DNA of 64,000 nt from an uncultured Gammaproteobacteria bacterium (GTDB lineage: Bacteria > Pseudomonadota > Gammaproteobacteria > JAURND01). The position numbers were made by a program, and so were the translations under genes. The stretch lies in assembly GCA_963714975.1 (NCBI GenBank), contig CAVQQD010000002.1:352001-416000 (forward strand). Direction: 5' to 3'. A model generated the notes under the pieces. It was not told where the DNA came from, did not search any database, and worked only from the letters and a program-made list of their open reading frames with translations. Of the stretch, positions 1 to 64,000 are shown piece by piece. Each line of letters starts with the position of its first letter. Positions within the stretch are counted from its first letter, which is position 1.

Positions 1-2
1 GC

Positions 3-284
3 GCGAGTCACAAGTAAAAAGAGCTCATGGTTATTTAAAAGCTCATAACATTGTCTTACAGGATATGGCTTAAAATTTTGCGAAATTACTGCTTGCGCTT
101 CAAGTTCAGCGGTGAAGCAGTGAATTCCTTCATAAATGCCAAGGTATTGTTGATGACTAATTTTGATGGCCAGAGAATTAGGATTGATTATTCGAGGAAT
201 CCCATGAGGGGTAGCATCGCTTTGCAATAAAATATTTTCATCCTGAAAAATAAACCAAAGAGCAGATTCTGTGAATTGGTTCAT
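3..284 (-). CDS. Probable NAD(+) diphosphatase, N-terminal part (runs off the window)
   Basis: Manual translation MNQFTESALWFIFQDENILL...YLGIYEGIHCFTAE...LVTR resembles the NudC N-terminal domain; the Nudix box is outside the window. Confidence 0.55.
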   Translation of the reverse strand, partial: MNQFTESALWFIFQDENILLQSDATPHGIPRIINPNSLAIKISHQQYLGIYEGIHCFTAELEAQAVISQNFKPYPVRQCYELLNNHELFLLVTR

Positions 285-420
285 GAGAGTGTCCTATGTG
301 ATAAATAATCATCTAAATTCATTAAGCAATGTTTATTCAAAAATATTAACTACTTTTGTTCGGACTTCGTACATGGAAAAATTTTAGGCCTTTCCTTCTT
401 CGTGATTTTTTGGAGAGTAG

Positions 421-750
421 CTATGTAAGAGCATTAATCTTGGCAGCACAAATAAAATCGTTTTTTGATAATCCGTTTACAGCATGAGTGGTATAACGTA
501 CTAGACAATCCTTATATCCTAGTTCTAAATCTGGATGATGATTTTCTTGATGGGCGATCCAGGCAATTGCATTAACAAAGGCCATTGTTTCATAGAAATT
601 TTTAAACTCAAAATTACGGAAAATGACTTGCCGTTGTTCGTCAAGTTGCCAACCGATTACTTGCGTAAGTAATTGTTTAGCTTCTGACAAAGTTAACGCA
701 GGGTTTCCGCCTTCGCAGGGCAGACATTTTTTTTTAGCTAGATCTGGCAT
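421..750 (-). CDS. phhB: Pterin-4-alpha-carbinolamine dehydratase
   Basis: CLPCEGG N-terminus, AHQENHHPDL and THAVNGLSKNDFICAAKI motifs. Confidence 0.95.
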   Translation of the reverse strand: MPDLAKKKCLPCEGGNPALTLSEAKQLLTQVIGWQLDEQRQVIFRNFEFKNFYETMAFVNAIAWIAHQENHHPDLELGYKDCLVRYTTHAVNGLSKNDFICAAKINALT

Positions 751-974
751 AAGATTCCTTAGGGATAAGCTGCCGAGTTTTGCTATTATTCATTGACTTT
801 GGATGAAATGCAAATTTTCTTAATGCCGGACCTTAACTCCTTGTGCATCATGGCCAAGGACGGAGATTGGCTAATGCACTTCCTGATACAGGGGGTGGTA
901 ACGATAGTGAATGTTTTATTTTAAGCTAAAACAATGCTATAAAGTGCTATTTAAGGTTCTTATTTCTGATTACT

Positions 975-2237
975 ATGAAAAACATCGTTATCATCGTCGA
1001 CGGCTATTCAACGGGCCGTTATCTCGCAAAAGCATTTTTAAAATATGGCTTGCTGTGCTGGCATATAGAATCTCGGGAAAAAAAGCCTGCCAATTGGAAC
1101 GGTCACTTTGTAGCAGAGGAATATCTTGGACACAGTCAGTGGCAGAATGATTTTTCTCTCATTCAGCAATCTCTACCAGAAAATACGCAAGTGGTAGCAG
1201 TGTTGGCTGGCGCAGAAACTGGTGTAGAACTAGCTGAATTCCTAGCCAATCAGTTTCATGTGGCGGGCAATCCCCCTGCAACCAGTCTGTGTCGACGCAA
1301 TAAAGCAGCTATGGCAAATGCCTTGCGTCAGGCCGGGGTGCGCACTATTGCAGATTGCGTGTTAGAAAATCCGATGCAAGCTTCAAAGTGGCTACAACAA
1401 CAGCATCATTATCCCGTGGTTGTCAAACCCATCGATAGCGTCGGCACGGACGGTTTTCACATTTGTCATGATTCTGCCCAAGCCATGACAGCAGTACAAA
1501 CGCTGTTGGGTCATGTCAATGTGCTTGGAAAAATCAATCACCAAATTCTGCTGCAAGAATATATTCAGGGAACTGAGTATATTGTCAACACCGTTTCCTT
1601 AAATGAGGAACATTTTTTCGTCGATGCCTGGCAATCGGACAAACTGGAAATTAATGGCACTCGTATTTACGATCGTGAAATACTGCTCTCACCACTGGAC
1701 CCGATTGTCAAAGATATACTCCTGCCTTATCTGCGCCAAGCACTCTCAGCCCTGGATGTTCAATACGGACCCTGCCACAGTGAACTGTTCATCGATGACA
1801 AAGGGGTGGTATTGATCGAATCTGGCGCACGGCTACACGGCTCTATTTTTCCCGATGCGGTGCGCTATGCAACGGATTGGTCCCACCTGGATGCCGTTAT
1901 TGAGCTTGTTGCTGATCCCCAACAATTTCGTCTGATCGCACAACAGCATGAAACCATGTCTTACTCAAAATTTGTGTTTTGTGTGGAGCATATTGCGCAT
2001 AAAAGTGGCAGAATATCTGGGCAGGCTATGGCGTTAATCCGGCAATTACCCTCCTGCTTCATAAGCCGATGGGGAGTTGCTGAAAATGAAGAAGTGGTTA
2101 TCACCCGCGACCTTTTTAGCAGCCCGGGAAACACCTACCTGATTCATGATAATTTGGACTGTTTGGAACGGGACTATCAGCGCCTACGTCAAATCGAGCG
2201 CGATTATTTGATCACATCATCGGATAACCATGGTTAA
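975..2237 (+). CDS. ATP-grasp family ligase (L-amino-acid-ligase-like)
   Basis: IVDGYSTG, RRNKAAM, PVVVKP, LLQEYIQGTEY, GPCHSE and LIESGARLHG ATP-grasp motifs. Confidence 0.85.
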   Translation: MKNIVIIVDGYSTGRYLAKAFLKYGLLCWHIESREKKPANWNGHFVAEEYLGHSQWQNDFSLIQQSLPENTQVVAVLAGAETGVELAEFLANQFHVAGNPPATSLCRRNKAAMANALRQAGVRTIADCVLENPMQASKWLQQQHHYPVVVKPIDSVGTDGFHICHDSAQAMTAVQTLLGHVNVLGKINHQILLQEYIQGTEYIVNTVSLNEEHFFVDAWQSDKLEINGTRIYDREILLSPLDPIVKDILLPYLRQALSALDVQYGPCHSELFIDDKGVVLIESGARLHGSIFPDAVRYATDWSHLDAVIELVADPQQFRLIAQQHETMSYSKFVFCVEHIAHKSGRISGQAMALIRQLPSCFISRWGVAENEEVVITRDLFSSPGNTYLIHDNLDCLERDYQRLRQIERDYLITSSDNHG

Positions 2238-3168
2238 TTCCAGAAGAAAAATCGCTTCAGGAACACTTGGCCTAATCTTCCTGATAGCTTATGCTATTTT
2301 TGGCGGAATCAAAGACATTGTCGTTGGCCATCAAGGCGGACGTTACGACGTTTTCATGATGGTGTTTGTGGTATTCGGAATAACCACGCTGTTCTTTCAA
2401 ATACTATGGCACTCCAAACGGCAAACCACACCGGGGTTACGCCAATTGGCTCTCATTCCCGGCGCGCAGCGCGATTTGGTCTTACTCAATGTGGCCACCA
2501 TGATTGCCTGGCTTGGAACTTACAAAGGATTGGTTTTGCTTGAGCCTGCATTGGCCGTAGCATTATGGAGTGGCTTCGTGCCTATCTTGATGGCTACCGG
2601 GGACTGGTTGTTACGTGGAAGGCCACCCACTCCCGTGGATTGGGGCATAGGTGCCGGGACCATGGCAGTTAGCCTTGGCATCATGTGGCTCAGCCTAAGT
2701 GGATACAGCGCAAGGCCAGCACATGATGCGATGCTAGGCATTGCTATTTGCTTATTTTCTGCTTTGGGTATTACGTTCGTTAGCCTGTTCGCCAAACGGC
2801 TATATGATCATGGCTGCAGCGCCGTGTTCATCATGGGGAACCGGTTTTATGTATTACTCATCGTCGCATTGCTGCTGCAAGAGGATCCTACCCGTCTGAT
2901 CTCCTTTATCGCCAATGAGTGGCATTGGCTTGTACCGTTGACCGGTATTGGCGTTATTCTAAGCTTGTACTTACTGCAGGAAGGGACACGACTGTGCCAA
3001 CCGATTACTGTTGGCTTTATCGTTGCCATTTCCCCATCGGCAACTTTGTTGGCACAAGGTTTCGACCCAGAAATCCACATGCGGGCATCGTCGATTGTGG
3101 CTAATCTTCTGGTGGTTGCCATTAGCTGCATTGGCTTGTTGTGGCACTGGAAAAGGGATCTGCTGTAG
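2230..3168 (+). CDS. DMT/EamA-like membrane transporter
   Basis: 312 aa with about 10 hydrophobic helices; overlaps the ATP-grasp stop by 8 nt. Confidence 0.7.
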   Translation: MVNSRRKIASGTLGLIFLIAYAIFGGIKDIVVGHQGGRYDVFMMVFVVFGITTLFFQILWHSKRQTTPGLRQLALIPGAQRDLVLLNVATMIAWLGTYKGLVLLEPALAVALWSGFVPILMATGDWLLRGRPPTPVDWGIGAGTMAVSLGIMWLSLSGYSARPAHDAMLGIAICLFSALGITFVSLFAKRLYDHGCSAVFIMGNRFYVLLIVALLLQEDPTRLISFIANEWHWLVPLTGIGVILSLYLLQEGTRLCQPITVGFIVAISPSATLLAQGFDPEIHMRASSIVANLLVVAISCIGLLWHWKRDLL

Positions 3169-3278
3169 TGATTTGTTCTCTAAGTTCCTGTAAAAAATTT
3201 GTGCTACCCTAGCCTAGGTTTGTAGGGTATAGAAAACGAGGGTGTCTGGAGTAAATTACTTAAATAAAAGGAGGATTT

Positions 3279-5051
3279 ATGGCAGTTCAATCGCTGGAAT
3301 TTAAATATCGGGAACAACAATCTCAAGCTTTAAAATCACAAACCACTTATGCTTTCCTGAAGCAAGCAGTAGACCAATTTGGTGATCAAGAAGCATTAAT
3401 TTTTCTACCTCCCGGCAATCTCTTGGGAGACCCCATTGTTTGGACTTATCGAAAATTATTGGCACAAGTAAATCAAACTGCGAATATGCTTTACAAAATA
3501 GGTGCCAAAGGAAAATCCATTTCCTATATATTGCCTAATACCCCAGAAGCCAGCAGTTTGTTGCTTGCCGCACAGACCATAGGAATTGCTAACCCCATTA
3601 ATCCCGCATTTACGTCTGAACAAATAGCCGATCTCATTGCTACTGCTGGTAGTGAAACTTTAGTGATCTCTGCAGTCCCTACCCCCACATGCAATCTCGA
3701 TGAAGTGCGAAATTGCTTAAAAAAAAGAGGGCATACGCTAAAAAATATTCTAATCATTGGAGGAAAAGAACAGCCTGAAGAAGGCATTTATAATTATGAG
3801 AAACTCTTGCGGCAAGCGCCCAATGATCAATTATTATTTCCACCAGAATGTAACCCCCATGCTCCGTGCATTAGGATCCATACCAGCGGTTCCACCGGTG
3901 AGCCAAAGCTGGTTGAACATACTCATGCAGCATTACTTGAAAAAGTAACTCGCGTACAAGAAAATTTTTTTCATCCAGGTACTGCTTTCCCTAATGGCTT
4001 TCCTTCATTTCATGTTGGTGGTATTGCAATATTAATGGCTGCATTAAGAGGGGGAACTAAAACGGTCATGCTGAGCCCTAGAGGATGGATGGATCCCGAT
4101 GTGGTCGCTAATTTTTGGAAAATTGCTGCTAAGTATGAGGCAGATTTTTTAATGACATTTCCCAATGTATTTAATTTTATTGCTCAAACACCCGTAGATA
4201 AAAACCTTGAATTGAAATTAACTAGGGCATTGATTTGTCGCTCTTCTGGTATATCCCAAGAAGGAGTGTGCAAATTCACCAAAGAAACCGGCATTGATAA
4301 ATTTGGCTGTTTGTATGGTAGTACCGAAAACATTATTGGCACAGTCAAATCACCAGGACTATTGAATGATTATGATATGGGTAAGGCTTTGACCGATCAG
4401 ACTACAACCGTGATGAAATTTGATAGTAAGGGAAATTGCTTAGGTTTTTGTATGCCGGGAGAAGTAGGTATTTTGTGTGAAAAACGTGAGGGTACCCGCT
4501 ACGTCAAAGAAGAATTAAATCAACAAGCTCGTACTAAAGCCCCTGATGGTAGCATTTGGTACAAAACAGATGATTGGGTAAAACAAAATAAAGATGGTTC
4601 CTTTAGTTTTGTGGGTCGGGAAGAGGACATGATTCGACACCAGGGTCAACTATTTTCGCTAACTCTGCTCGAACAAACAGCAATTCAACATCCTTTCATC
4701 AAGGAAGTTACAGCATTTTCAGTTTCTGCAAAAAATAGTCTCGATCAAAAATCCGTGCTTTGTGTGGTTTTGCAACCTAAAATAAATGCTGAAAGTGCTC
4801 TAAAAGAAATTTCCACTTGGTTAAAAGAAAAATTACCGAAGGGCTTGATTCCCAATGACGACGATATTTTTTCTTTTGTAGAGTTGCCTAAAATTGGTTC
4901 AGGTAAATACCTGAAATATAAATTAAGAGACAAATATCAACTAGGTCAAGCCAAGGATGCAATAGGGCTGTTTAAAATCCCAAAAGTGTCATCTTTCAAA
5001 CCTGACGAGAGTCGATTAAATAGCAACTTAGTTGCCGTTTCTAAATTATAG
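3279..5051 (+). CDS. AMP-binding enzyme / acyl-CoA synthetase family
   Basis: HTSGSTGEPK P-loop, YGSTE, FVGR and LPKIGSGK; RBS AGGAGG upstream. Confidence 0.85.
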   Translation: MAVQSLEFKYREQQSQALKSQTTYAFLKQAVDQFGDQEALIFLPPGNLLGDPIVWTYRKLLAQVNQTANMLYKIGAKGKSISYILPNTPEASSLLLAAQTIGIANPINPAFTSEQIADLIATAGSETLVISAVPTPTCNLDEVRNCLKKRGHTLKNILIIGGKEQPEEGIYNYEKLLRQAPNDQLLFPPECNPHAPCIRIHTSGSTGEPKLVEHTHAALLEKVTRVQENFFHPGTAFPNGFPSFHVGGIAILMAALRGGTKTVMLSPRGWMDPDVVANFWKIAAKYEADFLMTFPNVFNFIAQTPVDKNLELKLTRALICRSSGISQEGVCKFTKETGIDKFGCLYGSTENIIGTVKSPGLLNDYDMGKALTDQTTTVMKFDSKGNCLGFCMPGEVGILCEKREGTRYVKEELNQQARTKAPDGSIWYKTDDWVKQNKDGSFSFVGREEDMIRHQGQLFSLTLLEQTAIQHPFIKEVTAFSVSAKNSLDQKSVLCVVLQPKINAESALKEISTWLKEKLPKGLIPNDDDIFSFVELPKIGSGKYLKYKLRDKYQLGQAKDAIGLFKIPKVSSFKPDESRLNSNLVAVSKL

Positions 5052-5064
5052 TTAGGACTGAACC

Positions 5065-5098
5065 TCAACCCTGGAAATTTTTCCGGGGTGATGGCCAT
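5065..5098. repeat. 34-bp hairpin-containing direct repeat, copy 1 (possible bidirectional terminator)
   Basis: tcaaccctggaaatttttccggggtgatggccat; one mismatch to 10773-10806; lies between convergent genes. Confidence 0.7.
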
Positions 5099-5111
5099 TA
5101 ACCGTGGTAGG

Positions 5112-5801
5112 TTATGTTGCTCTTAATTTATTTAAACTCATTATTTGAGTGCCATACTCATCAAAATTTTGAGGGGATAACCAGTGCTCGAATTTATATT
5201 TTAAATCAGGCCATTCGCTATCTATGATTGAATACCAAGCAGTATTTCGGTTTCTACCTTTAACGACATAATGTTGGCGAAATATCCCTTCAAAGGTAAA
5301 TCCCAGCCTTTCAGCGGCTTTTCTTGATCCTGAGTTTAACGCATTACACCGCCACTGATAGCGTCTGTACCCAAGCGCTTCAAAAGCTTCCTTCATCATT
5401 AGATACATGGCTTCAGTACCTGCCGCAGTTTTCTGTAACGATTTAGAATATATTATCGATCCGACTTCAATAACACCGTGATCAGTGTCAATATCGTGAA
5501 AACTTGCGATGCCTTGAAATGTATTACTCTTAAGCTCTCGTATCGTAAAGTACAATTTTCTCAAACTTGCACTTTGTAGCCACAGTCGGAAGGAGTCATA
5601 AGTTTCAAATGGTCCAAATGGCAAATACGTATAGAGTTCATCATGATCCCTAAAAGCATTAAATAATGGTTCTGCATGTTGGTTAATGTTTAATGGAAGT
5701 AGCGTGCAGAAATTACCTTTGATCTCTCTAAGAATTGGCATTTTTCTAGGTTGCCAATCTTTCACTAAATCTCCAATAATTTGACCAAATTGATTTTTCA
5801 T
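5112..5801 (-). CDS. RimJ/RimL-type GNAT N-acetyltransferase
   Basis: LGYRRYQWRCNALN, AERLGFTFEGIFRQH, GRNRNTAWYSIID. Confidence 0.92.
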   Translation of the reverse strand: MKNQFGQIIGDLVKDWQPRKMPILREIKGNFCTLLPLNINQHAEPLFNAFRDHDELYTYLPFGPFETYDSFRLWLQSASLRKLYFTIRELKSNTFQGIASFHDIDTDHGVIEVGSIIYSKSLQKTAAGTEAMYLMMKEAFEALGYRRYQWRCNALNSGSRKAAERLGFTFEGIFRQHYVVKGRNRNTAWYSIIDSEWPDLKYKFEHWLSPQNFDEYGTQIMSLNKLRAT

Positions 5802-5807
5802 GAATAA

Positions 5808-6086
5808 TCACCAGAAGTTTTTAAATGCGAGATCAAGGTCCTTAGTGACTTGTCGCAAGGTTTGGGAAGGCGATTGTTGCAGGTAGGGCATTTCTTTTTT
5901 CCATACTAACAACCAGTGATTCATACCAAAGCTATGGGTAAACGGTTTGTTTTCGGCATAGAGTTCTTGTTGACGCGCTAATGCTAAATTCCAAACCTTA
6001 CGTGCATTACCCGAAAACTGACTCATCGCGCGTTTTTGCGCACCATTCGGCTCAATACGGAATTTAAATGCTTGCTGGATTTTCAT
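5808..6086 (-). pseudogene. tnpB: Truncated TnpB (IS200/IS605 OrfB), N-terminus only
   Basis: QAFKFRIEPNGAQ...GNARKVWNLAL...PSQTLRQVTKDLDLAFKNF; the RuvC half is absent. Confidence 0.85.
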
Positions 6087-6107
6087 GCGGCTATTATATT
6101 CTGGTCT

Positions 6108-6250
6108 ATGCCAAACTCAATACAGTAAAGAGCGAATCCAAAACGGGTAGACACTACAGTACATTGAGCAGCAACCAAAACCCAAATAATCGAAGGAGTG
6201 CCTTACATCCCCGCCATGAATGACGGGGTCTTACGGCACGATGGATAAAC
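6108..6250 (+). mobile_element. Internally deleted tnpA and hairpin end of an IS200/IS605 element
   Basis: TnpA-like N-terminal TGRH abuts C-terminal QYIEQQPKPK* (6108-6189), divergent from tnpB; hairpin ccccgccatgaatgacgggg at 6209-6228. Confidence 0.7.
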
Positions 6251-6370
6251 GAGAAATTACGAGAAATGAAGTATTAAGACCATGAATAACCTATTTTGGA
6301 GCTATCCGATGCACATATTTCCCCATGCTTTTGTGGGGTGGGCCACTAGACTTTTTGGTTAAAGCGGATT

Positions 6371-6517
6371 TAAACGTGCCCGATTGCGTGCCCGCGCCCG
6401 TGCCCGATATTTTTTGTCAACTTCTATCAATCATAAGTTATAATGGCGATGTTAATTAAAATGACAAAAAATTCTGATAAGGGATAAGAAGGTCGAGCAC
6501 GCAATCGGGCACGTTTA
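6371..6517. repeat. MITE-like element with perfect 21-bp terminal inverted repeats
   Basis: taaacgtgcccgattgcgtgc (6371-6391) and its reverse complement (6497-6517). Confidence 0.75.
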
Positions 6518-6621
6518 GGCCACAGAGAAGGCTGCTCTGTTATCCAATGAAGTTGTGTGCATCGGATAGATTTTGAGACTTCACGATTATTATTGAAATT
6601 TCTTACAATGGTAAAACAATT

Positions 6622-8397
6622 ATGCAAGATACGATTCAAATTACAGCAGCCACGTTATCAGATCATCCTCTCATCCAAAATATGGCGAGATTTTATGTGT
6701 ATGATATGTCGAGGCAATGTGGATTTCAATCCAAAGATTGGTCAATGCCCGAAAATGGTTTGTATCAATTTCTTCCTGATTTAAAGGCTTACTTTGAAGA
6801 TGATTCACGTCGCGCCTATCTAGTTCGAGTCAATAATGAATTAGGTGGATTTGTATTACTGAATCAAATGGTGATGGATAATAATAGTAACTGGAATATG
6901 GGTGAATTTTTTATTTTAGCTAAGTATCAAGGCAAGGGTATTGGTTGTTATGTCGCTCAAGCAATTTGGGATCAACACCCAGGAATCTGGGAAGTGACAG
7001 TGATCCCAGAAAATCAATCTGCATTAGCATTTTGGCATAAGGCCATTGGGCGTTACACGCAGCAACATTATCAATTTGAAACCAAATTGGCTCGACCTGG
7101 TCGAGATCAGCCTTATCGTGTTATTTTTACTTTTGAAACGCGATTAAAAGGTCAAGAACTACCGAAATCGAAACTGTCAACTGCTTTAGATTATGTCATT
7201 AATTATCATCCGAGAGCTCAAGACGATGCTGTCATCCGTGATGAAATCATCGAGTTCAATAAGCAAATACTTAAGGAAACTGCTAAACACTGGAGTATTT
7301 ATGTCAAAAATAAGCAGCAACTGATTATTGGTGGAGCGCTAATTTGGGAATACAGCAATGCGCTTTATATTGATGTACTTTGGGTCAACGATGCTTATCG
7401 GGGACAAGGGATTGGCCGAGAAATCCTGAAAAAGATTGAAAATAACGTCAAAAATAAAGGCTTAGCCAAACTCTATGTGGACACTTATTCTTTTCAAGCA
7501 GAAGAGTTTTATGAAAAGCAAGGCTTCTATCACATTGCCAGAATTGATGATTATTTGCTGGGGTTTGATCGATATTTTATGCGTAAGGATATGCAAGCTA
7601 TAACACCGTATCAAGACATTAACGAATCCTTATTATTTATTTCAAGTCGTCTACAGAAGATCCTAAGTGAAAAGCTTATCGGCTTGTACCTGTTTGGCTC
7701 TTTGAGTTATGGTGACTTTAATCCAAATAGTAGTGACATTGATCTCATTGTGATTATTCAACAACCTCTTAACCACACTGAACTTAAATCAGTAAAACAA
7801 TTGCATAGACAATTTAAGAAACGCAACTCCAAGTGGAGAGACAGAACAGAATGTTCTTATACACCAATTGAAATGTTTAAAAACAATTTGCCTCCCAAAG
7901 AACCTAGGCCATACTGCGGTGGGGGTATTTTTTACGATGCAGCACCTTATGGAAATGAGTGGATCATCAATAATTATTTGTTATATCAACATGGGATATC
8001 GTTGATAGGCCCTGATATTAAAAAATTAATTCATCCCATTGAAATAGTTGCAGTCCAAAAAGCATGTATCCGAGATTTGTTTCAAGAATGGGAAGTAAAG
8101 ATAGATGACTTTGAATGGCTAGATAATAGTCATTATCAATCTTATTTGATTATGAATTTATGCCGTATTTTGTATACTGTTTTTTGTGGAATTGCTGGTA
8201 CAAAAAAGGAGGCTGCTGATTGGGTAAAAAATGAATTTGGAGAACCATGGCTGAATTTAATTGATGCTGCCCTATGTTGGGAATATGGTAAAGAAATGGT
8301 TTTTAGAAAAGAGGCCAATGATTTTATCAAATTTGCTATATATAAAATTAAGCAGAATAAATTATACTCTCTTACTTATACAAATAATTCCTACTAG
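6622..8397 (+). CDS. Fusion of two GNAT domains and an aminoglycoside nucleotidyltransferase-like (DUF4111) domain
   Basis: Two acetyl-CoA motifs (KYQGKGIG, YRGQGIG), then GLYLFGSLSYGDF...SDIDL and LCRILYT...KKEAADW. Confidence 0.8.
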   Translation: MQDTIQITAATLSDHPLIQNMARFYVYDMSRQCGFQSKDWSMPENGLYQFLPDLKAYFEDDSRRAYLVRVNNELGGFVLLNQMVMDNNSNWNMGEFFILAKYQGKGIGCYVAQAIWDQHPGIWEVTVIPENQSALAFWHKAIGRYTQQHYQFETKLARPGRDQPYRVIFTFETRLKGQELPKSKLSTALDYVINYHPRAQDDAVIRDEIIEFNKQILKETAKHWSIYVKNKQQLIIGGALIWEYSNALYIDVLWVNDAYRGQGIGREILKKIENNVKNKGLAKLYVDTYSFQAEEFYEKQGFYHIARIDDYLLGFDRYFMRKDMQAITPYQDINESLLFISSRLQKILSEKLIGLYLFGSLSYGDFNPNSSDIDLIVIIQQPLNHTELKSVKQLHRQFKKRNSKWRDRTECSYTPIEMFKNNLPPKEPRPYCGGGIFYDAAPYGNEWIINNYLLYQHGISLIGPDIKKLIHPIEIVAVQKACIRDLFQEWEVKIDDFEWLDNSHYQSYLIMNLCRILYTVFCGIAGTKKEAADWVKNEFGEPWLNLIDAALCWEYGKEMVFRKEANDFIKFAIYKIKQNKLYSLTYTNNSY

Positions 8398-8422
8398 TCA
8401 AATTTAGATCAAGAGATTGTTT

Positions 8423-8463
8423 ATGAACACTCAATGTGCAGTATTTATCGCTACCAGTCTCGA
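8423..8463 (+). pseudogene. Stub of a dihydrofolate reductase/RibD-C family gene
   Basis: MNTQCAVFIATSL resembles the family N-terminus, then similarity stops. Confidence 0.4.
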
Positions 8464-8513
8464 GGTGTCTGGTGATGCGAGTCGTAAACCCAACATCCAT
8501 TTAGGGAGCTGAA

Positions 8514-9431
8514 TTGCAGGATTTAATAAATGCTCACGATAAAATTTTAATGGAAGGAGCTATTGTTGAGCAGTTGCGTCATGGAACATCTGCTGTTCTA
8601 CATCCAACTTTAATTCATGCCCCACTTATTTATGACCGACAGGGGCGAGGGGACCTTGCTGCCCTGTATCGCGGCTATCTTGAAACGGCGCTAAAAGCTA
8701 ATCTACCTTTTTTAATGTGTAGTCCAACCTGGCGCACCAACTTTGAAAGGGTGTTGAATTCAGGTATCACTACGAATATTAATGTAGATGCTGTGCGTTT
8801 TCTGCAAGACATCAGGAACCAATATCCCCATTTCAGCGACAGGATCAAAATTGGTGGTATGATGGGTTGTAAAGGTGACGCTTATAAGCCTGAAGAAGGA
8901 TTATCTTGTCAGGAGGCAGAAGCTTTTCATTCCTGGCAAATCAGTGAACTGGTCAAAGCGGAGCCCGATTTTATCATAGCTGAAACCTTGCCGGCACTTG
9001 AAGAAGCCAGAGGCATTGCTATTGCAATGGAAAAAACATCTATTCCTGGCATTATCAGCTTTGTCATCAACCGCAAAGGTTGTTTGCTGGATAACACGCC
9101 ACTTGCCGATGTAATTTCAGATATTGATGCGGCAACTCGAAAAAAACCCCTTGGTTATATGGTCAACTGCTCCTGGCCAGCTTTTTTAAACGCGAGAAAT
9201 CAGGATAAAAATATATTTAAAAGATTAATTGGCTTTCTTGCAAATGCATCTTCACTGGATCATTGCGTATTAGATCAGTCCTTGATCCTAGAATTGGATA
9301 GCATAACAGACTGGGCAAATGCCATGCTGGAACTGAATGAAAAACATCGTATAAAAATACTTGGAGGCTGTTGTGGAACCAACTCTGAACATTTGAAATA
9401 TATCGCCTTAAACTATCAAGCTTTAGACTAA
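8514..9431 (+). CDS. Homocysteine S-methyltransferase family protein
   Basis: MVNC and ILGGCCGT zinc ligands. Confidence 0.9.
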   Translation: MQDLINAHDKILMEGAIVEQLRHGTSAVLHPTLIHAPLIYDRQGRGDLAALYRGYLETALKANLPFLMCSPTWRTNFERVLNSGITTNINVDAVRFLQDIRNQYPHFSDRIKIGGMMGCKGDAYKPEEGLSCQEAEAFHSWQISELVKAEPDFIIAETLPALEEARGIAIAMEKTSIPGIISFVINRKGCLLDNTPLADVISDIDAATRKKPLGYMVNCSWPAFLNARNQDKNIFKRLIGFLANASSLDHCVLDQSLILELDSITDWANAMLELNEKHRIKILGGCCGTNSEHLKYIALNYQALD

Positions 9432-9527
9432 TTTTTCACATATAAATAATACATTTTTTTGCTTTGATGGTACAATCTTCATCAATAATGCACGTAAGAA
9501 ACACCTTAAGGTTATGAGAGCATAATT

Positions 9528-10469
9528 ATGCAAACAACTACTGAAGACAAGCTCCTATCATTGCCTGATGACGCAATTAGCGATGAATTTAAACTGATTA
9601 GTCGGCGCAGTTTTGATAACAAAGAAACCGGAGAGTTTATCGATCCAGACATTGGTTTAGTCCATGTTTTGTCTGCCAGATGTACTATCCTACAAGGAAA
9701 TCCTGGGAATTTGCCAGAACCTTATGATGCTTTAGACGATTACATCCGCTTTTTGAAGGGAATCGAAATAGCTAAGAAAATTGCTGCAAAAAGGCTTGGT
9801 ATTTCAGCAGAGAAACTTAGCCAAGAACAATGCATCATCCCAATCCTTTACAATGGCCTAGACATTCATAATGAACATCTAAAAAAAGCCATCAAAAAAG
9901 GAATGATAGCTTACCCAGCAAATAAAATTATTATCAGCAAACTTGACCCTCGATTCCAACATACTGGTGGGCAAATGGCCTCGTTGTCTGACGTTTTTGA
10001 TGAAGGGTGCGTGAAGGGACATCAAGGAGATGAAGATATTGACTTAGCAAAGGTTAACCGCATTGCTATCGTAACCAGTGCCTATCATGCGCCTCGCACA
10101 GCTAGAACTGTGAGTGCGGATTCTCCTGCATTAAGGCTTGGAAAAGATCCAGAAAGCAATAGCCCATTAGAATCAAAAATATTTTACATCTTTGTAGCTG
10201 ATCCTGAATTCACGAGAACCAATGCCCTAGCTGATAAAGTAGGAGAGCATAAGCGTATTTTAAGCTACCCTTTTGGGACAAATCCTGCTATTTCTCTGTT
10301 TACTACCTCCAACGTATTTTTTTCTCCTACTCAAGTCTTTGAACAACAAAGCTTTAATCTACAATCCAGGTCACTTACATACAAGCTCCCTGAAGAGGAA
10401 AAAGATAGCGCAAAATCTTATAACACAGATGAAGAATTATGCGACCCTTCTTACATAAGTACTTATTAG
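9528..10469 (+). CDS. Hypothetical protein with a DUF218/YdcF-like motif; candidate effector
   Basis: IAIVTSAYHAPRT resembles the YdcF VTSxxHxxR motif; acidic C-terminal tail. Confidence 0.5.
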   Translation: MQTTTEDKLLSLPDDAISDEFKLISRRSFDNKETGEFIDPDIGLVHVLSARCTILQGNPGNLPEPYDALDDYIRFLKGIEIAKKIAAKRLGISAEKLSQEQCIIPILYNGLDIHNEHLKKAIKKGMIAYPANKIIISKLDPRFQHTGGQMASLSDVFDEGCVKGHQGDEDIDLAKVNRIAIVTSAYHAPRTARTVSADSPALRLGKDPESNSPLESKIFYIFVADPEFTRTNALADKVGEHKRILSYPFGTNPAISLFTTSNVFFSPTQVFEQQSFNLQSRSLTYKLPEEEKDSAKSYNTDEELCDPSYISTY

Positions 10470-10522
10470 TTACAAAAATTATAGTTTAGATTGCTGAATT
10501 TTCATATGCATGATGCGTTTCT

Positions 10523-10891
10523 CTAGTGCTCTGAGAAGGTCATGACCATAAAAAGTCTGCCAATATCAAGTAATAGATCGGTACCACAGCAGACTAGATC
10601 TACTACCGTGGATGCCAATAATTTTGATTTCTGGGGATATTGATAAAAAGGATAATACCGTAAATAGCGATTGACTAATTTTCTGATCACTGCAATTAAG
10701 TCTTGTTGTGCCAATATGGTAGTCAAACTTAGGCTCACTACTGTATTGAGGTGAGTTAGAAATTCTTGCGCATCAACCCTGGAAATTTTTCCAGGGTGAT
10801 GGCCATAATATTGAAAGGTTTTCCCAAATAAATCAGCAAGCTGCGCAATTTCTGCTGGTTTATAAGGAATCTTAGGCACATGATTTTTCAT
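10523..10891 (-). CDS. Hypothetical protein (likely start MKNHVPK)
   Basis: ORF directly downstream of the receiver-domain fragment; no recognisable motif. Confidence 0.4.
   Translation of the reverse strand: MKNHVPKIPYKPAEIAQLADLFGKTFQYYGHHPGKISRVDAQEFLTHLNTVVSLSLTTILAQQDLIAVIRKLVNRYLRYYPFYQYPQKSKLLASTVVDLVCCGTDLLLDIGRLFMVMTFSEH
10773..10806. repeat. 34-bp direct repeat, copy 2
   Basis: tcaaccctggaaatttttccagggtgatggccat. Confidence 0.7.
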
Positions 10892-10892
10892 G

Positions 10893-11136
10893 TTAGTTTT
10901 CCAGAAAATAATCTTTATCGTAATATAGTACAAGATGCTTAACCAATTGCTCACATAATTCTCCGAGCAGTGGCTTAAATAAAAAACCATTACAGCCGAT
11001 CTCCCGAGCTTCTTTTTTATGTTCTTCAGTGCCATGTGCGGTTAAAATGATAATCGGTAGCGTGTTGATTTTATCTGGGAACCTGCGAATAATTCGCGCT
11101 AATGCTAAGCCACTCATATCCGGAAGACCTAGAATC
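10893..11136 (-). pseudogene. CheY-like receiver domain, 5' part lost at the IS4 insertion
   Basis: LGLPDMSGLALARIIR...PIIILTAH...GFLFKP. Confidence 0.8.
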
Positions 11137-12687
11137 CAATGGCACTACCTTAAGGAGCAAAGATGAATATAAGCCTATGATTTAGATGAAAAAAGATGAA
11201 ATCAGTTTCCAAATTTAATATTATTGTTGTAGCAAACACACAATAATAAAAAAAGGAAACTGATCTGTGAATTTTAAAAAGAAAAATAAAATTAAGCAAG
11301 TTAAAAATAAAAGACAAGAATTGGCTGATGGTGCACCAGACATTTTCCTGTTAAACCTATTGAATTCAGAAAAATGTCAGAAGATACTTAGAGAGTGCCG
11401 GGAATATCGTGACCGGATATATAGCCCCACCAAAACCTTATTTACGTTTATTAAACAAGTTTTAAATCCAGATAAATCCTGCAAAAAAGCGGTTGCTGGT
11501 GTTGTTGTGGAGCAGCTGCATAGTAAAAAAAAGAAGCAGAATAAAATAAGCTCAAATACTGGCCCCTATTGTAAGGCCAGAAAGCGATTGCCTGAAGATA
11601 CTGTGAAGGCATTAGTTAAAGAATCTGGAGCTTTCCCTTTGAAATCTATTCCAATGAGATGGAAAGTCTATGGCCGAGAATTAAAAGCATTTGATGGATC
11701 TTACCGTCAAAATGTCGGATACAAAAGCTAATCAAAAAAAATTTCCTCAGCATGGTAATCAGAAAAAAGGGGCTGGATTTCCTATGGCGCGAATAGTAGC
11801 CGTTATGTCACTGACGCGGGGAACCGTAATAGATTATGCAATAGGGGCTCACAAAGGAAAGGGCACAGGAGAAATCTCATTATTAAGAGAAATTATAAAC
11901 TGCATTAAAGCCGACGATATTGTGCTGGGTGACCGTTATTACCCCAATTTTTTTCTTATGGCGGACTTAAAAAAAATAGGAGCTGATGGTGTTTTTCGCG
12001 GACAAAGTCAAAGGAATTATGATTTTAGAATGGGACAAAAATTGGGTAAAAATGATCACATTGTCAACTGGGAGAAACCACAGAAACCGGAATGGATGAC
12101 ACAAAAGCAATATGAGGCATACCCCGATCAAATTTCCATACGGGAATTTAAAGTATCAGGCCACATATACGTTACAACATTTTTAGACAAAAAATACCAC
12201 AAAGCAGAGCTTGCCCAAATATATAAGCGAAGGTGGGAGGTGGAGCTTAATTTGCGAAGTATTAAAAGTATCATGAATATGGATATGTTATCGTGCAAAA
12301 CACCAGAAATGGTTAGAAAAGAAATAGGAATTCATTTATTAGCATATAATTTTATCAGAATAATTATAGCAAAAGCTTGTTATGAGTATGGCGTTAATCC
12401 ATGGGAAATAAGCTTTAAGGGAAGTGTGCAGCTACTAAATGAATTTATTCCTTATTTTATAAGCTCAAATCAGGTGAGCAACCATAAAATGTATATTGAG
12501 ATGTTAAAATTAATTGTGCAAAACAAAGTTGGAAATAGACCAGATAGGGTGGAGCCCAGGCTAGTCAAGCAAAGACCGAAACCATTTCCAGCCTTGAAGA
12601 GAAACAGAGCAATCGAAAAAGAAAAATTGCTACGTAAAATAAATAAAAGGATTTTAAAATATTCTGTGGCTTAAGGTAGTGCCATTG
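11137..12687 (+). mobile_element. IS4-family insertion sequence (full length)
   Basis: 18-bp TIR caatggcactaccttaag / cttaaggtagtgccattg; ~10-bp target duplication gacctaga(a)tc at 11126-11136 and 12688-12697. Confidence 0.93.
11267..12674 (+). pseudogene. IS4 transposase split by one frameshift near 11697
   Basis: ORFs 11267-11731 and 11691-12674; DG, DRYY and YKRRWEVE (YREK) motifs. Confidence 0.85.
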
Positions 12688-12697
12688 GACCTAGATC

Positions 12698-12729
12698 GAT
12701 CACTTATGTGGAGCTCCACATAAGTGATC
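12698..12729. repeat. Perfect 32-bp palindrome
   Basis: gatcacttatgtggag|ctccacataagtgatc. Confidence 0.9.
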
Positions 12730-12779
12730 TTATGTTGACACTTCACTAATGTGGAGTAATTTTTATATCTATACGCTTA

Positions 12780-13368
12780 CAGGGGTGGTGGTGTAACGAA
12801 ATGTAATCACTCATTTGGCGCGTGCCAAAAAAAGATACTGCGTGTAAATCTCATCAACCAACCGTAGCAACCCCTGTTGCTCATCACTGAACACTGTGGG
12901 GCGAGGTGTGTAATAAACACTGGATCTGTTCAGCTCCAATATCGCGCATTGTTGCCGCACTGACAACAGCGCATGCTCGGCATCAACCCACCCCAACCGT
13001 TCATGTACAGAACACGTCACACTTTTTTTAGAAAATCATTTTCTACCTTTAATCGACCGATCTGCTCATATAACTTACCTAATTGCGTTTCATAGGTGGT
13101 TATTTCCTGCTTACCTTTATCATTAAACGCATCGGGCAAATACGCTAATGCCTGCTTTTTCCACGCATTTACCTGGGTTGAGTGAATTTTGTACTTGGCC
13201 GTAATCTCGGCCAACGTCAATTCTCCTTTGATCGCTTCTAATGCAATCTTGGCTTTTTCCGCCGGACTATATTTTTTACGTTTATCGCTCATCTCGTCTC
13301 CTGGTTTTTAGACGAGAATTATATCTTAGCTACTCCGTTTAGTGGTCCGAATTTATTGACCTACTATA
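12780..13368 (-). mobile_element. Truncated IS3-family element (orfA 13017-13292 plus start of orfB)
   Basis: OrfA is a close paralog of 62185-62478; IR tatagtaggtcaataaattcggac ends at 13368; left boundary approximate. Confidence 0.85.
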
Positions 13369-13733
13369 AAGCACGGTGTATGCTGAACTTATTAAATGGA
13401 TGCAACTATAAAAAAACATGATTAGCAATGCGCCTTTCCAGTAGGACTGTAAACTATTATTGCAGCAGGATGCGGGGAAAATTACGCTGTAAAAATAAAA
13501 AAGAATTGATTATCTTTAGGTTTAATAGTTGATTCACTAAGTATAACTCAAGTAGTTTACGCTGCTTCGGAAGCAACCATTAGTTATAAAAATCTTGGAA
13601 CTCAAATATTGTTGGATCAGATTTGTATCATAAAATTAAGTAACCATGGCTAGATCTTGACCTTATGCGCCTCTGATTTGTAAAGAAATGCGATTATTAT
13701 TTTTATACTGTTTAATTTATTCTAAGGAAAGAG

Positions 13734-14270
13734 ATGAGTATGGCTAAATCTCAAAAAACCGAAGTAAAAAAGAAAAAATCGAATGTATCGGTGACTCGTA
13801 AGCTACCTGGTGTGCCTCCGGGTTATCATACTGTCACCCCTTATTTAATAGTCAAGCAAGCTGCCAAAGCTATTGATTTTTATAAGATTGCTTTTGGAGC
13901 TATAGAGGTCGCACGCATAGAATATCCAAAAGGCAGCATTAGGTACGCTGAATTAAAGATGGGTGATAGTAAAATCATGCTGACAGAAGCAAGCCTTAAG
14001 AGGAATATGTACAGCCCGCAAGACTTACAGGGTTCTCCAGTATTTATTAGCTTATATGTAGGAGATGTAGATGCAATGGTTAAGCGTGCGATAGCAGCTG
14101 GAGCAAAACTACTACAGCCGGTCGAAAACATGTATTATGGTGGTGATCGAAGCGCAGATTTAGAAGACCCTTACGGGCACAAATGGTTTATTTCAACACG
14201 GGTTGAAAGAATATCTATGACTCAAATTAGAAAGCGAGCGATAGAATGGTATAAGAAAAACGAAAAATAG
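13734..14270 (+). CDS. VOC/glyoxalase (PhnB-like) protein
   Basis: GYHTVTPYL, AIDFYKIAFGA, EDPYGHKW. Confidence 0.9.
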   Translation: MSMAKSQKTEVKKKKSNVSVTRKLPGVPPGYHTVTPYLIVKQAAKAIDFYKIAFGAIEVARIEYPKGSIRYAELKMGDSKIMLTEASLKRNMYSPQDLQGSPVFISLYVGDVDAMVKRAIAAGAKLLQPVENMYYGGDRSADLEDPYGHKWFISTRVERISMTQIRKRAIEWYKKNEK

Positions 14271-14326
14271 GCATAAAAAAAGTAATTATTGGCGTACAGT
14301 GCAACATGAAAGTGTGGGTCATAGAC

Positions 14327-15180
14327 CAATGGCACTAACTTAAGGAATAGTCATTTTAAGCGCTCACTTTTTTATAGTAAGATTTCCTTGGTTTTTGCAA
14401 CCGAGGGAAAGATTTTGGCCGACGCTTAACCATTCGCGGTTCACTACGCCCCGGTCGATTTCCAACTTTTTTATATGCAATTGCTTGAAGCATTTTACTG
14501 TAAATTATTTCGTTTTGTTCAGAAAAAATTTTTGCCTGACGAAATGCAAGAATAATTTGCAATGCTAATTTGAAGCTCAATTCGCGGGGATTTTTATTAT
14601 GCTTGATTGCTGCTTGAGCCATTATTTTTCTAACCAAGTTATAAACCAGTAAATGCGCCCAAACCTCCTTGTGTACCATCTTAGGCGATTTCCCACGTAA
14701 AACATCCATTTTCATGGTTTTTTTGATGGCTAACAAATTAATTTCCACAAACCAACGACAATCATATAATGTCCCTAATTCATTCTTATTTACTTCAGCA
14801 GTACCCAAAAAAGTGGTTACAAGAACTCGTGACTTTACTCGAAATCCTGGGCGATGATGGCTAATTGATACTTCACGCACCGTTATTTCGTCAGGAAATT
14901 CCTTATAAGTGCCTTCATCCATCCATTCGGGTTTGGCAGGCTTTTTCCACTGAACAAGATGATCTTTTACTCCAACCCGCTTGCCCCTGCGAAAATCACA
15001 ATCACGTGCATGATGAATTGGAAAAACAACGTCAACGTTCATCTGTATAAATTTTGCTACGAGAAAAAATGAGGCATAATAGCAATCGCCCAATACAACA
15101 TCTTTTGGCTTAAAAACAGATGTTACTTGACGCAACAATGCATGTTCTCCTGTTCCTTTGCCTCCGTATGGCCCGCCCAA
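14327..15180 (-). mobile_element. Partial IS4-family element (3' part of transposase 14356-15180 plus one TIR)
   Basis: TIR caatggcactaacttaag at 14327; protein is a paralog of 11691-12674. Confidence 0.85.
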
Positions 15181-15387
15181 TCGCCAAATCCCGGTGGCCC
15201 TTGCCCACCTTTAGGCAAAACTCATCGTTATGTATTCGTGCTGCGGCTTTAGAACCACCTACCAGTTCTAAAAATTATGGTTATCTAATTGGGCGCAAGC
15301 GGAACTGCTGTTCTTTTTAGAGTTATTGTTTTATGATAACGATATTAATTACCATCCTGATTTACCTAATTATTAAAGAGAAGTTAT

Positions 15388-16293
15388 ATGCACAAACTCA
15401 GACAATTTCTGTTTTTATTATTCCTTTTATGCCTAAATTCTGCTGTTGTCGCGAAACCTGAAGCCAATCAAAGCGTTCTCCCTTTGAAATTTGATACTGG
15501 AAATTTAGCGCCTTATGGCTTGCCGTCAACAGTGATTAACATAGCTGGCAAAGAATACCCCGTTATCTTTGATATAGGCGCAAAAAAATATGCACTTGCG
15601 TTGACTAAAAAAGCATTAGAAGGCATTCAAGTTCACTTTACGGGCAAGAAAATTTGCAGCACTTCAGTCAGAGGTAAGGACTGCCTGGATGAATTTATTG
15701 TTCCTGAAGTTCAACTTGGCGCATTTACTGTAAAAAACGTAAAGGGTGTAGTATTAGACAACAGTAAATTATGGGGTGGAAATGGCCAGGATTTCAAAGA
15801 AACTGAGGCATCTCAAATCGGTCTTATGGGTTTTCCATTGCTATCTGAGTTTAATCTGTTACTTGACTACCCGCATGCAAAATTAATAGTGGTTAAATCA
15901 GGAGCAAAACCCACTGACTATCCAGTAGATCAATGGATTTCCATTCCTTTTCAGGGACATTTACTAACCAAATTAAATTTTGACAATAAACCTATTTTAT
16001 TAAGTTGGGATACAGGTGCTCTACCTTCTGTGATTAAAGAATCTTTCGCGAATAGCATTCTAAAAAAACCCTGCCCAACGGACGCACCTTATGCAAAAAA
16101 AGAGTGCAGCAGTATACAATCCACTTCATTCAGCACAACAGAACGAAAGCAATTACCCAACATTTGGTTTAAAACAATTAATACACTACCACCAATTGCT
16201 CCTTTCGATGGCTTAGTCGGAAGTAATTTTTATGCCGATAATATGATTTATTTTGATTTTGATCAGAAAGTGATTTTTGTAAAACCCCATTAA
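15388..16293 (+). CDS. Secreted two-domain retropepsin-like aspartyl protease
   Basis: Signal peptide; VIFDIGA and LSWDTGA; GLMGFPLL and GLVGSNF motifs. Confidence 0.75.
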   Translation: MHKLRQFLFLLFLLCLNSAVVAKPEANQSVLPLKFDTGNLAPYGLPSTVINIAGKEYPVIFDIGAKKYALALTKKALEGIQVHFTGKKICSTSVRGKDCLDEFIVPEVQLGAFTVKNVKGVVLDNSKLWGGNGQDFKETEASQIGLMGFPLLSEFNLLLDYPHAKLIVVKSGAKPTDYPVDQWISIPFQGHLLTKLNFDNKPILLSWDTGALPSVIKESFANSILKKPCPTDAPYAKKECSSIQSTSFSTTERKQLPNIWFKTINTLPPIAPFDGLVGSNFYADNMIYFDFDQKVIFVKPH

Positions 16294-16308
16294 ACTATTA
16301 AATATGCC

Positions 16309-16785
16309 ATGCAGCCAACTTTTACAGACAATCAGCATTTTAATTATTTAAAAGATCGAGTAGATATTATTGATACAATTCTACGTAGCGCTTATGCCAT
16401 GGACTTGCATGATTGGTCATTGTTGCGTTCCTGCTTGGACGATGAAGTTTTCGTTGATTATTCTGCATTGCGAAACCAACCTGCACAACTAATGTCTGCT
16501 GATGAATTTGTAGCTAAAAGGGCTAAAGATCTGTCGCACTTGAAATTGCAACATATCAGCACTAATCATTTGGCCACTATTGAAGAAAATAAAGCAAAAT
16601 GTACTTGCTGCTTTCTGATTCATCGGTTAGAGCCCATTACTTGCGCTACATTTGATACTGCAGGTCATTATGCTTATGAGCTAGTTCGCAAGAAAACAGT
16701 TTGGTACATTAAGGAAATTATACAAACCGTACTCTGGAATCGAGGTGACAGTAGTATACATGGAGCACTCAGAGATAAAAAATAG
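16309..16785 (+). CDS. SnoaL/NTF2-like protein
   Basis: AYAMDLHDW, LQHISTNH, GHYAYEL. Confidence 0.8.
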   Translation: MQPTFTDNQHFNYLKDRVDIIDTILRSAYAMDLHDWSLLRSCLDDEVFVDYSALRNQPAQLMSADEFVAKRAKDLSHLKLQHISTNHLATIEENKAKCTCCFLIHRLEPITCATFDTAGHYAYELVRKKTVWYIKEIIQTVLWNRGDSSIHGALRDKK

Positions 16786-16900
16786 CCGTTGTTGATAGCA
16801 TTACCGATTACCCAGCGTTGTGAATGATTTAAAGCATCATGGGTTCAAACCATTCCACTAAACGCGCGCGTAAACCTCATAAACGTAAATTACAGGAGTC

Positions 16901-17692
16901 TTGATCTTGGAAATTTTTTCAAACAACGCATTTAATCATAAAAATATCATCATTATTGGTGGCGCAGGCGATATTGGTTCAGAAATCGCCATGCAATTTG
17001 CAATGGCTGGCGCTCCTAGAGTTGCCTTGCTAGATAGAGATAAAGAAGGTCTTGATAGAACAACTAGCCAATTAAAAAATACTGCATCTGAGGTCTTGCA
17101 ATTTGAAATTAACCTTGCAGATGAGCATTCCATAGAGCAAACCATCAAAAATCTTTATATAGATTTTAAATCTTGGAACGTTTTAGTGACTACAGCTGGT
17201 GTTTTCAAAGGTGGTGAATTAATTGATTTAAAAGCGGATGATTGGGATAGATTAATGACTATCAATGCCAGGGCTGTATTTCTTTCCTCAAAATTAGTTG
17301 CTGAAAAAATGATGGAAATAGGTGGTGGAAAAATCATCCACGTGGGTTCGAGTTCAACTTACTATGGAACCGCCGGCAGCGGTGGTTACGCCGCTTCTAA
17401 AGTAGTAATTAATCAACTAACGCAAACTATGGCTGTAGAATGGGGGCCGCATAACATACAGGTAAATACTGTTTGTCCGACTGTCACTGAAACTAAATTT
17501 TTAGGATTTGTTGCTGGAGATGCATTACATGAAAAATTTAGAGAAAAGTTAAAAACACGTATCCCGTTAAAGCGCTTACTTAAGCCATCTGATATTGCAC
17601 CAACTGTTCTATTTCTTTCCAGCGATGGCTCTCAATTGATTAATGGCGCCATCATTCCAATTGATGGTGGCGCTCGCTGGGTTTCAACCTAA
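16901..17692 (+). CDS. Short-chain dehydrogenase/reductase
   Basis: GGAGDIG, YAASK, IDGG. Confidence 0.92.
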   Translation: MILEIFSNNAFNHKNIIIIGGAGDIGSEIAMQFAMAGAPRVALLDRDKEGLDRTTSQLKNTASEVLQFEINLADEHSIEQTIKNLYIDFKSWNVLVTTAGVFKGGELIDLKADDWDRLMTINARAVFLSSKLVAEKMMEIGGGKIIHVGSSSTYYGTAGSGGYAASKVVINQLTQTMAVEWGPHNIQVNTVCPTVTETKFLGFVAGDALHEKFREKLKTRIPLKRLLKPSDIAPTVLFLSSDGSQLINGAIIPIDGGARWVST

Positions 17693-17727
17693 AAAAACAT
17701 ATCAGCATCTTAATTGAAGGAATATGC

Positions 17728-18903
17728 ATGAATAAAATTTATTGGTTTCCAACGGTTGCAGGTTTATGGGTTTTATTCATTGGCCTTGGATTATGTCGAT
17801 TTTCCTACACGCCACTCATACCCGATTTAATTAATCAAGGTTGGGTGAATCAAGCCCAAGCAGGTTATTTAGGTGCTATCAATTATTTAGGTTATTTGCT
17901 GGGGGCACTGCTGGCTAAAAGGATCAGCCATATTTATCCTACCCCAAAATTAATTCGATTGAGCCTCATTTTAGCGATCATAAGCTTAGGGTTGTGCGCC
18001 ATTAATATCAGCTTCAGTTGGCTTTCCATTTGGAGATGGTTGGCTGGCTTAGTGGGCGCTTTTTTTATGGTGTTGACGCCTTCTTTTATTGTGAAAGATA
18101 TCCCAGTCACTTATCAAGGCAGAGCAGTAGGCATTATTTTCACTGGCATAGGTCTGAGTATTATGATTTCTGGATTCGCCTTTCCACCACTTGCCAAACT
18201 GCACATAGCATTGGCATGGTTGGCGATGAGCCTATTAGCACTAATAGGCGCCCTTATTGCCTGGCGTACTTTTCAGCCCACCTCAAAATACAGTAATGGC
18301 AGCGTAATAAAAGCATCCAGCATTATTCACTCGACCCAATCCAGAAACTTAACATTAACAGCGATATCATATATTTTATTTGGTATAGCCTGTGTGCCCT
18401 ATCTATTATTTTTAGCTGATTATATTCATAGACAATTACACATTAGCTCCCTTGCAAGCGGTATTTTTTGGTCATTGTTTGGTATTGGTGCGCTAATTGG
18501 CCCATTCTCCTTCGGCTGGCTCGCTGACAAAATTGGTAATTACAAAAGTTTGTTTGTAATCTATTTTTTTTCATTTCTTGGTGGGGCTATGATGATAGGA
18601 CATCAAATTAACATTTTGTATGCGATATCTTGCTTTTGCATGGGGGCATTTTTGTTTGGCATTCTTACGCTCACTTCTCTTAGAACCCATGAATTCGTAG
18701 GTGGTGAACTACATTCTCTCTATTGGGGGAAAATGACATTATATTACGCCATCAGCCAAGCAGGCAGTGCCTACTTAATGTCTTTTCTCTTACATCGAGG
18801 TGTAAGTTATACGACTTGCTTCAGTATGGCTGCTTTACTTTTATTGTTAGCTGCGTTCATCACTTTTTTCACAAAGCAAAAAAAAAGTTTGTTAGGTCCT
18901 TGA
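17728..18903 (+). CDS. YbfB/YjiJ-family MFS transporter
   Basis: GLGLCRFSYTPLIP, AINYLGYLLGA; about 12 TM segments. Confidence 0.88.
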   Translation: MNKIYWFPTVAGLWVLFIGLGLCRFSYTPLIPDLINQGWVNQAQAGYLGAINYLGYLLGALLAKRISHIYPTPKLIRLSLILAIISLGLCAINISFSWLSIWRWLAGLVGAFFMVLTPSFIVKDIPVTYQGRAVGIIFTGIGLSIMISGFAFPPLAKLHIALAWLAMSLLALIGALIAWRTFQPTSKYSNGSVIKASSIIHSTQSRNLTLTAISYILFGIACVPYLLFLADYIHRQLHISSLASGIFWSLFGIGALIGPFSFGWLADKIGNYKSLFVIYFFSFLGGAMMIGHQINILYAISCFCMGAFLFGILTLTSLRTHEFVGGELHSLYWGKMTLYYAISQAGSAYLMSFLLHRGVSYTTCFSMAALLLLLAAFITFFTKQKKSLLGP

Positions 18904-18955
18904 AAATGCTGTTTATCAATCAGGGTTATATCTGGCGCCATTATCCAATTGAATC

Positions 18956-19204
18956 ATGGCGCCATTCATACTAGCAGGCTGGGCTAGCGTTGCACCACAA
19001 CAGCATGCTCTGGTGACGCAGAATCACGCACATGCCACCTCGTCTATCGCGTGGAACTCATCTGTCAATTATCTGGGAAGTGCCGTTGGTGCAACAGTTG
19101 GGTCAGTAGCATTGAGTGCGCATATATCTGCTTCGTGGCTGCCGTTGGGTGCAGTGGCGGTAGTAATTGTAGCGGCAGGGATTCACCTCATTAAAATGAG
19201 ATAG
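18956..19204 (+). pseudogene. C-terminal fragment of an MFS transporter
   Basis: PQQHAL...WNSSVNYLGSAVGA. Confidence 0.65.
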
Positions 19205-19323
19205 AAGTTAATGCAGGTGGAAACTGTCAATTTTGATCTTACTAAGACAAAGCCAAAGGATATACACTTCTCTACATGATCATGAAAAGGAAAAACCCCT
19301 TTAATTAAAAACGACTGCTAAGT

Positions 19324-19895
19324 TTAAATATCGTGTACAGAAGCTTTGTTTAAAAAATTGATTGCTGTTTTGCACATTACCATAGCTGCAATGCGCATAA
19401 TATCGTCTGGAAAATCGAATTCCGAGGTATGTACTGGAGAAGAGTTTTCTCCAGCCCCCACCAAGAAAAAACATCCGGGCACCTTATATAAATATTCTGA
19501 AAAATCTTCGGCTGCTATTTGAGGAGTAGGAAATTCAATTGCTGTTGCCAAAACAAGGTTAGCTTCATTTTCAGTATTAATGGTTGGCGTATGAAATTTG
19601 AAATAATCAATTGAAAAAGTTGCTTCAAAAAAAGTAACAATTTCTTGACACTTTTCTTCAATTTCAAACTTTAATTGGGATAAAACCGTGTCATTTTCTA
19701 CATAATACATGCCAATAAGTTTTACCGTATCAGTCATTCCGCCCTTAATCTCACCGCTTTCAAAACGGATCATATTAATGATTGTACTTCCCGAACTGTA
19801 TTTTTTATGCAATTCCTCTAGTGTAGTAACTATTTTTGCACCAACAATTTCCTACCGAGGAATGGCAGAATCTATTTGCAATTCGCTCATTGTTG
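19324..19895 (-). pseudogene. C-terminal fragment of an M20/M40 amidohydrolase
   Basis: AEDFSEYL, PGCFFLVG, HTSEFDF; upstream boundary approximate. Confidence 0.75.
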
Positions 19896-20010
19896 CCATC
19901 TTGGATGGCCAAGAATATTGGCAAAATCAACTTTGGTATAGATAAACATGCCTGAATATTTTCTTACCCTTGCTCCTAAAGATCGTGAAGAGTCATAAAA
20001 TGGAACGGAA

Positions 20011-20944
20011 ATGAGCACAAAAAAAATAAATCCTGAAAACAAACATAAAAAAGGCGAAATGCTTGTCTACCAAACTGATGACGGGCAGATCAAACTTGAG
20101 GTGCGCCTGGAACTGGAAACCCTTTGGATGAGCCAAAGCGATATGGCGCAACTGTTTCGGAGTTCTACTGATAATATTTCCCTACATTTAAAAAATATCT
20201 ATGAAGAAGGAGAACTAGATCCTCAAGCAACTACCGAGGATTTCTCGGTAATTCGCCAGGAAGTTCAACGACAGATCCGGCGAAAGCTGACACTTTATAA
20301 TTTAGATGCTGTAATCTCGATCGGTTACCAAATCAAAAGCTTAACAGCAACCCGCTTCCGTATCTGGGCTAGTCAGCGACTTAAGGAATATATCATTAAA
20401 GGTTTTACAATAGATGACGAACGACTGAAGAACCCACCTATCAAAGATTCATCTATCCCTGATTATTTTGATGAAATGCTGGAGTGCATCCGTGACATAC
20501 GCGCCAGTGAGCGGCGTATGTATTTGCGGGTAAAAGAAATTTTTTATGGCGGCTGATTATGAGCCAACTTGGAATGAAACTCCTAAGTTTTTCAGCGTTA
20601 TCCAAAATAAACTGCATTTTGCTGCTACAGGAATGACGGCAGCAGAATTGATTCATTCCCGTGCTAATCACTTATTACCAAATATGGGGCTAACTACTTG
20701 GAAAGATAGTGAAGTTCGTAGAACCGATGTGACTATCGCCAAAAACTATCTTCAGGAAAATGAAATCGAAGAATTGAACCGTATTGTGACCATGTGGTTA
20801 GACTTTGCCGAAGATCAAGCAAAGCGCCATAAGCAGGTGTTTATGAATGATTGGAAACAAAAACTCGATGACTTCCTGCGATTCAACACACGGCAAGTGG
20901 CTAACTCGCTTTTAATCAGATGGCGCCACTCGAATTACGACTGA
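20011..20944 (+). pseudogene. rhuM: RhuM-family protein, frameshifted near 20546 and 3'-truncated
   Basis: ETLWMSQ, YNLDAVISIGY, IRDIRASER, IQNKLHFA, IAKNYL. Confidence 0.85.
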
Positions 20945-21325
20945 AGAGCTTATTGAGAAGGTAAAATGACGGAAAATTATGAAATAGGATATGGTGGCGC
21001 GACAGCTCCATGAGATGCTCCCTAGTTAATTACTTAGGTTAGACTATATAGAATGCAGGTATGTAAGGAATTGAAGACATAACCTTCTCGCTTGAGCTTG
21101 TTCTATAAAATTCTATAAATGTCTCAATTGTTTGATTTTATAGATGTTTCTAATTTTACTAACATCTCTAAAATGCTACAAAGTTCTGTACTTTTCTTGG
21201 CACGATTAAACAAGAATTACACCAGAATCCCTTTGCTTACACATAACCGCATGTTGCCCTGTGGCGTTTCTTACTTGCATTTAATCTCTAATGATACCTA
21301 TAATACAAGAACTATTGGAGATTAA

Positions 21326-22148
21326 ATGCAAGTAAACATTGATCTTTTTTTCTATGAACACCCCGTTTTTCGATACGAAGAATTTGCTTCCTGGAAAACT
21401 TCTCAAGGAGCAATTCGTGAGCATTCAATCAATACAGCCCTTCAGCATTACCTAAAAAGTGGCCGAATTATGCGCCTTCGACGAGGGTTATATGCAGTAG
21501 TGCCCCCTAATCAGTCGCCCGAAACAATGACCATTGATCCCTATCTAATAGCAGCACTAGTTGTTGAAGATAGCATACTGGCCTACCATACTGCCTTAGA
21601 GCTTCATGGGGTAGCTTATTCTGCTTTTCAAAAATTTACGTTCACAACCCAGCAAAAAATCAAGCTTTTTTTTTATTAAAAGCCAACAATTCCAGCCAGT
21701 TGCTTATCCTAGCGTATTGCGCCATCAACAAAATGAGGATTTGAGCGTAGAAATCATTAATCGCCAGGGTTTAAATATCAGGCTTACTAGTATGGCACGA
21801 ACTTTTGTCGATGTATTAGATCGTCCTGAATTAAGTGGAGGCTGGGAAGAAGTCTATCGCTCGATCAATTCCATGGTAGCATTGAATATAAACGAAGTAA
21901 TAAGGTATTGCTTGAAACTTGATAATTCACGGTTAGTGGCTAAAGTAGGATTCATTTTAGAACAACGAAAAGGAGCATTTGCAGTAACTGATCAGCAACT
22001 GGCGCCCCTATTAGCCACTAAACCAAAGTCGCCAGAATATTTGTCCCAAAGGACTCATCGGAATGGTGTTTTAATCAAAAAGTGGAACTTAATTGTACCA
22101 AAAAATATATTAAACCAATCCTGGGAAGAGCCCAATGTTGACATCTAA
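21326..22148 (+). pseudogene. abiEi: AbiEi-type antitoxin, frameshifted in a T-run near 21670
   Basis: RLRRGLYAVV, AYHTALELHG, RTFVDVLDRP; directly upstream of the AbiEii-like gene. Confidence 0.8.
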
Positions 22149-23088
22149 GCAAGAACTATTACAAACAGCTAAAGACAGTGGTTATAGACCTGAAATACTT
22201 GAAAAAATTATGCGATTACTTATGGTATTGGAACAATTTATGTTAGTACCCTATTTAAAAGATCGCCTAGTATTGAAAGGCGGGACGGCTTTAAATTTAT
22301 TTTATTTGGACCCCGTGCCACGGCTGTCCGTGGATATCGATTTAAACTATGTAGGGCAGGTTGGGCGTGAAAAAATGTTGGAAGAGCGCCCTGTAGTTAT
22401 AGATGCAATTTCTCAAATTTTGCTGCAAAACCAATTTGATCCGGAGCGTGCTCCTAATTATCACGCCGGCGGTAAGATGGTATGGCGTTATCCTAGTCTA
22501 CTGGGACAAAAAGGCAACTTAGAAATTGATTTAAACTATATGTACCGTCAACCCCTTTGGCCGTGTTCGCAAAAAATGCCAGTACTAGCCTTCAATAAAA
22601 TTTTTAGCGTCCCAGTTTTAGATATTCACGAATTAGCGGCTGGTAAGCTCTCTGCTTTGTTTTCACGACAAGCCAGTCGAGATTTGTTCGATGCTCATTC
22701 TTTATTTACAAAGTGCGCCCTAGTATCCTCTGCAACTACGCTTATCATTTGTCATTTATTTGGCAATGACATCTATCGAACTTTCTAAGTTAAAAGTAGA
22801 AATTATCAACTATGATATCGTTGATTTGCAAAATAAGTTAGTGCCAGTACTGCATCAACCCACACTTCCTCGATCACTTACAGCGCTAAGAGTATTTGCT
22901 AATAAATTGGTTAACGAATTGCATACTTGACAATACTCTTACCATTGGATGCACAAGAAACTGATTTTATTAAACAAATACGGCATAAGAATCTAATTAT
23001 TCCAGAATTAATCACTGAAGATAAATCGTTACATCAAAAGATATTAGCTCATCCAGCAATTTTATGGGCAGCTAAACAAAAAATTTAG
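22135..23088 (+). pseudogene. abiEii: AbiEii-type nucleotidyltransferase toxin, frameshifted
   Basis: LKGGTALN, RLSVDIDL, KLSAL...RDLFD; continues out of frame to HPAILW...* at 23088. Confidence 0.85.
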
Positions 23089-23252
23089 ATAGGTCTAAGT
23101 ACAAAAAATAATCTATCTTACGCATTCATAACTCGCAAGAATGGTCGGCCACAGGAGAATCCCATTTTTTGGAGGTGCAATATTTTCCAAAACGGAACAT
23201 GTGACTTTTTAGTCTAACTCGAATAAGATTTTAGTACATACCTTATTGTTTC

Positions 23253-23568
23253 GTAAGCGTTCAGTCAATTACATCTTTAAATAAAATAACTTCATCCGTA
23301 AGCTGTAGTCTTTTACCCAGGAGACCAGCTAGTGAACGCTCATCCTCAAACTCATACCGACTGGCACAAGCTTATTGAAGAATATAAAAAAAGCGGCCTT
23401 AAGCGCAGTAAATTTTGTAAAGAGAAAGGAATGCCAGTCTCTCGATTTGCTTATTATCTTCAGGCGTACAATGCCCAACAGAAGCCTGCATTTTCTCAGG
23501 TTGTTGTGCAATCACAAATTATATCAACCACAAAGATCAAAATTGATTTACCTAATTCCAGGGTATGA
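23253..23568 (+). mobile_element. IS66-family remnant (left end plus tnpA-like ORF 23332-23568)
   Basis: GTAAGCG end at 23253; WHKLIEEYKKSGLKRSKFC HTH. Confidence 0.65.
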
Positions 23569-23653
23569 AACGGTGTTTCCCGTTTACGAACGCGATCACT
23601 ACCGTCTGCCCTAAAAATTAATCTAGTAAAGCAAAATTATTATGCTTATTGTG

Positions 23654-24565
23654 TTATTGCCACCAGCCATGCGTTTGCCAATTCAATGGCAACCCCATAC
23701 CTTGTATCAGCAATAGATCATTATTTACGGATGTGATTAACTGTTCAATATTTTTTTTCCAATCAATACCATTACCATTTGCATGAATTAATTGTTTAAG
23801 AATAACCAATACTACAAAGAAATTATCGTTTTTTAGATTCTTGGGTAATAATTTTTGTTTATTCGCTAGGCCTTGTAAATTGGGACGAATGGCTAATTTC
23901 CTATTCCAAAGCCTTGAGTGATGGGCACAAATATTTCTAACATAGGTTAATACATGTAACCAGTCGGCTAATGTTTTTGGATGTAGGTCATATATTGCTG
24001 CAATGGGATATTTATCTTTATGATGTAGTCCATTAAAACCTAGATAATAAGCCAAAAGACATTATTTCAGTGGCCATCCATACTGGTAATCGAGGAAATC
24101 CGCCGTATTTATTTTTATAGTGAAGTATAAATTCTTCTTGAGAGCGTGGTGACTCTTTTTGCTCTAGTTCTTTGAGCCACTCTTCATGTTTGAATTTAGG
24201 GTGAAAATTAGCAGGAAGAATATGCGCGTAAGCACCATAGTGGTGGGCAAGATGGTAGGTGATGCGAGTACGTAAAGAGACTTCGATGCGCTCAATGGCA
24301 TCTAATACAAGTAAGGTAACTTGCGATCAAATTCATATCGCCTAACTGCTTGCTCAAATGAAGTTCCTGGAATAAAGTTATCCGAGACTTGACCTGTTTC
24401 ATCTCGTTTACGGAAAGGGAACCAATAAGCACTTAAACGATAGTAATTAATATGCGATATAACATTTAATGCATTTTGGTGGTCATCAATCTTAAGCCCA
24501 CGTGTTTGTAGTTGAGCAAGCTGTTCTTCGAAGGTTAATGCCTTTTTACTATAAGTTTTAGACAT
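23654..24565 (-). pseudogene. Abi (AbiD/AbiF) family HEPN protein with two frameshifts
   Basis: ALTFEEQL...INYYRLSAY...YEFDRKL N-terminus; RNICAHHSRLWN HEPN RxxxxH motif. Confidence 0.88.
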
Positions 24566-24589
24566 AGTTAAAGTTAGTTACATCCAGAT

Positions 24590-24648
24590 ATAAAAAACCG
24601 CCAAGGTTACGCATGGAACTAAGTTCTATAGGCGTGGCGGTTCTGTTA
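24590..24648 (-). ncRNA. abiF-type leader/antitoxin RNA hairpin
   Basis: aaccgcca-cgc-ctatagaacttagttccat-gcg-taacct-tggcggtt-tttt; nested stem with U-tract about 25 nt upstream of the Abi start. Confidence 0.7.
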
Positions 24649-24654
24649 AGGGTA

Positions 24655-24682
24655 AGTATAATCTAAGGAGACATTAAAGCAA
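24655..24682 (-). promoter_or_regulatory. sigma70-like promoter for the abiF RNA/Abi gene
   Basis: TTGCTT-N16-TATACT on the minus strand. Confidence 0.55.
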
Positions 24683-24791
24683 TATAAATTGTAATTAGTT
24701 AGCATGTTTTTCTGCAATCATTAGCCAATCTCGACCTAGCTTTTAGCTCGCCTAGGTGTGACTATACCTAAGTGGGCACTTAACACGAGGT

Positions 24792-25875
24792 TATATACTC
24801 GAAGCGTTTGAAATTTAGGCTTTATAGCGGCTCGTCTTGCGCTGATCTTCGCCCGATTCAGTAATAATTCCAATCCACAAGAAGTCAAATCTACGCTTTA
24901 AAAATTTTTAAAAAAATTAGAATAAGTGATTTATTTTTCTTATTAATTGGGTTATCATTTCTTTAAATTAAATTGAAACTTTTAGAGATGCAAGCATACT
25001 CAAAGTAATTCAAGCCAGTAATATCAAAATAGGGGGAAACTTATGGAAGATAAAAAAAGCAATTTGAAGCAGCGAAGCACGGCTAGTCTATTGCAGGAGG
25101 TATCGTCAAATATAGAGTACCCAAATAATGAAATTATCAGAGAATTATTCGAGAGAAAATTTGAAACTACAGAACAAGCCAAACAAATAATCAACGTAGG
25201 TGAGAAACTTGCCATGAGGGGCAATGTGGAGGCCCAATTCCAATTGGGATGCTGCTATGGAGCCGACAAATGGGTTAAGTATGACTCCAAAAAAATGATG
25301 AAATTCTATAAAATTAGCTGCTGATCAAGGTTTAGTAGAAGCGCAATTCAGCTGGGCCTACAACCAATGCCACTTCTGCTTACTCCCCGGGATAGAAAAC
25401 CAAAAAGAAGGGTTGAGGATGTATCTGCTTGCTGCTCTACAAGGTCATTTAAAAGCAAAGGAGAATCTACCTTATTTGAGGAAGTTCCCTAAAAATACTG
25501 ATGCAGCCTATGAGTTAGGAGTACAATTTGTTCTGGAAAAAATACATTCCACAAGTGAACAACACAAGCAATTACTAGAAAATCAATTGCGGCTTTTAAA
25601 AGAAAATTTTGATCCCCATCTTGGAAATAAAAAAATCGCAACCTTCGAAGAAGAAACAAACGCAAGTTTGTTCCAACAAAAGAATACTTTTTTTAATAGT
25701 CAAAAAGCTACAGAAGAAAAGAAGCCCATTAATCAGTCTATGGGAGGGAAAGTTAAAGAAAAAGAACTGATTGTCCCAAAGTGTTTTGGTCCGCCACCTT
25801 AGCTGAAAGTTAAGAAAATACGATGAGCAAGATGGGCCGCTATAAAGCCTAAATCTCAAACGCTTCGAGTATATA
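24792..25875. mobile_element. Segment bounded by 49-bp TA-ended inverted repeats (ERIC/MITE-like) enclosing a Sel1 gene
   Basis: 24792-24840 and 25827-25875 are reverse complements with 3 mismatches. Confidence 0.7.
25043..25802 (+). pseudogene. Sel1-repeat protein (candidate effector), frameshifted near 25310
   Basis: AMRGNVEAQFQLGCCY, out-of-frame KLAADQGLVEAQF, AALQGHLKA. Confidence 0.7.
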
Positions 25876-26048
25876 CCCATCGCCTTTGAAGGCGCTGGGT
25901 ATAATTTTTTAAATATGACTGTCGCAAGCAAATCTTGCAACAGCCACTTAAGAGGGAAAATGGCGATTTTCCCTCTTAAGAATCTCCCATCGCCTTGCCG
26001 CACTTCAAGATGCTAAAAAGACAGCATCTTGAAGTGCAATGGGTATAT
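25870..26048. repeat. ERIC-like palindromic repeats
   Basis: tatacccatcgcctttgaaggcgctgggtata and cacttcaagatgc...gcatcttgaagtgcaatgggtata hairpins. Confidence 0.6.
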
Positions 26049-26081
26049 ACTGAGCTGCACCACGAAAAAATCACACCCCAT

Positions 26082-26399
26082 TTAAATGGATTTAAACGAC
26101 TGCAAGCTGTTAATGTGCTCATATAAACTCTCAGTCAATGCGCATTGATTTTTTTCATATTCTTCGTAGCGCTGATTAATCTCTGCATGTTGATCTAATA
26201 GTAATTCTGCCGCGCCGTTAATAATAGGATTTTTGTGCTCTAACTCTTCCTCGAGATCAGAAAAAAACACCTCGAGTGTATTGGCTTTGGCATGGTCTTG
26301 ATACAGTTGCCATAAATCTTCATACCGCTCTTTAATTTTTTGAGCTTTTTTCAAAGCGAGATAATTCTCTGGAGTTTTTTCTTCTTTAAAAAGTGTCAA
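26082..26399 (-). CDS. Hypothetical coiled-coil protein
   Basis: 105-aa charged ORF; GGAG RBS upstream. Confidence 0.5.
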   Translation of the reverse strand: MTLFKEEKTPENYLALKKAQKIKERYEDLWQLYQDHAKANTLEVFFSDLEEELEHKNPIINGAAELLLDQHAEINQRYEEYEKNQCALTESLYEHINSLQSFKSI

Positions 26400-26523
26400 T
26401 TGTGTACTCCTCTATCAATATCCAAGCAATGGAGGCGCCCTCATTAACTCAGGATGCTACGGCATTCTAGCATTTGGGGCTGGAGCCAATCAATAATATT
26501 CATATTCTCAGGCTAAACAGACT

Positions 26524-26985
26524 ATGTTTTTTAAGCGACGCAAGAGTACTCAAATTTCAAGGGCAGACGTTGCGCGCAGTTATGCGCAGCATCCTTCCTT
26601 GGCGCATCGGCTGCCCTGGTGTGATTATCACGAAGCCCATCAGGTTTTTTTACTGCAAGATTTGTGCAGCCTGGGGGTTGGCTTTGAAATTACCCCCATT
26701 GCCTGTGAGGCTCGACCCCCTGAAATGTTAGAGGCGATCCATCAGTCTTTGAAAAATGCATTGCAACACGCCATTCCGTTTGAGAAGGACCACCCGTGGA
26801 TTTTGCAAATTTTTGTGCAGCGCGACACCAATTTATCTTGGGTGCTGGATAAGGTGACCCAAGCGATCCCCAAGGAGCGACGTGATACGGCTTTAGTCCA
26901 AGCCCATCTCAATACTCTAAAAACCCACTTGGATTACGTCAGTCAACCGGGTGGTATTTTCATGGATACTGATGTGACCCAATAG
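26524..26985 (+). pseudogene. N-terminal fragment of a PFGI-1-type ICE conjugative transfer ATPase (VirB4/TraC-like)
   Basis: LPWCDY, LLQD..SLGVGFEITPIACEARP, PWILQIF, PGGIFMD; ends at 153 aa. Confidence 0.75.
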
Positions 26986-27022
26986 GTCCTAGTTAGTGTC
27001 AGTGGCAGGAAGGCAAAATTTT

Positions 27023-30000
27023 TTAGAAGGAGGCATAGGAGGTAGTGCCTGTTGCCGTTGCGTTATCTCGTTTATTTTCTGCTATCTTTTTCAACACCCA
27101 ATCAATAGTATTTGAAAGATGAGGGTCCAGGAAGTAATTAGGTATTTGGGGATGACGCAAGGCATTACCTTCTGTTATTGCCTTGCGCAACCATGCGAAA
27201 AATTTTATTTGTTCTTCATTTGATACGTTATTGTCATCAAGCATTTGATTAAAATTTTCTTCTTTTTTTCCATTGGCTAACGCAGAAAGAAAATGATTTG
27301 CTAACTGATACGTCAACGGCGCATTTTCCTCTAATAATATTCTTTCGCCTTTCATGCTGTGCCACAGCGTAAATATATCTGCTTCATTTATGGGTTGTTC
27401 TGAAGTGCAATGACCCATTAAATTTTTTAATGAACCATTGCGCTGCAATAACCATGCTAATGAAAATGGGTCAGGTTCTGTTTGCGAGATATTAACCACT
27501 GTATTAATAAATTCATTATATATTATATGCAGGTCGGATAAGTTTAGGTTCTGCAGTAAACTGCGCCCATGGATTAAATTATGCTGTAATGCGTCTAAGC
27601 GATCATGTGATCCTTTCGAATAATAACATTTTAATACTTGAGCAGTAAAATACATGCATCCTTGCTTAGAAAACGTGCGAAGAGTGGATGTGATTTTCTT
27701 AGTATCGACTGAAGTAATATCTTCTTCATGTTTTATTGCTGTAATAAAACGCCGGATTGCGGTTAAATTTTCACTAAATTTCGGCAAGTTATCTTTGGAA
27801 TCTTTTTGGAAAAATGTCGTCGAACTGGTAGAACTACTCCTTCTCCTGATACTAGAGGGAGTTGTTTTAGCATCTATTGGGAGATTGGATGGTGAATAAA
27901 TTCCTCGTAATCCAGCTTCTATAGAAGCTCTTCTTTCCCTGCCACCATCAGGAGTGCTTCTAGATGCTATCGGGGGAGGAGTAACTGAATAAAGCTTTAA
28001 GGAATCGGATTCTGTAGACTTTTTTCTAGAAGTAGCTGTAGTTCTTCTTCGTTTTATTTCTTTTCCATCGGTGGACTGCAATGAAAAAGATTTAGTTCGC
28101 GGCTTTTCGGTGTGCGAAGCTAAGAAACAGTTTTTCACAGTTTCATACGTCGAACTGTATGCTTTAAGTTCATTAGATATTGATTTTAATTGTGACTCCA
28201 CGAGAGAGCAATTTTTAAAGATAATTTTAGTTTGTTGCTCATTAATCGCTTGTTTTTTTAATTTATCCGCATTTTCAAGAATTTTAGTTGTATCTCGTAA
28301 AAATTTTATATAATCATTGTGATAAGGAGAAGTGCTATGCTCGTTTGGCATAAATTCCATTCTACTATCTGAAATTTTTTTTGCTAGAGTAGCATACTCT
28401 TGCTCGGTATCTTTTATTATTTTTATTAAATCATTGATTTTTTCCTGCGGCACGGTTTTTTCCATAGTGTCGATTTTTTCTTTCTGCGAGTCATTCAATG
28501 TGGAAGAGGGTGGTGACGAAGATGGTTGCACCGAAGTTTGATCTATATCATCGGATGGAAGAGGTGGTTCCTGTGTTTTGGACTCTCGTTTAGGTGTCGG
28601 TTTTTGTTCAGTGGTTCTTGTCTCTTGCTGAGGGTTATGTTGTTTAAGGTTGGACTTATTTTTAGATTTATTTGAAAAACAAAAGTATATAAAAGCGCCT
28701 ATCCCTGCCACTACTATCAATAGGGGAACGAAAATAAAGGTGTTTTCATTTTTTGAAGTCTGGTGCTCGCTAGTTTCACCACTGTTAGGCTCAATCTGTG
28801 GATTTTCATGACACAGAAAGCTTGAATTCCTATGTGTATCGATATAATTTTCTGTCAAAGGAGTTCTATAGCGATTCACAGATTGGTCGCGTTGTGTTTC
28901 AGCATAATTCTTTAGTAATTCAATCATAGGTACTGCAATCGTAGGAGGACGTCCAGAGAATTGAAGTATACCAAGCGCTGTTTGGTCTTTCTTATTTTTT
29001 TTGTTAATAATATATGGATTTTTTCTTATTATTTTTTTAATAAAATCAACATTATGAAATAACACTGCCAGATGCAAAATAGTATCTCCGTTGTTGTTTT
29101 GTACGTTAAGATCGATCCTGTCATCAGCTAATATTAATTTAGTGATAGCTATCCTATTAACAGTTTTTACAGCATAAAATAACGCAGTTTCGCCAACATT
29201 ATCTTGCAAATTAATGTCCGTTCGAGTATTCCTTAGAATTGATTTTACTATGTTTTTTCGTCCTTTTAAGACAGCAAACATTAGTGCCGTCTGACTCTTT
29301 TTATCTTTTAGATTAGGGTTTGCACCTTTTCTCAGTATTTTTTTTATAATATCATGGGAAGCAGAATATATAGCTGCATGTAAAAGCGTATTTCCATGCC
29401 CATCTTTCAGATCTAGGTTAATTCTTTTATCATCTAACAACAAGTTAACAATATCTAAATCTAGATCTAGATTGTTTAATTTCAAAGATACAAATATAGC
29501 AGAGTGGCCATTGGGGCCAAGGATATTGATGTCAGTATGAGATTTATTCAGGAGTAGTTCTATTATGCCCCTATGTCGTTTTATAGTAGCATATATTAGC
29601 GCCGTAAAATCCATGGTATCTTTTAGGTTAGGATCAGCGCCTTTTTCCAATAATTTATCCACAATGTTTAAGTAACCATAATTTGCTGCCATCATTAATG
29701 CTGTCTCTCCTCTATTATTTTGTTTATTAATATCAGTGACTTGTTGTTCTAGTAGGTCAAAAACGATTTTTGGTTTATGATCTTCAAGTGCCTGCATTAA
29801 GGGGGTATTTCCCTTTTTATCTTCTGTTTTCGTTGATTGTTGTTGCGCATCTACTGTAGAAAAGAAGTAAGTATGTGTAGCAACAGCCAATGGTCTAATG
29901 CGCTCAGAGGGGTAAGTAGACAACTTGATGAGTTTGTTTTTTGTACGATAAATTAAGTGATCTAATGCGGCGTTAGTTTTATTCAGTAAGGTTGATTGCT

Positions 30001-30376
30001 TCACCCAGGTAATACCCAATAGGGGAAGAGAGATAGCTATATTTTTAGGGAAGGGAGACGTAGGGCCGTTAATATAATGCTTGATCCCATGTAAGCAATT
30101 GATACATAACTCGGTATCCCAGTAATCCGGTGTACGTGCAATATAATCTTGTAACGCCGTTATTAGATGTTTTACTGCGACATCATCGTTTTTTTCTATC
30201 TGGCCGTTACCTGCTATCGTATAATATTCGGAGAGTTCATCAGCGACAAATTCAACTAAAGGTTGCACATCTTCAGCGGTTAAATCTTCATTTTCCTTCA
30301 AAATAAATTTTTGTAGCTTGAGCTCATCTTCGCCGCTTAGTATAAACTTAAAAGTTGCAGGTTCACTATCTTGCAT
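27023..30376 (-). CDS. Large ankyrin-repeat membrane protein, candidate effector
   Basis: About 9 ANK repeats (GNTPLM, GETALM, GNTLLH, GETALF, GDTILH), TM helix FIFVPLLIVVAGIGAFIYFCF, coiled coil and S/T-rich region. Confidence 0.88.
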   Translation of the reverse strand: MQDSEPATFKFILSGEDELKLQKFILKENEDLTAEDVQPLVEFVADELSEYYTIAGNGQIEKNDDVAVKHLITALQDYIARTPDYWDTELCINCLHGIKHYINGPTSPFPKNIAISLPLLGITWVKQSTLLNKTNAALDHLIYRTKNKLIKLSTYPSERIRPLAVATHTYFFSTVDAQQQSTKTEDKKGNTPLMQALEDHKPKIVFDLLEQQVTDINKQNNRGETALMMAANYGYLNIVDKLLEKGADPNLKDTMDFTALIYATIKRHRGIIELLLNKSHTDINILGPNGHSAIFVSLKLNNLDLDLDIVNLLLDDKRINLDLKDGHGNTLLHAAIYSASHDIIKKILRKGANPNLKDKKSQTALMFAVLKGRKNIVKSILRNTRTDINLQDNVGETALFYAVKTVNRIAITKLILADDRIDLNVQNNNGDTILHLAVLFHNVDFIKKIIRKNPYIINKKNKKDQTALGILQFSGRPPTIAVPMIELLKNYAETQRDQSVNRYRTPLTENYIDTHRNSSFLCHENPQIEPNSGETSEHQTSKNENTFIFVPLLIVVAGIGAFIYFCFSNKSKNKSNLKQHNPQQETRTTEQKPTPKRESKTQEPPLPSDDIDQTSVQPSSSPPSSTLNDSQKEKIDTMEKTVPQEKINDLIKIIKDTEQEYATLAKKISDSRMEFMPNEHSTSPYHNDYIKFLRDTTKILENADKLKKQAINEQQTKIIFKNCSLVESQLKSISNELKAYSSTYETVKNCFLASHTEKPRTKSFSLQSTDGKEIKRRRTTATSRKKSTESDSLKLYSVTPPPIASRSTPDGGRERRASIEAGLRGIYSPSNLPIDAKTTPSSIRRRSSSTSSTTFFQKDSKDNLPKFSENLTAIRRFITAIKHEEDITSVDTKKITSTLRTFSKQGCMYFTAQVLKCYYSKGSHDRLDALQHNLIHGRSLLQNLNLSDLHIIYNEFINTVVNISQTEPDPFSLAWLLQRNGSLKNLMGHCTSEQPINEADIFTLWHSMKGERILLEENAPLTYQLANHFLSALANGKKEENFNQMLDDNNVSNEEQIKFFAWLRKAITEGNALRHPQIPNYFLDPHLSNTIDWVLKKIAENKRDNATATGTTSYASF

Positions 30377-30616
30377 AATCCCTACCTCACAATGGCATCA
30401 CCAAAAAATCTTGGTTTTACCCCAAAAAAAAGGGGGGGGGGCATTTTTAATAAACTAATAACAATGAGACTATACTATCATAATGTAAAGCCTGGCAAGG
30501 TTTGGAATGATGGTGTATTATACCAGTCCACCCAAGTGGCGAGCAGCTAAACATGATATTAGACATCGTCCTACTTTCAAGGTTGCAATTCGCCTTCACT
30601 ATATTTAGCAGAGGTT

Positions 30617-31222
30617 TTGCAAAAGCCCGAGCTGGTCGCTAGCAATAAAACTTTACAAGTGGGTTCGCGCACCACCGCAATGCGTACAAACAAAGCCTGT
30701 GTGCATCCCGATCTGTCGAAAATCACTGATCCTTATGTTAAAGCCTCGGTAGAATTGCAGCGCGTCTTTGGTTTGCGGCGCGAAGAATCGCTCAAAATCA
30801 AACCCCATCTGGCCGATCAAGGAAATAAATTATCATTACTCGGTTCTTGGTGTAAAGGCAATCGCAGTCGCGAGATTCCGATTCGCACTGAAGAGCAACG
30901 CCGGTGTTTAGATCAAGCCAAAGGCTTGCTACCCACGCCCAATCAATCGTTAATTCCCGAAGCTAAAAGTTATATTCAACATCGCTATGTCTACGATAAA
31001 CAATTACAACGCGCCGGCATAAAATCTCATGGCTTACGTTATGCGTATGCGCAACAACGTTATTTCGAACTCACCGGTTGGCTCGCCCCGATTGCCGGTG
31101 GTCCAAAATTTCGCGACATGAACTATACGGAACAAAATCAGGATATTCGTGCCAGGATGATACTGACCGAGGAGCTGGGACATAGTCGCATCCAAATAAT
31201 ACAAGCGTATTGTGGAAAGTAA
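30617..31222 (+). pseudogene. Tyrosine integrase-domain protein lacking its N-terminus
   Basis: FGLRREE, HGLRYAYAQ, ELGHSR...AY. Confidence 0.8.
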
Positions 31223-31350
31223 GTTGTTATGCAAAGTTACTGGAAAATAATTTTCCAACCTATTCCTATAAATTCTATACTTCTCTTCGCATGATTACCA
31301 AGAACGATACAGAATTTTTTATACCACAACGTGTTTTTGTTGCTCAAATA

Positions 31351-31519
31351 CACGCTGCGATGCAATTTTTTGATCACCTAATTTTTTTCTAGATTGAGGT
31401 TTACTTAAACTATCTCGATTGATATGCTACTTTCCTTGCGTTTCATTCTTAATCCCCAGATTAGCTATTCGCTGCGGCTCCAATCCAATGAACACGATAA
31501 CAAAAAAGGAGAGCACCCC
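31351..31519 (+). repeat. Upstream region duplicated before both kinase genes (copy 1; copy 2 at ~33579-33741)
   Basis: Shared ctgcgatg.aattttttga...ggtttacttaaacta.ctcgattgatatgctac...ttcttaatccc.agattag. Confidence 0.85.
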
Positions 31520-33337
31520 ATGTCATCACAAACTAAACTGGAAACCAAACCCAAATCACCGACCCAGCTGATTCGACCGGATGGTGCTACAACAGTATTC
31601 CTTAACATTCCCTACAGCGAGTTATCTTTTGATGATAAAAACCAGCCCTTAGGCAAAGGTGTTCATGGCAAAGTATATAAAGGAACGTGGGATTATAATC
31701 CTGTAGCTATTAAGGAATATGACACGCAAGACTTTTCTGAGAAAACCCAAAGGGAAATTCGTACAGAAGCAACTGTAATGGTGCAAGCCAGCACCCAATC
31801 CGATTATTTAGTGCGGTTAAAAGGCATGAGTTTAGAGAAACCGCATTATTGTTTAGTGATGGAGTATATGCCTGGTGGTGATTTATACCATTACCTACAC
31901 AGCGATCAGGATATTTCCTGGAACATCCGGTACCGCATTGGTTTGGATATCAGCATTGGCTTGCATCATTTACACAGTAGAAAAATTTTGCATCGTGATT
32001 TAAAAAGTTTTAATGTCCTACTCGATAGCAATGGTCGTGCTAAGTTAGCGGATTTTGGCTCAGCGACCATTAAAACTTGTTCTACAGCAAGTACAAGCTT
32101 TAAAGGCACCATATTGTGGGCTGCACCTGAAACGTTCACAGATGAACCTACCCAAAAATCAGATGTCTACAGTGCTGGCATGATCTTGTGGGAACTGGCT
32201 AGTCGTGAAATTCCTTACAAGAAAGCGGGAAGTATGGCAGGGATGTGGATTATGCAAGGAAAAAGGGAAACTTTTCCACCAGATACTCCTACAGAATTTC
32301 AGGCCATAGCTGAAGATTGCTGGCAAGCCCCTGAAAAACGTCCTGAGGCTAAGGTATTAGCCAAACAACTCGATCAATTATGGCAAGCTGCTCAAAAGAG
32401 TGAAATAAAAGAAAAAGCGGCACCACCTAGTACTAGCCCCAGCTCTTCTGTTGGAAAAAAACTAAATGATGGTAGCCAATTTGCCCCTACTCAACCCATC
32501 GACATTAAGACACCTAAAAAAACAGAAGAAAAAGAAAGCATCCACTTTATGGCGCAATCCGGCCTGATGACGCATCAATCCACCGTTGCGACGCAGACCT
32601 CGACGAGCACTACCCCCTCCCTACATGCCAGTCAACCGGCATTCTTTGGTGGAGCTAGTAGCTCTTCTAGCACCACATCGAGTGAAGTCAAAATAAAAAC
32701 AGCTCCTCTGGATGAAAAAAAGCGCCAACAATTGATGCCACTACAAAATGAATTAATCATGGCTTGTGAAAATGGCAGTTTGGCGAAAGTGAAAGTCGCC
32801 ATCGCTAAAGGGGCCTTAGTGGATTTACCCAATGCCCAAGGTAAAAATCCTCTGTATTGTGCGGTGTATGGCATGAATCCTGAAGTAGTGAATTATGTCA
32901 TTGCGCAATGGAGTAAAAATGTTTCCGCCAATTCGTGGCAAGCGTGTGAAGAACACAACAGAAAATACTATGGACAAACTTTTTTAAACATGAAATTTGC
33001 GCCTGTTACTTACAAAAATTGGTATGATTTACTAGAGAAGATCAAACATAATGAATTTTTGGCGGGGTATCATCTCACACAGGCGCGGAAGTATTATCCA
33101 GAGGCTAAGAAAGTAGCAGACTTCGAGGACTTCATGATCATTATCTGGAGCGGGCAAGACGCTCAAATCGGAAGGCAGGGGCGTCATGATCAGTTGGGAT
33201 ATGCGTTCGCGTGGCAATCTCAGACTGAAAGAGGATTTGCAAGTTACCGGAATCAAATTAAGCAGGCGATGGAGGGATTACAGGCTGTACAAACTAATCA
33301 GTCAGTGAGTATGACTGGTAGTACGAGTACGAATTAG
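31520..33337 (+). CDS. Eukaryote-like (TKL-type) Ser/Thr kinase with a C-terminal ankyrin-like module
   Basis: GKGVHG, VAIK, HRDLKSFN, DFG, APE, DVYS; start MSSQTKLE with AAGGAG RBS. Confidence 0.92.
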   Translation: MSSQTKLETKPKSPTQLIRPDGATTVFLNIPYSELSFDDKNQPLGKGVHGKVYKGTWDYNPVAIKEYDTQDFSEKTQREIRTEATVMVQASTQSDYLVRLKGMSLEKPHYCLVMEYMPGGDLYHYLHSDQDISWNIRYRIGLDISIGLHHLHSRKILHRDLKSFNVLLDSNGRAKLADFGSATIKTCSTASTSFKGTILWAAPETFTDEPTQKSDVYSAGMILWELASREIPYKKAGSMAGMWIMQGKRETFPPDTPTEFQAIAEDCWQAPEKRPEAKVLAKQLDQLWQAAQKSEIKEKAAPPSTSPSSSVGKKLNDGSQFAPTQPIDIKTPKKTEEKESIHFMAQSGLMTHQSTVATQTSTSTTPSLHASQPAFFGGASSSSSTTSSEVKIKTAPLDEKKRQQLMPLQNELIMACENGSLAKVKVAIAKGALVDLPNAQGKNPLYCAVYGMNPEVVNYVIAQWSKNVSANSWQACEEHNRKYYGQTFLNMKFAPVTYKNWYDLLEKIKHNEFLAGYHLTQARKYYPEAKKVADFEDFMIIIWSGQDAQIGRQGRHDQLGYAFAWQSQTERGFASYRNQIKQAMEGLQAVQTNQSVSMTGSTSTN

Positions 33338-33741
33338 CCGACGAGATTCACCAAGGAGTGAACCGTCGCAGATAATTCGTGGCTTGCCAAAAAAATATTC
33401 TGTAATCCTGCCACGCACCAGGGCTTAAATTTGACCGCATATTGCCGAAGTCGAGAGGGACTTGTCTTTTGCTCTTTTGAGCTCGAAAATGTGCTTTTTA
33501 CTCTTCCAAAAACCGCATCCCTTCCGGCCAAGACAAGCCAAATTCGTCAACGCCAATTCTACAGGTATTGCTCCAAAGCACACTGCGATGTAATTTTTTG
33601 ACCACCTAAATTTTTTCTCGATTCAGGTTTACTTAAACTACCTCGATTGATATGCTACGTTCCTTGCATTTATTCTTAATCCCTAGATTAGTTATCTGCT
33701 GCGACTCCGACTCCAATTAATACAACAAGGGAGAGTGTCCC

Positions 33742-36420
33742 ATGTCATCACAAACCAAACTTGAAATCAAACCTCCATCCTCCACGCAACTAATTCAATC
33801 GGATGGCGCCGTGTCAATTTCTTTTAACATTCGCTACAAAGATTTATCTTTTGATAATAGAGACAATCCCTTGGGTGAGGGTGCTTATGGAAAAGTTTAT
33901 AGAGGGAAATGGGATTTTAATACCGTAGCCATTAAGGAATACACTGCACAAGATTTTTCTGAGAAAACTCAAAAAGAAATCCGTACGGAAGCTTCTGTCA
34001 TGGCACAAGTCAGTACTACGTCTGATTATTTGGTGCGTCTCAAAGGTATGAGTTTAGAAAAACCCCATTATTGTTTGGTGATGGAGTATATGGACGGTGG
34101 CGATTTGTACCATTATTTGCACAGTAATCGAGATATTTCATGGGAGGCCCGTTATCGTTGGGGTTCGGATATTTGTATTGGCTTGCATCATTTACACAGC
34201 AAAGAAATTTTGCATCGGGATTTAAAAAGTTTAAATGTGTTGCTTGACAGTAATGGTCGCGCTAAGTTGGCTGACTTTGGTATGGCAACCATTAAAGCCA
34301 GCTCTTCGGTAAGTACGAAAGGAGGTTTTAAAGGTACTTTGTTATGGGCTGCTCCCGAGCTATTTAAGCCACGTAGTAAACCCACTAAAGCCGCCGATGT
34401 TTACAGTCTTGGCATGGTACTTTGGGAATTAGCCAGTAGAGAAATCCCATTTAAAGGTGCAGGAAATATGGCGACTGCTTGGATTATGCAAGGCACCCAA
34501 GAAGAAGTACCCGAAGATACTCCCCCTGAATTTAAAACGATGATTCTCGATTGTTGGCAAGCGCCTGAAAAGCGTCCCGAGGCTAAAGTATTGGCCGGAC
34601 AGCTCGATCAATTATGTCAAACCGCTCAAAAAACTGAATTAAAAGAAACAGTGGCGTCATCGAGTACCAGTCCCAGTTCTTTTGGTAAAAAACTGAATGA
34701 TCTATTTGCCCCTATTCCGCTTATCAGCCAATTGACCCTTAAACCCATTGATATTAAGACAGCTAAGAAAACAGAAGAAAAAGAAATAGCTCACTTTATG
34801 GCGCAATCCAGCTTGATGACGCATCAATCCTCTGGTACAACACAAGTCTCGACGACTGCTCCTTCTCTACATGCCAGTCAACCGGCGTTTTTTGGCGGAG
34901 CCAGTAGCTCTTCTAGCACTTCAACCAGTGAAGCCAAAACAAAAGTAGTTCCCTTGGATGAAAAAAGTCGCCAACAATTGATGCCGCTACAAAATGAATT
35001 AATTCAAGCTTGCGAAAATGGTAGTTTAGCGAAAGTTAAGGCCGCCATTGGCAAAGGGGCTTTAGTCGATTTACCCAACGAACAAGGTAACAACCCGCTG
35101 TATTGTGCCGTGTATGGCATGAATCCTGAGGTAGTGAATTATGTCATTGCACAACTTGGTGAAAATGCTCCTGCCAATTCTTGGCAAGCGTGTGAAGAAC
35201 ATAACAAAAAACACTATGGACAAACCTATTTAAACATGAAATTTGCGGATGACTTATTGATAAAAACTGAATCCAATGAATTTTTAGCGGAATATCATCT
35301 AGTTCAAGCACGAAAAATGATGAAAGATGAGACCAATAAGCATTGTGAGACTTTTGATGCTTTCAAACAGCGGAAGAATGAGGGACGCCGTATTACGTGG
35401 TTGACCGATTATCGAGATCTCGATGGGCGGGTCACACAGATGACAGAGACGGGGTATGAAGTTTATAGAAATCAAATTAAGCAGGCGATGGAGGGATTAC
35501 AGGTGGCACAAATCGGTCAGTTGGTTGGTAAAAAACTGAATGATCCATTTGCCCCTATTCCACCCGTTGATAACAGCCACTTTTACCTCATCGATATTAA
35601 GACACCTAAAACAGAAGAAAAGGAAAGCACCCGCTTTATGACGCAATCCAGTGTGGTGACGCAACAATCCTCTGCTACAACACAAGTCTCGACGACTGCT
35701 CCTTCTCTACATGCCAGTCAACCGGCATTTTTTGGTGGAGGTAGTAGTTCTTCTAGTACTACATCGAGTGAAGACAAAATCAAAGAGGTTCCATCGGATG
35801 AAAAGAAGCACCAGCAATTGATGCCACTACAAAATGAATTAACCACTGCCTGCGAAAATGGCAGCTTAGCGAAAGTTAAGGCCGCCATTGGCAAAGGGGC
35901 CTTAGTGGATTTACCCAATGCCCAAGGTAAAAATCCTCTGTATTGTGCCGTGTATGGCATGAATCCTGAAGTAGTGAACTATGTCATTGCGCAACGAAGT
36001 GAAAATGCGCCTGCTTCTTGGCAAGGTTGTGAAGAGCACAACAAAAAACACTACGGACAAATCTTTTTAAACATGGAATTTGCGCCTGTCTATTACCAAA
36101 ATTGGCACGATTTACTGTTGAAGATTAAATCTAATGATTTTTTGGCAGACTATCATCTTAAACAGGTTCAAAAGTATTGTGATAAGAAAAACGCTGATTG
36201 GTACACAAGCTTGGAGCGATTGATAGAATGGTTGGGGCGGTGGGACCTAGTGTCACCAGGGTATTGGGTGGAGTCGATTCCTAGTTCGTGGGCTGCGGTG
36301 CGCAACACTGAGCTAGGGTACCAGGTTAACAGGAGCCAAATTAAGCAAGCAATTGAGGGGTTACAGGCGGCGCAAACCAATCAGTCAGTGAGTATGACTG
36401 GTAGTACGAGTACGAATTAG
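33742..36420 (+). CDS. Paralogous TKL-type kinase with two tandem C-terminal ankyrin-like modules
   Basis: GEGAYG, VAIK, HRDLKSLN, DFG, APE; GKKLND...QIKQA.EGLQ module present twice. Confidence 0.92.
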   Translation: MSSQTKLEIKPPSSTQLIQSDGAVSISFNIRYKDLSFDNRDNPLGEGAYGKVYRGKWDFNTVAIKEYTAQDFSEKTQKEIRTEASVMAQVSTTSDYLVRLKGMSLEKPHYCLVMEYMDGGDLYHYLHSNRDISWEARYRWGSDICIGLHHLHSKEILHRDLKSLNVLLDSNGRAKLADFGMATIKASSSVSTKGGFKGTLLWAAPELFKPRSKPTKAADVYSLGMVLWELASREIPFKGAGNMATAWIMQGTQEEVPEDTPPEFKTMILDCWQAPEKRPEAKVLAGQLDQLCQTAQKTELKETVASSSTSPSSFGKKLNDLFAPIPLISQLTLKPIDIKTAKKTEEKEIAHFMAQSSLMTHQSSGTTQVSTTAPSLHASQPAFFGGASSSSSTSTSEAKTKVVPLDEKSRQQLMPLQNELIQACENGSLAKVKAAIGKGALVDLPNEQGNNPLYCAVYGMNPEVVNYVIAQLGENAPANSWQACEEHNKKHYGQTYLNMKFADDLLIKTESNEFLAEYHLVQARKMMKDETNKHCETFDAFKQRKNEGRRITWLTDYRDLDGRVTQMTETGYEVYRNQIKQAMEGLQVAQIGQLVGKKLNDPFAPIPPVDNSHFYLIDIKTPKTEEKESTRFMTQSSVVTQQSSATTQVSTTAPSLHASQPAFFGGGSSSSSTTSSEDKIKEVPSDEKKHQQLMPLQNELTTACENGSLAKVKAAIGKGALVDLPNAQGKNPLYCAVYGMNPEVVNYVIAQRSENAPASWQGCEEHNKKHYGQIFLNMEFAPVYYQNWHDLLLKIKSNDFLADYHLKQVQKYCDKKNADWYTSLERLIEWLGRWDLVSPGYWVESIPSSWAAVRNTELGYQVNRSQIKQAIEGLQAAQTNQSVSMTGSTSTN

Positions 36421-36552
36421 CCGACGAGGTTTGAGCTCGAAAATATGCTTTTTACTCTTCCCAAAACCGCATCCCTTCCGGCCAGGATAAGCCCAATTCG
36501 CTAACCCCATGATGGATACAGCCGCTCAGTGGTTCAATGAGTAATACATTTT

Positions 36553-37950
36553 TCATGGGTAAGTTTCCTGTTGTTGGAAGGGAATGAACAGAGTGAAGAT
36601 GCTGCCTTGATTAAGTGTGCTTTCTACTCGAATTTCACCGCCTAACTCGGTTAAAAATTGTTTCACAAGACTTAATCCCAGTCCCTTGCCTTCATACTGC
36701 GCTTGATAGGAAGGAGTGAGGCGATGAAAGGGTTCAAAGATTTTCTGGCGTTGCTCTGCAGGAATACCGATGCCGCTGTCGCTTACGGTAAAACGAATTA
36801 ACCACTGGTGTTCACGTTCAGACTCAACCGCGGTTTGTAGGCGCACAAACCCTTGGGGCGTGAATTTGATCGCATTGGCGAGAACATGTAGCAAAATTTG
36901 CTGGGTGCGCAGCCGATCACCACAAACGCTGGTGGGCAGAGACTGGGTCACTTCCCAGGTAAAATGTAATTGCTTGGCTTGAGCGGTCGGCGCTAGCATC
37001 GCATAGGTGGTTTGCACCAGGGCCGGTAAATCAAAGGCCGCTTGACTTACCAGGGTCCTGGCTGTGGAGCGTACATAGTCTAAAATTTCATTGAGATGAG
37101 TGAGTAAGGCCTCAGCTGAATCCATGATGCATTGCAGACCGATTTTCCGTTCCGCATTTTCCTCGTTTAAAGCCAGGGTTTCGGTCATGGTCACCAGACC
37201 ACAAAACGGCGTCCGTAAATCGTGGCTGATATTGTGCAGAAAATCGTCTTTGGCTTGCAGGGCTTGCAACAACGCCTTTTCGGCTTCGATGCGGGCGGTA
37301 ATATCAATTGAAACGCCCGCCATTCCTACAATTTGACCGCGACGCCGCAACGGCACTTTGTGAGAGAGAAAAATCGCTTCGCGGCCATTCGGCAACAGGG
37401 CGGGCTCTTCGACAATTTGTGCTTCGCCGGTGCGCATAATGGTTTGATTGAGCGCATCTAAAGTTTCGGGTAATTGCCCGGCATTGATATTCCAGGGTAA
37501 ATCGCTATTACGTTTGCCGACAATGTCTTCACGCGAGACCAGACCTGCGGATTCGGCTTGCTGATTATTGCAGCCTAAATACCGCCCTTTACGATCAATC
37601 CAATACAAATGTTCTGGCATGATGGCTAATAAATTATCGAGTAATTCGTATTGGTCCTGCAGCGAAGCAGGGGGCGGACGCTGTCGATAGGCGAGAATGC
37701 TCCCAATCACTGCGCCACAGGTGAACATGCTGAAGATATAACCCCACACCAACCACCAATCTCGTTGCAAAAAACCGTGCCAAACAATTGTCGCTTGAAT
37801 TAGCCAAAAGCCGACAAAGGTCAGCAAGGAAACTTCTTGAGCAGTTTTTTCTTTGAGGATTTTGATAAATTGCGGAATAAACTGTAGGGCATTGATAAAA
37901 AGCGCAGAGCTCAATAACAGATCAGAAAGAGCAGGGAAGTTCAGTAGCAT
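36553..37950 (-). CDS. Sensor histidine kinase: PQ-loop (SemiSWEET-like) membrane domain, PAS, HisKA, HATPase
   Basis: FIPQFIKILKEKTAQEVSLLTF; YWIDRKGRYLGCN; NISHDLRTP; NAIKFT, DSGIGI, GLGLS. Confidence 0.9.
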   Translation of the reverse strand: MLLNFPALSDLLLSSALFINALQFIPQFIKILKEKTAQEVSLLTFVGFWLIQATIVWHGFLQRDWWLVWGYIFSMFTCGAVIGSILAYRQRPPPASLQDQYELLDNLLAIMPEHLYWIDRKGRYLGCNNQQAESAGLVSREDIVGKRNSDLPWNINAGQLPETLDALNQTIMRTGEAQIVEEPALLPNGREAIFLSHKVPLRRRGQIVGMAGVSIDITARIEAEKALLQALQAKDDFLHNISHDLRTPFCGLVTMTETLALNEENAERKIGLQCIMDSAEALLTHLNEILDYVRSTARTLVSQAAFDLPALVQTTYAMLAPTAQAKQLHFTWEVTQSLPTSVCGDRLRTQQILLHVLANAIKFTPQGFVRLQTAVESEREHQWLIRFTVSDSGIGIPAEQRQKIFEPFHRLTPSYQAQYEGKGLGLSLVKQFLTELGGEIRVESTLNQGSIFTLFIPFQQQETYP

Positions 37951-37963
37951 CGAATAGGCTCCT

Positions 37964-38716
37964 CTAAGTTAGCTTAGGTTCAACGGGAGGTAAGGACATA
38001 AAGCGTTGCGGCTTGAACTGCTTGCGCTGCTTAAACTTAATCGCGATCGGATGTAATAAATCGGGATAGCGTGGAAGTAAGAATTGTTGATGGGTATAAG
38101 TCATCGCCGCATTGCGTGGGCTGGGGTAGATTTCATAATGGCACTGCAATTCCGGCCATAAACAAAGCGCAGTGCATTCTTCCAGGACATAATCTCGGCA
38201 TAACTCTTGGGCACGGGCGTAATTAAATTGTCTCAGTATTTCAGGGGACAAACGTGGGGTGTAGCGCTGTAAAAAAGTGCGGATCGTGCTATGAATGGCT
38301 TGTTGATAGGCCGGGTATTGGGTCACTAAATAGTTGACGCGTCGAAAAGTGGCGGGATAACGCGGATGAGTTAACCAATAATCCCACTGCACTATTTTAA
38401 GCTGCGGTAACTGTTCATAAACAATTTGATTGCGCGCTAACCAGGCTGCGCCTGCTTGCTGCGTAGTCGCTACAAAATCCTCAGCTCGAAGCATAGGGTG
38501 TAGTAATGCCAGAGTATGGCGCTGCAGGGTATCATCAATTAGCAAAGTGCAGCGTGCAAATTGCTGATGCACCAAAGCTACGGTGGCCGCAAAGGGTTCT
38601 CCTTCGTGCACTTCTTGACCGACGCTAATCGTCAGTAAACAATGCGCCTGATCGAAAGGAATGGGCGCGTGAATTGCGTCGTATTTGAAAATGGGTTTGA
38701 TTTTGTTCGGATTCAT
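37964..38716 (-). CDS. tRNA-dependent cyclodipeptide synthase, XYP subfamily
   Basis: TISVGQ (catalytic Ser), HEG, IDDTLQRH, WLARN, DYVLEEC (YxxxE), EIYP (YP); start taken as MNPNKIK. Confidence 0.75.
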   Translation of the reverse strand: MNPNKIKPIFKYDAIHAPIPFDQAHCLLTISVGQEVHEGEPFAATVALVHQQFARCTLLIDDTLQRHTLALLHPMLRAEDFVATTQQAGAAWLARNQIVYEQLPQLKIVQWDYWLTHPRYPATFRRVNYLVTQYPAYQQAIHSTIRTFLQRYTPRLSPEILRQFNYARAQELCRDYVLEECTALCLWPELQCHYEIYPSPRNAAMTYTHQQFLLPRYPDLLHPIAIKFKQRKQFKPQRFMSLPPVEPKLT

Positions 38717-39064
38717 CGGCGCGTTCCTGGGTTGATGCGATAAAAGCATCGAACCAGGTAAGCGGCAGCAGAGGATTTGGGTAGGTGATGGCGAAGCGAG
38801 GAAAATACAGCGTTACTTCGCCATACCTATTCTCCTCTGCTACTCGCTTACCCCTCGTCCACTGGATGAACACCCCCCAAAAACCTGGACACTCGTACCC
38901 CAAGTCCACAACACGCCGCGGACAATCGAAGAGTTTTCATGGGGTAAAAGCTTATTGATCCAGGTATACCACTTTTGCCTAGACCAACGCCAAGTGAAAA
39001 AATGGGTGAACATCAAGAAAAGAGTTTTGCACAAACGCACATTGCGATAAGCTTCCATCGTCAC

Positions 39065-41609
39065 GTGCGCCGTGGAGGCGCTAAACATTGAGTGTGATAA
39101 CAATCATTAGGATTGCTGGAATATCCTATATCTACCCAACTTATCCTTGCCTAGTAATAGGCTGGAATCTCGAAAGAGAAAGGGGAGTGTAGCATGTTGG
39201 GAAAAGACTTCTAATTTTAGAAATTATCTATAGAAGAGAGGTCAAGATAAGACGTGTAAGGTTAAGGTTGGATTACTTGAACCCTAGTTCTGACGGTTTT
39301 TACGTACAGGCACAGACGAAAGATAATTGAAACGTCTGTTTTAAATACATAGTAATCATTGTGACGGATTACCATGACCAGTTATTTAAACGTACCCTCA
39401 TACAAGGGATACGGAACGAACGGGGAACCTAACCACGCCGCTTCTCTGGTTTAGTGTAACCATGGGATTACCTAAGTTGGTGTGAAATATAACCAATAAG
39501 GTAACGGAGCTTCCATATTACCCTGTCACTTCTGTAATGGAAGTGGCTGATTACTGGGAAAGTAATACCGACATGGTTATAAGTTGGCAGTAATGTCAAT
39601 GAAAGACCCACTGTCTGGGGGGAAGGGAAGCAGCCTATTTTTCGTATTGAAATCTTATGAGAGGCTGTGCTGATGCTAGCCGCTACTACGATTAAGAGAA
39701 TAAATACACTAGGAATATTATCTAATAAAGGGAAACGTATAAATGGTCTTTTTAGACTCATGGAGAACCCTTGTCTGTGGATGCAGGCATACAGCAAAAT
39801 CTATGCCAACAAAGGTGCCACAACACCAGGAATAGATGGAAAAACACTGGATGGATTCTCCAAGGAACGTGTTGGCTATTTGATTGAGCAGCTCAAACAA
39901 GATCATTATCGGTTTAAACCAGCAAAACGAATATATATTCCAAAAGCGAACGGTAAACAGCGACCATTAGGTATACCTTCTGGAGATGATAAATTAGTTG
40001 CTGAAGTTGTCAGGATGATTCTGGAAAGAATCTATGAGCCGATATTTTGCAAGAACGCCCATGGATTCAGGCCAGGAAAATCCTGTCACACAGCACTAAG
40101 AGATATACAACATCAATGGACAGGCATGAAGTGGATCATTGATATGGATGTTCAAAGTTTCTTCGATAATATTGACCATGCAATACTCATTAGCCTTCTT
40201 AAAAATAAGATTGATGATAAGAGATTCATCAACCTTATTGAACTAATGCTGCAAGCAGGTTATGTCGAAAACTGGAAATTCCATAAAACGTACAGCGGTG
40301 CTGCCCAAGGAAGTGGTATTTCCCCATTGCTTGCCAACATCTACTTGCACGAACTGGATCAGTTTGTGGAGGAAATCCAAGTAGAATTTAACCGAGGAAA
40401 GAAACGAGCAAGCAGGAAGAAGTATGCTTGTATATCTACCACCCTCTCAAATCTAAGGAAAAAGGTGGATAACCTGAAGCAACAGGAAAATACGGAAGAA
40501 CAAATTCAGGTTATCAAATACCGAATTAAAGCCTTAGATTTAAAACAGAAGGAAACTGTGGCACTCGACCCCCTAGACCCGAACTTTAAAAGATTACGCT
40601 ACTGCCGATATGCAGATGACTTTGTAATTGGAATTATCGGTTCCAAACAGGATGCCATTACATTGCGAGATAAAATTCAAAAATTTATCGAAGCACAATT
40701 GCACCTGAACATTGCACCTGAAAAATCTTATATAGTACATGGTCAAAAGGGGGCTAGGTTTCTAGGCTATGACATACGGATATACTCCGATGATAAAATA
40801 GTCAAAACTATCAAAGGAGGGCGTCATTGTCGTGTGAGAAGTATGACGAACAAAATGCAGTTGCACATCCCGCACGAGAAAATCAAATCGTTCTGCAAGA
40901 GTAAAAAGTACGGAAACTATGGTATAACTAAAGCACGCCATAGACCAGAGTTACTCAACCTGAGCGACGCCGAAATTGTTGAAACCTATAACGCTGAGTT
41001 ACAGGGATTGGCGAATTACTATGCCCTATCCCAAAACTACTGGGATCTAAGCAAGATAGCGTGGATCTGGCAAAAGAGTTTATTAAAAACCCTAGCAGCC
41101 AAACACAAAACCACAAGTTATCGAATATGGAAGCAGCTGAAAACACCCAGTGGTTTAGCACTCACCGTTCGCAGTCCGAAGAAAATTCGCCTCTTTAAAA
41201 TTTTCAACATCAAGGACATCGATCGTGAAACCCCCATCTGGGGGGATGTTGATCAAAAGGCCAATACGAGGAGGTTTACATGGTGTAAAACTGAACTTAT
41301 AAAGCGGCTGAACGCAGAGCAATGTGAATATTGCGGGCAGCGCGACGGCAAGTTTGAAGTACACCATATCCGAAAATTGAGCGACATTAAAGATGGAAGG
41401 AAAATGTGGCAAATAATTATGGCAAGGAAAAAGAGAAAAACTCTTGTATTGTGTACCCTTTGCCATAAAAATCTACATACTGGTATACTCCCTGACTGGA
41501 GAAATCCTACACAAAAACGGGTGGAGAGCCGGATGAATTGAAAGGTTCAAGTCCGGTTCGGAGGGGGGGTGACGGGTTATCCTACGGGAGGCCTCGCTCC
41601 CTACCCTAC
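39065..41609 (+). mobile_element. Complete group II intron (IIA / ML-like)
   Basis: 5' GTGCG at 39065; EBS1 GTGACG (39361-39366) in a gtaatc/gattac stem pairs with IBS1 CGTCAC (39059-39064); domain V gagagccggatgaattgaaaggttcaagtccggttc; 3' end ctaccctac at 41609. Confidence 0.92.
39667..41541 (+). CDS. ltrA: Group II intron RT/maturase with HNH endonuclease
   Basis: RPLGIP, HGFRPG, AQGSGISPLLANIYL, RYADD, CEYC...EVHH...CTLCH. Confidence 0.95.
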   Translation: MLMLAATTIKRINTLGILSNKGKRINGLFRLMENPCLWMQAYSKIYANKGATTPGIDGKTLDGFSKERVGYLIEQLKQDHYRFKPAKRIYIPKANGKQRPLGIPSGDDKLVAEVVRMILERIYEPIFCKNAHGFRPGKSCHTALRDIQHQWTGMKWIIDMDVQSFFDNIDHAILISLLKNKIDDKRFINLIELMLQAGYVENWKFHKTYSGAAQGSGISPLLANIYLHELDQFVEEIQVEFNRGKKRASRKKYACISTTLSNLRKKVDNLKQQENTEEQIQVIKYRIKALDLKQKETVALDPLDPNFKRLRYCRYADDFVIGIIGSKQDAITLRDKIQKFIEAQLHLNIAPEKSYIVHGQKGARFLGYDIRIYSDDKIVKTIKGGRHCRVRSMTNKMQLHIPHEKIKSFCKSKKYGNYGITKARHRPELLNLSDAEIVETYNAELQGLANYYALSQNYWDLSKIAWIWQKSLLKTLAAKHKTTSYRIWKQLKTPSGLALTVRSPKKIRLFKIFNIKDIDRETPIWGDVDQKANTRRFTWCKTELIKRLNAEQCEYCGQRDGKFEVHHIRKLSDIKDGRKMWQIIMARKKRKTLVLCTLCHKNLHTGILPDWRNPTQKRVESRMN

Positions 41610-41834
41610 GGCTATAACCTCCGGGGTTATCGTTGTGAAAGTGCCTCAAGAATGTTAGATGCATTCTTTTGGCGCGGCCTCGGAGGCGCAAGCCCCCGAG
41701 GCTTTGTCATTATTCATTGACTTTAGCCGAAATGCAAATATTTCTTAATGTCGGCTTAATTTAGTAAGTGCAATCGATGGTCCTTAGCCCCTAATTTATA
41801 TATATTGCTTTTTATACCCTTGGAGGGTATATTT

Positions 41835-42146
41835 ATGGTCTTCATAGAAACACATATATTTACAAAACAGCTTAACGATTACCTCTCAGATGAGGAATAC
41901 CGAAAGTTACAGGAATTTCTTATTGAAAATCCTCATGTGGGCGATTTAATTCAAGGCACAGGCGGGTTACGCAAGCTGCGTTGGGGGTTGGAAAATAAGG
42001 GAAAACGAGGTGGGGTAAGGATCATTTATTATTGGCAGACATTTTATAACCAAATTTATTTGATGACATTGTATGCAAAAAATGAAATGACTGATTTAAC
42101 TGCGAAAGAGAAAAAAGCACTCCAGCAAATGATAGAAAGGTGGTAA
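41835..42146 (+). CDS. higB: RelE/HigB-family toxin
   Basis: GDLIQGTGGLRKLRW...GKRGGVRIIYY. Confidence 0.9.
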   Translation: MVFIETHIFTKQLNDYLSDEEYRKLQEFLIENPHVGDLIQGTGGLRKLRWGLENKGKRGGVRIIYYWQTFYNQIYLMTLYAKNEMTDLTAKEKKALQQMIERW

Positions 42147-42148
42147 TA

Positions 42149-42472
42149 ATGGCTACACAAAAAAAGCGTAACTTATTTGAAGAGCTGAAAAGTGGCGTCG
42201 AAGAAATTAATGAACATAAAGCAGGCAAAATAACCTTACGTAACTTCACCTTTAAAAAGAAATCCAAACCCAAAGTTACTGCTAGTTTTATTCGTAAAAC
42301 GCGCCAAGAATTTCACATGTCGCGCAATGTATTTGCTCTAAAATTACGAGTGTCCCCTCGAACTCTCGAAAAATGGGAACAAGGCGAAACCACACCTAAC
42401 GATCAAGCAGCCACATTAATTTTAATGGTACACAAATTTCCTGATACTCTTAAACGCCTTGAAGAAATTTAA
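42149..42472 (+). CDS. higA: HTH antitoxin (HigA-like)
   Basis: Xre HTH MSRNVFA...RTLEKWEQG, downstream of the toxin. Confidence 0.88.
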   Translation: MATQKKRNLFEELKSGVEEINEHKAGKITLRNFTFKKKSKPKVTASFIRKTRQEFHMSRNVFALKLRVSPRTLEKWEQGETTPNDQAATLILMVHKFPDTLKRLEEI

Positions 42473-42681
42473 AATTTTTAATTTTATCTCCATTATTTTC
42501 GACTTTGGGCAAATCAAAGCCTCTTTCCACAACCTGAGCGCCAGTGCCATTATCAGCCGTATTCCAAAAAGAATTGTGAGGATATTTTCATAAATCTTTT
42601 GCTACACTTGTTAATTTTTCCTTAAGCTAGTAGACTCTCTCTGTGGTTGGGCAGTATCGCAAGTACGACAGGCCAGCCCAC

Positions 42682-42914
42682 TGTTATTCTGAGCGAACCG
42701 AAGGGCCTCCTAATAAGCGTTGTCCTGGCATGGAGGTCAGGATCCACCCACAGGGATGTGAAAGTTTCGCTTCCTACCTTGGATTATTAGTGATCAAAAA
42801 CCATCCATGGTTTTTGCCCTGCGGGTCGCTTCGCGTGGCTAATTTGTTCCTGACAAATTAGTCCTGCAGGGATTAGGAGGTCGGGGGAGGTCTTTCGCTT
42901 CGCTTAGAATGACA
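42682..42914. repeat. Nested palindromic repeat elements
   Basis: Outer tgttattctgagcgaa...ttcgcttagaatgaca; inner ctaatttgttcctgacaaattag hairpin. Confidence 0.6.
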
Positions 42915-42975
42915 AATTTGTTAGGAATTTATTGAGGAGGGAATTTAAAAACCCACGTGAAGTTATTGCAGTCCT

Positions 42976-43905
42976 ATGGCCCCTAATATTTTTACTTGTT
43001 TTATCATTGGAGAGGATAATCTCCATTTGGAATGTGCCAAAATTATCCAACAACAAGGACAGCAAATCGTAGGCATTATTTCTGCGTATGAAGCCGCAGA
43101 ACTCTGGGCCTTGCAACTGGGAATTCCCCACTACGCCTCTCTAGCAGCCGCCCAAGAAGCATTCAACAAAACTTCTTTTGATTATTTATTTAGCATCGTC
43201 AATGCACAGATTTTGCCTGCAGCGATACTCAATCTGCCTCGGCAATTGGCGATTAATTTTCATGATGCGCCTTTACCGCGATATGCCGGAGTTCACGCCA
43301 CTTCCTGGGCAATCTTAAATCAAGAACAGACCCATGGCATCACCTGGCATGTGGCCACAGAAACCGTCGATGCCGGGGATATTTTGCAGCAAGTGACGGT
43401 GCCGATTACTGAAGATGAAACTACGTTGAGTTTAAACCTCAAATGCTACGAAGCCGCACTGCAAAGCTTCCCGGATTTAGTGCAATCTTTAGCGAAGCAC
43501 AGTTATCAACGCCAACCTCAAGATTTAAGTCAACGTACCTATTTTGGCCTTCATCAAAAACCTGCTGGTGATGGTTGGATTGATTGGAATGCCAGTGCTG
43601 AAGCTACTGAGCGATTATTTCGGGCTACTCAATTTGGCTCTTATCCTAATCGTTTTACTTGTCCGAAATTTAAACGAGGGGAAGAGGAATTTATCATCAC
43701 TCAATTAGAGCTATTATCCGAGTCATCGACTGCAGCTCCTGGAACCATAGTTGCTGTTACTGCGGACTATTGGCGCATTGCAACCGCTAGTTACGACATT
43801 GCCATTCGACAGATTTGTACTTTAGAAGGTGATGCAGTCACTCTTGCAGAAGAGAGGGTGCTAGATCAAGCTTACCCCTCATCCGGCCTTCGACCATTAA
43901 TATAG
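42976..43905 (+). pseudogene. Formyltransferase domain, probably the truncated start of an NRPS initiation module
   Basis: INFHDAPLPRYAG, HGITWH, VDAGDIL; ends in sequence from the opposite-strand Fic fragment. Confidence 0.7.
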
Positions 43906-44340
43906 TATTTTACCGTTCCAACCTTGATACTCTTTAGTAAATTTAGGTCTTCAAGTGTTTGTAAGTAAAGGGCTGCAGTTTGACGTTTAGCCAATCCCGC
44001 ATCTTCTAAGAAACGAGCCTTGCAATAAGGATGCCGGAATATGATGTCTATTAAATCTCTACTATAAATTTTAGGGGCTTTAGTTTGTACCTTCTTTTTA
44101 GCAGTTTCTATGGCCTCGAGTATCTTGATTACTCGCTCTTGGGTTTCAAATGCTGTAGCTCGAATGGCCTCCAGTATGTACAAAACCCAATCAGCCCATG
44201 CCCCTTCCTCTGTCACCCGCCCTAGCCCCTCATAATATGATTGCCTTGTCCGCAAGATATAATCGGTTTATCAAGCAACCCTTTTTCAACCAGGAACAGA
44301 ATATTAATTACACGACCAGTACGGCCATTGCCATCCACAA
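43872..44340 (-). pseudogene. Fic-family protein C-terminal fragment
   Basis: [11 protein letters not shown] on the minus strand at ~44305-44335; PKIYSRDL...HPYC...RQTAALYL. Confidence 0.8.
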
Positions 44341-44365
44341 TCGGTCAGTGGTCATACCATGAATA

Positions 44366-44629
44366 TTGAAGCCTTTCCGCCGTGTAGTCGAGGCAGCTGG
44401 CTTGAATCCCAAGGAAATTGTCCGCCATACCCTACGGCACACAGCAATTACCCACCTAGTGCAAGCTGGTGTTGATCTGCCTACAGTGAAACGAATCTCA
44501 GGGCATAAGACGTTGCAGATGGTGGAACGGTATAGTCATCAGAATGGGGCACATATTCAGGCAGCGATGGATAAGCTGGAGGAAAGGTATAAACAGACCC
44601 CTTCTTCCTTGATTCTTACCTCTAAATAA
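44366..44629 (+). pseudogene. Tyrosine recombinase C-terminal fragment
   Basis: HTLRHTAIT, ISGHKTLQMVERY. Confidence 0.85.
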
Positions 44630-44702
44630 GGGGTTAAACACATTTCCAGTGTCCCTCCTTAAATATAATTGATATTGATAGCGTATGTGCTATCATTTTG
44701 AA

Positions 44703-45125
44703 ATGAAAAACATTTTAATTGATACTTGCATATTTGTATCAGCTTTAATTAGCGAGAGTGGGGCAAGCCGAGAGGTACTACGGCGCTGCCTTAACAAAAA
44801 ATATCAGCCATTAATGGGAAATGCCCTTTTTACTGAATATCAATCCCTGCTGCAGCGTGATTTGTTTAAAAATTGTCCTTTATCTGCTAATGAACGAGAA
44901 ACACTCCTGGATGCTTTTATGAGTGTTTGCCAATGGATTCATATTTACTATCTTTGGCGACCTAACTTAAGAGATGAAGGCGACAATCATGTTTTAGAAT
45001 TGGCGATTGCAGGTAATGCAAGCGCAATTATTACAAACAATGTCAAAGATTTTAAAAATGGCCAACTACTTTTCCCTGGAATTAATATTTTAAAACCAGA
45101 GCAATTATTGAAGGAGGATACTTAA
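44703..45125 (+). CDS. PIN-domain toxin
   Basis: ILIDTCIFVSAL, WRPNLRDEGDNHVLELA, TNNVKDF. Confidence 0.9.
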   Translation: MKNILIDTCIFVSALISESGASREVLRRCLNKKYQPLMGNALFTEYQSLLQRDLFKNCPLSANERETLLDAFMSVCQWIHIYYLWRPNLRDEGDNHVLELAIAGNASAIITNNVKDFKNGQLLFPGINILKPEQLLKEDT

Positions 45126-45126
45126 A

Positions 45127-45366
45127 ATGTCGACTCTAACCATTAGATTACCTGATGACAAGCATGAACGACTTAGGCTCCTAGCTGAACAACGGCATAT
45201 CAGTATTAATAAATTAATGGAAGAAATCTCTACAATAGTGCTTGCCGAATTTGATGCAGAAATGCGATTTCGTGCCCGAGCTGCTAAAGGTTCTCCAAAA
45301 GAAGGGCTTAAGCTGCTTAACCAATTAGATAAGCATTTTCATGAAAAAGATGATAGCAAATCATGA
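45127..45366 (+). CDS. RHH/HicB-like antitoxin
   Basis: MSTLTIRLPDDKHERL; follows the PIN gene. Confidence 0.85.
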   Translation: MSTLTIRLPDDKHERLRLLAEQRHISINKLMEEISTIVLAEFDAEMRFRARAAKGSPKEGLKLLNQLDKHFHEKDDSKS

Positions 45367-45523
45367 AGGATGGTTAATCAATTCTTTGAAAAACAAAGAA
45401 GAATCTGCTGCATATTTGCAAGTAGCTCTAGAAGAATACCGAAAGGACAATGATGTCGAATGCTTATTGTTAGCACTGCACCACGTCCCAGAAGCTCAAG
45501 GCGGCCTGGATAAGTTACCCTAA
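45341..45523 (+). pseudogene. Addiction-module antidote fragment
   Basis: AAYLQVALEE...LLALHHVPEAQGG; HTH missing. Confidence 0.65.
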
Positions 45524-45559
45524 AGAACTCATGTGGATTATGTGAGAATATTGCAAATA

Positions 45560-46288
45560 CTAATTTAGGTATCTATTGTCTTCCTGAGAAACCTCACGCC
45601 AATTAATTTTCCCATTGAAGAAATTATCGGCACATTTCAAAGGCGTGACTGTATAGGAAAAGCTTTTATTATCGACATTGTCAACCCTATACCATTTTGC
45701 AGATAGGAGAAATAGGCTTTCATTAACCAAGTGTGGAGTAAATGCAAAATTTTCAGCATTAGCACGCATTGCAATAGTTGGGTATACAATGCCACAACTA
45801 AGTTGCTTCATTAAAAATTTTTCTGCAATTACTGCAGTAAGTGTATACCTATTTTCCTCAGGGCAAGTAAATATTTCTGAAAAAAAATCGATAATATAGC
45901 TATTTGGCTTTTTAAGCTCATTTGGATGCCGCTTTTCAGGAGGAATAATATGAGGACATTTTCTAGCTGAACACAATTGCGCAAAAATTTGCTCAGAATA
46001 CCCGAGAGGAATACATAAAATCTCGTTAGCTATCCTCCACTTGGAAAGCACTACAGTATCACCTGCTTGGATATTCAACTCAAAGAAAGGTGTTCTAGGA
46101 TCACCGCTACAATAAAATAAAGGATTACCAGGTAAATTAGCCCTATTGAGCCTAACCATATCAACAGGTGGATAACTTAGTTGTGATACGTCTAAAGGCA
46201 TCTCGCTATATTTAACTGCCCGATACAAGCTACCATCCCCCCACTGAGTGGGAATAAAAAGGACAGTATGAATATATACGTCATACAA
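45560..46288 (-). CDS. RES-domain protein (possibly 5'-truncated)
   Basis: LYRA, NRANLPGNPLFYCS, FFEL, GIVYPT, NFA. Confidence 0.75.
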   Translation of the reverse strand: MYDVYIHTVLFIPTQWGDGSLYRAVKYSEMPLDVSQLSYPPVDMVRLNRANLPGNPLFYCSGDPRTPFFELNIQAGDTVVLSKWRIANEILCIPLGYSEQIFAQLCSARKCPHIIPPEKRHPNELKKPNSYIIDFFSEIFTCPEENRYTLTAVIAEKFLMKQLSCGIVYPTIAMRANAENFAFTPHLVNESLFLLSAKWYRVDNVDNKSFSYTVTPLKCADNFFNGKINWREVSQEDNRYLN

Positions 46289-46355
46289 AAAAGCAATCTG
46301 TCTTCTTAAATCCGATTTTCTTTATAACCTTTTAGTTGAAAGAAAAAAAAGCAGC

Positions 46356-46664
46356 GTGAGTTCTTATGTTTTTCCTGGTCCAGGCCAACAAGGTTTTTTA
46401 ATCGAGCCACGAAAACAAATGAGTAAGGTTATTGAGGAAACAGGAAAAAAATTTACTGTGCATGATTTGCGCCGCACTTTTATTACAGTAGCTGAAAGTT
46501 TAGATATTCCAGCCTATGCGCTAAAAAGGCTATTAAATCATCGATCCAGCAGTGATGTGACGGAAGGTTATATTATTATTGATGTAGAGCGACTACGTAA
46601 ACCTATGCAAATGATCGCCAATTGTTTATGCCAATTCATGAAGAATGATAATATCAATATGTAG
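46356..46664 (+). pseudogene. Tyrosine integrase C-terminal fragment
   Basis: HDLRRTF, LLNH, DVTEGY. Confidence 0.85.
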
Positions 46665-46710
46665 AGAGCTTCTCAGGTTCACCACTTTTATCCATGGAAT
46701 CATTCAGGTC

Positions 46711-46975
46711 CTATATTTTATGACTATACTCACTGGTAGAATGAAATGTTTGATGTTGTTCAATCCAATTGACAATGTCACGTTTATAATATAAGCATCT
46801 TAGGCCCATTTTCTTAAATGGGACGCCGCCTCCTTGCCAACGCATTTTTTCACACCAACTCACTGATTTATGGGTCACGATCGTGTTTTGATACAGCTCC
46901 TCGTCGATTGGTTCGTTCAAAATATTTTTTTATTATTTCCCAATCGTTATCTGTTACATCACTTGGATATCCCAT
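46711..46975 (-). pseudogene. Excisionase-like DNA-binding protein (frameshifted)
   Basis: RWQGGGVPFKKMG..CLYYKRDIVNWI. Confidence 0.6.
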
Positions 46976-47026
46976 TTCAACCCTCCTACTATTTTTTCTA
47001 GTAGGAGAAATTATATAGGATTTTCT

Positions 47027-47956
47027 TTAACCAAACAGCTTCTCAGAGCCAGAAAAACACCTATCACAAACCCGCCTAATCTCCCCCCGCAACCAAACCA
47101 ATCCCGCATCATTATCCTGCTGCCGATGCCAGACTTGCACGATAGGAAAAGGTGCAATAAAGAAGGGAGGAGGAGCAAATTTCAGCTGATATTTTTTCGC
47201 CGACTGCAAGATAATATTCCTAGAAAAAGTACCAACCAGGTCAGAAGAAGCAAGTATTTCTAATGCCGGGAGAGCATTAGGGAGGGAGAGTTTAATATTA
47301 CGTTGCAAATTCAGTTTTCGCAGCGCCTGATCAGCTCTGGGTAACTCTTCAGAATAGACACAGGCCGCCAGATGTTCCGCCTGCAAATAGCGCTCCAAGG
47401 TCAACGGTTTTTTAAAAATAGCATGATTCGCACGAGCAACGCATACCGGTTGATCCATAAAAAGCTTTTCCGCCTGCAACTGCCTGGGAAACTTTTTAGC
47501 TAAACCAATGCCGATATCCAATTTTTCCTTTTCAAAATCCTCCGCACAGAATTCATTGTGGTGAAGAATTTTTAAGGAAACTTTAGGTGCTGACTTTCTG
47601 ATCTGCTCATAAATTTTTCCCAGCAATACATATTCCGCATAGTTCGTCATACCCAATTTGAATGTACGCGTGGAAGTTTTATATTCAAATTCATCGCTAT
47701 GGAAGAGTAAAGTTTCTAGCTCATTCAAGGCCTGATCGACTTTTGGCGCTAAAAATAAAGCCTTTTGCGTGGGGATCATCCTCTTCGGGCCACGAATCAA
47801 TAACTCGTCCTGAAATAATTCCCGTAACTGCTGTAATGAATTACTGATAGCTGGCTGAGTAAGATGTAAGCGATTAGCGGCGGCAGAAACATGTTGTTCC
47901 TGCATAAGCACGGAAAATACTTTTAAGAGATTAATATTGATTCTATAGATGTTCAT
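47027..47956 (-). CDS. LysR-family regulator
   Basis: NLLKVF...AAANRLHLTQPAISNSLQQLR. Confidence 0.95.
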   Translation of the reverse strand: MNIYRININLLKVFSVLMQEQHVSAAANRLHLTQPAISNSLQQLRELFQDELLIRGPKRMIPTQKALFLAPKVDQALNELETLLFHSDEFEYKTSTRTFKLGMTNYAEYVLLGKIYEQIRKSAPKVSLKILHHNEFCAEDFEKEKLDIGIGLAKKFPRQLQAEKLFMDQPVCVARANHAIFKKPLTLERYLQAEHLAACVYSEELPRADQALRKLNLQRNIKLSLPNALPALEILASSDLVGTFSRNIILQSAKKYQLKFAPPPFFIAPFPIVQVWHRQQDNDAGLVWLRGEIRRVCDRCFSGSEKLFG

Positions 47957-47968
47957 AGGCGACAGATT

Positions 47969-49276
47969 CTAATGTAGTAAAAATATAAAATAACCTAGAA
48001 ATATCGCCGCAATAAACAACAGCATAAGATTTAATTCCTTCCTCTTGCCAGTGATAGATTTCAGAATCACATAGGCAATAATGCCCATGCCTATGCCGTC
48101 AGCAATGGAAAAGCTGAATGGAATCATGACAACGATGAGGATGCAGGGTATGAAATCAGTGAGATCCTGGACATTGAACAAGGTGATATTCCTCATCATC
48201 AGTATGCCCACATAGAATAACGCTGGCGCCACTGCATAAGCTGGAATAGACATTGCCAATGGCGACAGAAACAATACCAGTAAAAATAATAGCGCAACCA
48301 CAATAGCGACCAGGCCGGTTCGCCCTCCAGCTTCAATACCCGCAGCGCTTTCCATATAAGGACTGGTGGGGGCAGTTCCGAGCAAAGATCCGGAAATAGT
48401 GCCAATGCTCTCAGCCATGAGCGCGCGGGAAGTTCTTTGTACGCGCCGCGGATCCTGACGAAACAGAGAATGTCGTAATAAACCAACCAGAGCTCCGGTG
48501 GAGTCAAAAAACGCGGCCAATAAAAAGGTAAAAATAATGGGTAAAGATTGGTACTGCAGCGCCCCTTTTAAATCCAGGGCCAGAAAAGTTGGCGCTATGC
48601 TGGGAGGTAATGAAAAGAAACCGTGAAATTGCGACATGCCCAGCAAGAGGCTTATCAGCGTAATGATGAAGATGGAGATAATTAAGCCGCCGTGGATGCG
48701 AAAATGATCTAAGGCGACGATGATAAAAAAGCCAAGGAAAAATAGAATACTCGGCCCAGAACCGAGATGACCAATGGCCAAAAGCGTTTTACCACTGGGC
48801 TTGATAATGATTTCAGCATTTTCCAGAGCAATTAAGGCGATGAACATCCCTAGGCCAACGGTAATGGCAAGATTGATATGCTCAGGCATGGATTCAACAA
48901 TCCACATTCGTGCCTTAGTCAGAGTGATTATGAAAAAAATGACTCCGGAGATAAACACCATTCCCAAAGCTTGTTGCCAAGAGTAACCCGAGCCTAGGAC
49001 TACCGTGTACGCAAAGAAGGAAACAATTCCCATCGCCGGCGCGATCGCAATGGGATAATTAGCTATTAAACCGAGTAATACACTGGCAATAATAATGACT
49101 AAGCAGGTTGCCACATAAACCGCGCCCTTATCCATGCCAGAGGCGCCGAGGATAAGGGGGTTCACGAAGATGATATAGGACATGGTCAGGAAAGTAGTGA
49201 GCCCAGCCAGACACTCTCGGCTTATGGTTGTTTTATTTTCTGACAGTTTGAATAATTGAGTAATAAAGCGCTGCAT
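47969..49276 (-). CDS. NCS2/AzgA-type purine permease
   Basis: AGLTTFLTMSYIIFVNP, APAMG, ESAAGIEAGGRTGL. Confidence 0.93.
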   Translation of the reverse strand: MQRFITQLFKLSENKTTISRECLAGLTTFLTMSYIIFVNPLILGASGMDKGAVYVATCLVIIIASVLLGLIANYPIAIAPAMGIVSFFAYTVVLGSGYSWQQALGMVFISGVIFFIITLTKARMWIVESMPEHINLAITVGLGMFIALIALENAEIIIKPSGKTLLAIGHLGSGPSILFFLGFFIIVALDHFRIHGGLIISIFIITLISLLLGMSQFHGFFSLPPSIAPTFLALDLKGALQYQSLPIIFTFLLAAFFDSTGALVGLLRHSLFRQDPRRVQRTSRALMAESIGTISGSLLGTAPTSPYMESAAGIEAGGRTGLVAIVVALLFLLVLFLSPLAMSIPAYAVAPALFYVGILMMRNITLFNVQDLTDFIPCILIVVMIPFSFSIADGIGMGIIAYVILKSITGKRKELNLMLLFIAAIFLGYFIFLLH

Positions 49277-49359
49277 GGCTGGGTTCCTGAAGAAGGTTTA
49301 ATGTTTTTAATCAATAGGTTATATATTTTATTTGCGCGTTTTCTGGGTTCTAATATTAT

Positions 49360-49590
49360 CTTAGAAGCTGTTTGGTTAAAAAATATATATAATTTTTCAT
49401 TTTTTGGCTTTTCCACCTTGATTGGAGCAATATTCAATCCTGTGGCCGTCATTGCGAGGAGCTTGCTTTGAGCAATCCAGTTAACCTAGCTTTATTGTGG
49501 ATTGCTCAAAGCAAGCTCCTCGCAATGACGGCCAGGGGACTTTTATTTTTGTCTACCCGCATAGAATTTTTTAACCAAACAGCTTCTAAG
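49360..49590. mobile_element. MITE with 25-bp TIRs and an internal 37-bp perfect inverted repeat
   Basis: TIR cttagaagctgtttggttaaaaaat (49360-49384 / 49566-49590); inner arms 49443-49479 / 49498-49534. Confidence 0.8.
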
Positions 49591-49594
49591 CAAA

Positions 49595-50071
49595 CTATTG
49601 AGCAAGTGTTCGCCTCTCCCCTTGTGAGGGGGAGGAGCACAATTCATGACCTTTGATCCATTCTGTATTGCCATCAATATAGTGTTCCTGCTTCCAGATC
49701 GGACATCGATGCTTAATTGCCTCAATAATATAACGGCAGGCTTTGAATGCCTCATCACGATGGATAGCACTTACTGCAACAATGACGCTGATACCACCAA
49801 TCGCTAATCTACCTTTAAAATGTTCAATGTATATTTTTAGGTATTGATCAAATTGTTGTAGGACTTCTTGACAAATATCGTCCAATACTTTTAATGCCAA
49901 TTTCTCATGCACATCATAACTCACGCCTATCACGTTTTTACCAAGATTATGATTACGAATAGTACCTATAAAACTAGTGGTAGCGCCTTGCATTGAATCA
50001 CCGACAAATGCGAAGGCATGAGCAACCATAATTTCGCGTTCTGTTATATTGCAATAATATAACCCGTTCAT
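49595..50071 (-). CDS. moaE: Molybdopterin synthase catalytic subunit
   Basis: FIGTIRNHN, HRDEAFKACRYIIEAIKHRCPIWKQE. Confidence 0.95.
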   Translation of the reverse strand: MNGLYYCNITEREIMVAHAFAFVGDSMQGATTSFIGTIRNHNLGKNVIGVSYDVHEKLALKVLDDICQEVLQQFDQYLKIYIEHFKGRLAIGGISVIVAVSAIHRDEAFKACRYIIEAIKHRCPIWKQEHYIDGNTEWIKGHELCSSPSQGERRTLAQ

Positions 50072-50074
50072 AAT

Positions 50075-50356
50075 TTATCCTCCACACACGGGCGGTAAAA
50101 TACTTAATACGGTATCTTCCTGTAAGATATGATTATTAGATAAAATCTTACAGTCATCCGCAAAAACAGATTGCGTGAGTAGGTCATGCTCCAAAAATTC
50201 GCCATTTTGTTTAAGAATTTCAGCAGCTACAGATGATCTTACATCAATTAAAGAGGCGCCGCTCCATAGAGTAATTTTAATTTCACGATCAGCGATATAA
50301 CGTCGAAATTGTCCATACAGATTTATTGTGACGATTATGTTTTTTTTATCATTCAT
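50075..50356 (-). CDS. moaD: Molybdopterin synthase sulfur carrier
   Basis: C-terminal ILPPVCGG. Confidence 0.92.
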   Translation of the reverse strand: MNDKKNIIVTINLYGQFRRYIADREIKITLWSGASLIDVRSSVAAEILKQNGEFLEHDLLTQSVFADDCKILSNNHILQEDTVLSILPPVCGG

Positions 50357-51617
50357 TTTGCCTACTTCCTAAGGTGTGACGCGGATGCAATGGGTAAATT
50401 TTTATAAAATCAGAGGCTTGATAATGCGCATTATTTTCTTCTAAAATAGCCCAGCAATTGGCAGCTAATAACGAACTTATTTTAAATGATTCTTGACCTT
50501 TCAGAATATCAACTTTTGCCACACCATCGTCAATATGCAACACAGCCTTATAAAAGCAACGCAACTCTTTTGGCTTGCTAATATCTGCTTGTAATCTCGC
50601 TATTAATGGTTGATCTACTGCTGTTTGTTGTAAGGCACAAAGTAGAGGATAAAGAAAAAAACGTACCCCTACCACCATAGATATCGGGTTCCCGGGTAAA
50701 CCCAGGATATAGGTTTTATTTAGTTTTGCAAATATAATGGGTTTCCCAGGTTTTATAGCTACTTTATGAAATATGATATCCGCGCCAAGCATCTTTAAAG
50801 CAGAGGGTATGAAATCCCATTTCCCGGCAGATACCGCACCTGTAGTAATGATAATGTCAGGTGTATTACCTGTGCTCATTAAATTTTTAATTTTCTGTAC
50901 GAATGTTTTCGGTTCATCGAGAACTGTGCAATAATCGTCAACCTGGAGCCCTAATGTTGTAAATATAGTACGTAAATAAATCATATTAGCATTTCTAATT
51001 TTTCCAGGCTGTAGCGGTATTGAATAGTCATCTATCAATTCTTTCCCGGTAGTAATCACCCAGATACGGGGTTTCTTTTTCACATGAACCATAACAGTTC
51101 CTGTGGCTGCTAATGCCATCAAATGTTGCGCTGTGATCACTGCACCCTTATGAATAATAGGCGCGCCAATAGAAAAATCTTCACCGATAGAACGAATGTT
51201 TTCATGTTGCTTTATTTCCTTATGCATCGTAACAGTCTGGTTTTCAGCATCAAGTATAGCATGCTCAATGGGAATTACAGCATTATAAGCATCTGGGACG
51301 CTTGCACCTGTCATGATTTCTATTGAACTATAGGGTGGGCAGTGTGTACAAACATTATGTTCTCCTGCAGCTATACTAGAGATCACTTGTAAAGTGAGTG
51401 GTTGTTGAGCTGAGACATTTTTAGTTTCTTCTGCTCTAATTGCAAAGCCATCCATCCCCGAATTATTGAAGGAGGGGATTGGCTCTTTTGCAATAATTGT
51501 CTCTGCCATTATTCGATTTAGCGCATCAAATAACGAACATTTTTCTTCACCCAGTGGTTGGGTCGATTGCGTAAGTTTTGTTAGCGCCTCAAGATAACTG
51601 ATCATGATTTCTCTCAT
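50349..51617 (-). CDS. moeA: Molybdopterin molybdenumtransferase
   Basis: SGMDGFA, IMTGA, TTGKEL, KPGKP, GLPGNP. Confidence 0.95.
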   Translation of the reverse strand: MREIMISYLEALTKLTQSTQPLGEEKCSLFDALNRIMAETIIAKEPIPSFNNSGMDGFAIRAEETKNVSAQQPLTLQVISSIAAGEHNVCTHCPPYSSIEIMTGASVPDAYNAVIPIEHAILDAENQTVTMHKEIKQHENIRSIGEDFSIGAPIIHKGAVITAQHLMALAATGTVMVHVKKKPRIWVITTGKELIDDYSIPLQPGKIRNANMIYLRTIFTTLGLQVDDYCTVLDEPKTFVQKIKNLMSTGNTPDIIITTGAVSAGKWDFIPSALKMLGADIIFHKVAIKPGKPIIFAKLNKTYILGLPGNPISMVVGVRFFLYPLLCALQQTAVDQPLIARLQADISKPKELRCFYKAVLHIDDGVAKVDILKGQESFKISSLLAANCWAILEENNAHYQASDFIKIYPLHPRHTLGSRQNE

Positions 51618-52623
51618 TTAACATTGTAAATGCATGTGGCAATAAATTTTTTAAAATATCGATACTTTCACTGACCGCTTTTGGCTTGCCTGGTAAAGCA
51701 ATCAGTAATGTACTGCCAATGGATCCTGCGAGACAACGACTTAACCATGAAAACTCAGTATACAGCTTAGCACTCGTGTAACGTAACAATTCACCAAATC
51801 CGGGAATAATACGTTCACAAATTGTAGTTAAAGCTTCAGGGGTAACATCGCGTGCAGACAATCCAGTTCCGCCGGTAGTGATGATTAATTGAGGTTTTTG
51901 TGCTGCCATTAAATATTTTATATGTTGAATCAAAGCGTCTTTGTCGTCTGGTAGTACAATATGATTAAAAACATCTGCGCCTAAAGCAAGTAATGAGTTA
52001 TTCAAAATAATACCTGATTCATCAGAATAATACTGGGCACTGGCACGATCGCTTAATGTAACGGTTGCTGTACGTATCCCGGTTAAGAGTAATCTTTGCT
52101 GTTCTTTTTTGGGGAGAAAATTTTGTAATGAAGCAGGAACGCCATCAGGATGCTGCCAAAAAACTGTTTTACCACCTTCTTTAATTATTAAACGAATATT
52201 GCTTAGCGTGATTGCAGGTTGGATCATTTTGGTTAAATCATAGATAGTCAATAAAGCAGCATTAACACCCGCGAGTGCTTCCATTTCGACACCCGTTTTC
52301 GTTGTGGCGATTACGATACAGTACACAATAATTTTACTCTCTTCTTCATTCAGTTCAGTTAAAATGCTCACGTGTTCAAGTGGTAATAGGTGACATAAGG
52401 GAATTAAGTCATAAGCTTTTTTAGCACCAGAGATACCAGCGATTTCAGCTAATACTAAAGCATCACCTTTGGGCAGTTTGCGTTTCTTAATCAGTAGGAA
52501 TGATTCAGAACCTACAAAAATTTCTCCTTGTGCTATTGCTTTTCGTAAGGTTGCTTTTTTATCTTTGATGTTGATCATTTGATATTGCTGAACTAATTTT
52601 GATTTTACAGAATTTTCCATCAT
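51589..52623 (-). CDS. moaC: MoaC-MoaB/MogA fusion
   Basis: LIPLCH, TGVEMEAL; then SDRAS...DESG, TTGGTG, LPGKP. Confidence 0.93.
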   Translation of the reverse strand: MMENSVKSKLVQQYQMINIKDKKATLRKAIAQGEIFVGSESFLLIKKRKLPKGDALVLAEIAGISGAKKAYDLIPLCHLLPLEHVSILTELNEEESKIIVYCIVIATTKTGVEMEALAGVNAALLTIYDLTKMIQPAITLSNIRLIIKEGGKTVFWQHPDGVPASLQNFLPKKEQQRLLLTGIRTATVTLSDRASAQYYSDESGIILNNSLLALGADVFNHIVLPDDKDALIQHIKYLMAAQKPQLIITTGGTGLSARDVTPEALTTICERIIPGFGELLRYTSAKLYTEFSWLSRCLAGSIGSTLLIALPGKPKAVSESIDILKNLLPHAFTMLNERNHDQLS

Positions 52624-52626
52624 GTA

Positions 52627-53598
52627 TTATCCACCAATTGAAGAAAAATTTGAATTGATACCAGTATCACCTTCTGAGAGAAAATGAGATATACGCTTAT
52701 TTTTAAGGTGATGAGTAATCATTTGTTTGAGTTGTGTCTTTTGTGAATCGTCCTTTAATAAAGCTCGCAGTGAATATCCAATTGAAGTGAATAAGCAAAG
52801 ATGCAAATTGCCTTGAGCTGAAACGCGCAAGCGGTTGCAAGTTGTACAAAAATCTTTGGAATATGGTGCAATTATTCCAATTTTTCCAAGATAGTCAGTG
52901 TGGCTAAACATAATGGCTGGGCCTGCATCCAAATTTCTTACATTACGTACCCAACCATTTTTAATTAATTGAATTTGAATAACGTCGGCACTTATATGAT
53001 ATTTTTTAAAATAATCGTAATTTGTACCTGTTTGCATAAGTTCTATAAAACGAATATCAATTGCTTGATGTTTGATGAATGCCAAAAATTTTTCGAGCTC
53101 CACATCATTAACGCCTTTCATTAAAACAACATTGATTTTAATCGCAGAAAAACCCACTTGTAGCGCTTTGTTGATACCTACTATAATACTAGCTAGCCGA
53201 TCATGTCCCGTTATTTTAAAAAATTTATCTCGATCGAGGCTATCTACGCTTACATTAATTGCATCTAATCCAGCTTGATGAAAAGCTCCCGCATAATGTT
53301 CTAATCGATAACCATTAGTAGTCAAGGCAATTTTCTTGATACCTGGAATGGCTGCAGCGGTACGAATAATATCAATCAAATCTCTTCTAACAGTAGGTTC
53401 GCCACCGGTTAAACGTATTTTATGCATACCCAGTTCAGCACAAGCACAGAGTAATCGGCGTATTTCTTCAAGCGTTAAAAATTGTTTTAATTGAGTCTGA
53501 TAACCATCAGGAAGGCAGTAATCGCAGCGAAAATTACAAACATCTGTAATTGATAATCGCAAATAAGGAAACTGACGACCGAAGCTATCTGAAAGCAT
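52627..53598 (-). CDS. moaA: GTP 3',8-cyclase
   Basis: CNFRCDYC, FCTTCNRLR, C-terminal IGG. Confidence 0.97.
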   Translation of the reverse strand: MLSDSFGRQFPYLRLSITDVCNFRCDYCLPDGYQTQLKQFLTLEEIRRLLCACAELGMHKIRLTGGEPTVRRDLIDIIRTAAAIPGIKKIALTTNGYRLEHYAGAFHQAGLDAINVSVDSLDRDKFFKITGHDRLASIIVGINKALQVGFSAIKINVVLMKGVNDVELEKFLAFIKHQAIDIRFIELMQTGTNYDYFKKYHISADVIQIQLIKNGWVRNVRNLDAGPAIMFSHTDYLGKIGIIAPYSKDFCTTCNRLRVSAQGNLHLCLFTSIGYSLRALLKDDSQKTQLKQMITHHLKNKRISHFLSEGDTGINSNFSSIGG

Positions 53599-53687
53599 AG
53601 TTGTTCAAATCCATTTTGATATGTTAAAGTGATAGGTAACTGCTCACCCCGCAATTTGGGGCTACAAAATTCATGCTATTACCAAAT

Positions 53688-53956
53688 CCTGTGGCCGTCA
53701 TTGCGAGGAGCCTGCGACGAAGCAATCCAGAAAAAAGCTTGGGTTACTGGATTGCTTCGTCGCAGGCTCCTTCTAATGACGCCACTTGTAAGTAGTTGAT
53801 TTACAAGGGAGTCATTTTTCATCTTAATTCCTTAGCGGTCAGAAACCCCGCCCTTTAGGGCGGAAGGAAGCGACTCACCCCGGCCTAAAGGCCGGAGACT
53901 TTATTGCTTTCCCCATTTTTTTTATGGGGTGGGAGGCTCGCAATGACGGCCACAGG
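53688..53956. repeat. Palindromic repeat containing a nested IS200/605-end mini-element
   Basis: 20-bp IR cctgtggccgtcattgcgag / ctcgcaatgacggccacagg; hairpins ccgccctttagggcgg and ccggcctaaaggccgg at 53838-53902. Confidence 0.75.
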
Positions 53957-54070
53957 AAAAAAGGTAAAATGGCCAAAGTTGAGAGCAATAGATCCATTAT
54001 ATTAACGGAATAAACTTATTTTGAATAGAGGCGGCAATTTGCTTAGAATTGCTGGAATAGAGGCAATCTC

Positions 54071-54862
54071 ATGAAATGTTTCAAAGTCTATATTTTATGC
54101 CTATGGATTATTAATTTCAGTATAAATAGCGTGGCTTACGCTGTCACTTCTTGTACTAAAAACAATACGGTACAAGTCGCGGTTACAGCAGATTTTTCGT
54201 CCACGTTTATAAGCTTATCTAGACAATTTATGCAGGAAACACATTATTGTGTGAAACAAAGTGTTGCTTCTACAGGCATACTCTATACCGAAATTACGCA
54301 TGGCGCCCCATTTGATATTTTTCTGGCAGCAGATACTAAAAGGCCAAAGTTGTTGGTGCAGCAAGGTTTGGCATCGCAACAATACTTGCGGACCTATGCT
54401 ATTGGGCATTTGGTGTTATTTGCACCACAACAAAGACCATTTTTAGTAGATAAAGTTCTCCATAGTAAAAATCTCCGACTTGCAATCAGCAATCCAACTT
54501 TGGCTCCTTATGGCCAAGCAACAAAAGAAACATTAATATATTTACGATTATGGCCACAGCTACAAAACCATTTATTGATGGCAAATGACGTGAATCAGGC
54601 TCTGATGTATGTGATGCAAGGTGGCGCAGACGCAGGCTTTATTTCTTTGGCGCAGATAAAACAAATGCAAGAAAAAAATAAATCTGATCATGATCTTAAC
54701 AATTACTGGCTGGTTCCTGAAAAATTGCATCAACCGATTGCGCAGCAAGCTGTTTTGTTAAAAACGGCTGAAAAAAATCCTGCCGCATTAGCTTTTTTTC
54801 ACTATTTACAAACAGTTTCAGCTACAAGCATCATCCATACTGCGGGTTATACTAGTATATAA
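54071..54862 (+). CDS. modA: Molybdate ABC transporter substrate-binding protein
   Basis: ASTG, GAPFDIFLAAD, APYG. Confidence 0.93.
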   Translation: MKCFKVYILCLWIINFSINSVAYAVTSCTKNNTVQVAVTADFSSTFISLSRQFMQETHYCVKQSVASTGILYTEITHGAPFDIFLAADTKRPKLLVQQGLASQQYLRTYAIGHLVLFAPQQRPFLVDKVLHSKNLRLAISNPTLAPYGQATKETLIYLRLWPQLQNHLLMANDVNQALMYVMQGGADAGFISLAQIKQMQEKNKSDHDLNNYWLVPEKLHQPIAQQAVLLKTAEKNPAALAFFHYLQTVSATSIIHTAGYTSI

Positions 54863-54864
54863 CT

Positions 54865-55545
54865 ATGAATAGTATTTTAAATTCATTAGAATTAAGTTTT
54901 CTGCTCGCAGTGATTACCACCATCATTTTACTGATCCTTTGTATTCCGTTTGCTTATTGGTTGACAGTCACCCAATCATGGTTGAAACATCCGTTGACAA
55001 TTATTACAACTTTGCCAATCGTATTACCGCCTACTGTATTGGGATATTATTTGCTATTATTGATGGGTAGCCATGGTTTTCTGGGCAAAATGTGGTTTGC
55101 TTTGACAGGTGTAAATAGTTTGGCATTTACTTTTCCAGGATTGGTTATAGGTTCAGTCATTTATTCCATGCCATTCGCAGTGCAACCATTACAATCTGCA
55201 TTTGAAAATAATAGTAAAAAATTTGCTGAGATTGCTATGACATTAGGCGCATCTCCACTGGATCGCTTTTTTTCTATCATATTACCACTTGCTAAACGCG
55301 GTATTTTAACTGCGACCATCTTAAGTTTTGCCCATACGATAGGAGAATTTGGCGTGGTTCTCATTATTGGCGGCAATATACCTAATAAAACGAGTGTTGC
55401 TTCAGTCACTATTTATCAAGCTATGATAGAAATGAATTATCAACAAGTAAATATTCTGTCGTTAATATTAATTATAATTTCAATATTAGTATTAAGTTTA
55501 GTACTTACCTTAAATAAAAAAGCCGCGGCAAACCTGTTATCATGA
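54865..55545 (+). CDS. modB: Molybdate ABC transporter permease
   Basis: LPIVLPPTVLGYY, FAHTIGEFG. Confidence 0.95.
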   Translation: MNSILNSLELSFLLAVITTIILLILCIPFAYWLTVTQSWLKHPLTIITTLPIVLPPTVLGYYLLLLMGSHGFLGKMWFALTGVNSLAFTFPGLVIGSVIYSMPFAVQPLQSAFENNSKKFAEIAMTLGASPLDRFFSIILPLAKRGILTATILSFAHTIGEFGVVLIIGGNIPNKTSVASVTIYQAMIEMNYQQVNILSLILIIISILVLSLVLTLNKKAAANLLS

Positions 55546-56417
55546 TCAGTTTAAAGATCAAGCATCAGTATCTGAAAGAAAAAAATCTACAACTGAATTT
55601 AGATGTAGAGCTACCTGTATCAGGAATAAACATGATTTATGGTCACTCCGGCGCAGGCAAAACGACATTATTGAAATGCATTGCTGGCATCGAAAAACCG
55701 TCTATTGCAAGAATTGCAATAGGAGAAACTGTTTTATTAGATACACAACATCATATAAATATTGCAGCACATAAAAGAAACATTGGCTATTTAATGCAAG
55801 GGTCACAGTTATTTCCACATTTAACGATTCTTAATAATTTGCTTTATTCGATTAAACGCGCGAATAAATGTAAATCACCAATGTGCGAAGCCTTTATTAA
55901 TATCGATGAGGTTATCGATTTTTTTTCATTAAAATCTATGTTACAACATTATCCACATCAGCTTTCAGGGGGTGAGCAACAACGTGTTGCTATTGCCAGA
56001 GTTTTACTTAGTAATCCTAGTTTATTATTGCTTGATGAAGCTATGACCGCTTTGGATAATTCTATCCAGAAAAAAATATTATCTTATTTTCTAAAGATTC
56101 AGCAAAAATATACCATCCCGATCATTTTTGTGACTCATGCTATAACAGATCTTGTGGCTGCTGCGCATCACGTTTTGATTTTAGAAGCTGGAAAAGTTAT
56201 CGCTCAAGGTAAATTCCAGTCAATGTTATTACAGCAAACATTCAGTCAGATAGTTGGCGAAACACATGTGTTAGAGAGTCAGGTCATTTCTCATGATGCC
56301 TTATTAGAACAAACGGTCATTTCTTGGAATAATAAATTTTTCACCGTACCACTGCTTGCTGCATCCGTAGGTAGTACTGTGCGTTTATGGCAATATTATA
56401 GTGGATCTGATGAATAA
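55542..56417 (+). CDS. modC: Molybdate ABC transporter ATPase
   Basis: GHSGAGKT, LSGGEQQR, LLLDE. Confidence 0.92.
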   Translation: MISLKIKHQYLKEKNLQLNLDVELPVSGINMIYGHSGAGKTTLLKCIAGIEKPSIARIAIGETVLLDTQHHINIAAHKRNIGYLMQGSQLFPHLTILNNLLYSIKRANKCKSPMCEAFINIDEVIDFFSLKSMLQHYPHQLSGGEQQRVAIARVLLSNPSLLLLDEAMTALDNSIQKKILSYFLKIQQKYTIPIIFVTHAITDLVAAAHHVLILEAGKVIAQGKFQSMLLQQTFSQIVGETHVLESQVISHDALLEQTVISWNNKFFTVPLLAASVGSTVRLWQYYSGSDE

Positions 56418-57378
56418 ACAACTTCAAGTGTGGAAATTTATTTCTAGAAGCTTACAACATGAGATTCCAGTGACGTTACTTTATGTGTTGGAAAGTTCTG
56501 GGAGTAGTCCAGGGCGACAAGGATTTTTTATGGCTGTCGATGCTGATGGTAAAATGGAGGGATCCATCGGCGGTGGTATCATGGAGTATCGCTTTGTAGA
56601 AATAGCGAAAAAAAAATTGATTAAAGATAAAAATTCAAGCATTCGCAAACAAGTTCATAATAAAAATTCAGGGAAAAATAATAGTGGCATGATCTGTTCT
56701 GGGGAACAGACGATTCTCATTTACCCTGTTAAACCATCAGATATTCATACGGTTCAATTGATCGTTGCTTCGCTCGAAAACCATCAACATGGAACCCTTA
56801 CTCTCTTTTCTGGTGGAATGCAATTTGATGACGTGTCCCCGCTTAATGATTTTTCATTCAAAATGTATTCGGACAATGATTGGGTTTATCAAGAAAAAGT
56901 GGGGTATAAAAATACTTTATCAATTATTGGTGGAGGTCACTGCTCACTGGCTTTTTCTAATCTCATGAGCCAAATGGATTTTTATATCAGAGTATATGAT
57001 AAAAGAAAAAATCTGAAAACCATGCTAGAAAACTATACCGCACATGAAAAACATATTCTCCCTCATTACACAGAATTAAATCACTGGATTTCTCCAGGAC
57101 AGAATCATTATGTTGTGATTATGACTTTTGGTTACCGCACAGATGATGAAGCATTGCGAGCTTTAGTAAATAAAGAATTCCGTTACCTTGGATTGTTGGG
57201 GAGCCAAAGAAAAATTGAAAAAATGTTTGCAGATTACAGAAAAGAAAATTTAGATGAACAATGGCTAAATGGCATTTACACTCCTGTGGGCATCCCGATC
57301 AAAAGTCAGACCCCAGAAGAAATTGCGATCAGCATAGCTGCACAAATTATTCAGGAAAAAAATAAATTTCTGCCTTGA
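56410..57378 (+). CDS. xdhC: XdhC/CoxI molybdoenzyme maturation factor
   Basis: GSSPG, GSIGGG, GMICSG, YLGLLGS, TPEEIAISIAAQII. Confidence 0.92.
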   Translation: MNKQLQVWKFISRSLQHEIPVTLLYVLESSGSSPGRQGFFMAVDADGKMEGSIGGGIMEYRFVEIAKKKLIKDKNSSIRKQVHNKNSGKNNSGMICSGEQTILIYPVKPSDIHTVQLIVASLENHQHGTLTLFSGGMQFDDVSPLNDFSFKMYSDNDWVYQEKVGYKNTLSIIGGGHCSLAFSNLMSQMDFYIRVYDKRKNLKTMLENYTAHEKHILPHYTELNHWISPGQNHYVVIMTFGYRTDDEALRALVNKEFRYLGLLGSQRKIEKMFADYRKENLDEQWLNGIYTPVGIPIKSQTPEEIAISIAAQIIQEKNKFLP

Positions 57379-57393
57379 TTCTAAAAAATGCAG

Positions 57394-60300
57394 TTAAAAA
57401 GTTAGCGAATCTGTCGTAATACCACAAAGTTGCTGGATTCGTTGGCAAGTCAACGGCAATTTCGCATCAATCCAATCGTCTTTTCCAGTTAATTCTTTGC
57501 GAGCATCCAAAATGGCATGTATCAGTGCAAAATAGACGGATACTCCTAATGTCAGCGTTGATTCAGTAAACGCTTTTGTTGATTTTACAGCTTGCTTTTC
57601 TGCTAAATGTTCTTTTGCATTGCGTTCAGGGTTAACCGGATGAAGTCTTGTACGAAAATCTATGGGAATCGTCTTAGTACAAGGCGGTTTGTAATTCAAG
57701 ATGTTGTCTGTAATAAGCCTTCCGTCATGATTGTAAATAAGTTCCTCTGTGGTCGCCATGCCAACACCTTGAACAAATCCCCCCTCTATCTGACCGATAT
57801 CAAGTGCAGGATTAGGTGTTTTACAACCATCACAAGTCACATCTGCACGAATGATTTTGAACTCACCTGAAAGAACATCGATCTCCACTTCGGTAACAGC
57901 AGCGCCAAAAGAGAAGTAGAGAAACGGCTTGCCCTGCGGATTTTGATAGGTCGCTCCCTTGTAGTGAGGAAACTTATAGGATTCCGCTTCAGTGAGATTA
58001 ATTCTATGAAACCATGCTTTGAAAACAATTTCCTTCCATTTTTCAGCCCAATGGGTACGCCAGTTTTCAATCCTTTCATTGGGTAGATACTGTTCCATCG
58101 TGGCACAGAACTCCTGGAGCCGCGCACGCAATGCCAGACAAGCCTTTTCAATAGCGCCGCCATTAAGATCAAAGCCTGTTTGTGCCGCAGTGGGAGGCGC
58201 GTTCGTGATAAAATCAGAGTTGTTGCCTCCCACCCTGATCCATTCGAGCGGAATGCCCAATGTGTTAGCAGCTAGTTGTGCAAGTTTGGTGTGAACACCT
58301 TGCCCCATTTCTACGGCACCATGATGAATAATCACAGATCCGTCAGCCATGTTAACACTAACAATCGCTGTTGATGAATTCAGTGATCCACGGGGTTCAG
58401 TAAAAGCTACCCCATGTTTTTGTGGCATCATCACAATGCCACGTTTTCTCCAACGATTCTGACGATTAAATATTTGAACGGCATGCTCACGCTCTATGAA
58501 ATTGGACGACTGTTTCAGTGCATCCCATATTTCACGTATATTGCAAAAGTCGAGCTCCTGGCCAAAGTGTGTTGTATCATAGGACTCTGGAGTGCCATTA
58601 CGATACATATTCTTTTCACGGATTTCTTCAGGCAAAATCTTACGCCCATGTTTTTTTGATAATTCAAATGCAACTCGTTCAATAGCACTTTCTAAAATGC
58701 TCCACATTTGCACCACACCAAACGTACGATAAGCGGTATTGCTGGTTTTGTTGGTGCGATAACAGGTTCCATTTGCTTGCAGAGTATTGACCATGTAACA
58801 ACCATCTGCCATAAGCAGACTCATCTCCATAACCGCTAATGAACAATCATAACTGTCCCCCGCCTCGCTCTTAAAATCTAAGCGCATCGCTTCAATTTTT
58901 CCATCATCAGTGAATGCCACATAATATTCGCCCTCATACGGATGATGTTTACCAATCATTTGCATATCAGTAGCCCGATCATACAATAATCGCACAGGGC
59001 CCTTGCATGCATGTGCCGCTACCGCAGCCTGCGCAGCAACGAAGTTCGCACGATGCTGCTTTCCACCGAAACCACCACCAATTTGTTCAATAATAATGGA
59101 TACTTGGTTAAGGTGTATGCCCAGGGCTTGAGCCACTGAATTTTGTGTGCCATTAGGACTCTGTGTGGAAGAATAAACGGTTATTTGATCGTATATACCA
59201 GGTATAGCAAGCGCACATTGGGTTTCTAAGTAAAAATGCGCAACAGGTGGTGTTTTTAGAGTACCCCTGACCACCATAGTATTAGGAAGTGGTTTTGATG
59301 GATCTTTAAGCCATTCTTGATTACTGCCTAAACGCTCTATCGTCGATATTTGTTGATGAATATCATCTTCAGGATTAATTGATGTCACGATCATTGGCAT
59401 CACTGTATTTTGTTTGATGGCATCGGCTAATGTAGTAACAGCAGGAAGATCTTCATAGTCAATGCACTCATCGCTAATGAATTGCACAACTATTTTTGCT
59501 AGAGGAAAGGTTTCTGCTAACACCATGCCAATTGGCGCCCCAACTGATGTTACCAATCCGTCGCTAAAGACAGGGTCATCATCTCTTAATCCGATCATAT
59601 TGCTTCCACCTTGCGGAATATCTGCTGAAGTCACCAAATCTTTAAAGCCAGGAAATTTTTCCTTGAGTAATTCTTTTAGCGCTGCAAGTCCAGCTGTTTT
59701 TTTTGTGAAAGCAAATTTTGCATGAGGACGGGAGCTGAATACCATAGCGCCATGCAATCCTCTCATAGGCAATGCAATATCTTGTGTATATTTTATTTCA
59801 CCGGTTGCCTGCACAAATGCAGTACGTTTAATGAATGGTTTGGTTAAGGGATACATCTCAGGATACTCGAAATACTCCTGAGTGCCTGTGGATAAAGGGC
59901 GTATATCATGATTGGCAGCTGAAATGTATTCCGATTTAACATCTTCTGGATTTCGCTTAAGTGCAACATGTAGAAAAAATTTGTAAAAAAAGGTTTCTGC
60001 GAGTTGCAATCGATATTGAGTTGTTATTCCCTCTTTCTCCATGGAAACGGTGAAATTCAACACTTCTTTTTTTAGCACTGGTAGTGCAAGACGTAATGTC
60101 TCTGCATTCCATTTTTTATGCTGCAAAAACTGTTCTGTTTTATAGCAGCGACGTACCATCGTATCTAAACCCCCATAAACGAGTGTAATTTCGTTGGGTT
60201 TTATCCTATTTTCTTCATCGAGACTCACACGAAAACCTGCATTAACAATAGGCTGAGCCAGTTGTAGACGACGTGCAATACGATAAGTTTGTAAATATTC

Positions 60301-61545
60301 TGTTTTTCGAGTATAGGGAATATCAAAGCACACAATGACAGCATCTTCGGGTAAAACTTCGGTTGCTGGCATATCAATTAAATCGAATTGCTTGCGACCT
60401 TTTTCATACTGAAAGGATGCAATTGTAATTTGAGTCCCTAGTACAGATAACACCGTAAATAAATCGGAAAGAAAAGCTTCTCCACGCGCGGCATGATCTC
60501 TTGTCATGAAAATGTTACCAGCGACGCTTCCAGCAGAGCGGATTTGTAATCCTGCAATAAATTGACCATGATAGACAAGTGATTCAAATCCATGTCCTTT
60601 TTCAGAACCTACTTCAGTCGCGACATTTGCTGCAAATTCAAGAAGCATCTGGATCGGCGTGACCGCCCCTACTGTTATGCCCATTTCATTTTGGACTAAT
60701 TGATTTAGTGCTTGAATACAAGAAATATCTATCAAATAAGGCGATTTTTCATTAGGATATATACTCGATGCTGTATTACCAACTATTAATTTTACGCTAT
60801 CACGCCCATGTGCTTTAACCAACTGTTTTTTGATACGCATAACTTCTTCAAGCGTATTGGGTCTGAACCACTCACAACCATGACCCGAAAAATGAAGTAA
60901 TCGTGGTGGTGAAGTAAAATCAGGCAATAACTTGAGATCAATATGCTTAAATTCGCTGTTGCAGTGAACCTCGAAGCATGGATCTATGAGACATTTTTGT
61001 GATTTATCATTTTCTACTTGATAATTGGAAGCCAGTGTACGCACTCCAGCCAAGATAGGACGATATCCTGTACAGCGGCATAGATTACCGCCATAAATAT
61101 TTTCCAATTCCTCCTGTGTAGCTGCAGGATGCTGCTGCATATAGGCATGCGTATTCATAACAAATCCTGGTGTACAAAAACCACACTGGCTGCCATTATT
61201 TTTTGCAATACAATATTGTGCTTTATCTAACCCTTGATGGACATTACCAATGCCTTCTATGGTTGTGACCATGGTTCCATCGACAGCGCAGAGTGGGTAA
61301 ATACAAGCGTTGATAGCACGGTGAACAGGCTCATCAGTGGATAAATTTTTAGACGATAACATGACTGTGCAGGCACCACAGCCTCCTCGTCCGCATGCAA
61401 TCTTAGTACCTGTTAAACCCACGGTGTGAAGGTAATGAGCAAGCAGCATGGTTGGATTAGGATTTGAAATTTCAACTCTCTCACCATTGAGCCAAAAGAT
61501 GAGCTGATTGGAATATGAATTGTTTGAAACACGGTCCTTGTTCAT
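57394..61545 (-). CDS. Single-chain xanthine dehydrogenase/aldehyde oxidase family molybdo-flavoenzyme
   Basis: CGRGGCGAC, QCGFCTPG, CRCTGY (2Fe-2S); FAD domain; GGGFGGK, EMGQG, DIGQIEGGFVQG. Confidence 0.93.
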   Translation of the reverse strand: MNKDRVSNNSYSNQLIFWLNGERVEISNPNPTMLLAHYLHTVGLTGTKIACGRGGCGACTVMLSSKNLSTDEPVHRAINACIYPLCAVDGTMVTTIEGIGNVHQGLDKAQYCIAKNNGSQCGFCTPGFVMNTHAYMQQHPAATQEELENIYGGNLCRCTGYRPILAGVRTLASNYQVENDKSQKCLIDPCFEVHCNSEFKHIDLKLLPDFTSPPRLLHFSGHGCEWFRPNTLEEVMRIKKQLVKAHGRDSVKLIVGNTASSIYPNEKSPYLIDISCIQALNQLVQNEMGITVGAVTPIQMLLEFAANVATEVGSEKGHGFESLVYHGQFIAGLQIRSAGSVAGNIFMTRDHAARGEAFLSDLFTVLSVLGTQITIASFQYEKGRKQFDLIDMPATEVLPEDAVIVCFDIPYTRKTEYLQTYRIARRLQLAQPIVNAGFRVSLDEENRIKPNEITLVYGGLDTMVRRCYKTEQFLQHKKWNAETLRLALPVLKKEVLNFTVSMEKEGITTQYRLQLAETFFYKFFLHVALKRNPEDVKSEYISAANHDIRPLSTGTQEYFEYPEMYPLTKPFIKRTAFVQATGEIKYTQDIALPMRGLHGAMVFSSRPHAKFAFTKKTAGLAALKELLKEKFPGFKDLVTSADIPQGGSNMIGLRDDDPVFSDGLVTSVGAPIGMVLAETFPLAKIVVQFISDECIDYEDLPAVTTLADAIKQNTVMPMIVTSINPEDDIHQQISTIERLGSNQEWLKDPSKPLPNTMVVRGTLKTPPVAHFYLETQCALAIPGIYDQITVYSSTQSPNGTQNSVAQALGIHLNQVSIIIEQIGGGFGGKQHRANFVAAQAAVAAHACKGPVRLLYDRATDMQMIGKHHPYEGEYYVAFTDDGKIEAMRLDFKSEAGDSYDCSLAVMEMSLLMADGCYMVNTLQANGTCYRTNKTSNTAYRTFGVVQMWSILESAIERVAFELSKKHGRKILPEEIREKNMYRNGTPESYDTTHFGQELDFCNIREIWDALKQSSNFIEREHAVQIFNRQNRWRKRGIVMMPQKHGVAFTEPRGSLNSSTAIVSVNMADGSVIIHHGAVEMGQGVHTKLAQLAANTLGIPLEWIRVGGNNSDFITNAPPTAAQTGFDLNGGAIEKACLALRARLQEFCATMEQYLPNERIENWRTHWAEKWKEIVFKAWFHRINLTEAESYKFPHYKGATYQNPQGKPFLYFSFGAAVTEVEIDVLSGEFKIIRADVTCDGCKTPNPALDIGQIEGGFVQGVGMATTEELIYNHDGRLITDNILNYKPPCTKTIPIDFRTRLHPVNPERNAKEHLAEKQAVKSTKAFTESTLTLGVSVYFALIHAILDARKELTGKDDWIDAKLPLTCQRIQQLCGITTDSLTF

Positions 61546-61587
61546 AGCTGCTCAGGCATAGTAGAATTTTGAATAGGCCCTAGGCTC

Positions 61588-61763
61588 TTACTTAATCTTT
61601 TCTTCCTTAAATAACACATGCTTACGTACTTTTTGGTCAAACTTCATAAATTGAGTTTCTCGTTTACAAGACTTTTGCTTTCGGTTACATTCTTTTTGTT
61701 TCGGGTGCTGGTATAAAAATACCCTGTTCCAGCGGATGAAACGAATTTAATAATATCACGCAC
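61588..61763 (-). CDS. rpmG: 50S ribosomal protein L33 with an apparent 1-nt deletion near 61650
   Basis: MRDIIKFVSSAGTGYFYT...EKL, then out-of-frame FMKFDQKVRKHVLFKEEKIK*; downstream of rpmB; not in the ORF track. Confidence 0.88.
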
Positions 61764-61807
61764 GATTTAAGCTCTCCAGATGACTAGAGGCTGTTTCGAA
61801 AACAGCT

Positions 61808-62041
61808 CTAGATGATTTTGCCTTCCTCAATGAGCGCTAATACTTGCTCAATACCTAATTTATCAATCATACGTATACCCTTGGTAGATATACGCAATGT
61901 TACAAAACGCCCTAAACTTTCTACCCAAAACCGATGGGTCTGTAAATCGGGTAAAAACCGACGCCTGGTTTTATTATTTGCGTGGGAAACATTATTTCCC
62001 GACATGGGGGATTTTGCAGTCACTTGGCATACTCTAGACAT
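61808..62041 (-). CDS. rpmB: 50S ribosomal protein L28
   Basis: MSRVCQVT...[17 protein letters not shown]. Confidence 0.97.
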
Positions 62042-62108
62042 AGTCCTAGCCTCTTGTCTTATCTTAAAAAGGTTCCTTTTATATCAGAAGAATAATCCCT
62101 GTGTCAAC

Positions 62109-63521
62109 TATAGTGGGCGAAGAAATTCAGACAGTTAAAATGGCAAGCTAAGATATAATTCTCGCTTCGGATCAGGAGACGAGAATGAGCCAAAAACGTA
62201 AAACATATACTCCAGCAGAAAAAGCAAAAATTGCTTTGGAAGCTATTAAAGGGGAGCTAACATTGGCACAAATTAGCTCGAAGTATGGTGCCCATGGAAC
62301 GCAAATAAACGCATGGAAAAAACAAGCCTTAGCCTTGTTGCCCGATGTTTTTAGTGATAAAAATAAAAATGAAATTACGGAACATGCTACTCAACTGGCT
62401 GAATTATATGAACAAATTGGTCGTTTAAAAGTAGAGAATGATTTTTTAAAAAAAAAGTTTGAGTTGTTCCGTGGATGAAAGGCGAGGTTGGGTTGAGAGA
62501 GAACACCCATTGTTGTCAGTCTGTCGACAATGTGATCTACTGGATTTAACCCGTTCCAATGTATATTACGTGCCACGTCCCAAGGTATTAAGTGATAAAC
62601 AGCTAGCATTACTGCGCTTAGTGGATGAAATTTACACAAAGCATCCAGCTTTCGGTACAAGGCAAATGAGTGACTACATTTCTTATCACCATTACCCTTG
62701 TAAACGCCATGAGACACGTTGGGCTTATGAGCATTTAGGATTGCACTCATTGGCGCCGGGCCCTCATACCAGTAAGCCGCATCCTGAACATAAAGTATAT
62801 CCGTACTTACTGAATGACGTTGCAATAGTCAGGCCTTGCCAAGTTTTCAGTACAGATATCACGTATATTAGGCTACGACGAGGTTTCGTTTACTTGATGG
62901 CCATAATAGACTGGTATAGCCGTTTTGTATTGGATTGGCAGCTTAGCATCACTATGGAGGCTGATTTTTGTGTAGAAACACTTAAGCGGGTATTAGCGCA
63001 TTCACGCTGCGATATATTTAATACTGATCAGGGAGCGCAATTTACAAGCAAAGATTTTACTGATGTGCTCGCCGCGCATCAAATCAAAATCAGCATGGAT
63101 GGAAAGGGACGATGGGCAGATAATATTTTTGTTGAGCGCCTATGGCGATCGGTAAAATATGAATGTGTGTACCTGCAGGAGTGGGAAAACGTTACGACTG
63201 CGCGGGAAGGATTGGACGAGTACTTTCAGTTTTATAATTTTGAAAGACCCCATCAAAGTTTAAATGGGCTCACACCTAACAGGGTACATTCAAAATTGGT
63301 GCATTAAAGATGCGGATTAAGGTGGGGCTCCGCCCCACACCCCGGGATATTTAAGACGTGATTTAAATAACCGGGCAGTGGCTTGGGTGGCAAAAGCTGC
63401 CCGGAATCACGTCACGGTCATTGCCGTCCCCGGCTGTATCGTGGCTTTATTTTAACAAACACTGGACGAGAATTTATATCTTAATTTTTTAAAAAATTGT
63501 CTAGATTTTTCGCCCGCTATA
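62109..63521 (+). mobile_element. IS3-family element (apparently complete)
   Basis: Imperfect TIRs tatagtgggcgaagaaattcagaca / tgtctagatttttcgcccgctata; orfA and orfB. Confidence 0.92.
62185..63307 (+). CDS. IS3 transposase OrfAB via programmed -1 frameshift
   Basis: A9G slippery run at 62448-62457; DDE motifs TDITY, TDQGAQF, DNIFVERLWRSVKYE. Confidence 0.88.
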
Positions 63522-63523
63522 GT

Positions 63524-64000
63524 GTGTATTGGAAAGATACTAATGGAGGCTATCGTGGTGGCAATGATGAATTAGCTCGCCTAGCAGGTTTTAAATCCAG
63601 GAAAGAGATTCGTGGAAAAACAGATATTGATTTTTCCAAGGCGTTCCATTGGGATAAGGAAATGTTAGCGGGAGTTATTGCTGTCGACCAAAAAGTCATG
63701 CAAACAGGTGTTGCACGGTTAAATCATGAAGAAGAACCCTTCATAGACGTTAATGGGAATCTCATTTATCAATTAACGAATAAAGTCCCTCTGCCTAATC
63801 CTGCTAAAAAAGTTACTGGCGTAGTGGGTATTTCTATAAATATTTCCGAATTAAAAAAAATGCAGAAAGATCTGCGTTTAGCCTTGGAAGCCGCCGAAGC
63901 TTCCGATCGTGCTAAAACGGATTTTATCCAAAACATGAGTCACGATGTCAAAACGCCGCTGGCGGGTATTATTTCCATGGCGCACAGGATCGGCACGCAA
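63524..64000 (+). pseudogene. PAS-HisKA sensor kinase, 5'-truncated at the IS3 end; runs off the window
   Basis: Manual translation VYWKDTNGGYRGGN...KVPL...VVGISINI...AKTDFIQNMSHDVKTPLAGI. Confidence 0.85.

What the first reader, a model, noticed from the sequence alone, without database searches (positions are those of the whole stretch)
36553..38716. Cyclodipeptide synthase in an operon with a PQ-loop/PAS histidine kinase: candidate diketopiperazine signalling system
Seen: the upstream ORF carries the CDPS catalytic pattern (ISVG Ser, YVLEE = YxxxE, IYP). It ends 13 nt before a kinase gene, with AGGAG in the spacer. The kinase input is a three-helix PQ-loop domain followed by PAS. No tailoring enzymes or exporter are adjacent. 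Established: CDPSs make cyclodipeptides from aminoacyl-tRNAs, XYP-type members occur in Legionellales, and their genes usually cluster with tailoring enzymes; PQ-loop-fold proteins bind amino acids, sugars or peptides (cystinosin, SemiSWEET, KDEL receptor). Inference: this is a synthase-receptor pair analogous to LqsA/LqsS or LuxI/LuxR, with a cyclodipeptide as signal and a transporter fold reused as receptor. I know of no characterised system of this layout.
Basis: partly seen in the sequence, partly recalled or inferred. Interest (0 to 1): 0.9.

Follow-up and report, generated by a model that had tools for sequence, protein, structure and literature searches.

The report
Cyclodipeptide synthase–sensor kinase signalling module
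A gene for an enzyme that makes a small cyclic dipeptide sits directly in front of a membrane sensor-kinase gene, and this pairing recurs in dozens of Legionella-like bacteria, which suggests an uncharacterised chemical signalling circuit.

Summary
Window 37964-38716(-) encodes an XYP-type cyclodipeptide synthase (CDPS; E=2e-53 to PDB 5OCD). Thirteen nt downstream, 36553-37950(-) encodes a histidine kinase with a three-helix SemiSWEET-like PQ-loop domain, one PAS domain and a complete kinase core.

The linkage is conserved. A PAS domain or kinase core lies within 2 kb of the CDPS in 47 of 54 testable neighbourhoods from other genomes. These include the crystallised cyclo(Gly-Gly) synthase of Fluoribacter. 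In one MAG the CDPS is fused to the PAS module. An internal control exists: a cAE-like CDPS tier is unlinked.

New facts:
- The pair occurs in five paralogous copies in this genome, three of them intact, under purifying selection (dN/dS 0.08-0.19).
- It lies inside a ~13 kb repeated cassette that includes an NRPS gene, truncated in the window.
- PAS-HK is the constant partner. The PQ unit is optional and is sometimes a separate gene.
- A sister module replaces the CDPS with an unknown-fold protein "X".

Best reading (~0.5): a synthase/sensor signalling pair in which PAS is the receptor and the SemiSWEET-like unit is a conduit or co-sensor. A 2018 survey noted PAS domains near CDPSs in one sentence. 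I found no characterisation.

The parts
37964..38716 (-). XYP-type cyclodipeptide synthase (250 aa; alternative start at 38749)
   Evidence: PDB 5OCD E=2.2e-53. Ser31, Tyr176, Glu180, Tyr197 and Pro198 are invariant in 44 of 44 homologues.
37951..37963 (-). 13-nt spacer with AGGAG ribosome-binding site before the kinase start
   Evidence: Read directly from the sequence.
36553..37950 (-). Sensor histidine kinase (465 aa): PQ-loop/SemiSWEET-like domain, PAS, HisKA, HATPase_c; no REC or Hpt
   Evidence: Pfam. H-box SHDLRTP, N-box LANAIKF, G1 DSGIGI and G2 GKGLGL read.
37666..37950 (-). SemiSWEET-like three-helix PQ-loop domain (residues 1-95)
   Evidence: PF04193, 23.4 bits. AF2 pLDDT 86. Top 10 Foldseek hits are SemiSWEETs. 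PQ motif conserved.
37291..37617 (-). PAS domain (residues 112-220), the most constrained part between paralogues
   Evidence: PAS_4 E=1.6e-11. dN/dS 0.02-0.07. 44-60% identical to the kinase-proximal PAS of module-linked kinases elsewhere.
36574..37254 (-). Kinase core: HisKA (233-297) and HATPase_c (344-459)
38717..39054 (-). Upstream region that belongs to the repeated cassette (presumed promoter region; not shown)
   Evidence: The repeat runs to 39053-39065 in three other copies at 89-91% identity. The promoter scan was uninformative.
39055..41608 (+). Group II intron inserted into the CDPS-NRPS intergenic region (RT-maturase-HNH ORF 39667-41541)
   Evidence: Pfam RVT_1, Intron_maturas2 and HNH. 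Rfam RF00029 at 41524-41609, 63.6 bits. Absent at this place from the other cassette copies.
41805..42472 (+). RelE-like toxin and HTH antitoxin pair, also an insertion relative to the other copies
   Evidence: Pfam. Gap comparison.
42976..43905 (+). Truncated NRPS gene: only the N-terminal formylation (Fmt-like) domain remains
   Evidence: Formyl_trans_N and _C. Full-length F-A-T-C-A-T paralogues of 3030 and 3006 aa.
30591..36457 (+). Co-duplicated part of the cassette: integrase fragment (30617-31222) and two eukaryotic-like Ser/Thr kinases with ankyrin repeats (31424-33337, 33742-36420)

Best explanation
This is a two-gene operon that belongs to a conserved Legionellales-type module. It most likely works as a dedicated small-molecule signalling circuit. 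Shown: the first gene is a catalytically complete XYP cyclodipeptide synthase. The second is a catalytically complete dimer-type histidine kinase with a SemiSWEET-like three-helix membrane domain and a cytoplasmic PAS domain. The two genes have stayed neighbours across many genomes and gene orders. Inferred: the CDPS condenses two aminoacyl-tRNAs in the cytoplasm into a small, probably polar cyclodipeptide. The nearest characterised enzyme, at 39% identity, makes cyclo(Gly-Gly). The PAS domain of the neighbouring kinase is the receptor for that product, because PAS-HK is the invariant partner and once occurs fused to the CDPS. The SemiSWEET-like unit, fused here and free-standing elsewhere, acts as a conduit that lets the hydrophilic product cross the inner membrane, or as a co-sensor. 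Ligand binding changes autophosphorylation. Relatives pass the phosphate through their own REC-Hpt relay. The window's shortened kinase must use a response regulator encoded elsewhere, which I did not identify.
For: CDPS identity and catalytic residues. Kinase motifs and domains. SemiSWEET fold.

Linkage, CDPS-anchored genome survey (26 loci; analysed): 24 loci are testable. 23 have a PAS domain next to the CDPS and 1 has only a kinase-core fragment. 21 are co-directional downstream and 3 are divergent. In the window's own family, both genomes that have a CDPS (2 of 2) have the kinase beside it.

Legionellaceae sample: 30 of 149 scored genomes have a CDPS. Of 31 neighbourhoods fetched, 24 have PAS or kinase core within 2 kb. 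This includes the locus whose CDPS is essentially 5OCD (E=6e-155).

Internal control: the seven unlinked loci include a coherent score tier nearest to the cAE-type enzyme 5MLQ.

Fusion: L041 encodes CDPS + PAS + HATPase in one 933-aa ORF.

No other gene family recurs beside the pair (28 loci). NRPS-like sequence lies nearby in only 2 of 56 loci.

Both genes are kept under purifying selection in three or four paralogous copies (dN/dS: CDPS 0.12-0.19, HK 0.08-0.15, PAS 0.02-0.07; dS 0.24-0.41).

CDPS and kinase distances co-vary (Mantel r=0.60; 0 of 2000 permutations reach it).

Receptor-anchored check: of 11 metagenome loci with PQ fused to PAS, 10 are testable and 8 of those have a CDPS beside them.
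Against: Nothing functional has been measured: no product, no binding, no output.

The window's kinase lacks REC and Hpt, and no response regulator lies in the cassette. The only homologue in this genome of the regulator that follows the kinase in some relatives is split into two frames beside a kinase fragment.

Co-divergence is only partial. The nearest-CDPS locus equals the nearest-kinase locus in 13 of 38 pairs. In one genome two kinases are each other's closest relatives although their CDPSs belong to different clades. Relatedness also inflates the Mantel figure.

The same PAS-kinase type also pairs with a non-CDPS protein X. So the kinase may sense something other than the CDPS product.

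Seven of 54 CDPS neighbourhoods have no kinase.

The organism appears to be an intracellular bacterium rich in ankyrin and eukaryotic-like kinase genes, where population-density sensing is less obviously useful.

The PAS domain has no informative solved relative (best: BvgS PAS, E=0.007).
Confidence: 0.5

Rival explanations
1. The kinase is a regulator of production, not a receptor for the product. Its PAS domain senses an unrelated cue (redox, oxygen, a host metabolite). Through a response regulator it controls the operon. The cyclodipeptide is an end product that acts on the host or on competitors.
For: Aravind et al. 2010 (PMC2922099, passages) proposed host manipulation for CDPSs of intracellular bacteria. 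In this genome the pair travels with eukaryotic-like kinase and ankyrin genes typical of host-directed proteins. PAS domains sense many cues. The same PAS-kinase type accompanies a different enzyme, X. That fits a generic regulator of small biosynthetic operons.
Against: A generic regulator would not be expected to fuse to the enzyme (L041). It would also not be expected to keep a SemiSWEET-like small-molecule unit in 18 of 24 loci. The CDPS gene lies upstream of the kinase in the same operon in 21 of 24 loci. That is the usual layout of autoinducer synthase-sensor pairs (recalled), although it is also compatible with autoregulation.
Confidence: 0.25
2. The SemiSWEET-like PQ-loop domain is itself the receptor. 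Two three-helix units brought together by the kinase dimer form a binding pocket in the membrane for external cyclodipeptide.
For: The domain is fused to the kinase here and in 13 of the 24 loci. It has the SemiSWEET fold. SemiSWEETs work as dimers and histidine kinases are dimers (recalled). The domain's polar residues N20, Q27 and Q52 are invariant in 20 sequences.
Against: The PQ unit is missing from 6 of 24 linked loci and from 21 of 24 linked Legionellaceae loci. It is a separate small gene upstream of the CDPS in 5 loci. It occurs with neither CDPS nor kinase in at least 8 metagenome loci that have 2.5 kb or more on both sides. It is the least constrained part of the kinase between paralogues (dN/dS 0.11-0.25).
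Confidence: 0.15
3. The pair is part of an NRPS gene cluster. The CDPS supplies a diketopiperazine building block, or the NRPS product is the real metabolite, and the kinase is the cluster's regulator.
For: In this genome every cassette copy has an NRPS gene with an N-terminal formylation domain, divergent from the CDPS. Two copies are intact at 3030 and 3006 aa. Skinnider et al. 2018 report that CDPSs are often found near NRPS or PKS genes.
Against: NRPS-like sequence lies near the CDPS in only 2 of 56 loci from other genomes, and in both it is at least 1.2 kb from the kinase end. In the window itself, and in two other copies, the NRPS is truncated while CDPS and kinase stay intact.
Confidence: 0.05

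Closest known systems
Fdum-CDPS of Fluoribacter dumoffii (PDB 5OCD), XYP subfamily, reported to use two Gly-tRNAs (PMC12945691, passages)
   Same: Best solved relative (E=2.2e-53). Same catalytic Ser, Tyr...Glu and Tyr-Pro signature. Its own gene also lies beside a PAS-PAS kinase (L146).
   Different: Only 39% identical. At the pocket positions I could map from the catalytic anchors (P1 and P2 as defined in Gondry 2018; anchor numbering recalled), three of five P1 positions differ (T/P, A/V, L/M) and three P2 positions agree. The product here is therefore not predictable. The gene order is convergent there and operonic here.
Autoinducer synthase plus sensor-kinase quorum-sensing pairs: LqsA/LqsS of Legionella, CqsA/CqsS of Vibrio (recalled; reviews listed, not read)
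   Same: A small-molecule synthase gene next to a membrane histidine-kinase gene. Relatives of this kinase carry REC-Hpt relays, as hybrid quorum-sensing kinases do.
   Different: The synthase is tRNA-dependent and unrelated to LqsA/CqsA. The sensor has a SemiSWEET-like three-helix unit plus PAS rather than a multi-helix membrane receptor. No cognate regulator lies in the locus. Signalling is untested.
Bacterial SemiSWEET sugar uniporters (PDB 4RNG, 4X5N, 5UHS, 4QNC)
   Same: Three-helix bundle. TM-score 0.58-0.84, rmsd 1.7-3.7 A, all top 10 hits. PQ motif in helix 1.
   Different: Sequence identity is 18-30%. The domain is fused to a kinase in many members. Whether the sugar-binding Trp/Asn pair of SemiSWEETs (recalled) has an equivalent was not tested. 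No Trp is invariant in the 20-sequence alignment.
Cyclodipeptide 'quorum sensing' through LuxR-type or ToxR-type receptors (e.g. Shewanella baltica LuxR01/02; PMC13220807, passage)
   Same: Cyclodipeptides are proposed as bacterial signals.
   Different: In the passage I read, the producing enzyme and the receptor are not presented as a genetically linked pair. Here a dedicated synthase and a candidate receptor are encoded together.

Membership tests
Cyclodipeptide synthase, XYP subfamily | Sequence homology to solved CDPSs over the whole Rossmann-type domain | tested here: met
   5OCD E=2.2e-53 over residues 6-230; 5MLQ 1.7e-32.
Cyclodipeptide synthase, XYP subfamily | Catalytic Ser, Tyr...Glu and Tyr (AlbC S37, Y178, E182, Y202; numbering recalled) | tested here: met
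   Ser31, Tyr176, Glu180 and Tyr197 are invariant in 44 of 44 sequences and aligned to 5OCD.
Cyclodipeptide synthase, XYP subfamily | X-Y-P signature rather than N-Y-H | tested here: met
   Gln34 at the X position, Tyr197-Pro198. All the best PDB matches are XYP enzymes.
Cyclodipeptide synthase, XYP subfamily | Reaches the curated family thresholds (Pfam CDPS model, TIGR04539) | tested here: not met
   No Pfam CDPS hit at E<=1. TIGR04539 scores 21.2 bits against a cutoff of 45. I read this as model insensitivity for this clade, given.
Cyclodipeptide synthase, XYP subfamily | Makes a cyclodipeptide from two aminoacyl-tRNAs | not testable with these tools
   Needs expression and LC-MS.
HisKA-type sensor histidine kinase | HisKA domain with H-box His, and HATPase_c with N, G1, F and G2 boxes | tested here: met
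   HisKA E=3.3e-10, HATPase_c E=8.6e-26. Motifs read.
HisKA-type sensor histidine kinase | Cognate response regulator | tested here: inconclusive
   None in the cassette. Relatives carry REC-Hpt in the same protein. The only homologue in this genome of the module-linked regulator is split.
PQ-loop / SemiSWEET fold | Three-helix bundle with a PQ motif in helix 1 | tested here: met
   PF04193 is just above its cutoff here (23.4 against 22) and clearer in relatives (up to 31.7 bits).
PQ-loop / SemiSWEET fold | Homodimer forming a translocation path; transport activity | not testable with these tools
   Needs structural or transport experiments.
Autoinducer synthase / sensor-kinase quorum-sensing system | Synthase and sensor genes genetically linked across species | tested here: met
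   47 of 54 testable neighbourhoods.
Autoinducer synthase / sensor-kinase quorum-sensing system | Product released, accumulates with density, and is bound by the sensor | not testable with these tools
   Experimental.

The most novel reading that the evidence does not exclude
Legionellales-type bacteria carry a widespread and so far uncharacterised family of signalling circuits. In these circuits a tRNA-dependent cyclodipeptide synthase makes the signal, a SemiSWEET-like three-helix protein moves it across the membrane, and a dedicated PAS histidine kinase reads it. This would be the first genetically defined synthase-receptor pair for a diketopiperazine signal. Many genomes run several such circuits in parallel: five copies here, and three tandem pairs in one Legionellaceae genome. 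Sister circuits use an enzyme of unknown fold (X) in place of the CDPS.
Probability: 0.4. Interest if true: 0.85.

Novelty: new variant of a known kind. Interest (0 to 1): 0.72.

Why it matters
Whether cyclodipeptides are genuine, dedicated bacterial signals has long been argued. As far as I recall, the reported cases lack a linked synthase and receptor, and diketopiperazines also form spontaneously in culture media (abstract of PMC6152636 in the listing).

This module offers a defined pair that could settle the question with simple experiments.

It also gives a candidate biological role to CDPSs that have no tailoring enzymes, including the structurally characterised Fluoribacter enzyme.

It points to an unreported use of the SemiSWEET fold beside or within a sensor kinase.

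Finally, it adds a possible second communication system, next to Lqs, in a group that includes amoeba parasites and opportunistic pathogens.

Tried and rejected
- Homodimer prediction of the PQ domain: no verdict (score 0.09, mark 0.42). Not used either way.
- RNA evidence: no RNA holder was listed, so co-transcription could not be examined.
- Promoter and terminator scan: no more sites than in shuffles.
- First genome-contig scan with the single protein: 68 pattern matches, none confirmed. Repeated with alignment A1.
- Order-level survey: the order holds only 9 genomes, so it added nothing beyond.
- Protein X against the CDPS profile by hhalign: probability 0.4%.
- Protein X against Pfam, NCBIfam and PDB sequences: nothing.
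- Protein X by Foldseek against PDB: no hit at E<=0.001; top hit an OTU deubiquitinase, E=0.2, probability 0.35.
- Protein X by VIA wide: best Z 6.0, over a helical segment only.
- Protein X in the ESM Atlas: no usable hit.
- L070 was first taken as an X-kinase fusion, but the 62-sequence X profile does not hit it. I do not count it.
- I first recalled that 5OCD was the Rickettsiella enzyme. The papers show it is Fdum-CDPS.
- My notebook says 22 of 80 PQ-anchored loci have a CDPS. Recounting searches gives 20 of 80.
- Idea that the five paralogues have diverged into different signal-receptor specificities: not supported. Of 40 variable CDPS positions among 250, only 2 lie in columns at least 90% conserved, and both are conservative changes.
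- L169 was suspected to hold CDPS-PAS fusions. ORF listing shows separate, overlapping genes.
Full report
**1. What is in the window**

Two minus-strand ORFs occupy the stated interval.

The upstream ORF (37964-38716, 250 aa from the Met that aligns with its homologues) matches solved cyclodipeptide synthases: 5OCD at E=2.2e-53, 5MLQ at 1.7e-32 and 5MLP at 1.9e-7. It carries Ser31, Tyr176...Glu180 and Tyr197-Pro198. All five are invariant in an alignment of 44 relatives. It is therefore an XYP-type CDPS.

Curated models miss it. Pfam gives no CDPS hit at E<=1, and TIGR04539 scores 21 bits against a cutoff of 45. That may be why most database relatives that carry a name are called hypothetical proteins.

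Thirteen nucleotides after its stop, with AGGAG in the spacer, starts a 465-aa histidine kinase. Its domains are PQ-loop (marginal: 23.4 bits against a cutoff of 22), PAS_4, HisKA and HATPase_c, with no receiver domain. Its H, N, G1, F and G2 boxes are intact (read).

**2. The membrane domain**

I aligned residues 1-95 with 19 relatives. The alignment shows a conserved Pro26-Gln27 motif (P26 in at least 90% of sequences, Q27 invariant). AlphaFold predicts three helices with pLDDT 86. The ten best Foldseek matches in the PDB are all bacterial SemiSWEETs (TM 0.58-0.84, probability 1.00; E about 0.01, as expected for so short a query).

The Lys-rich loop after helix 1 and the Arg-rich stretch after helix 3 fit an N-out, C-in topology, which places PAS in the cytoplasm. 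This is an inference from the positive-inside rule.

**3. Linkage in other genomes**

*Survey anchored on the CDPS.* A scan of one genome per species with the 44-sequence profile returned 26 loci. They come from Legionella maceachernii, Tatlockia, Coxiellaceae and Legionellales MAGs, many unclassified Gammaproteobacteria MAGs, and one Burkholderiales MAG.
- Two loci end inside the CDPS and cannot be judged.
- Of the other 24, 23 have a PAS domain within a few hundred bases of the CDPS. One has only a kinase-core fragment.
- The kinase is co-directional and downstream in 21 loci, and divergent in 3.
- The PQ unit is present in 18 of 24. It lies between the CDPS and PAS in 12, is fused in a divergent kinase in 1, and is a separate ~90-aa gene upstream of the CDPS in 5. 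It is absent in 6.
- Most orthologous kinases are longer than the window's. Typical architecture is PQ-PAS-PAS-HisKA-HATPase-REC-Hpt, for example 919 aa in L. maceachernii.
- The window's single PAS corresponds to the kinase-proximal PAS of those proteins.
- In the Burkholderiales MAG, the CDPS, a PAS domain and an ATPase domain lie in one 933-aa ORF.
- Clustering all neighbouring ORFs of 28 loci found no other recurrent family. The only other multi-locus cluster consisted of antisense ORFs inside the kinase gene.

*The window's own family.* Two of 8 other genomes have a CDPS (37% identical), and in both a PAS kinase is adjacent.

*A sample of the family that contains L. maceachernii.*
- 30 of 149 scored genomes have a CDPS at E<=1e-8. 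Two further genomes were not scored.
- I fetched 31 neighbourhoods. Three of them are the same contigs as L033, L035 and L037.
- PAS or kinase core lies within 2 kb in 24 of the 31.
- The gene order depends on the CDPS score tier. The 270-284-bit tier is tail-to-tail with a PAS-PAS kinase. It includes a protein essentially identical to the crystallised Fdum-CDPS (E=6e-155 to 5OCD).
- Longer CDPS-like proteins are divergent from, or directly upstream of, a PAS kinase.
- One genome has three tandem pairs with overlapping stop and start codons.
- The seven unlinked loci are one member of the Fdum-like tier plus a coherent tier of six, scoring 139-153 bits. The one locus of that tier I checked (L161) has 5MLQ, the cAE-type enzyme, as its best solved relative. 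This serves as an internal negative control.

Taking distinct, testable neighbourhoods outside this genome together, 47 of 54 are linked.

*Survey anchored on the receptor side.* I fetched 80 metagenome loci that encode the PQ domain, using a 3 kb window.
- 20 have a CDPS.
- 4 have protein X plus a kinase.
- 9 have a kinase only.
- 47 have none of these. Of those 47, 8 have at least 2.5 kb on both sides, 16 on one side, and 23 are short contigs.

So the PQ family is broader than the module.

Among the 11 loci where PQ is fused to PAS, 8 have a CDPS, 2 do not, and 1 is untestable.

**4. This genome**

The pair is present five times, plus one N-terminal CDPS fragment.
- Three copies have both genes intact: the window, C2:11723-13883 and C2:1227496-1229655.
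- One copy has an intact kinase and a frameshifted CDPS (C3).
- One copy has the CDPS interrupted by a 521-aa transposase-like ORF, with a broken kinase.

Copies are 81-94% identical. Between intact copies, dS is 0.24-0.41 and dN/dS is:

| Region | dN/dS |
|---|---|
| CDPS | 0.12-0.19 |
| Kinase (whole) | 0.08-0.15 |
| PAS | 0.02-0.07 |
| PQ | 0.11-0.25 |

Both genes are thus maintained by selection.

The paralogous CDPSs differ at 40 of 250 positions, but only 2 of these lie in columns at least 90% conserved. Nothing indicates divergence into different signals.

The repeated unit is about 13 kb (window 30591-43896). It comprises:
- an integrase-like gene;
- one or two eukaryotic-like Ser/Thr kinases with ankyrin repeats;
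- the kinase and the CDPS;
- a divergent NRPS with an N-terminal formylation domain (F-A-T-C-A-T...).

In the window the NRPS is cut down to 309 aa. A group II intron (Rfam 63.6 bits) and a RelE/HTH pair have been inserted between it and the CDPS.

Outside this genome, NRPS-like sequence lies near the CDPS in only 2 of 56 loci.

**5. Sister module**

Four metagenome loci (L065, L074, L076, L082) and two genome loci (L025, L144) show a PQ gene followed by a 417-468-aa protein X. In the four metagenome loci and L025, X is followed by the same type of PAS kinase (the fetched stretch of L144 ends inside X). In two metagenome loci a REC protein follows as well.

X belongs to a large family: 449 clusters at E<=0.001 and 302 at E<=1e-10. 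It has invariant Cys62, His322 and His379. It folds with pLDDT 92.7. It has no family, no solved relative and no clear fold match. X was not found in the window's genome.

The PQ/PAS-kinase pair therefore looks like a receptor cassette that combines with different enzymes.

**6. Mechanism**

The invariant partner of the CDPS is the PAS kinase. The PQ unit is optional and separable. The enzyme is once fused to PAS. PAS is the most constrained part between paralogues.

I therefore favour PAS as the receptor for the cytoplasmically made cyclodipeptide. On this reading the SemiSWEET-like unit is a conduit, or a co-sensor, for a hydrophilic product that would not cross the membrane unaided.

All of this is inference.

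The product cannot be named. The nearest characterised enzyme makes cyclo(Gly-Gly) (PMC12945691, passages), but it is only 39% identical and differs at three of five mappable P1 positions.

The output is unknown. There is no regulator in the cassette, and the one homologue in this genome of the module-linked regulator is split.

Co-divergence of CDPS and kinase is moderate. Mantel r is 0.60, and 0 of 2000 permutations reach it. Nearest-neighbour agreement is 13 of 38, with one clear discordance inside one genome. Relatedness inflates such figures.

**7. Literature**

Seven searches found no description of a CDPS-kinase operon, nor of a SemiSWEET or PQ-loop domain on a histidine kinase.

- Skinnider et al. 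[quoted passage not shown] The word 'kinase' does not occur in that paper.
- Gondry et al. 2018 (PMC5816076; passages) do not mention kinases.
- Aravind et al. 2010 (PMC2922099; passages) note CDPSs in Legionella and Rickettsiella and suggest host manipulation.

**8. Verdict**

The signalling interpretation is plausible but untested. The receptor assignment should shift from the PQ domain to PAS.

This is a new variant of the synthase/sensor-kinase theme. It was partly anticipated by one sentence in 2018.

Noticed in passing
L065:3047-4390, L074:5275-6528, L082:5705-7111, L076:6572-7912(-): Protein family X (417-468 aa) sits between a free-standing PQ-loop gene and a PAS kinase, in the place a CDPS occupies elsewhere. 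It is a large family (449 clusters) with invariant Cys and His residues. The AF2 model is very confident (pLDDT 92.7), yet there is no Pfam or NCBIfam family, no PDB sequence match and no clear fold match.
   Followed up: partly
window 39055-41608: Group II intron with an RT-maturase-HNH ORF (39667-41541) and domain V/VI (Rfam RF00029 at 41524-41609), inserted in the CDPS-NRPS intergenic region. It is absent at this place from the other four cassette copies.
   Followed up: partly
window 41805-42472: RelE-like toxin plus HTH (MqsA-like) antitoxin pair, also an insertion relative to the other cassette copies.
   Followed up: no
window 31424-33337 and 33742-36420: Two tandem eukaryotic-like Ser/Thr protein kinases with ankyrin repeats. 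The second carries an internally duplicated C-terminal module. Many paralogues lie elsewhere in the genome (C2:437975-440279, C2:1119017-1120369 and in each cassette copy).
   Followed up: partly
window 27023-30376: 1117-aa protein with many ankyrin repeats, typical of host-associated bacteria.
   Followed up: no
window 30617-31222; L027:4527-5393; L055:4619-5491: Integrase-like gene (Phage_int_SAM_2 plus Integrase_1) at one end of every cassette copy. A 52% identical homologue lies 4 kb upstream of the PQ-CDPS module in an unrelated MAG. The module may travel on an integrative element.
   Followed up: no
G000:C2:14772-23864 and G000:C3:802990 onward: Two intact NRPS genes of about 3000 aa with an N-terminal formylation domain (F-A-T-C-A-T...). 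Three further copies are truncated to 309-608 aa.
   Followed up: partly
L138 (G000:C1:82010-85444): Decayed remnant: a kinase fragment followed by a response-regulator gene split into two frames. It is the only homologue in this genome of the regulator that follows the module kinase in L047-L049.
   Followed up: partly
L169 (G085:C6:85800-99700): Three tandem pairs of a long CDPS-like gene (493-615 aa) followed by a PAS kinase (378-471 aa), with overlapping stop and start codons, in one Legionellaceae genome.
   Followed up: partly
L041:9995-12796: Single 933-aa ORF in a Burkholderiales MAG that joins a CDPS, a PAS domain and an HATPase domain. No HisKA hit was found, and the last ~260 residues are unassigned.
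   Followed up: partly
L055:9469-13244: PQ gene, then two different CDPS genes in tandem (one 42% and one 35% identical to the window's), then a PAS kinase.
   Followed up: no
window 44685-45125 and 45560-46288: A PIN-domain protein, and a weak RES-domain-like ORF (17.5 bits against a cutoff of 23.2). These may be further toxin-antitoxin elements next to the cassette.
   Followed up: no
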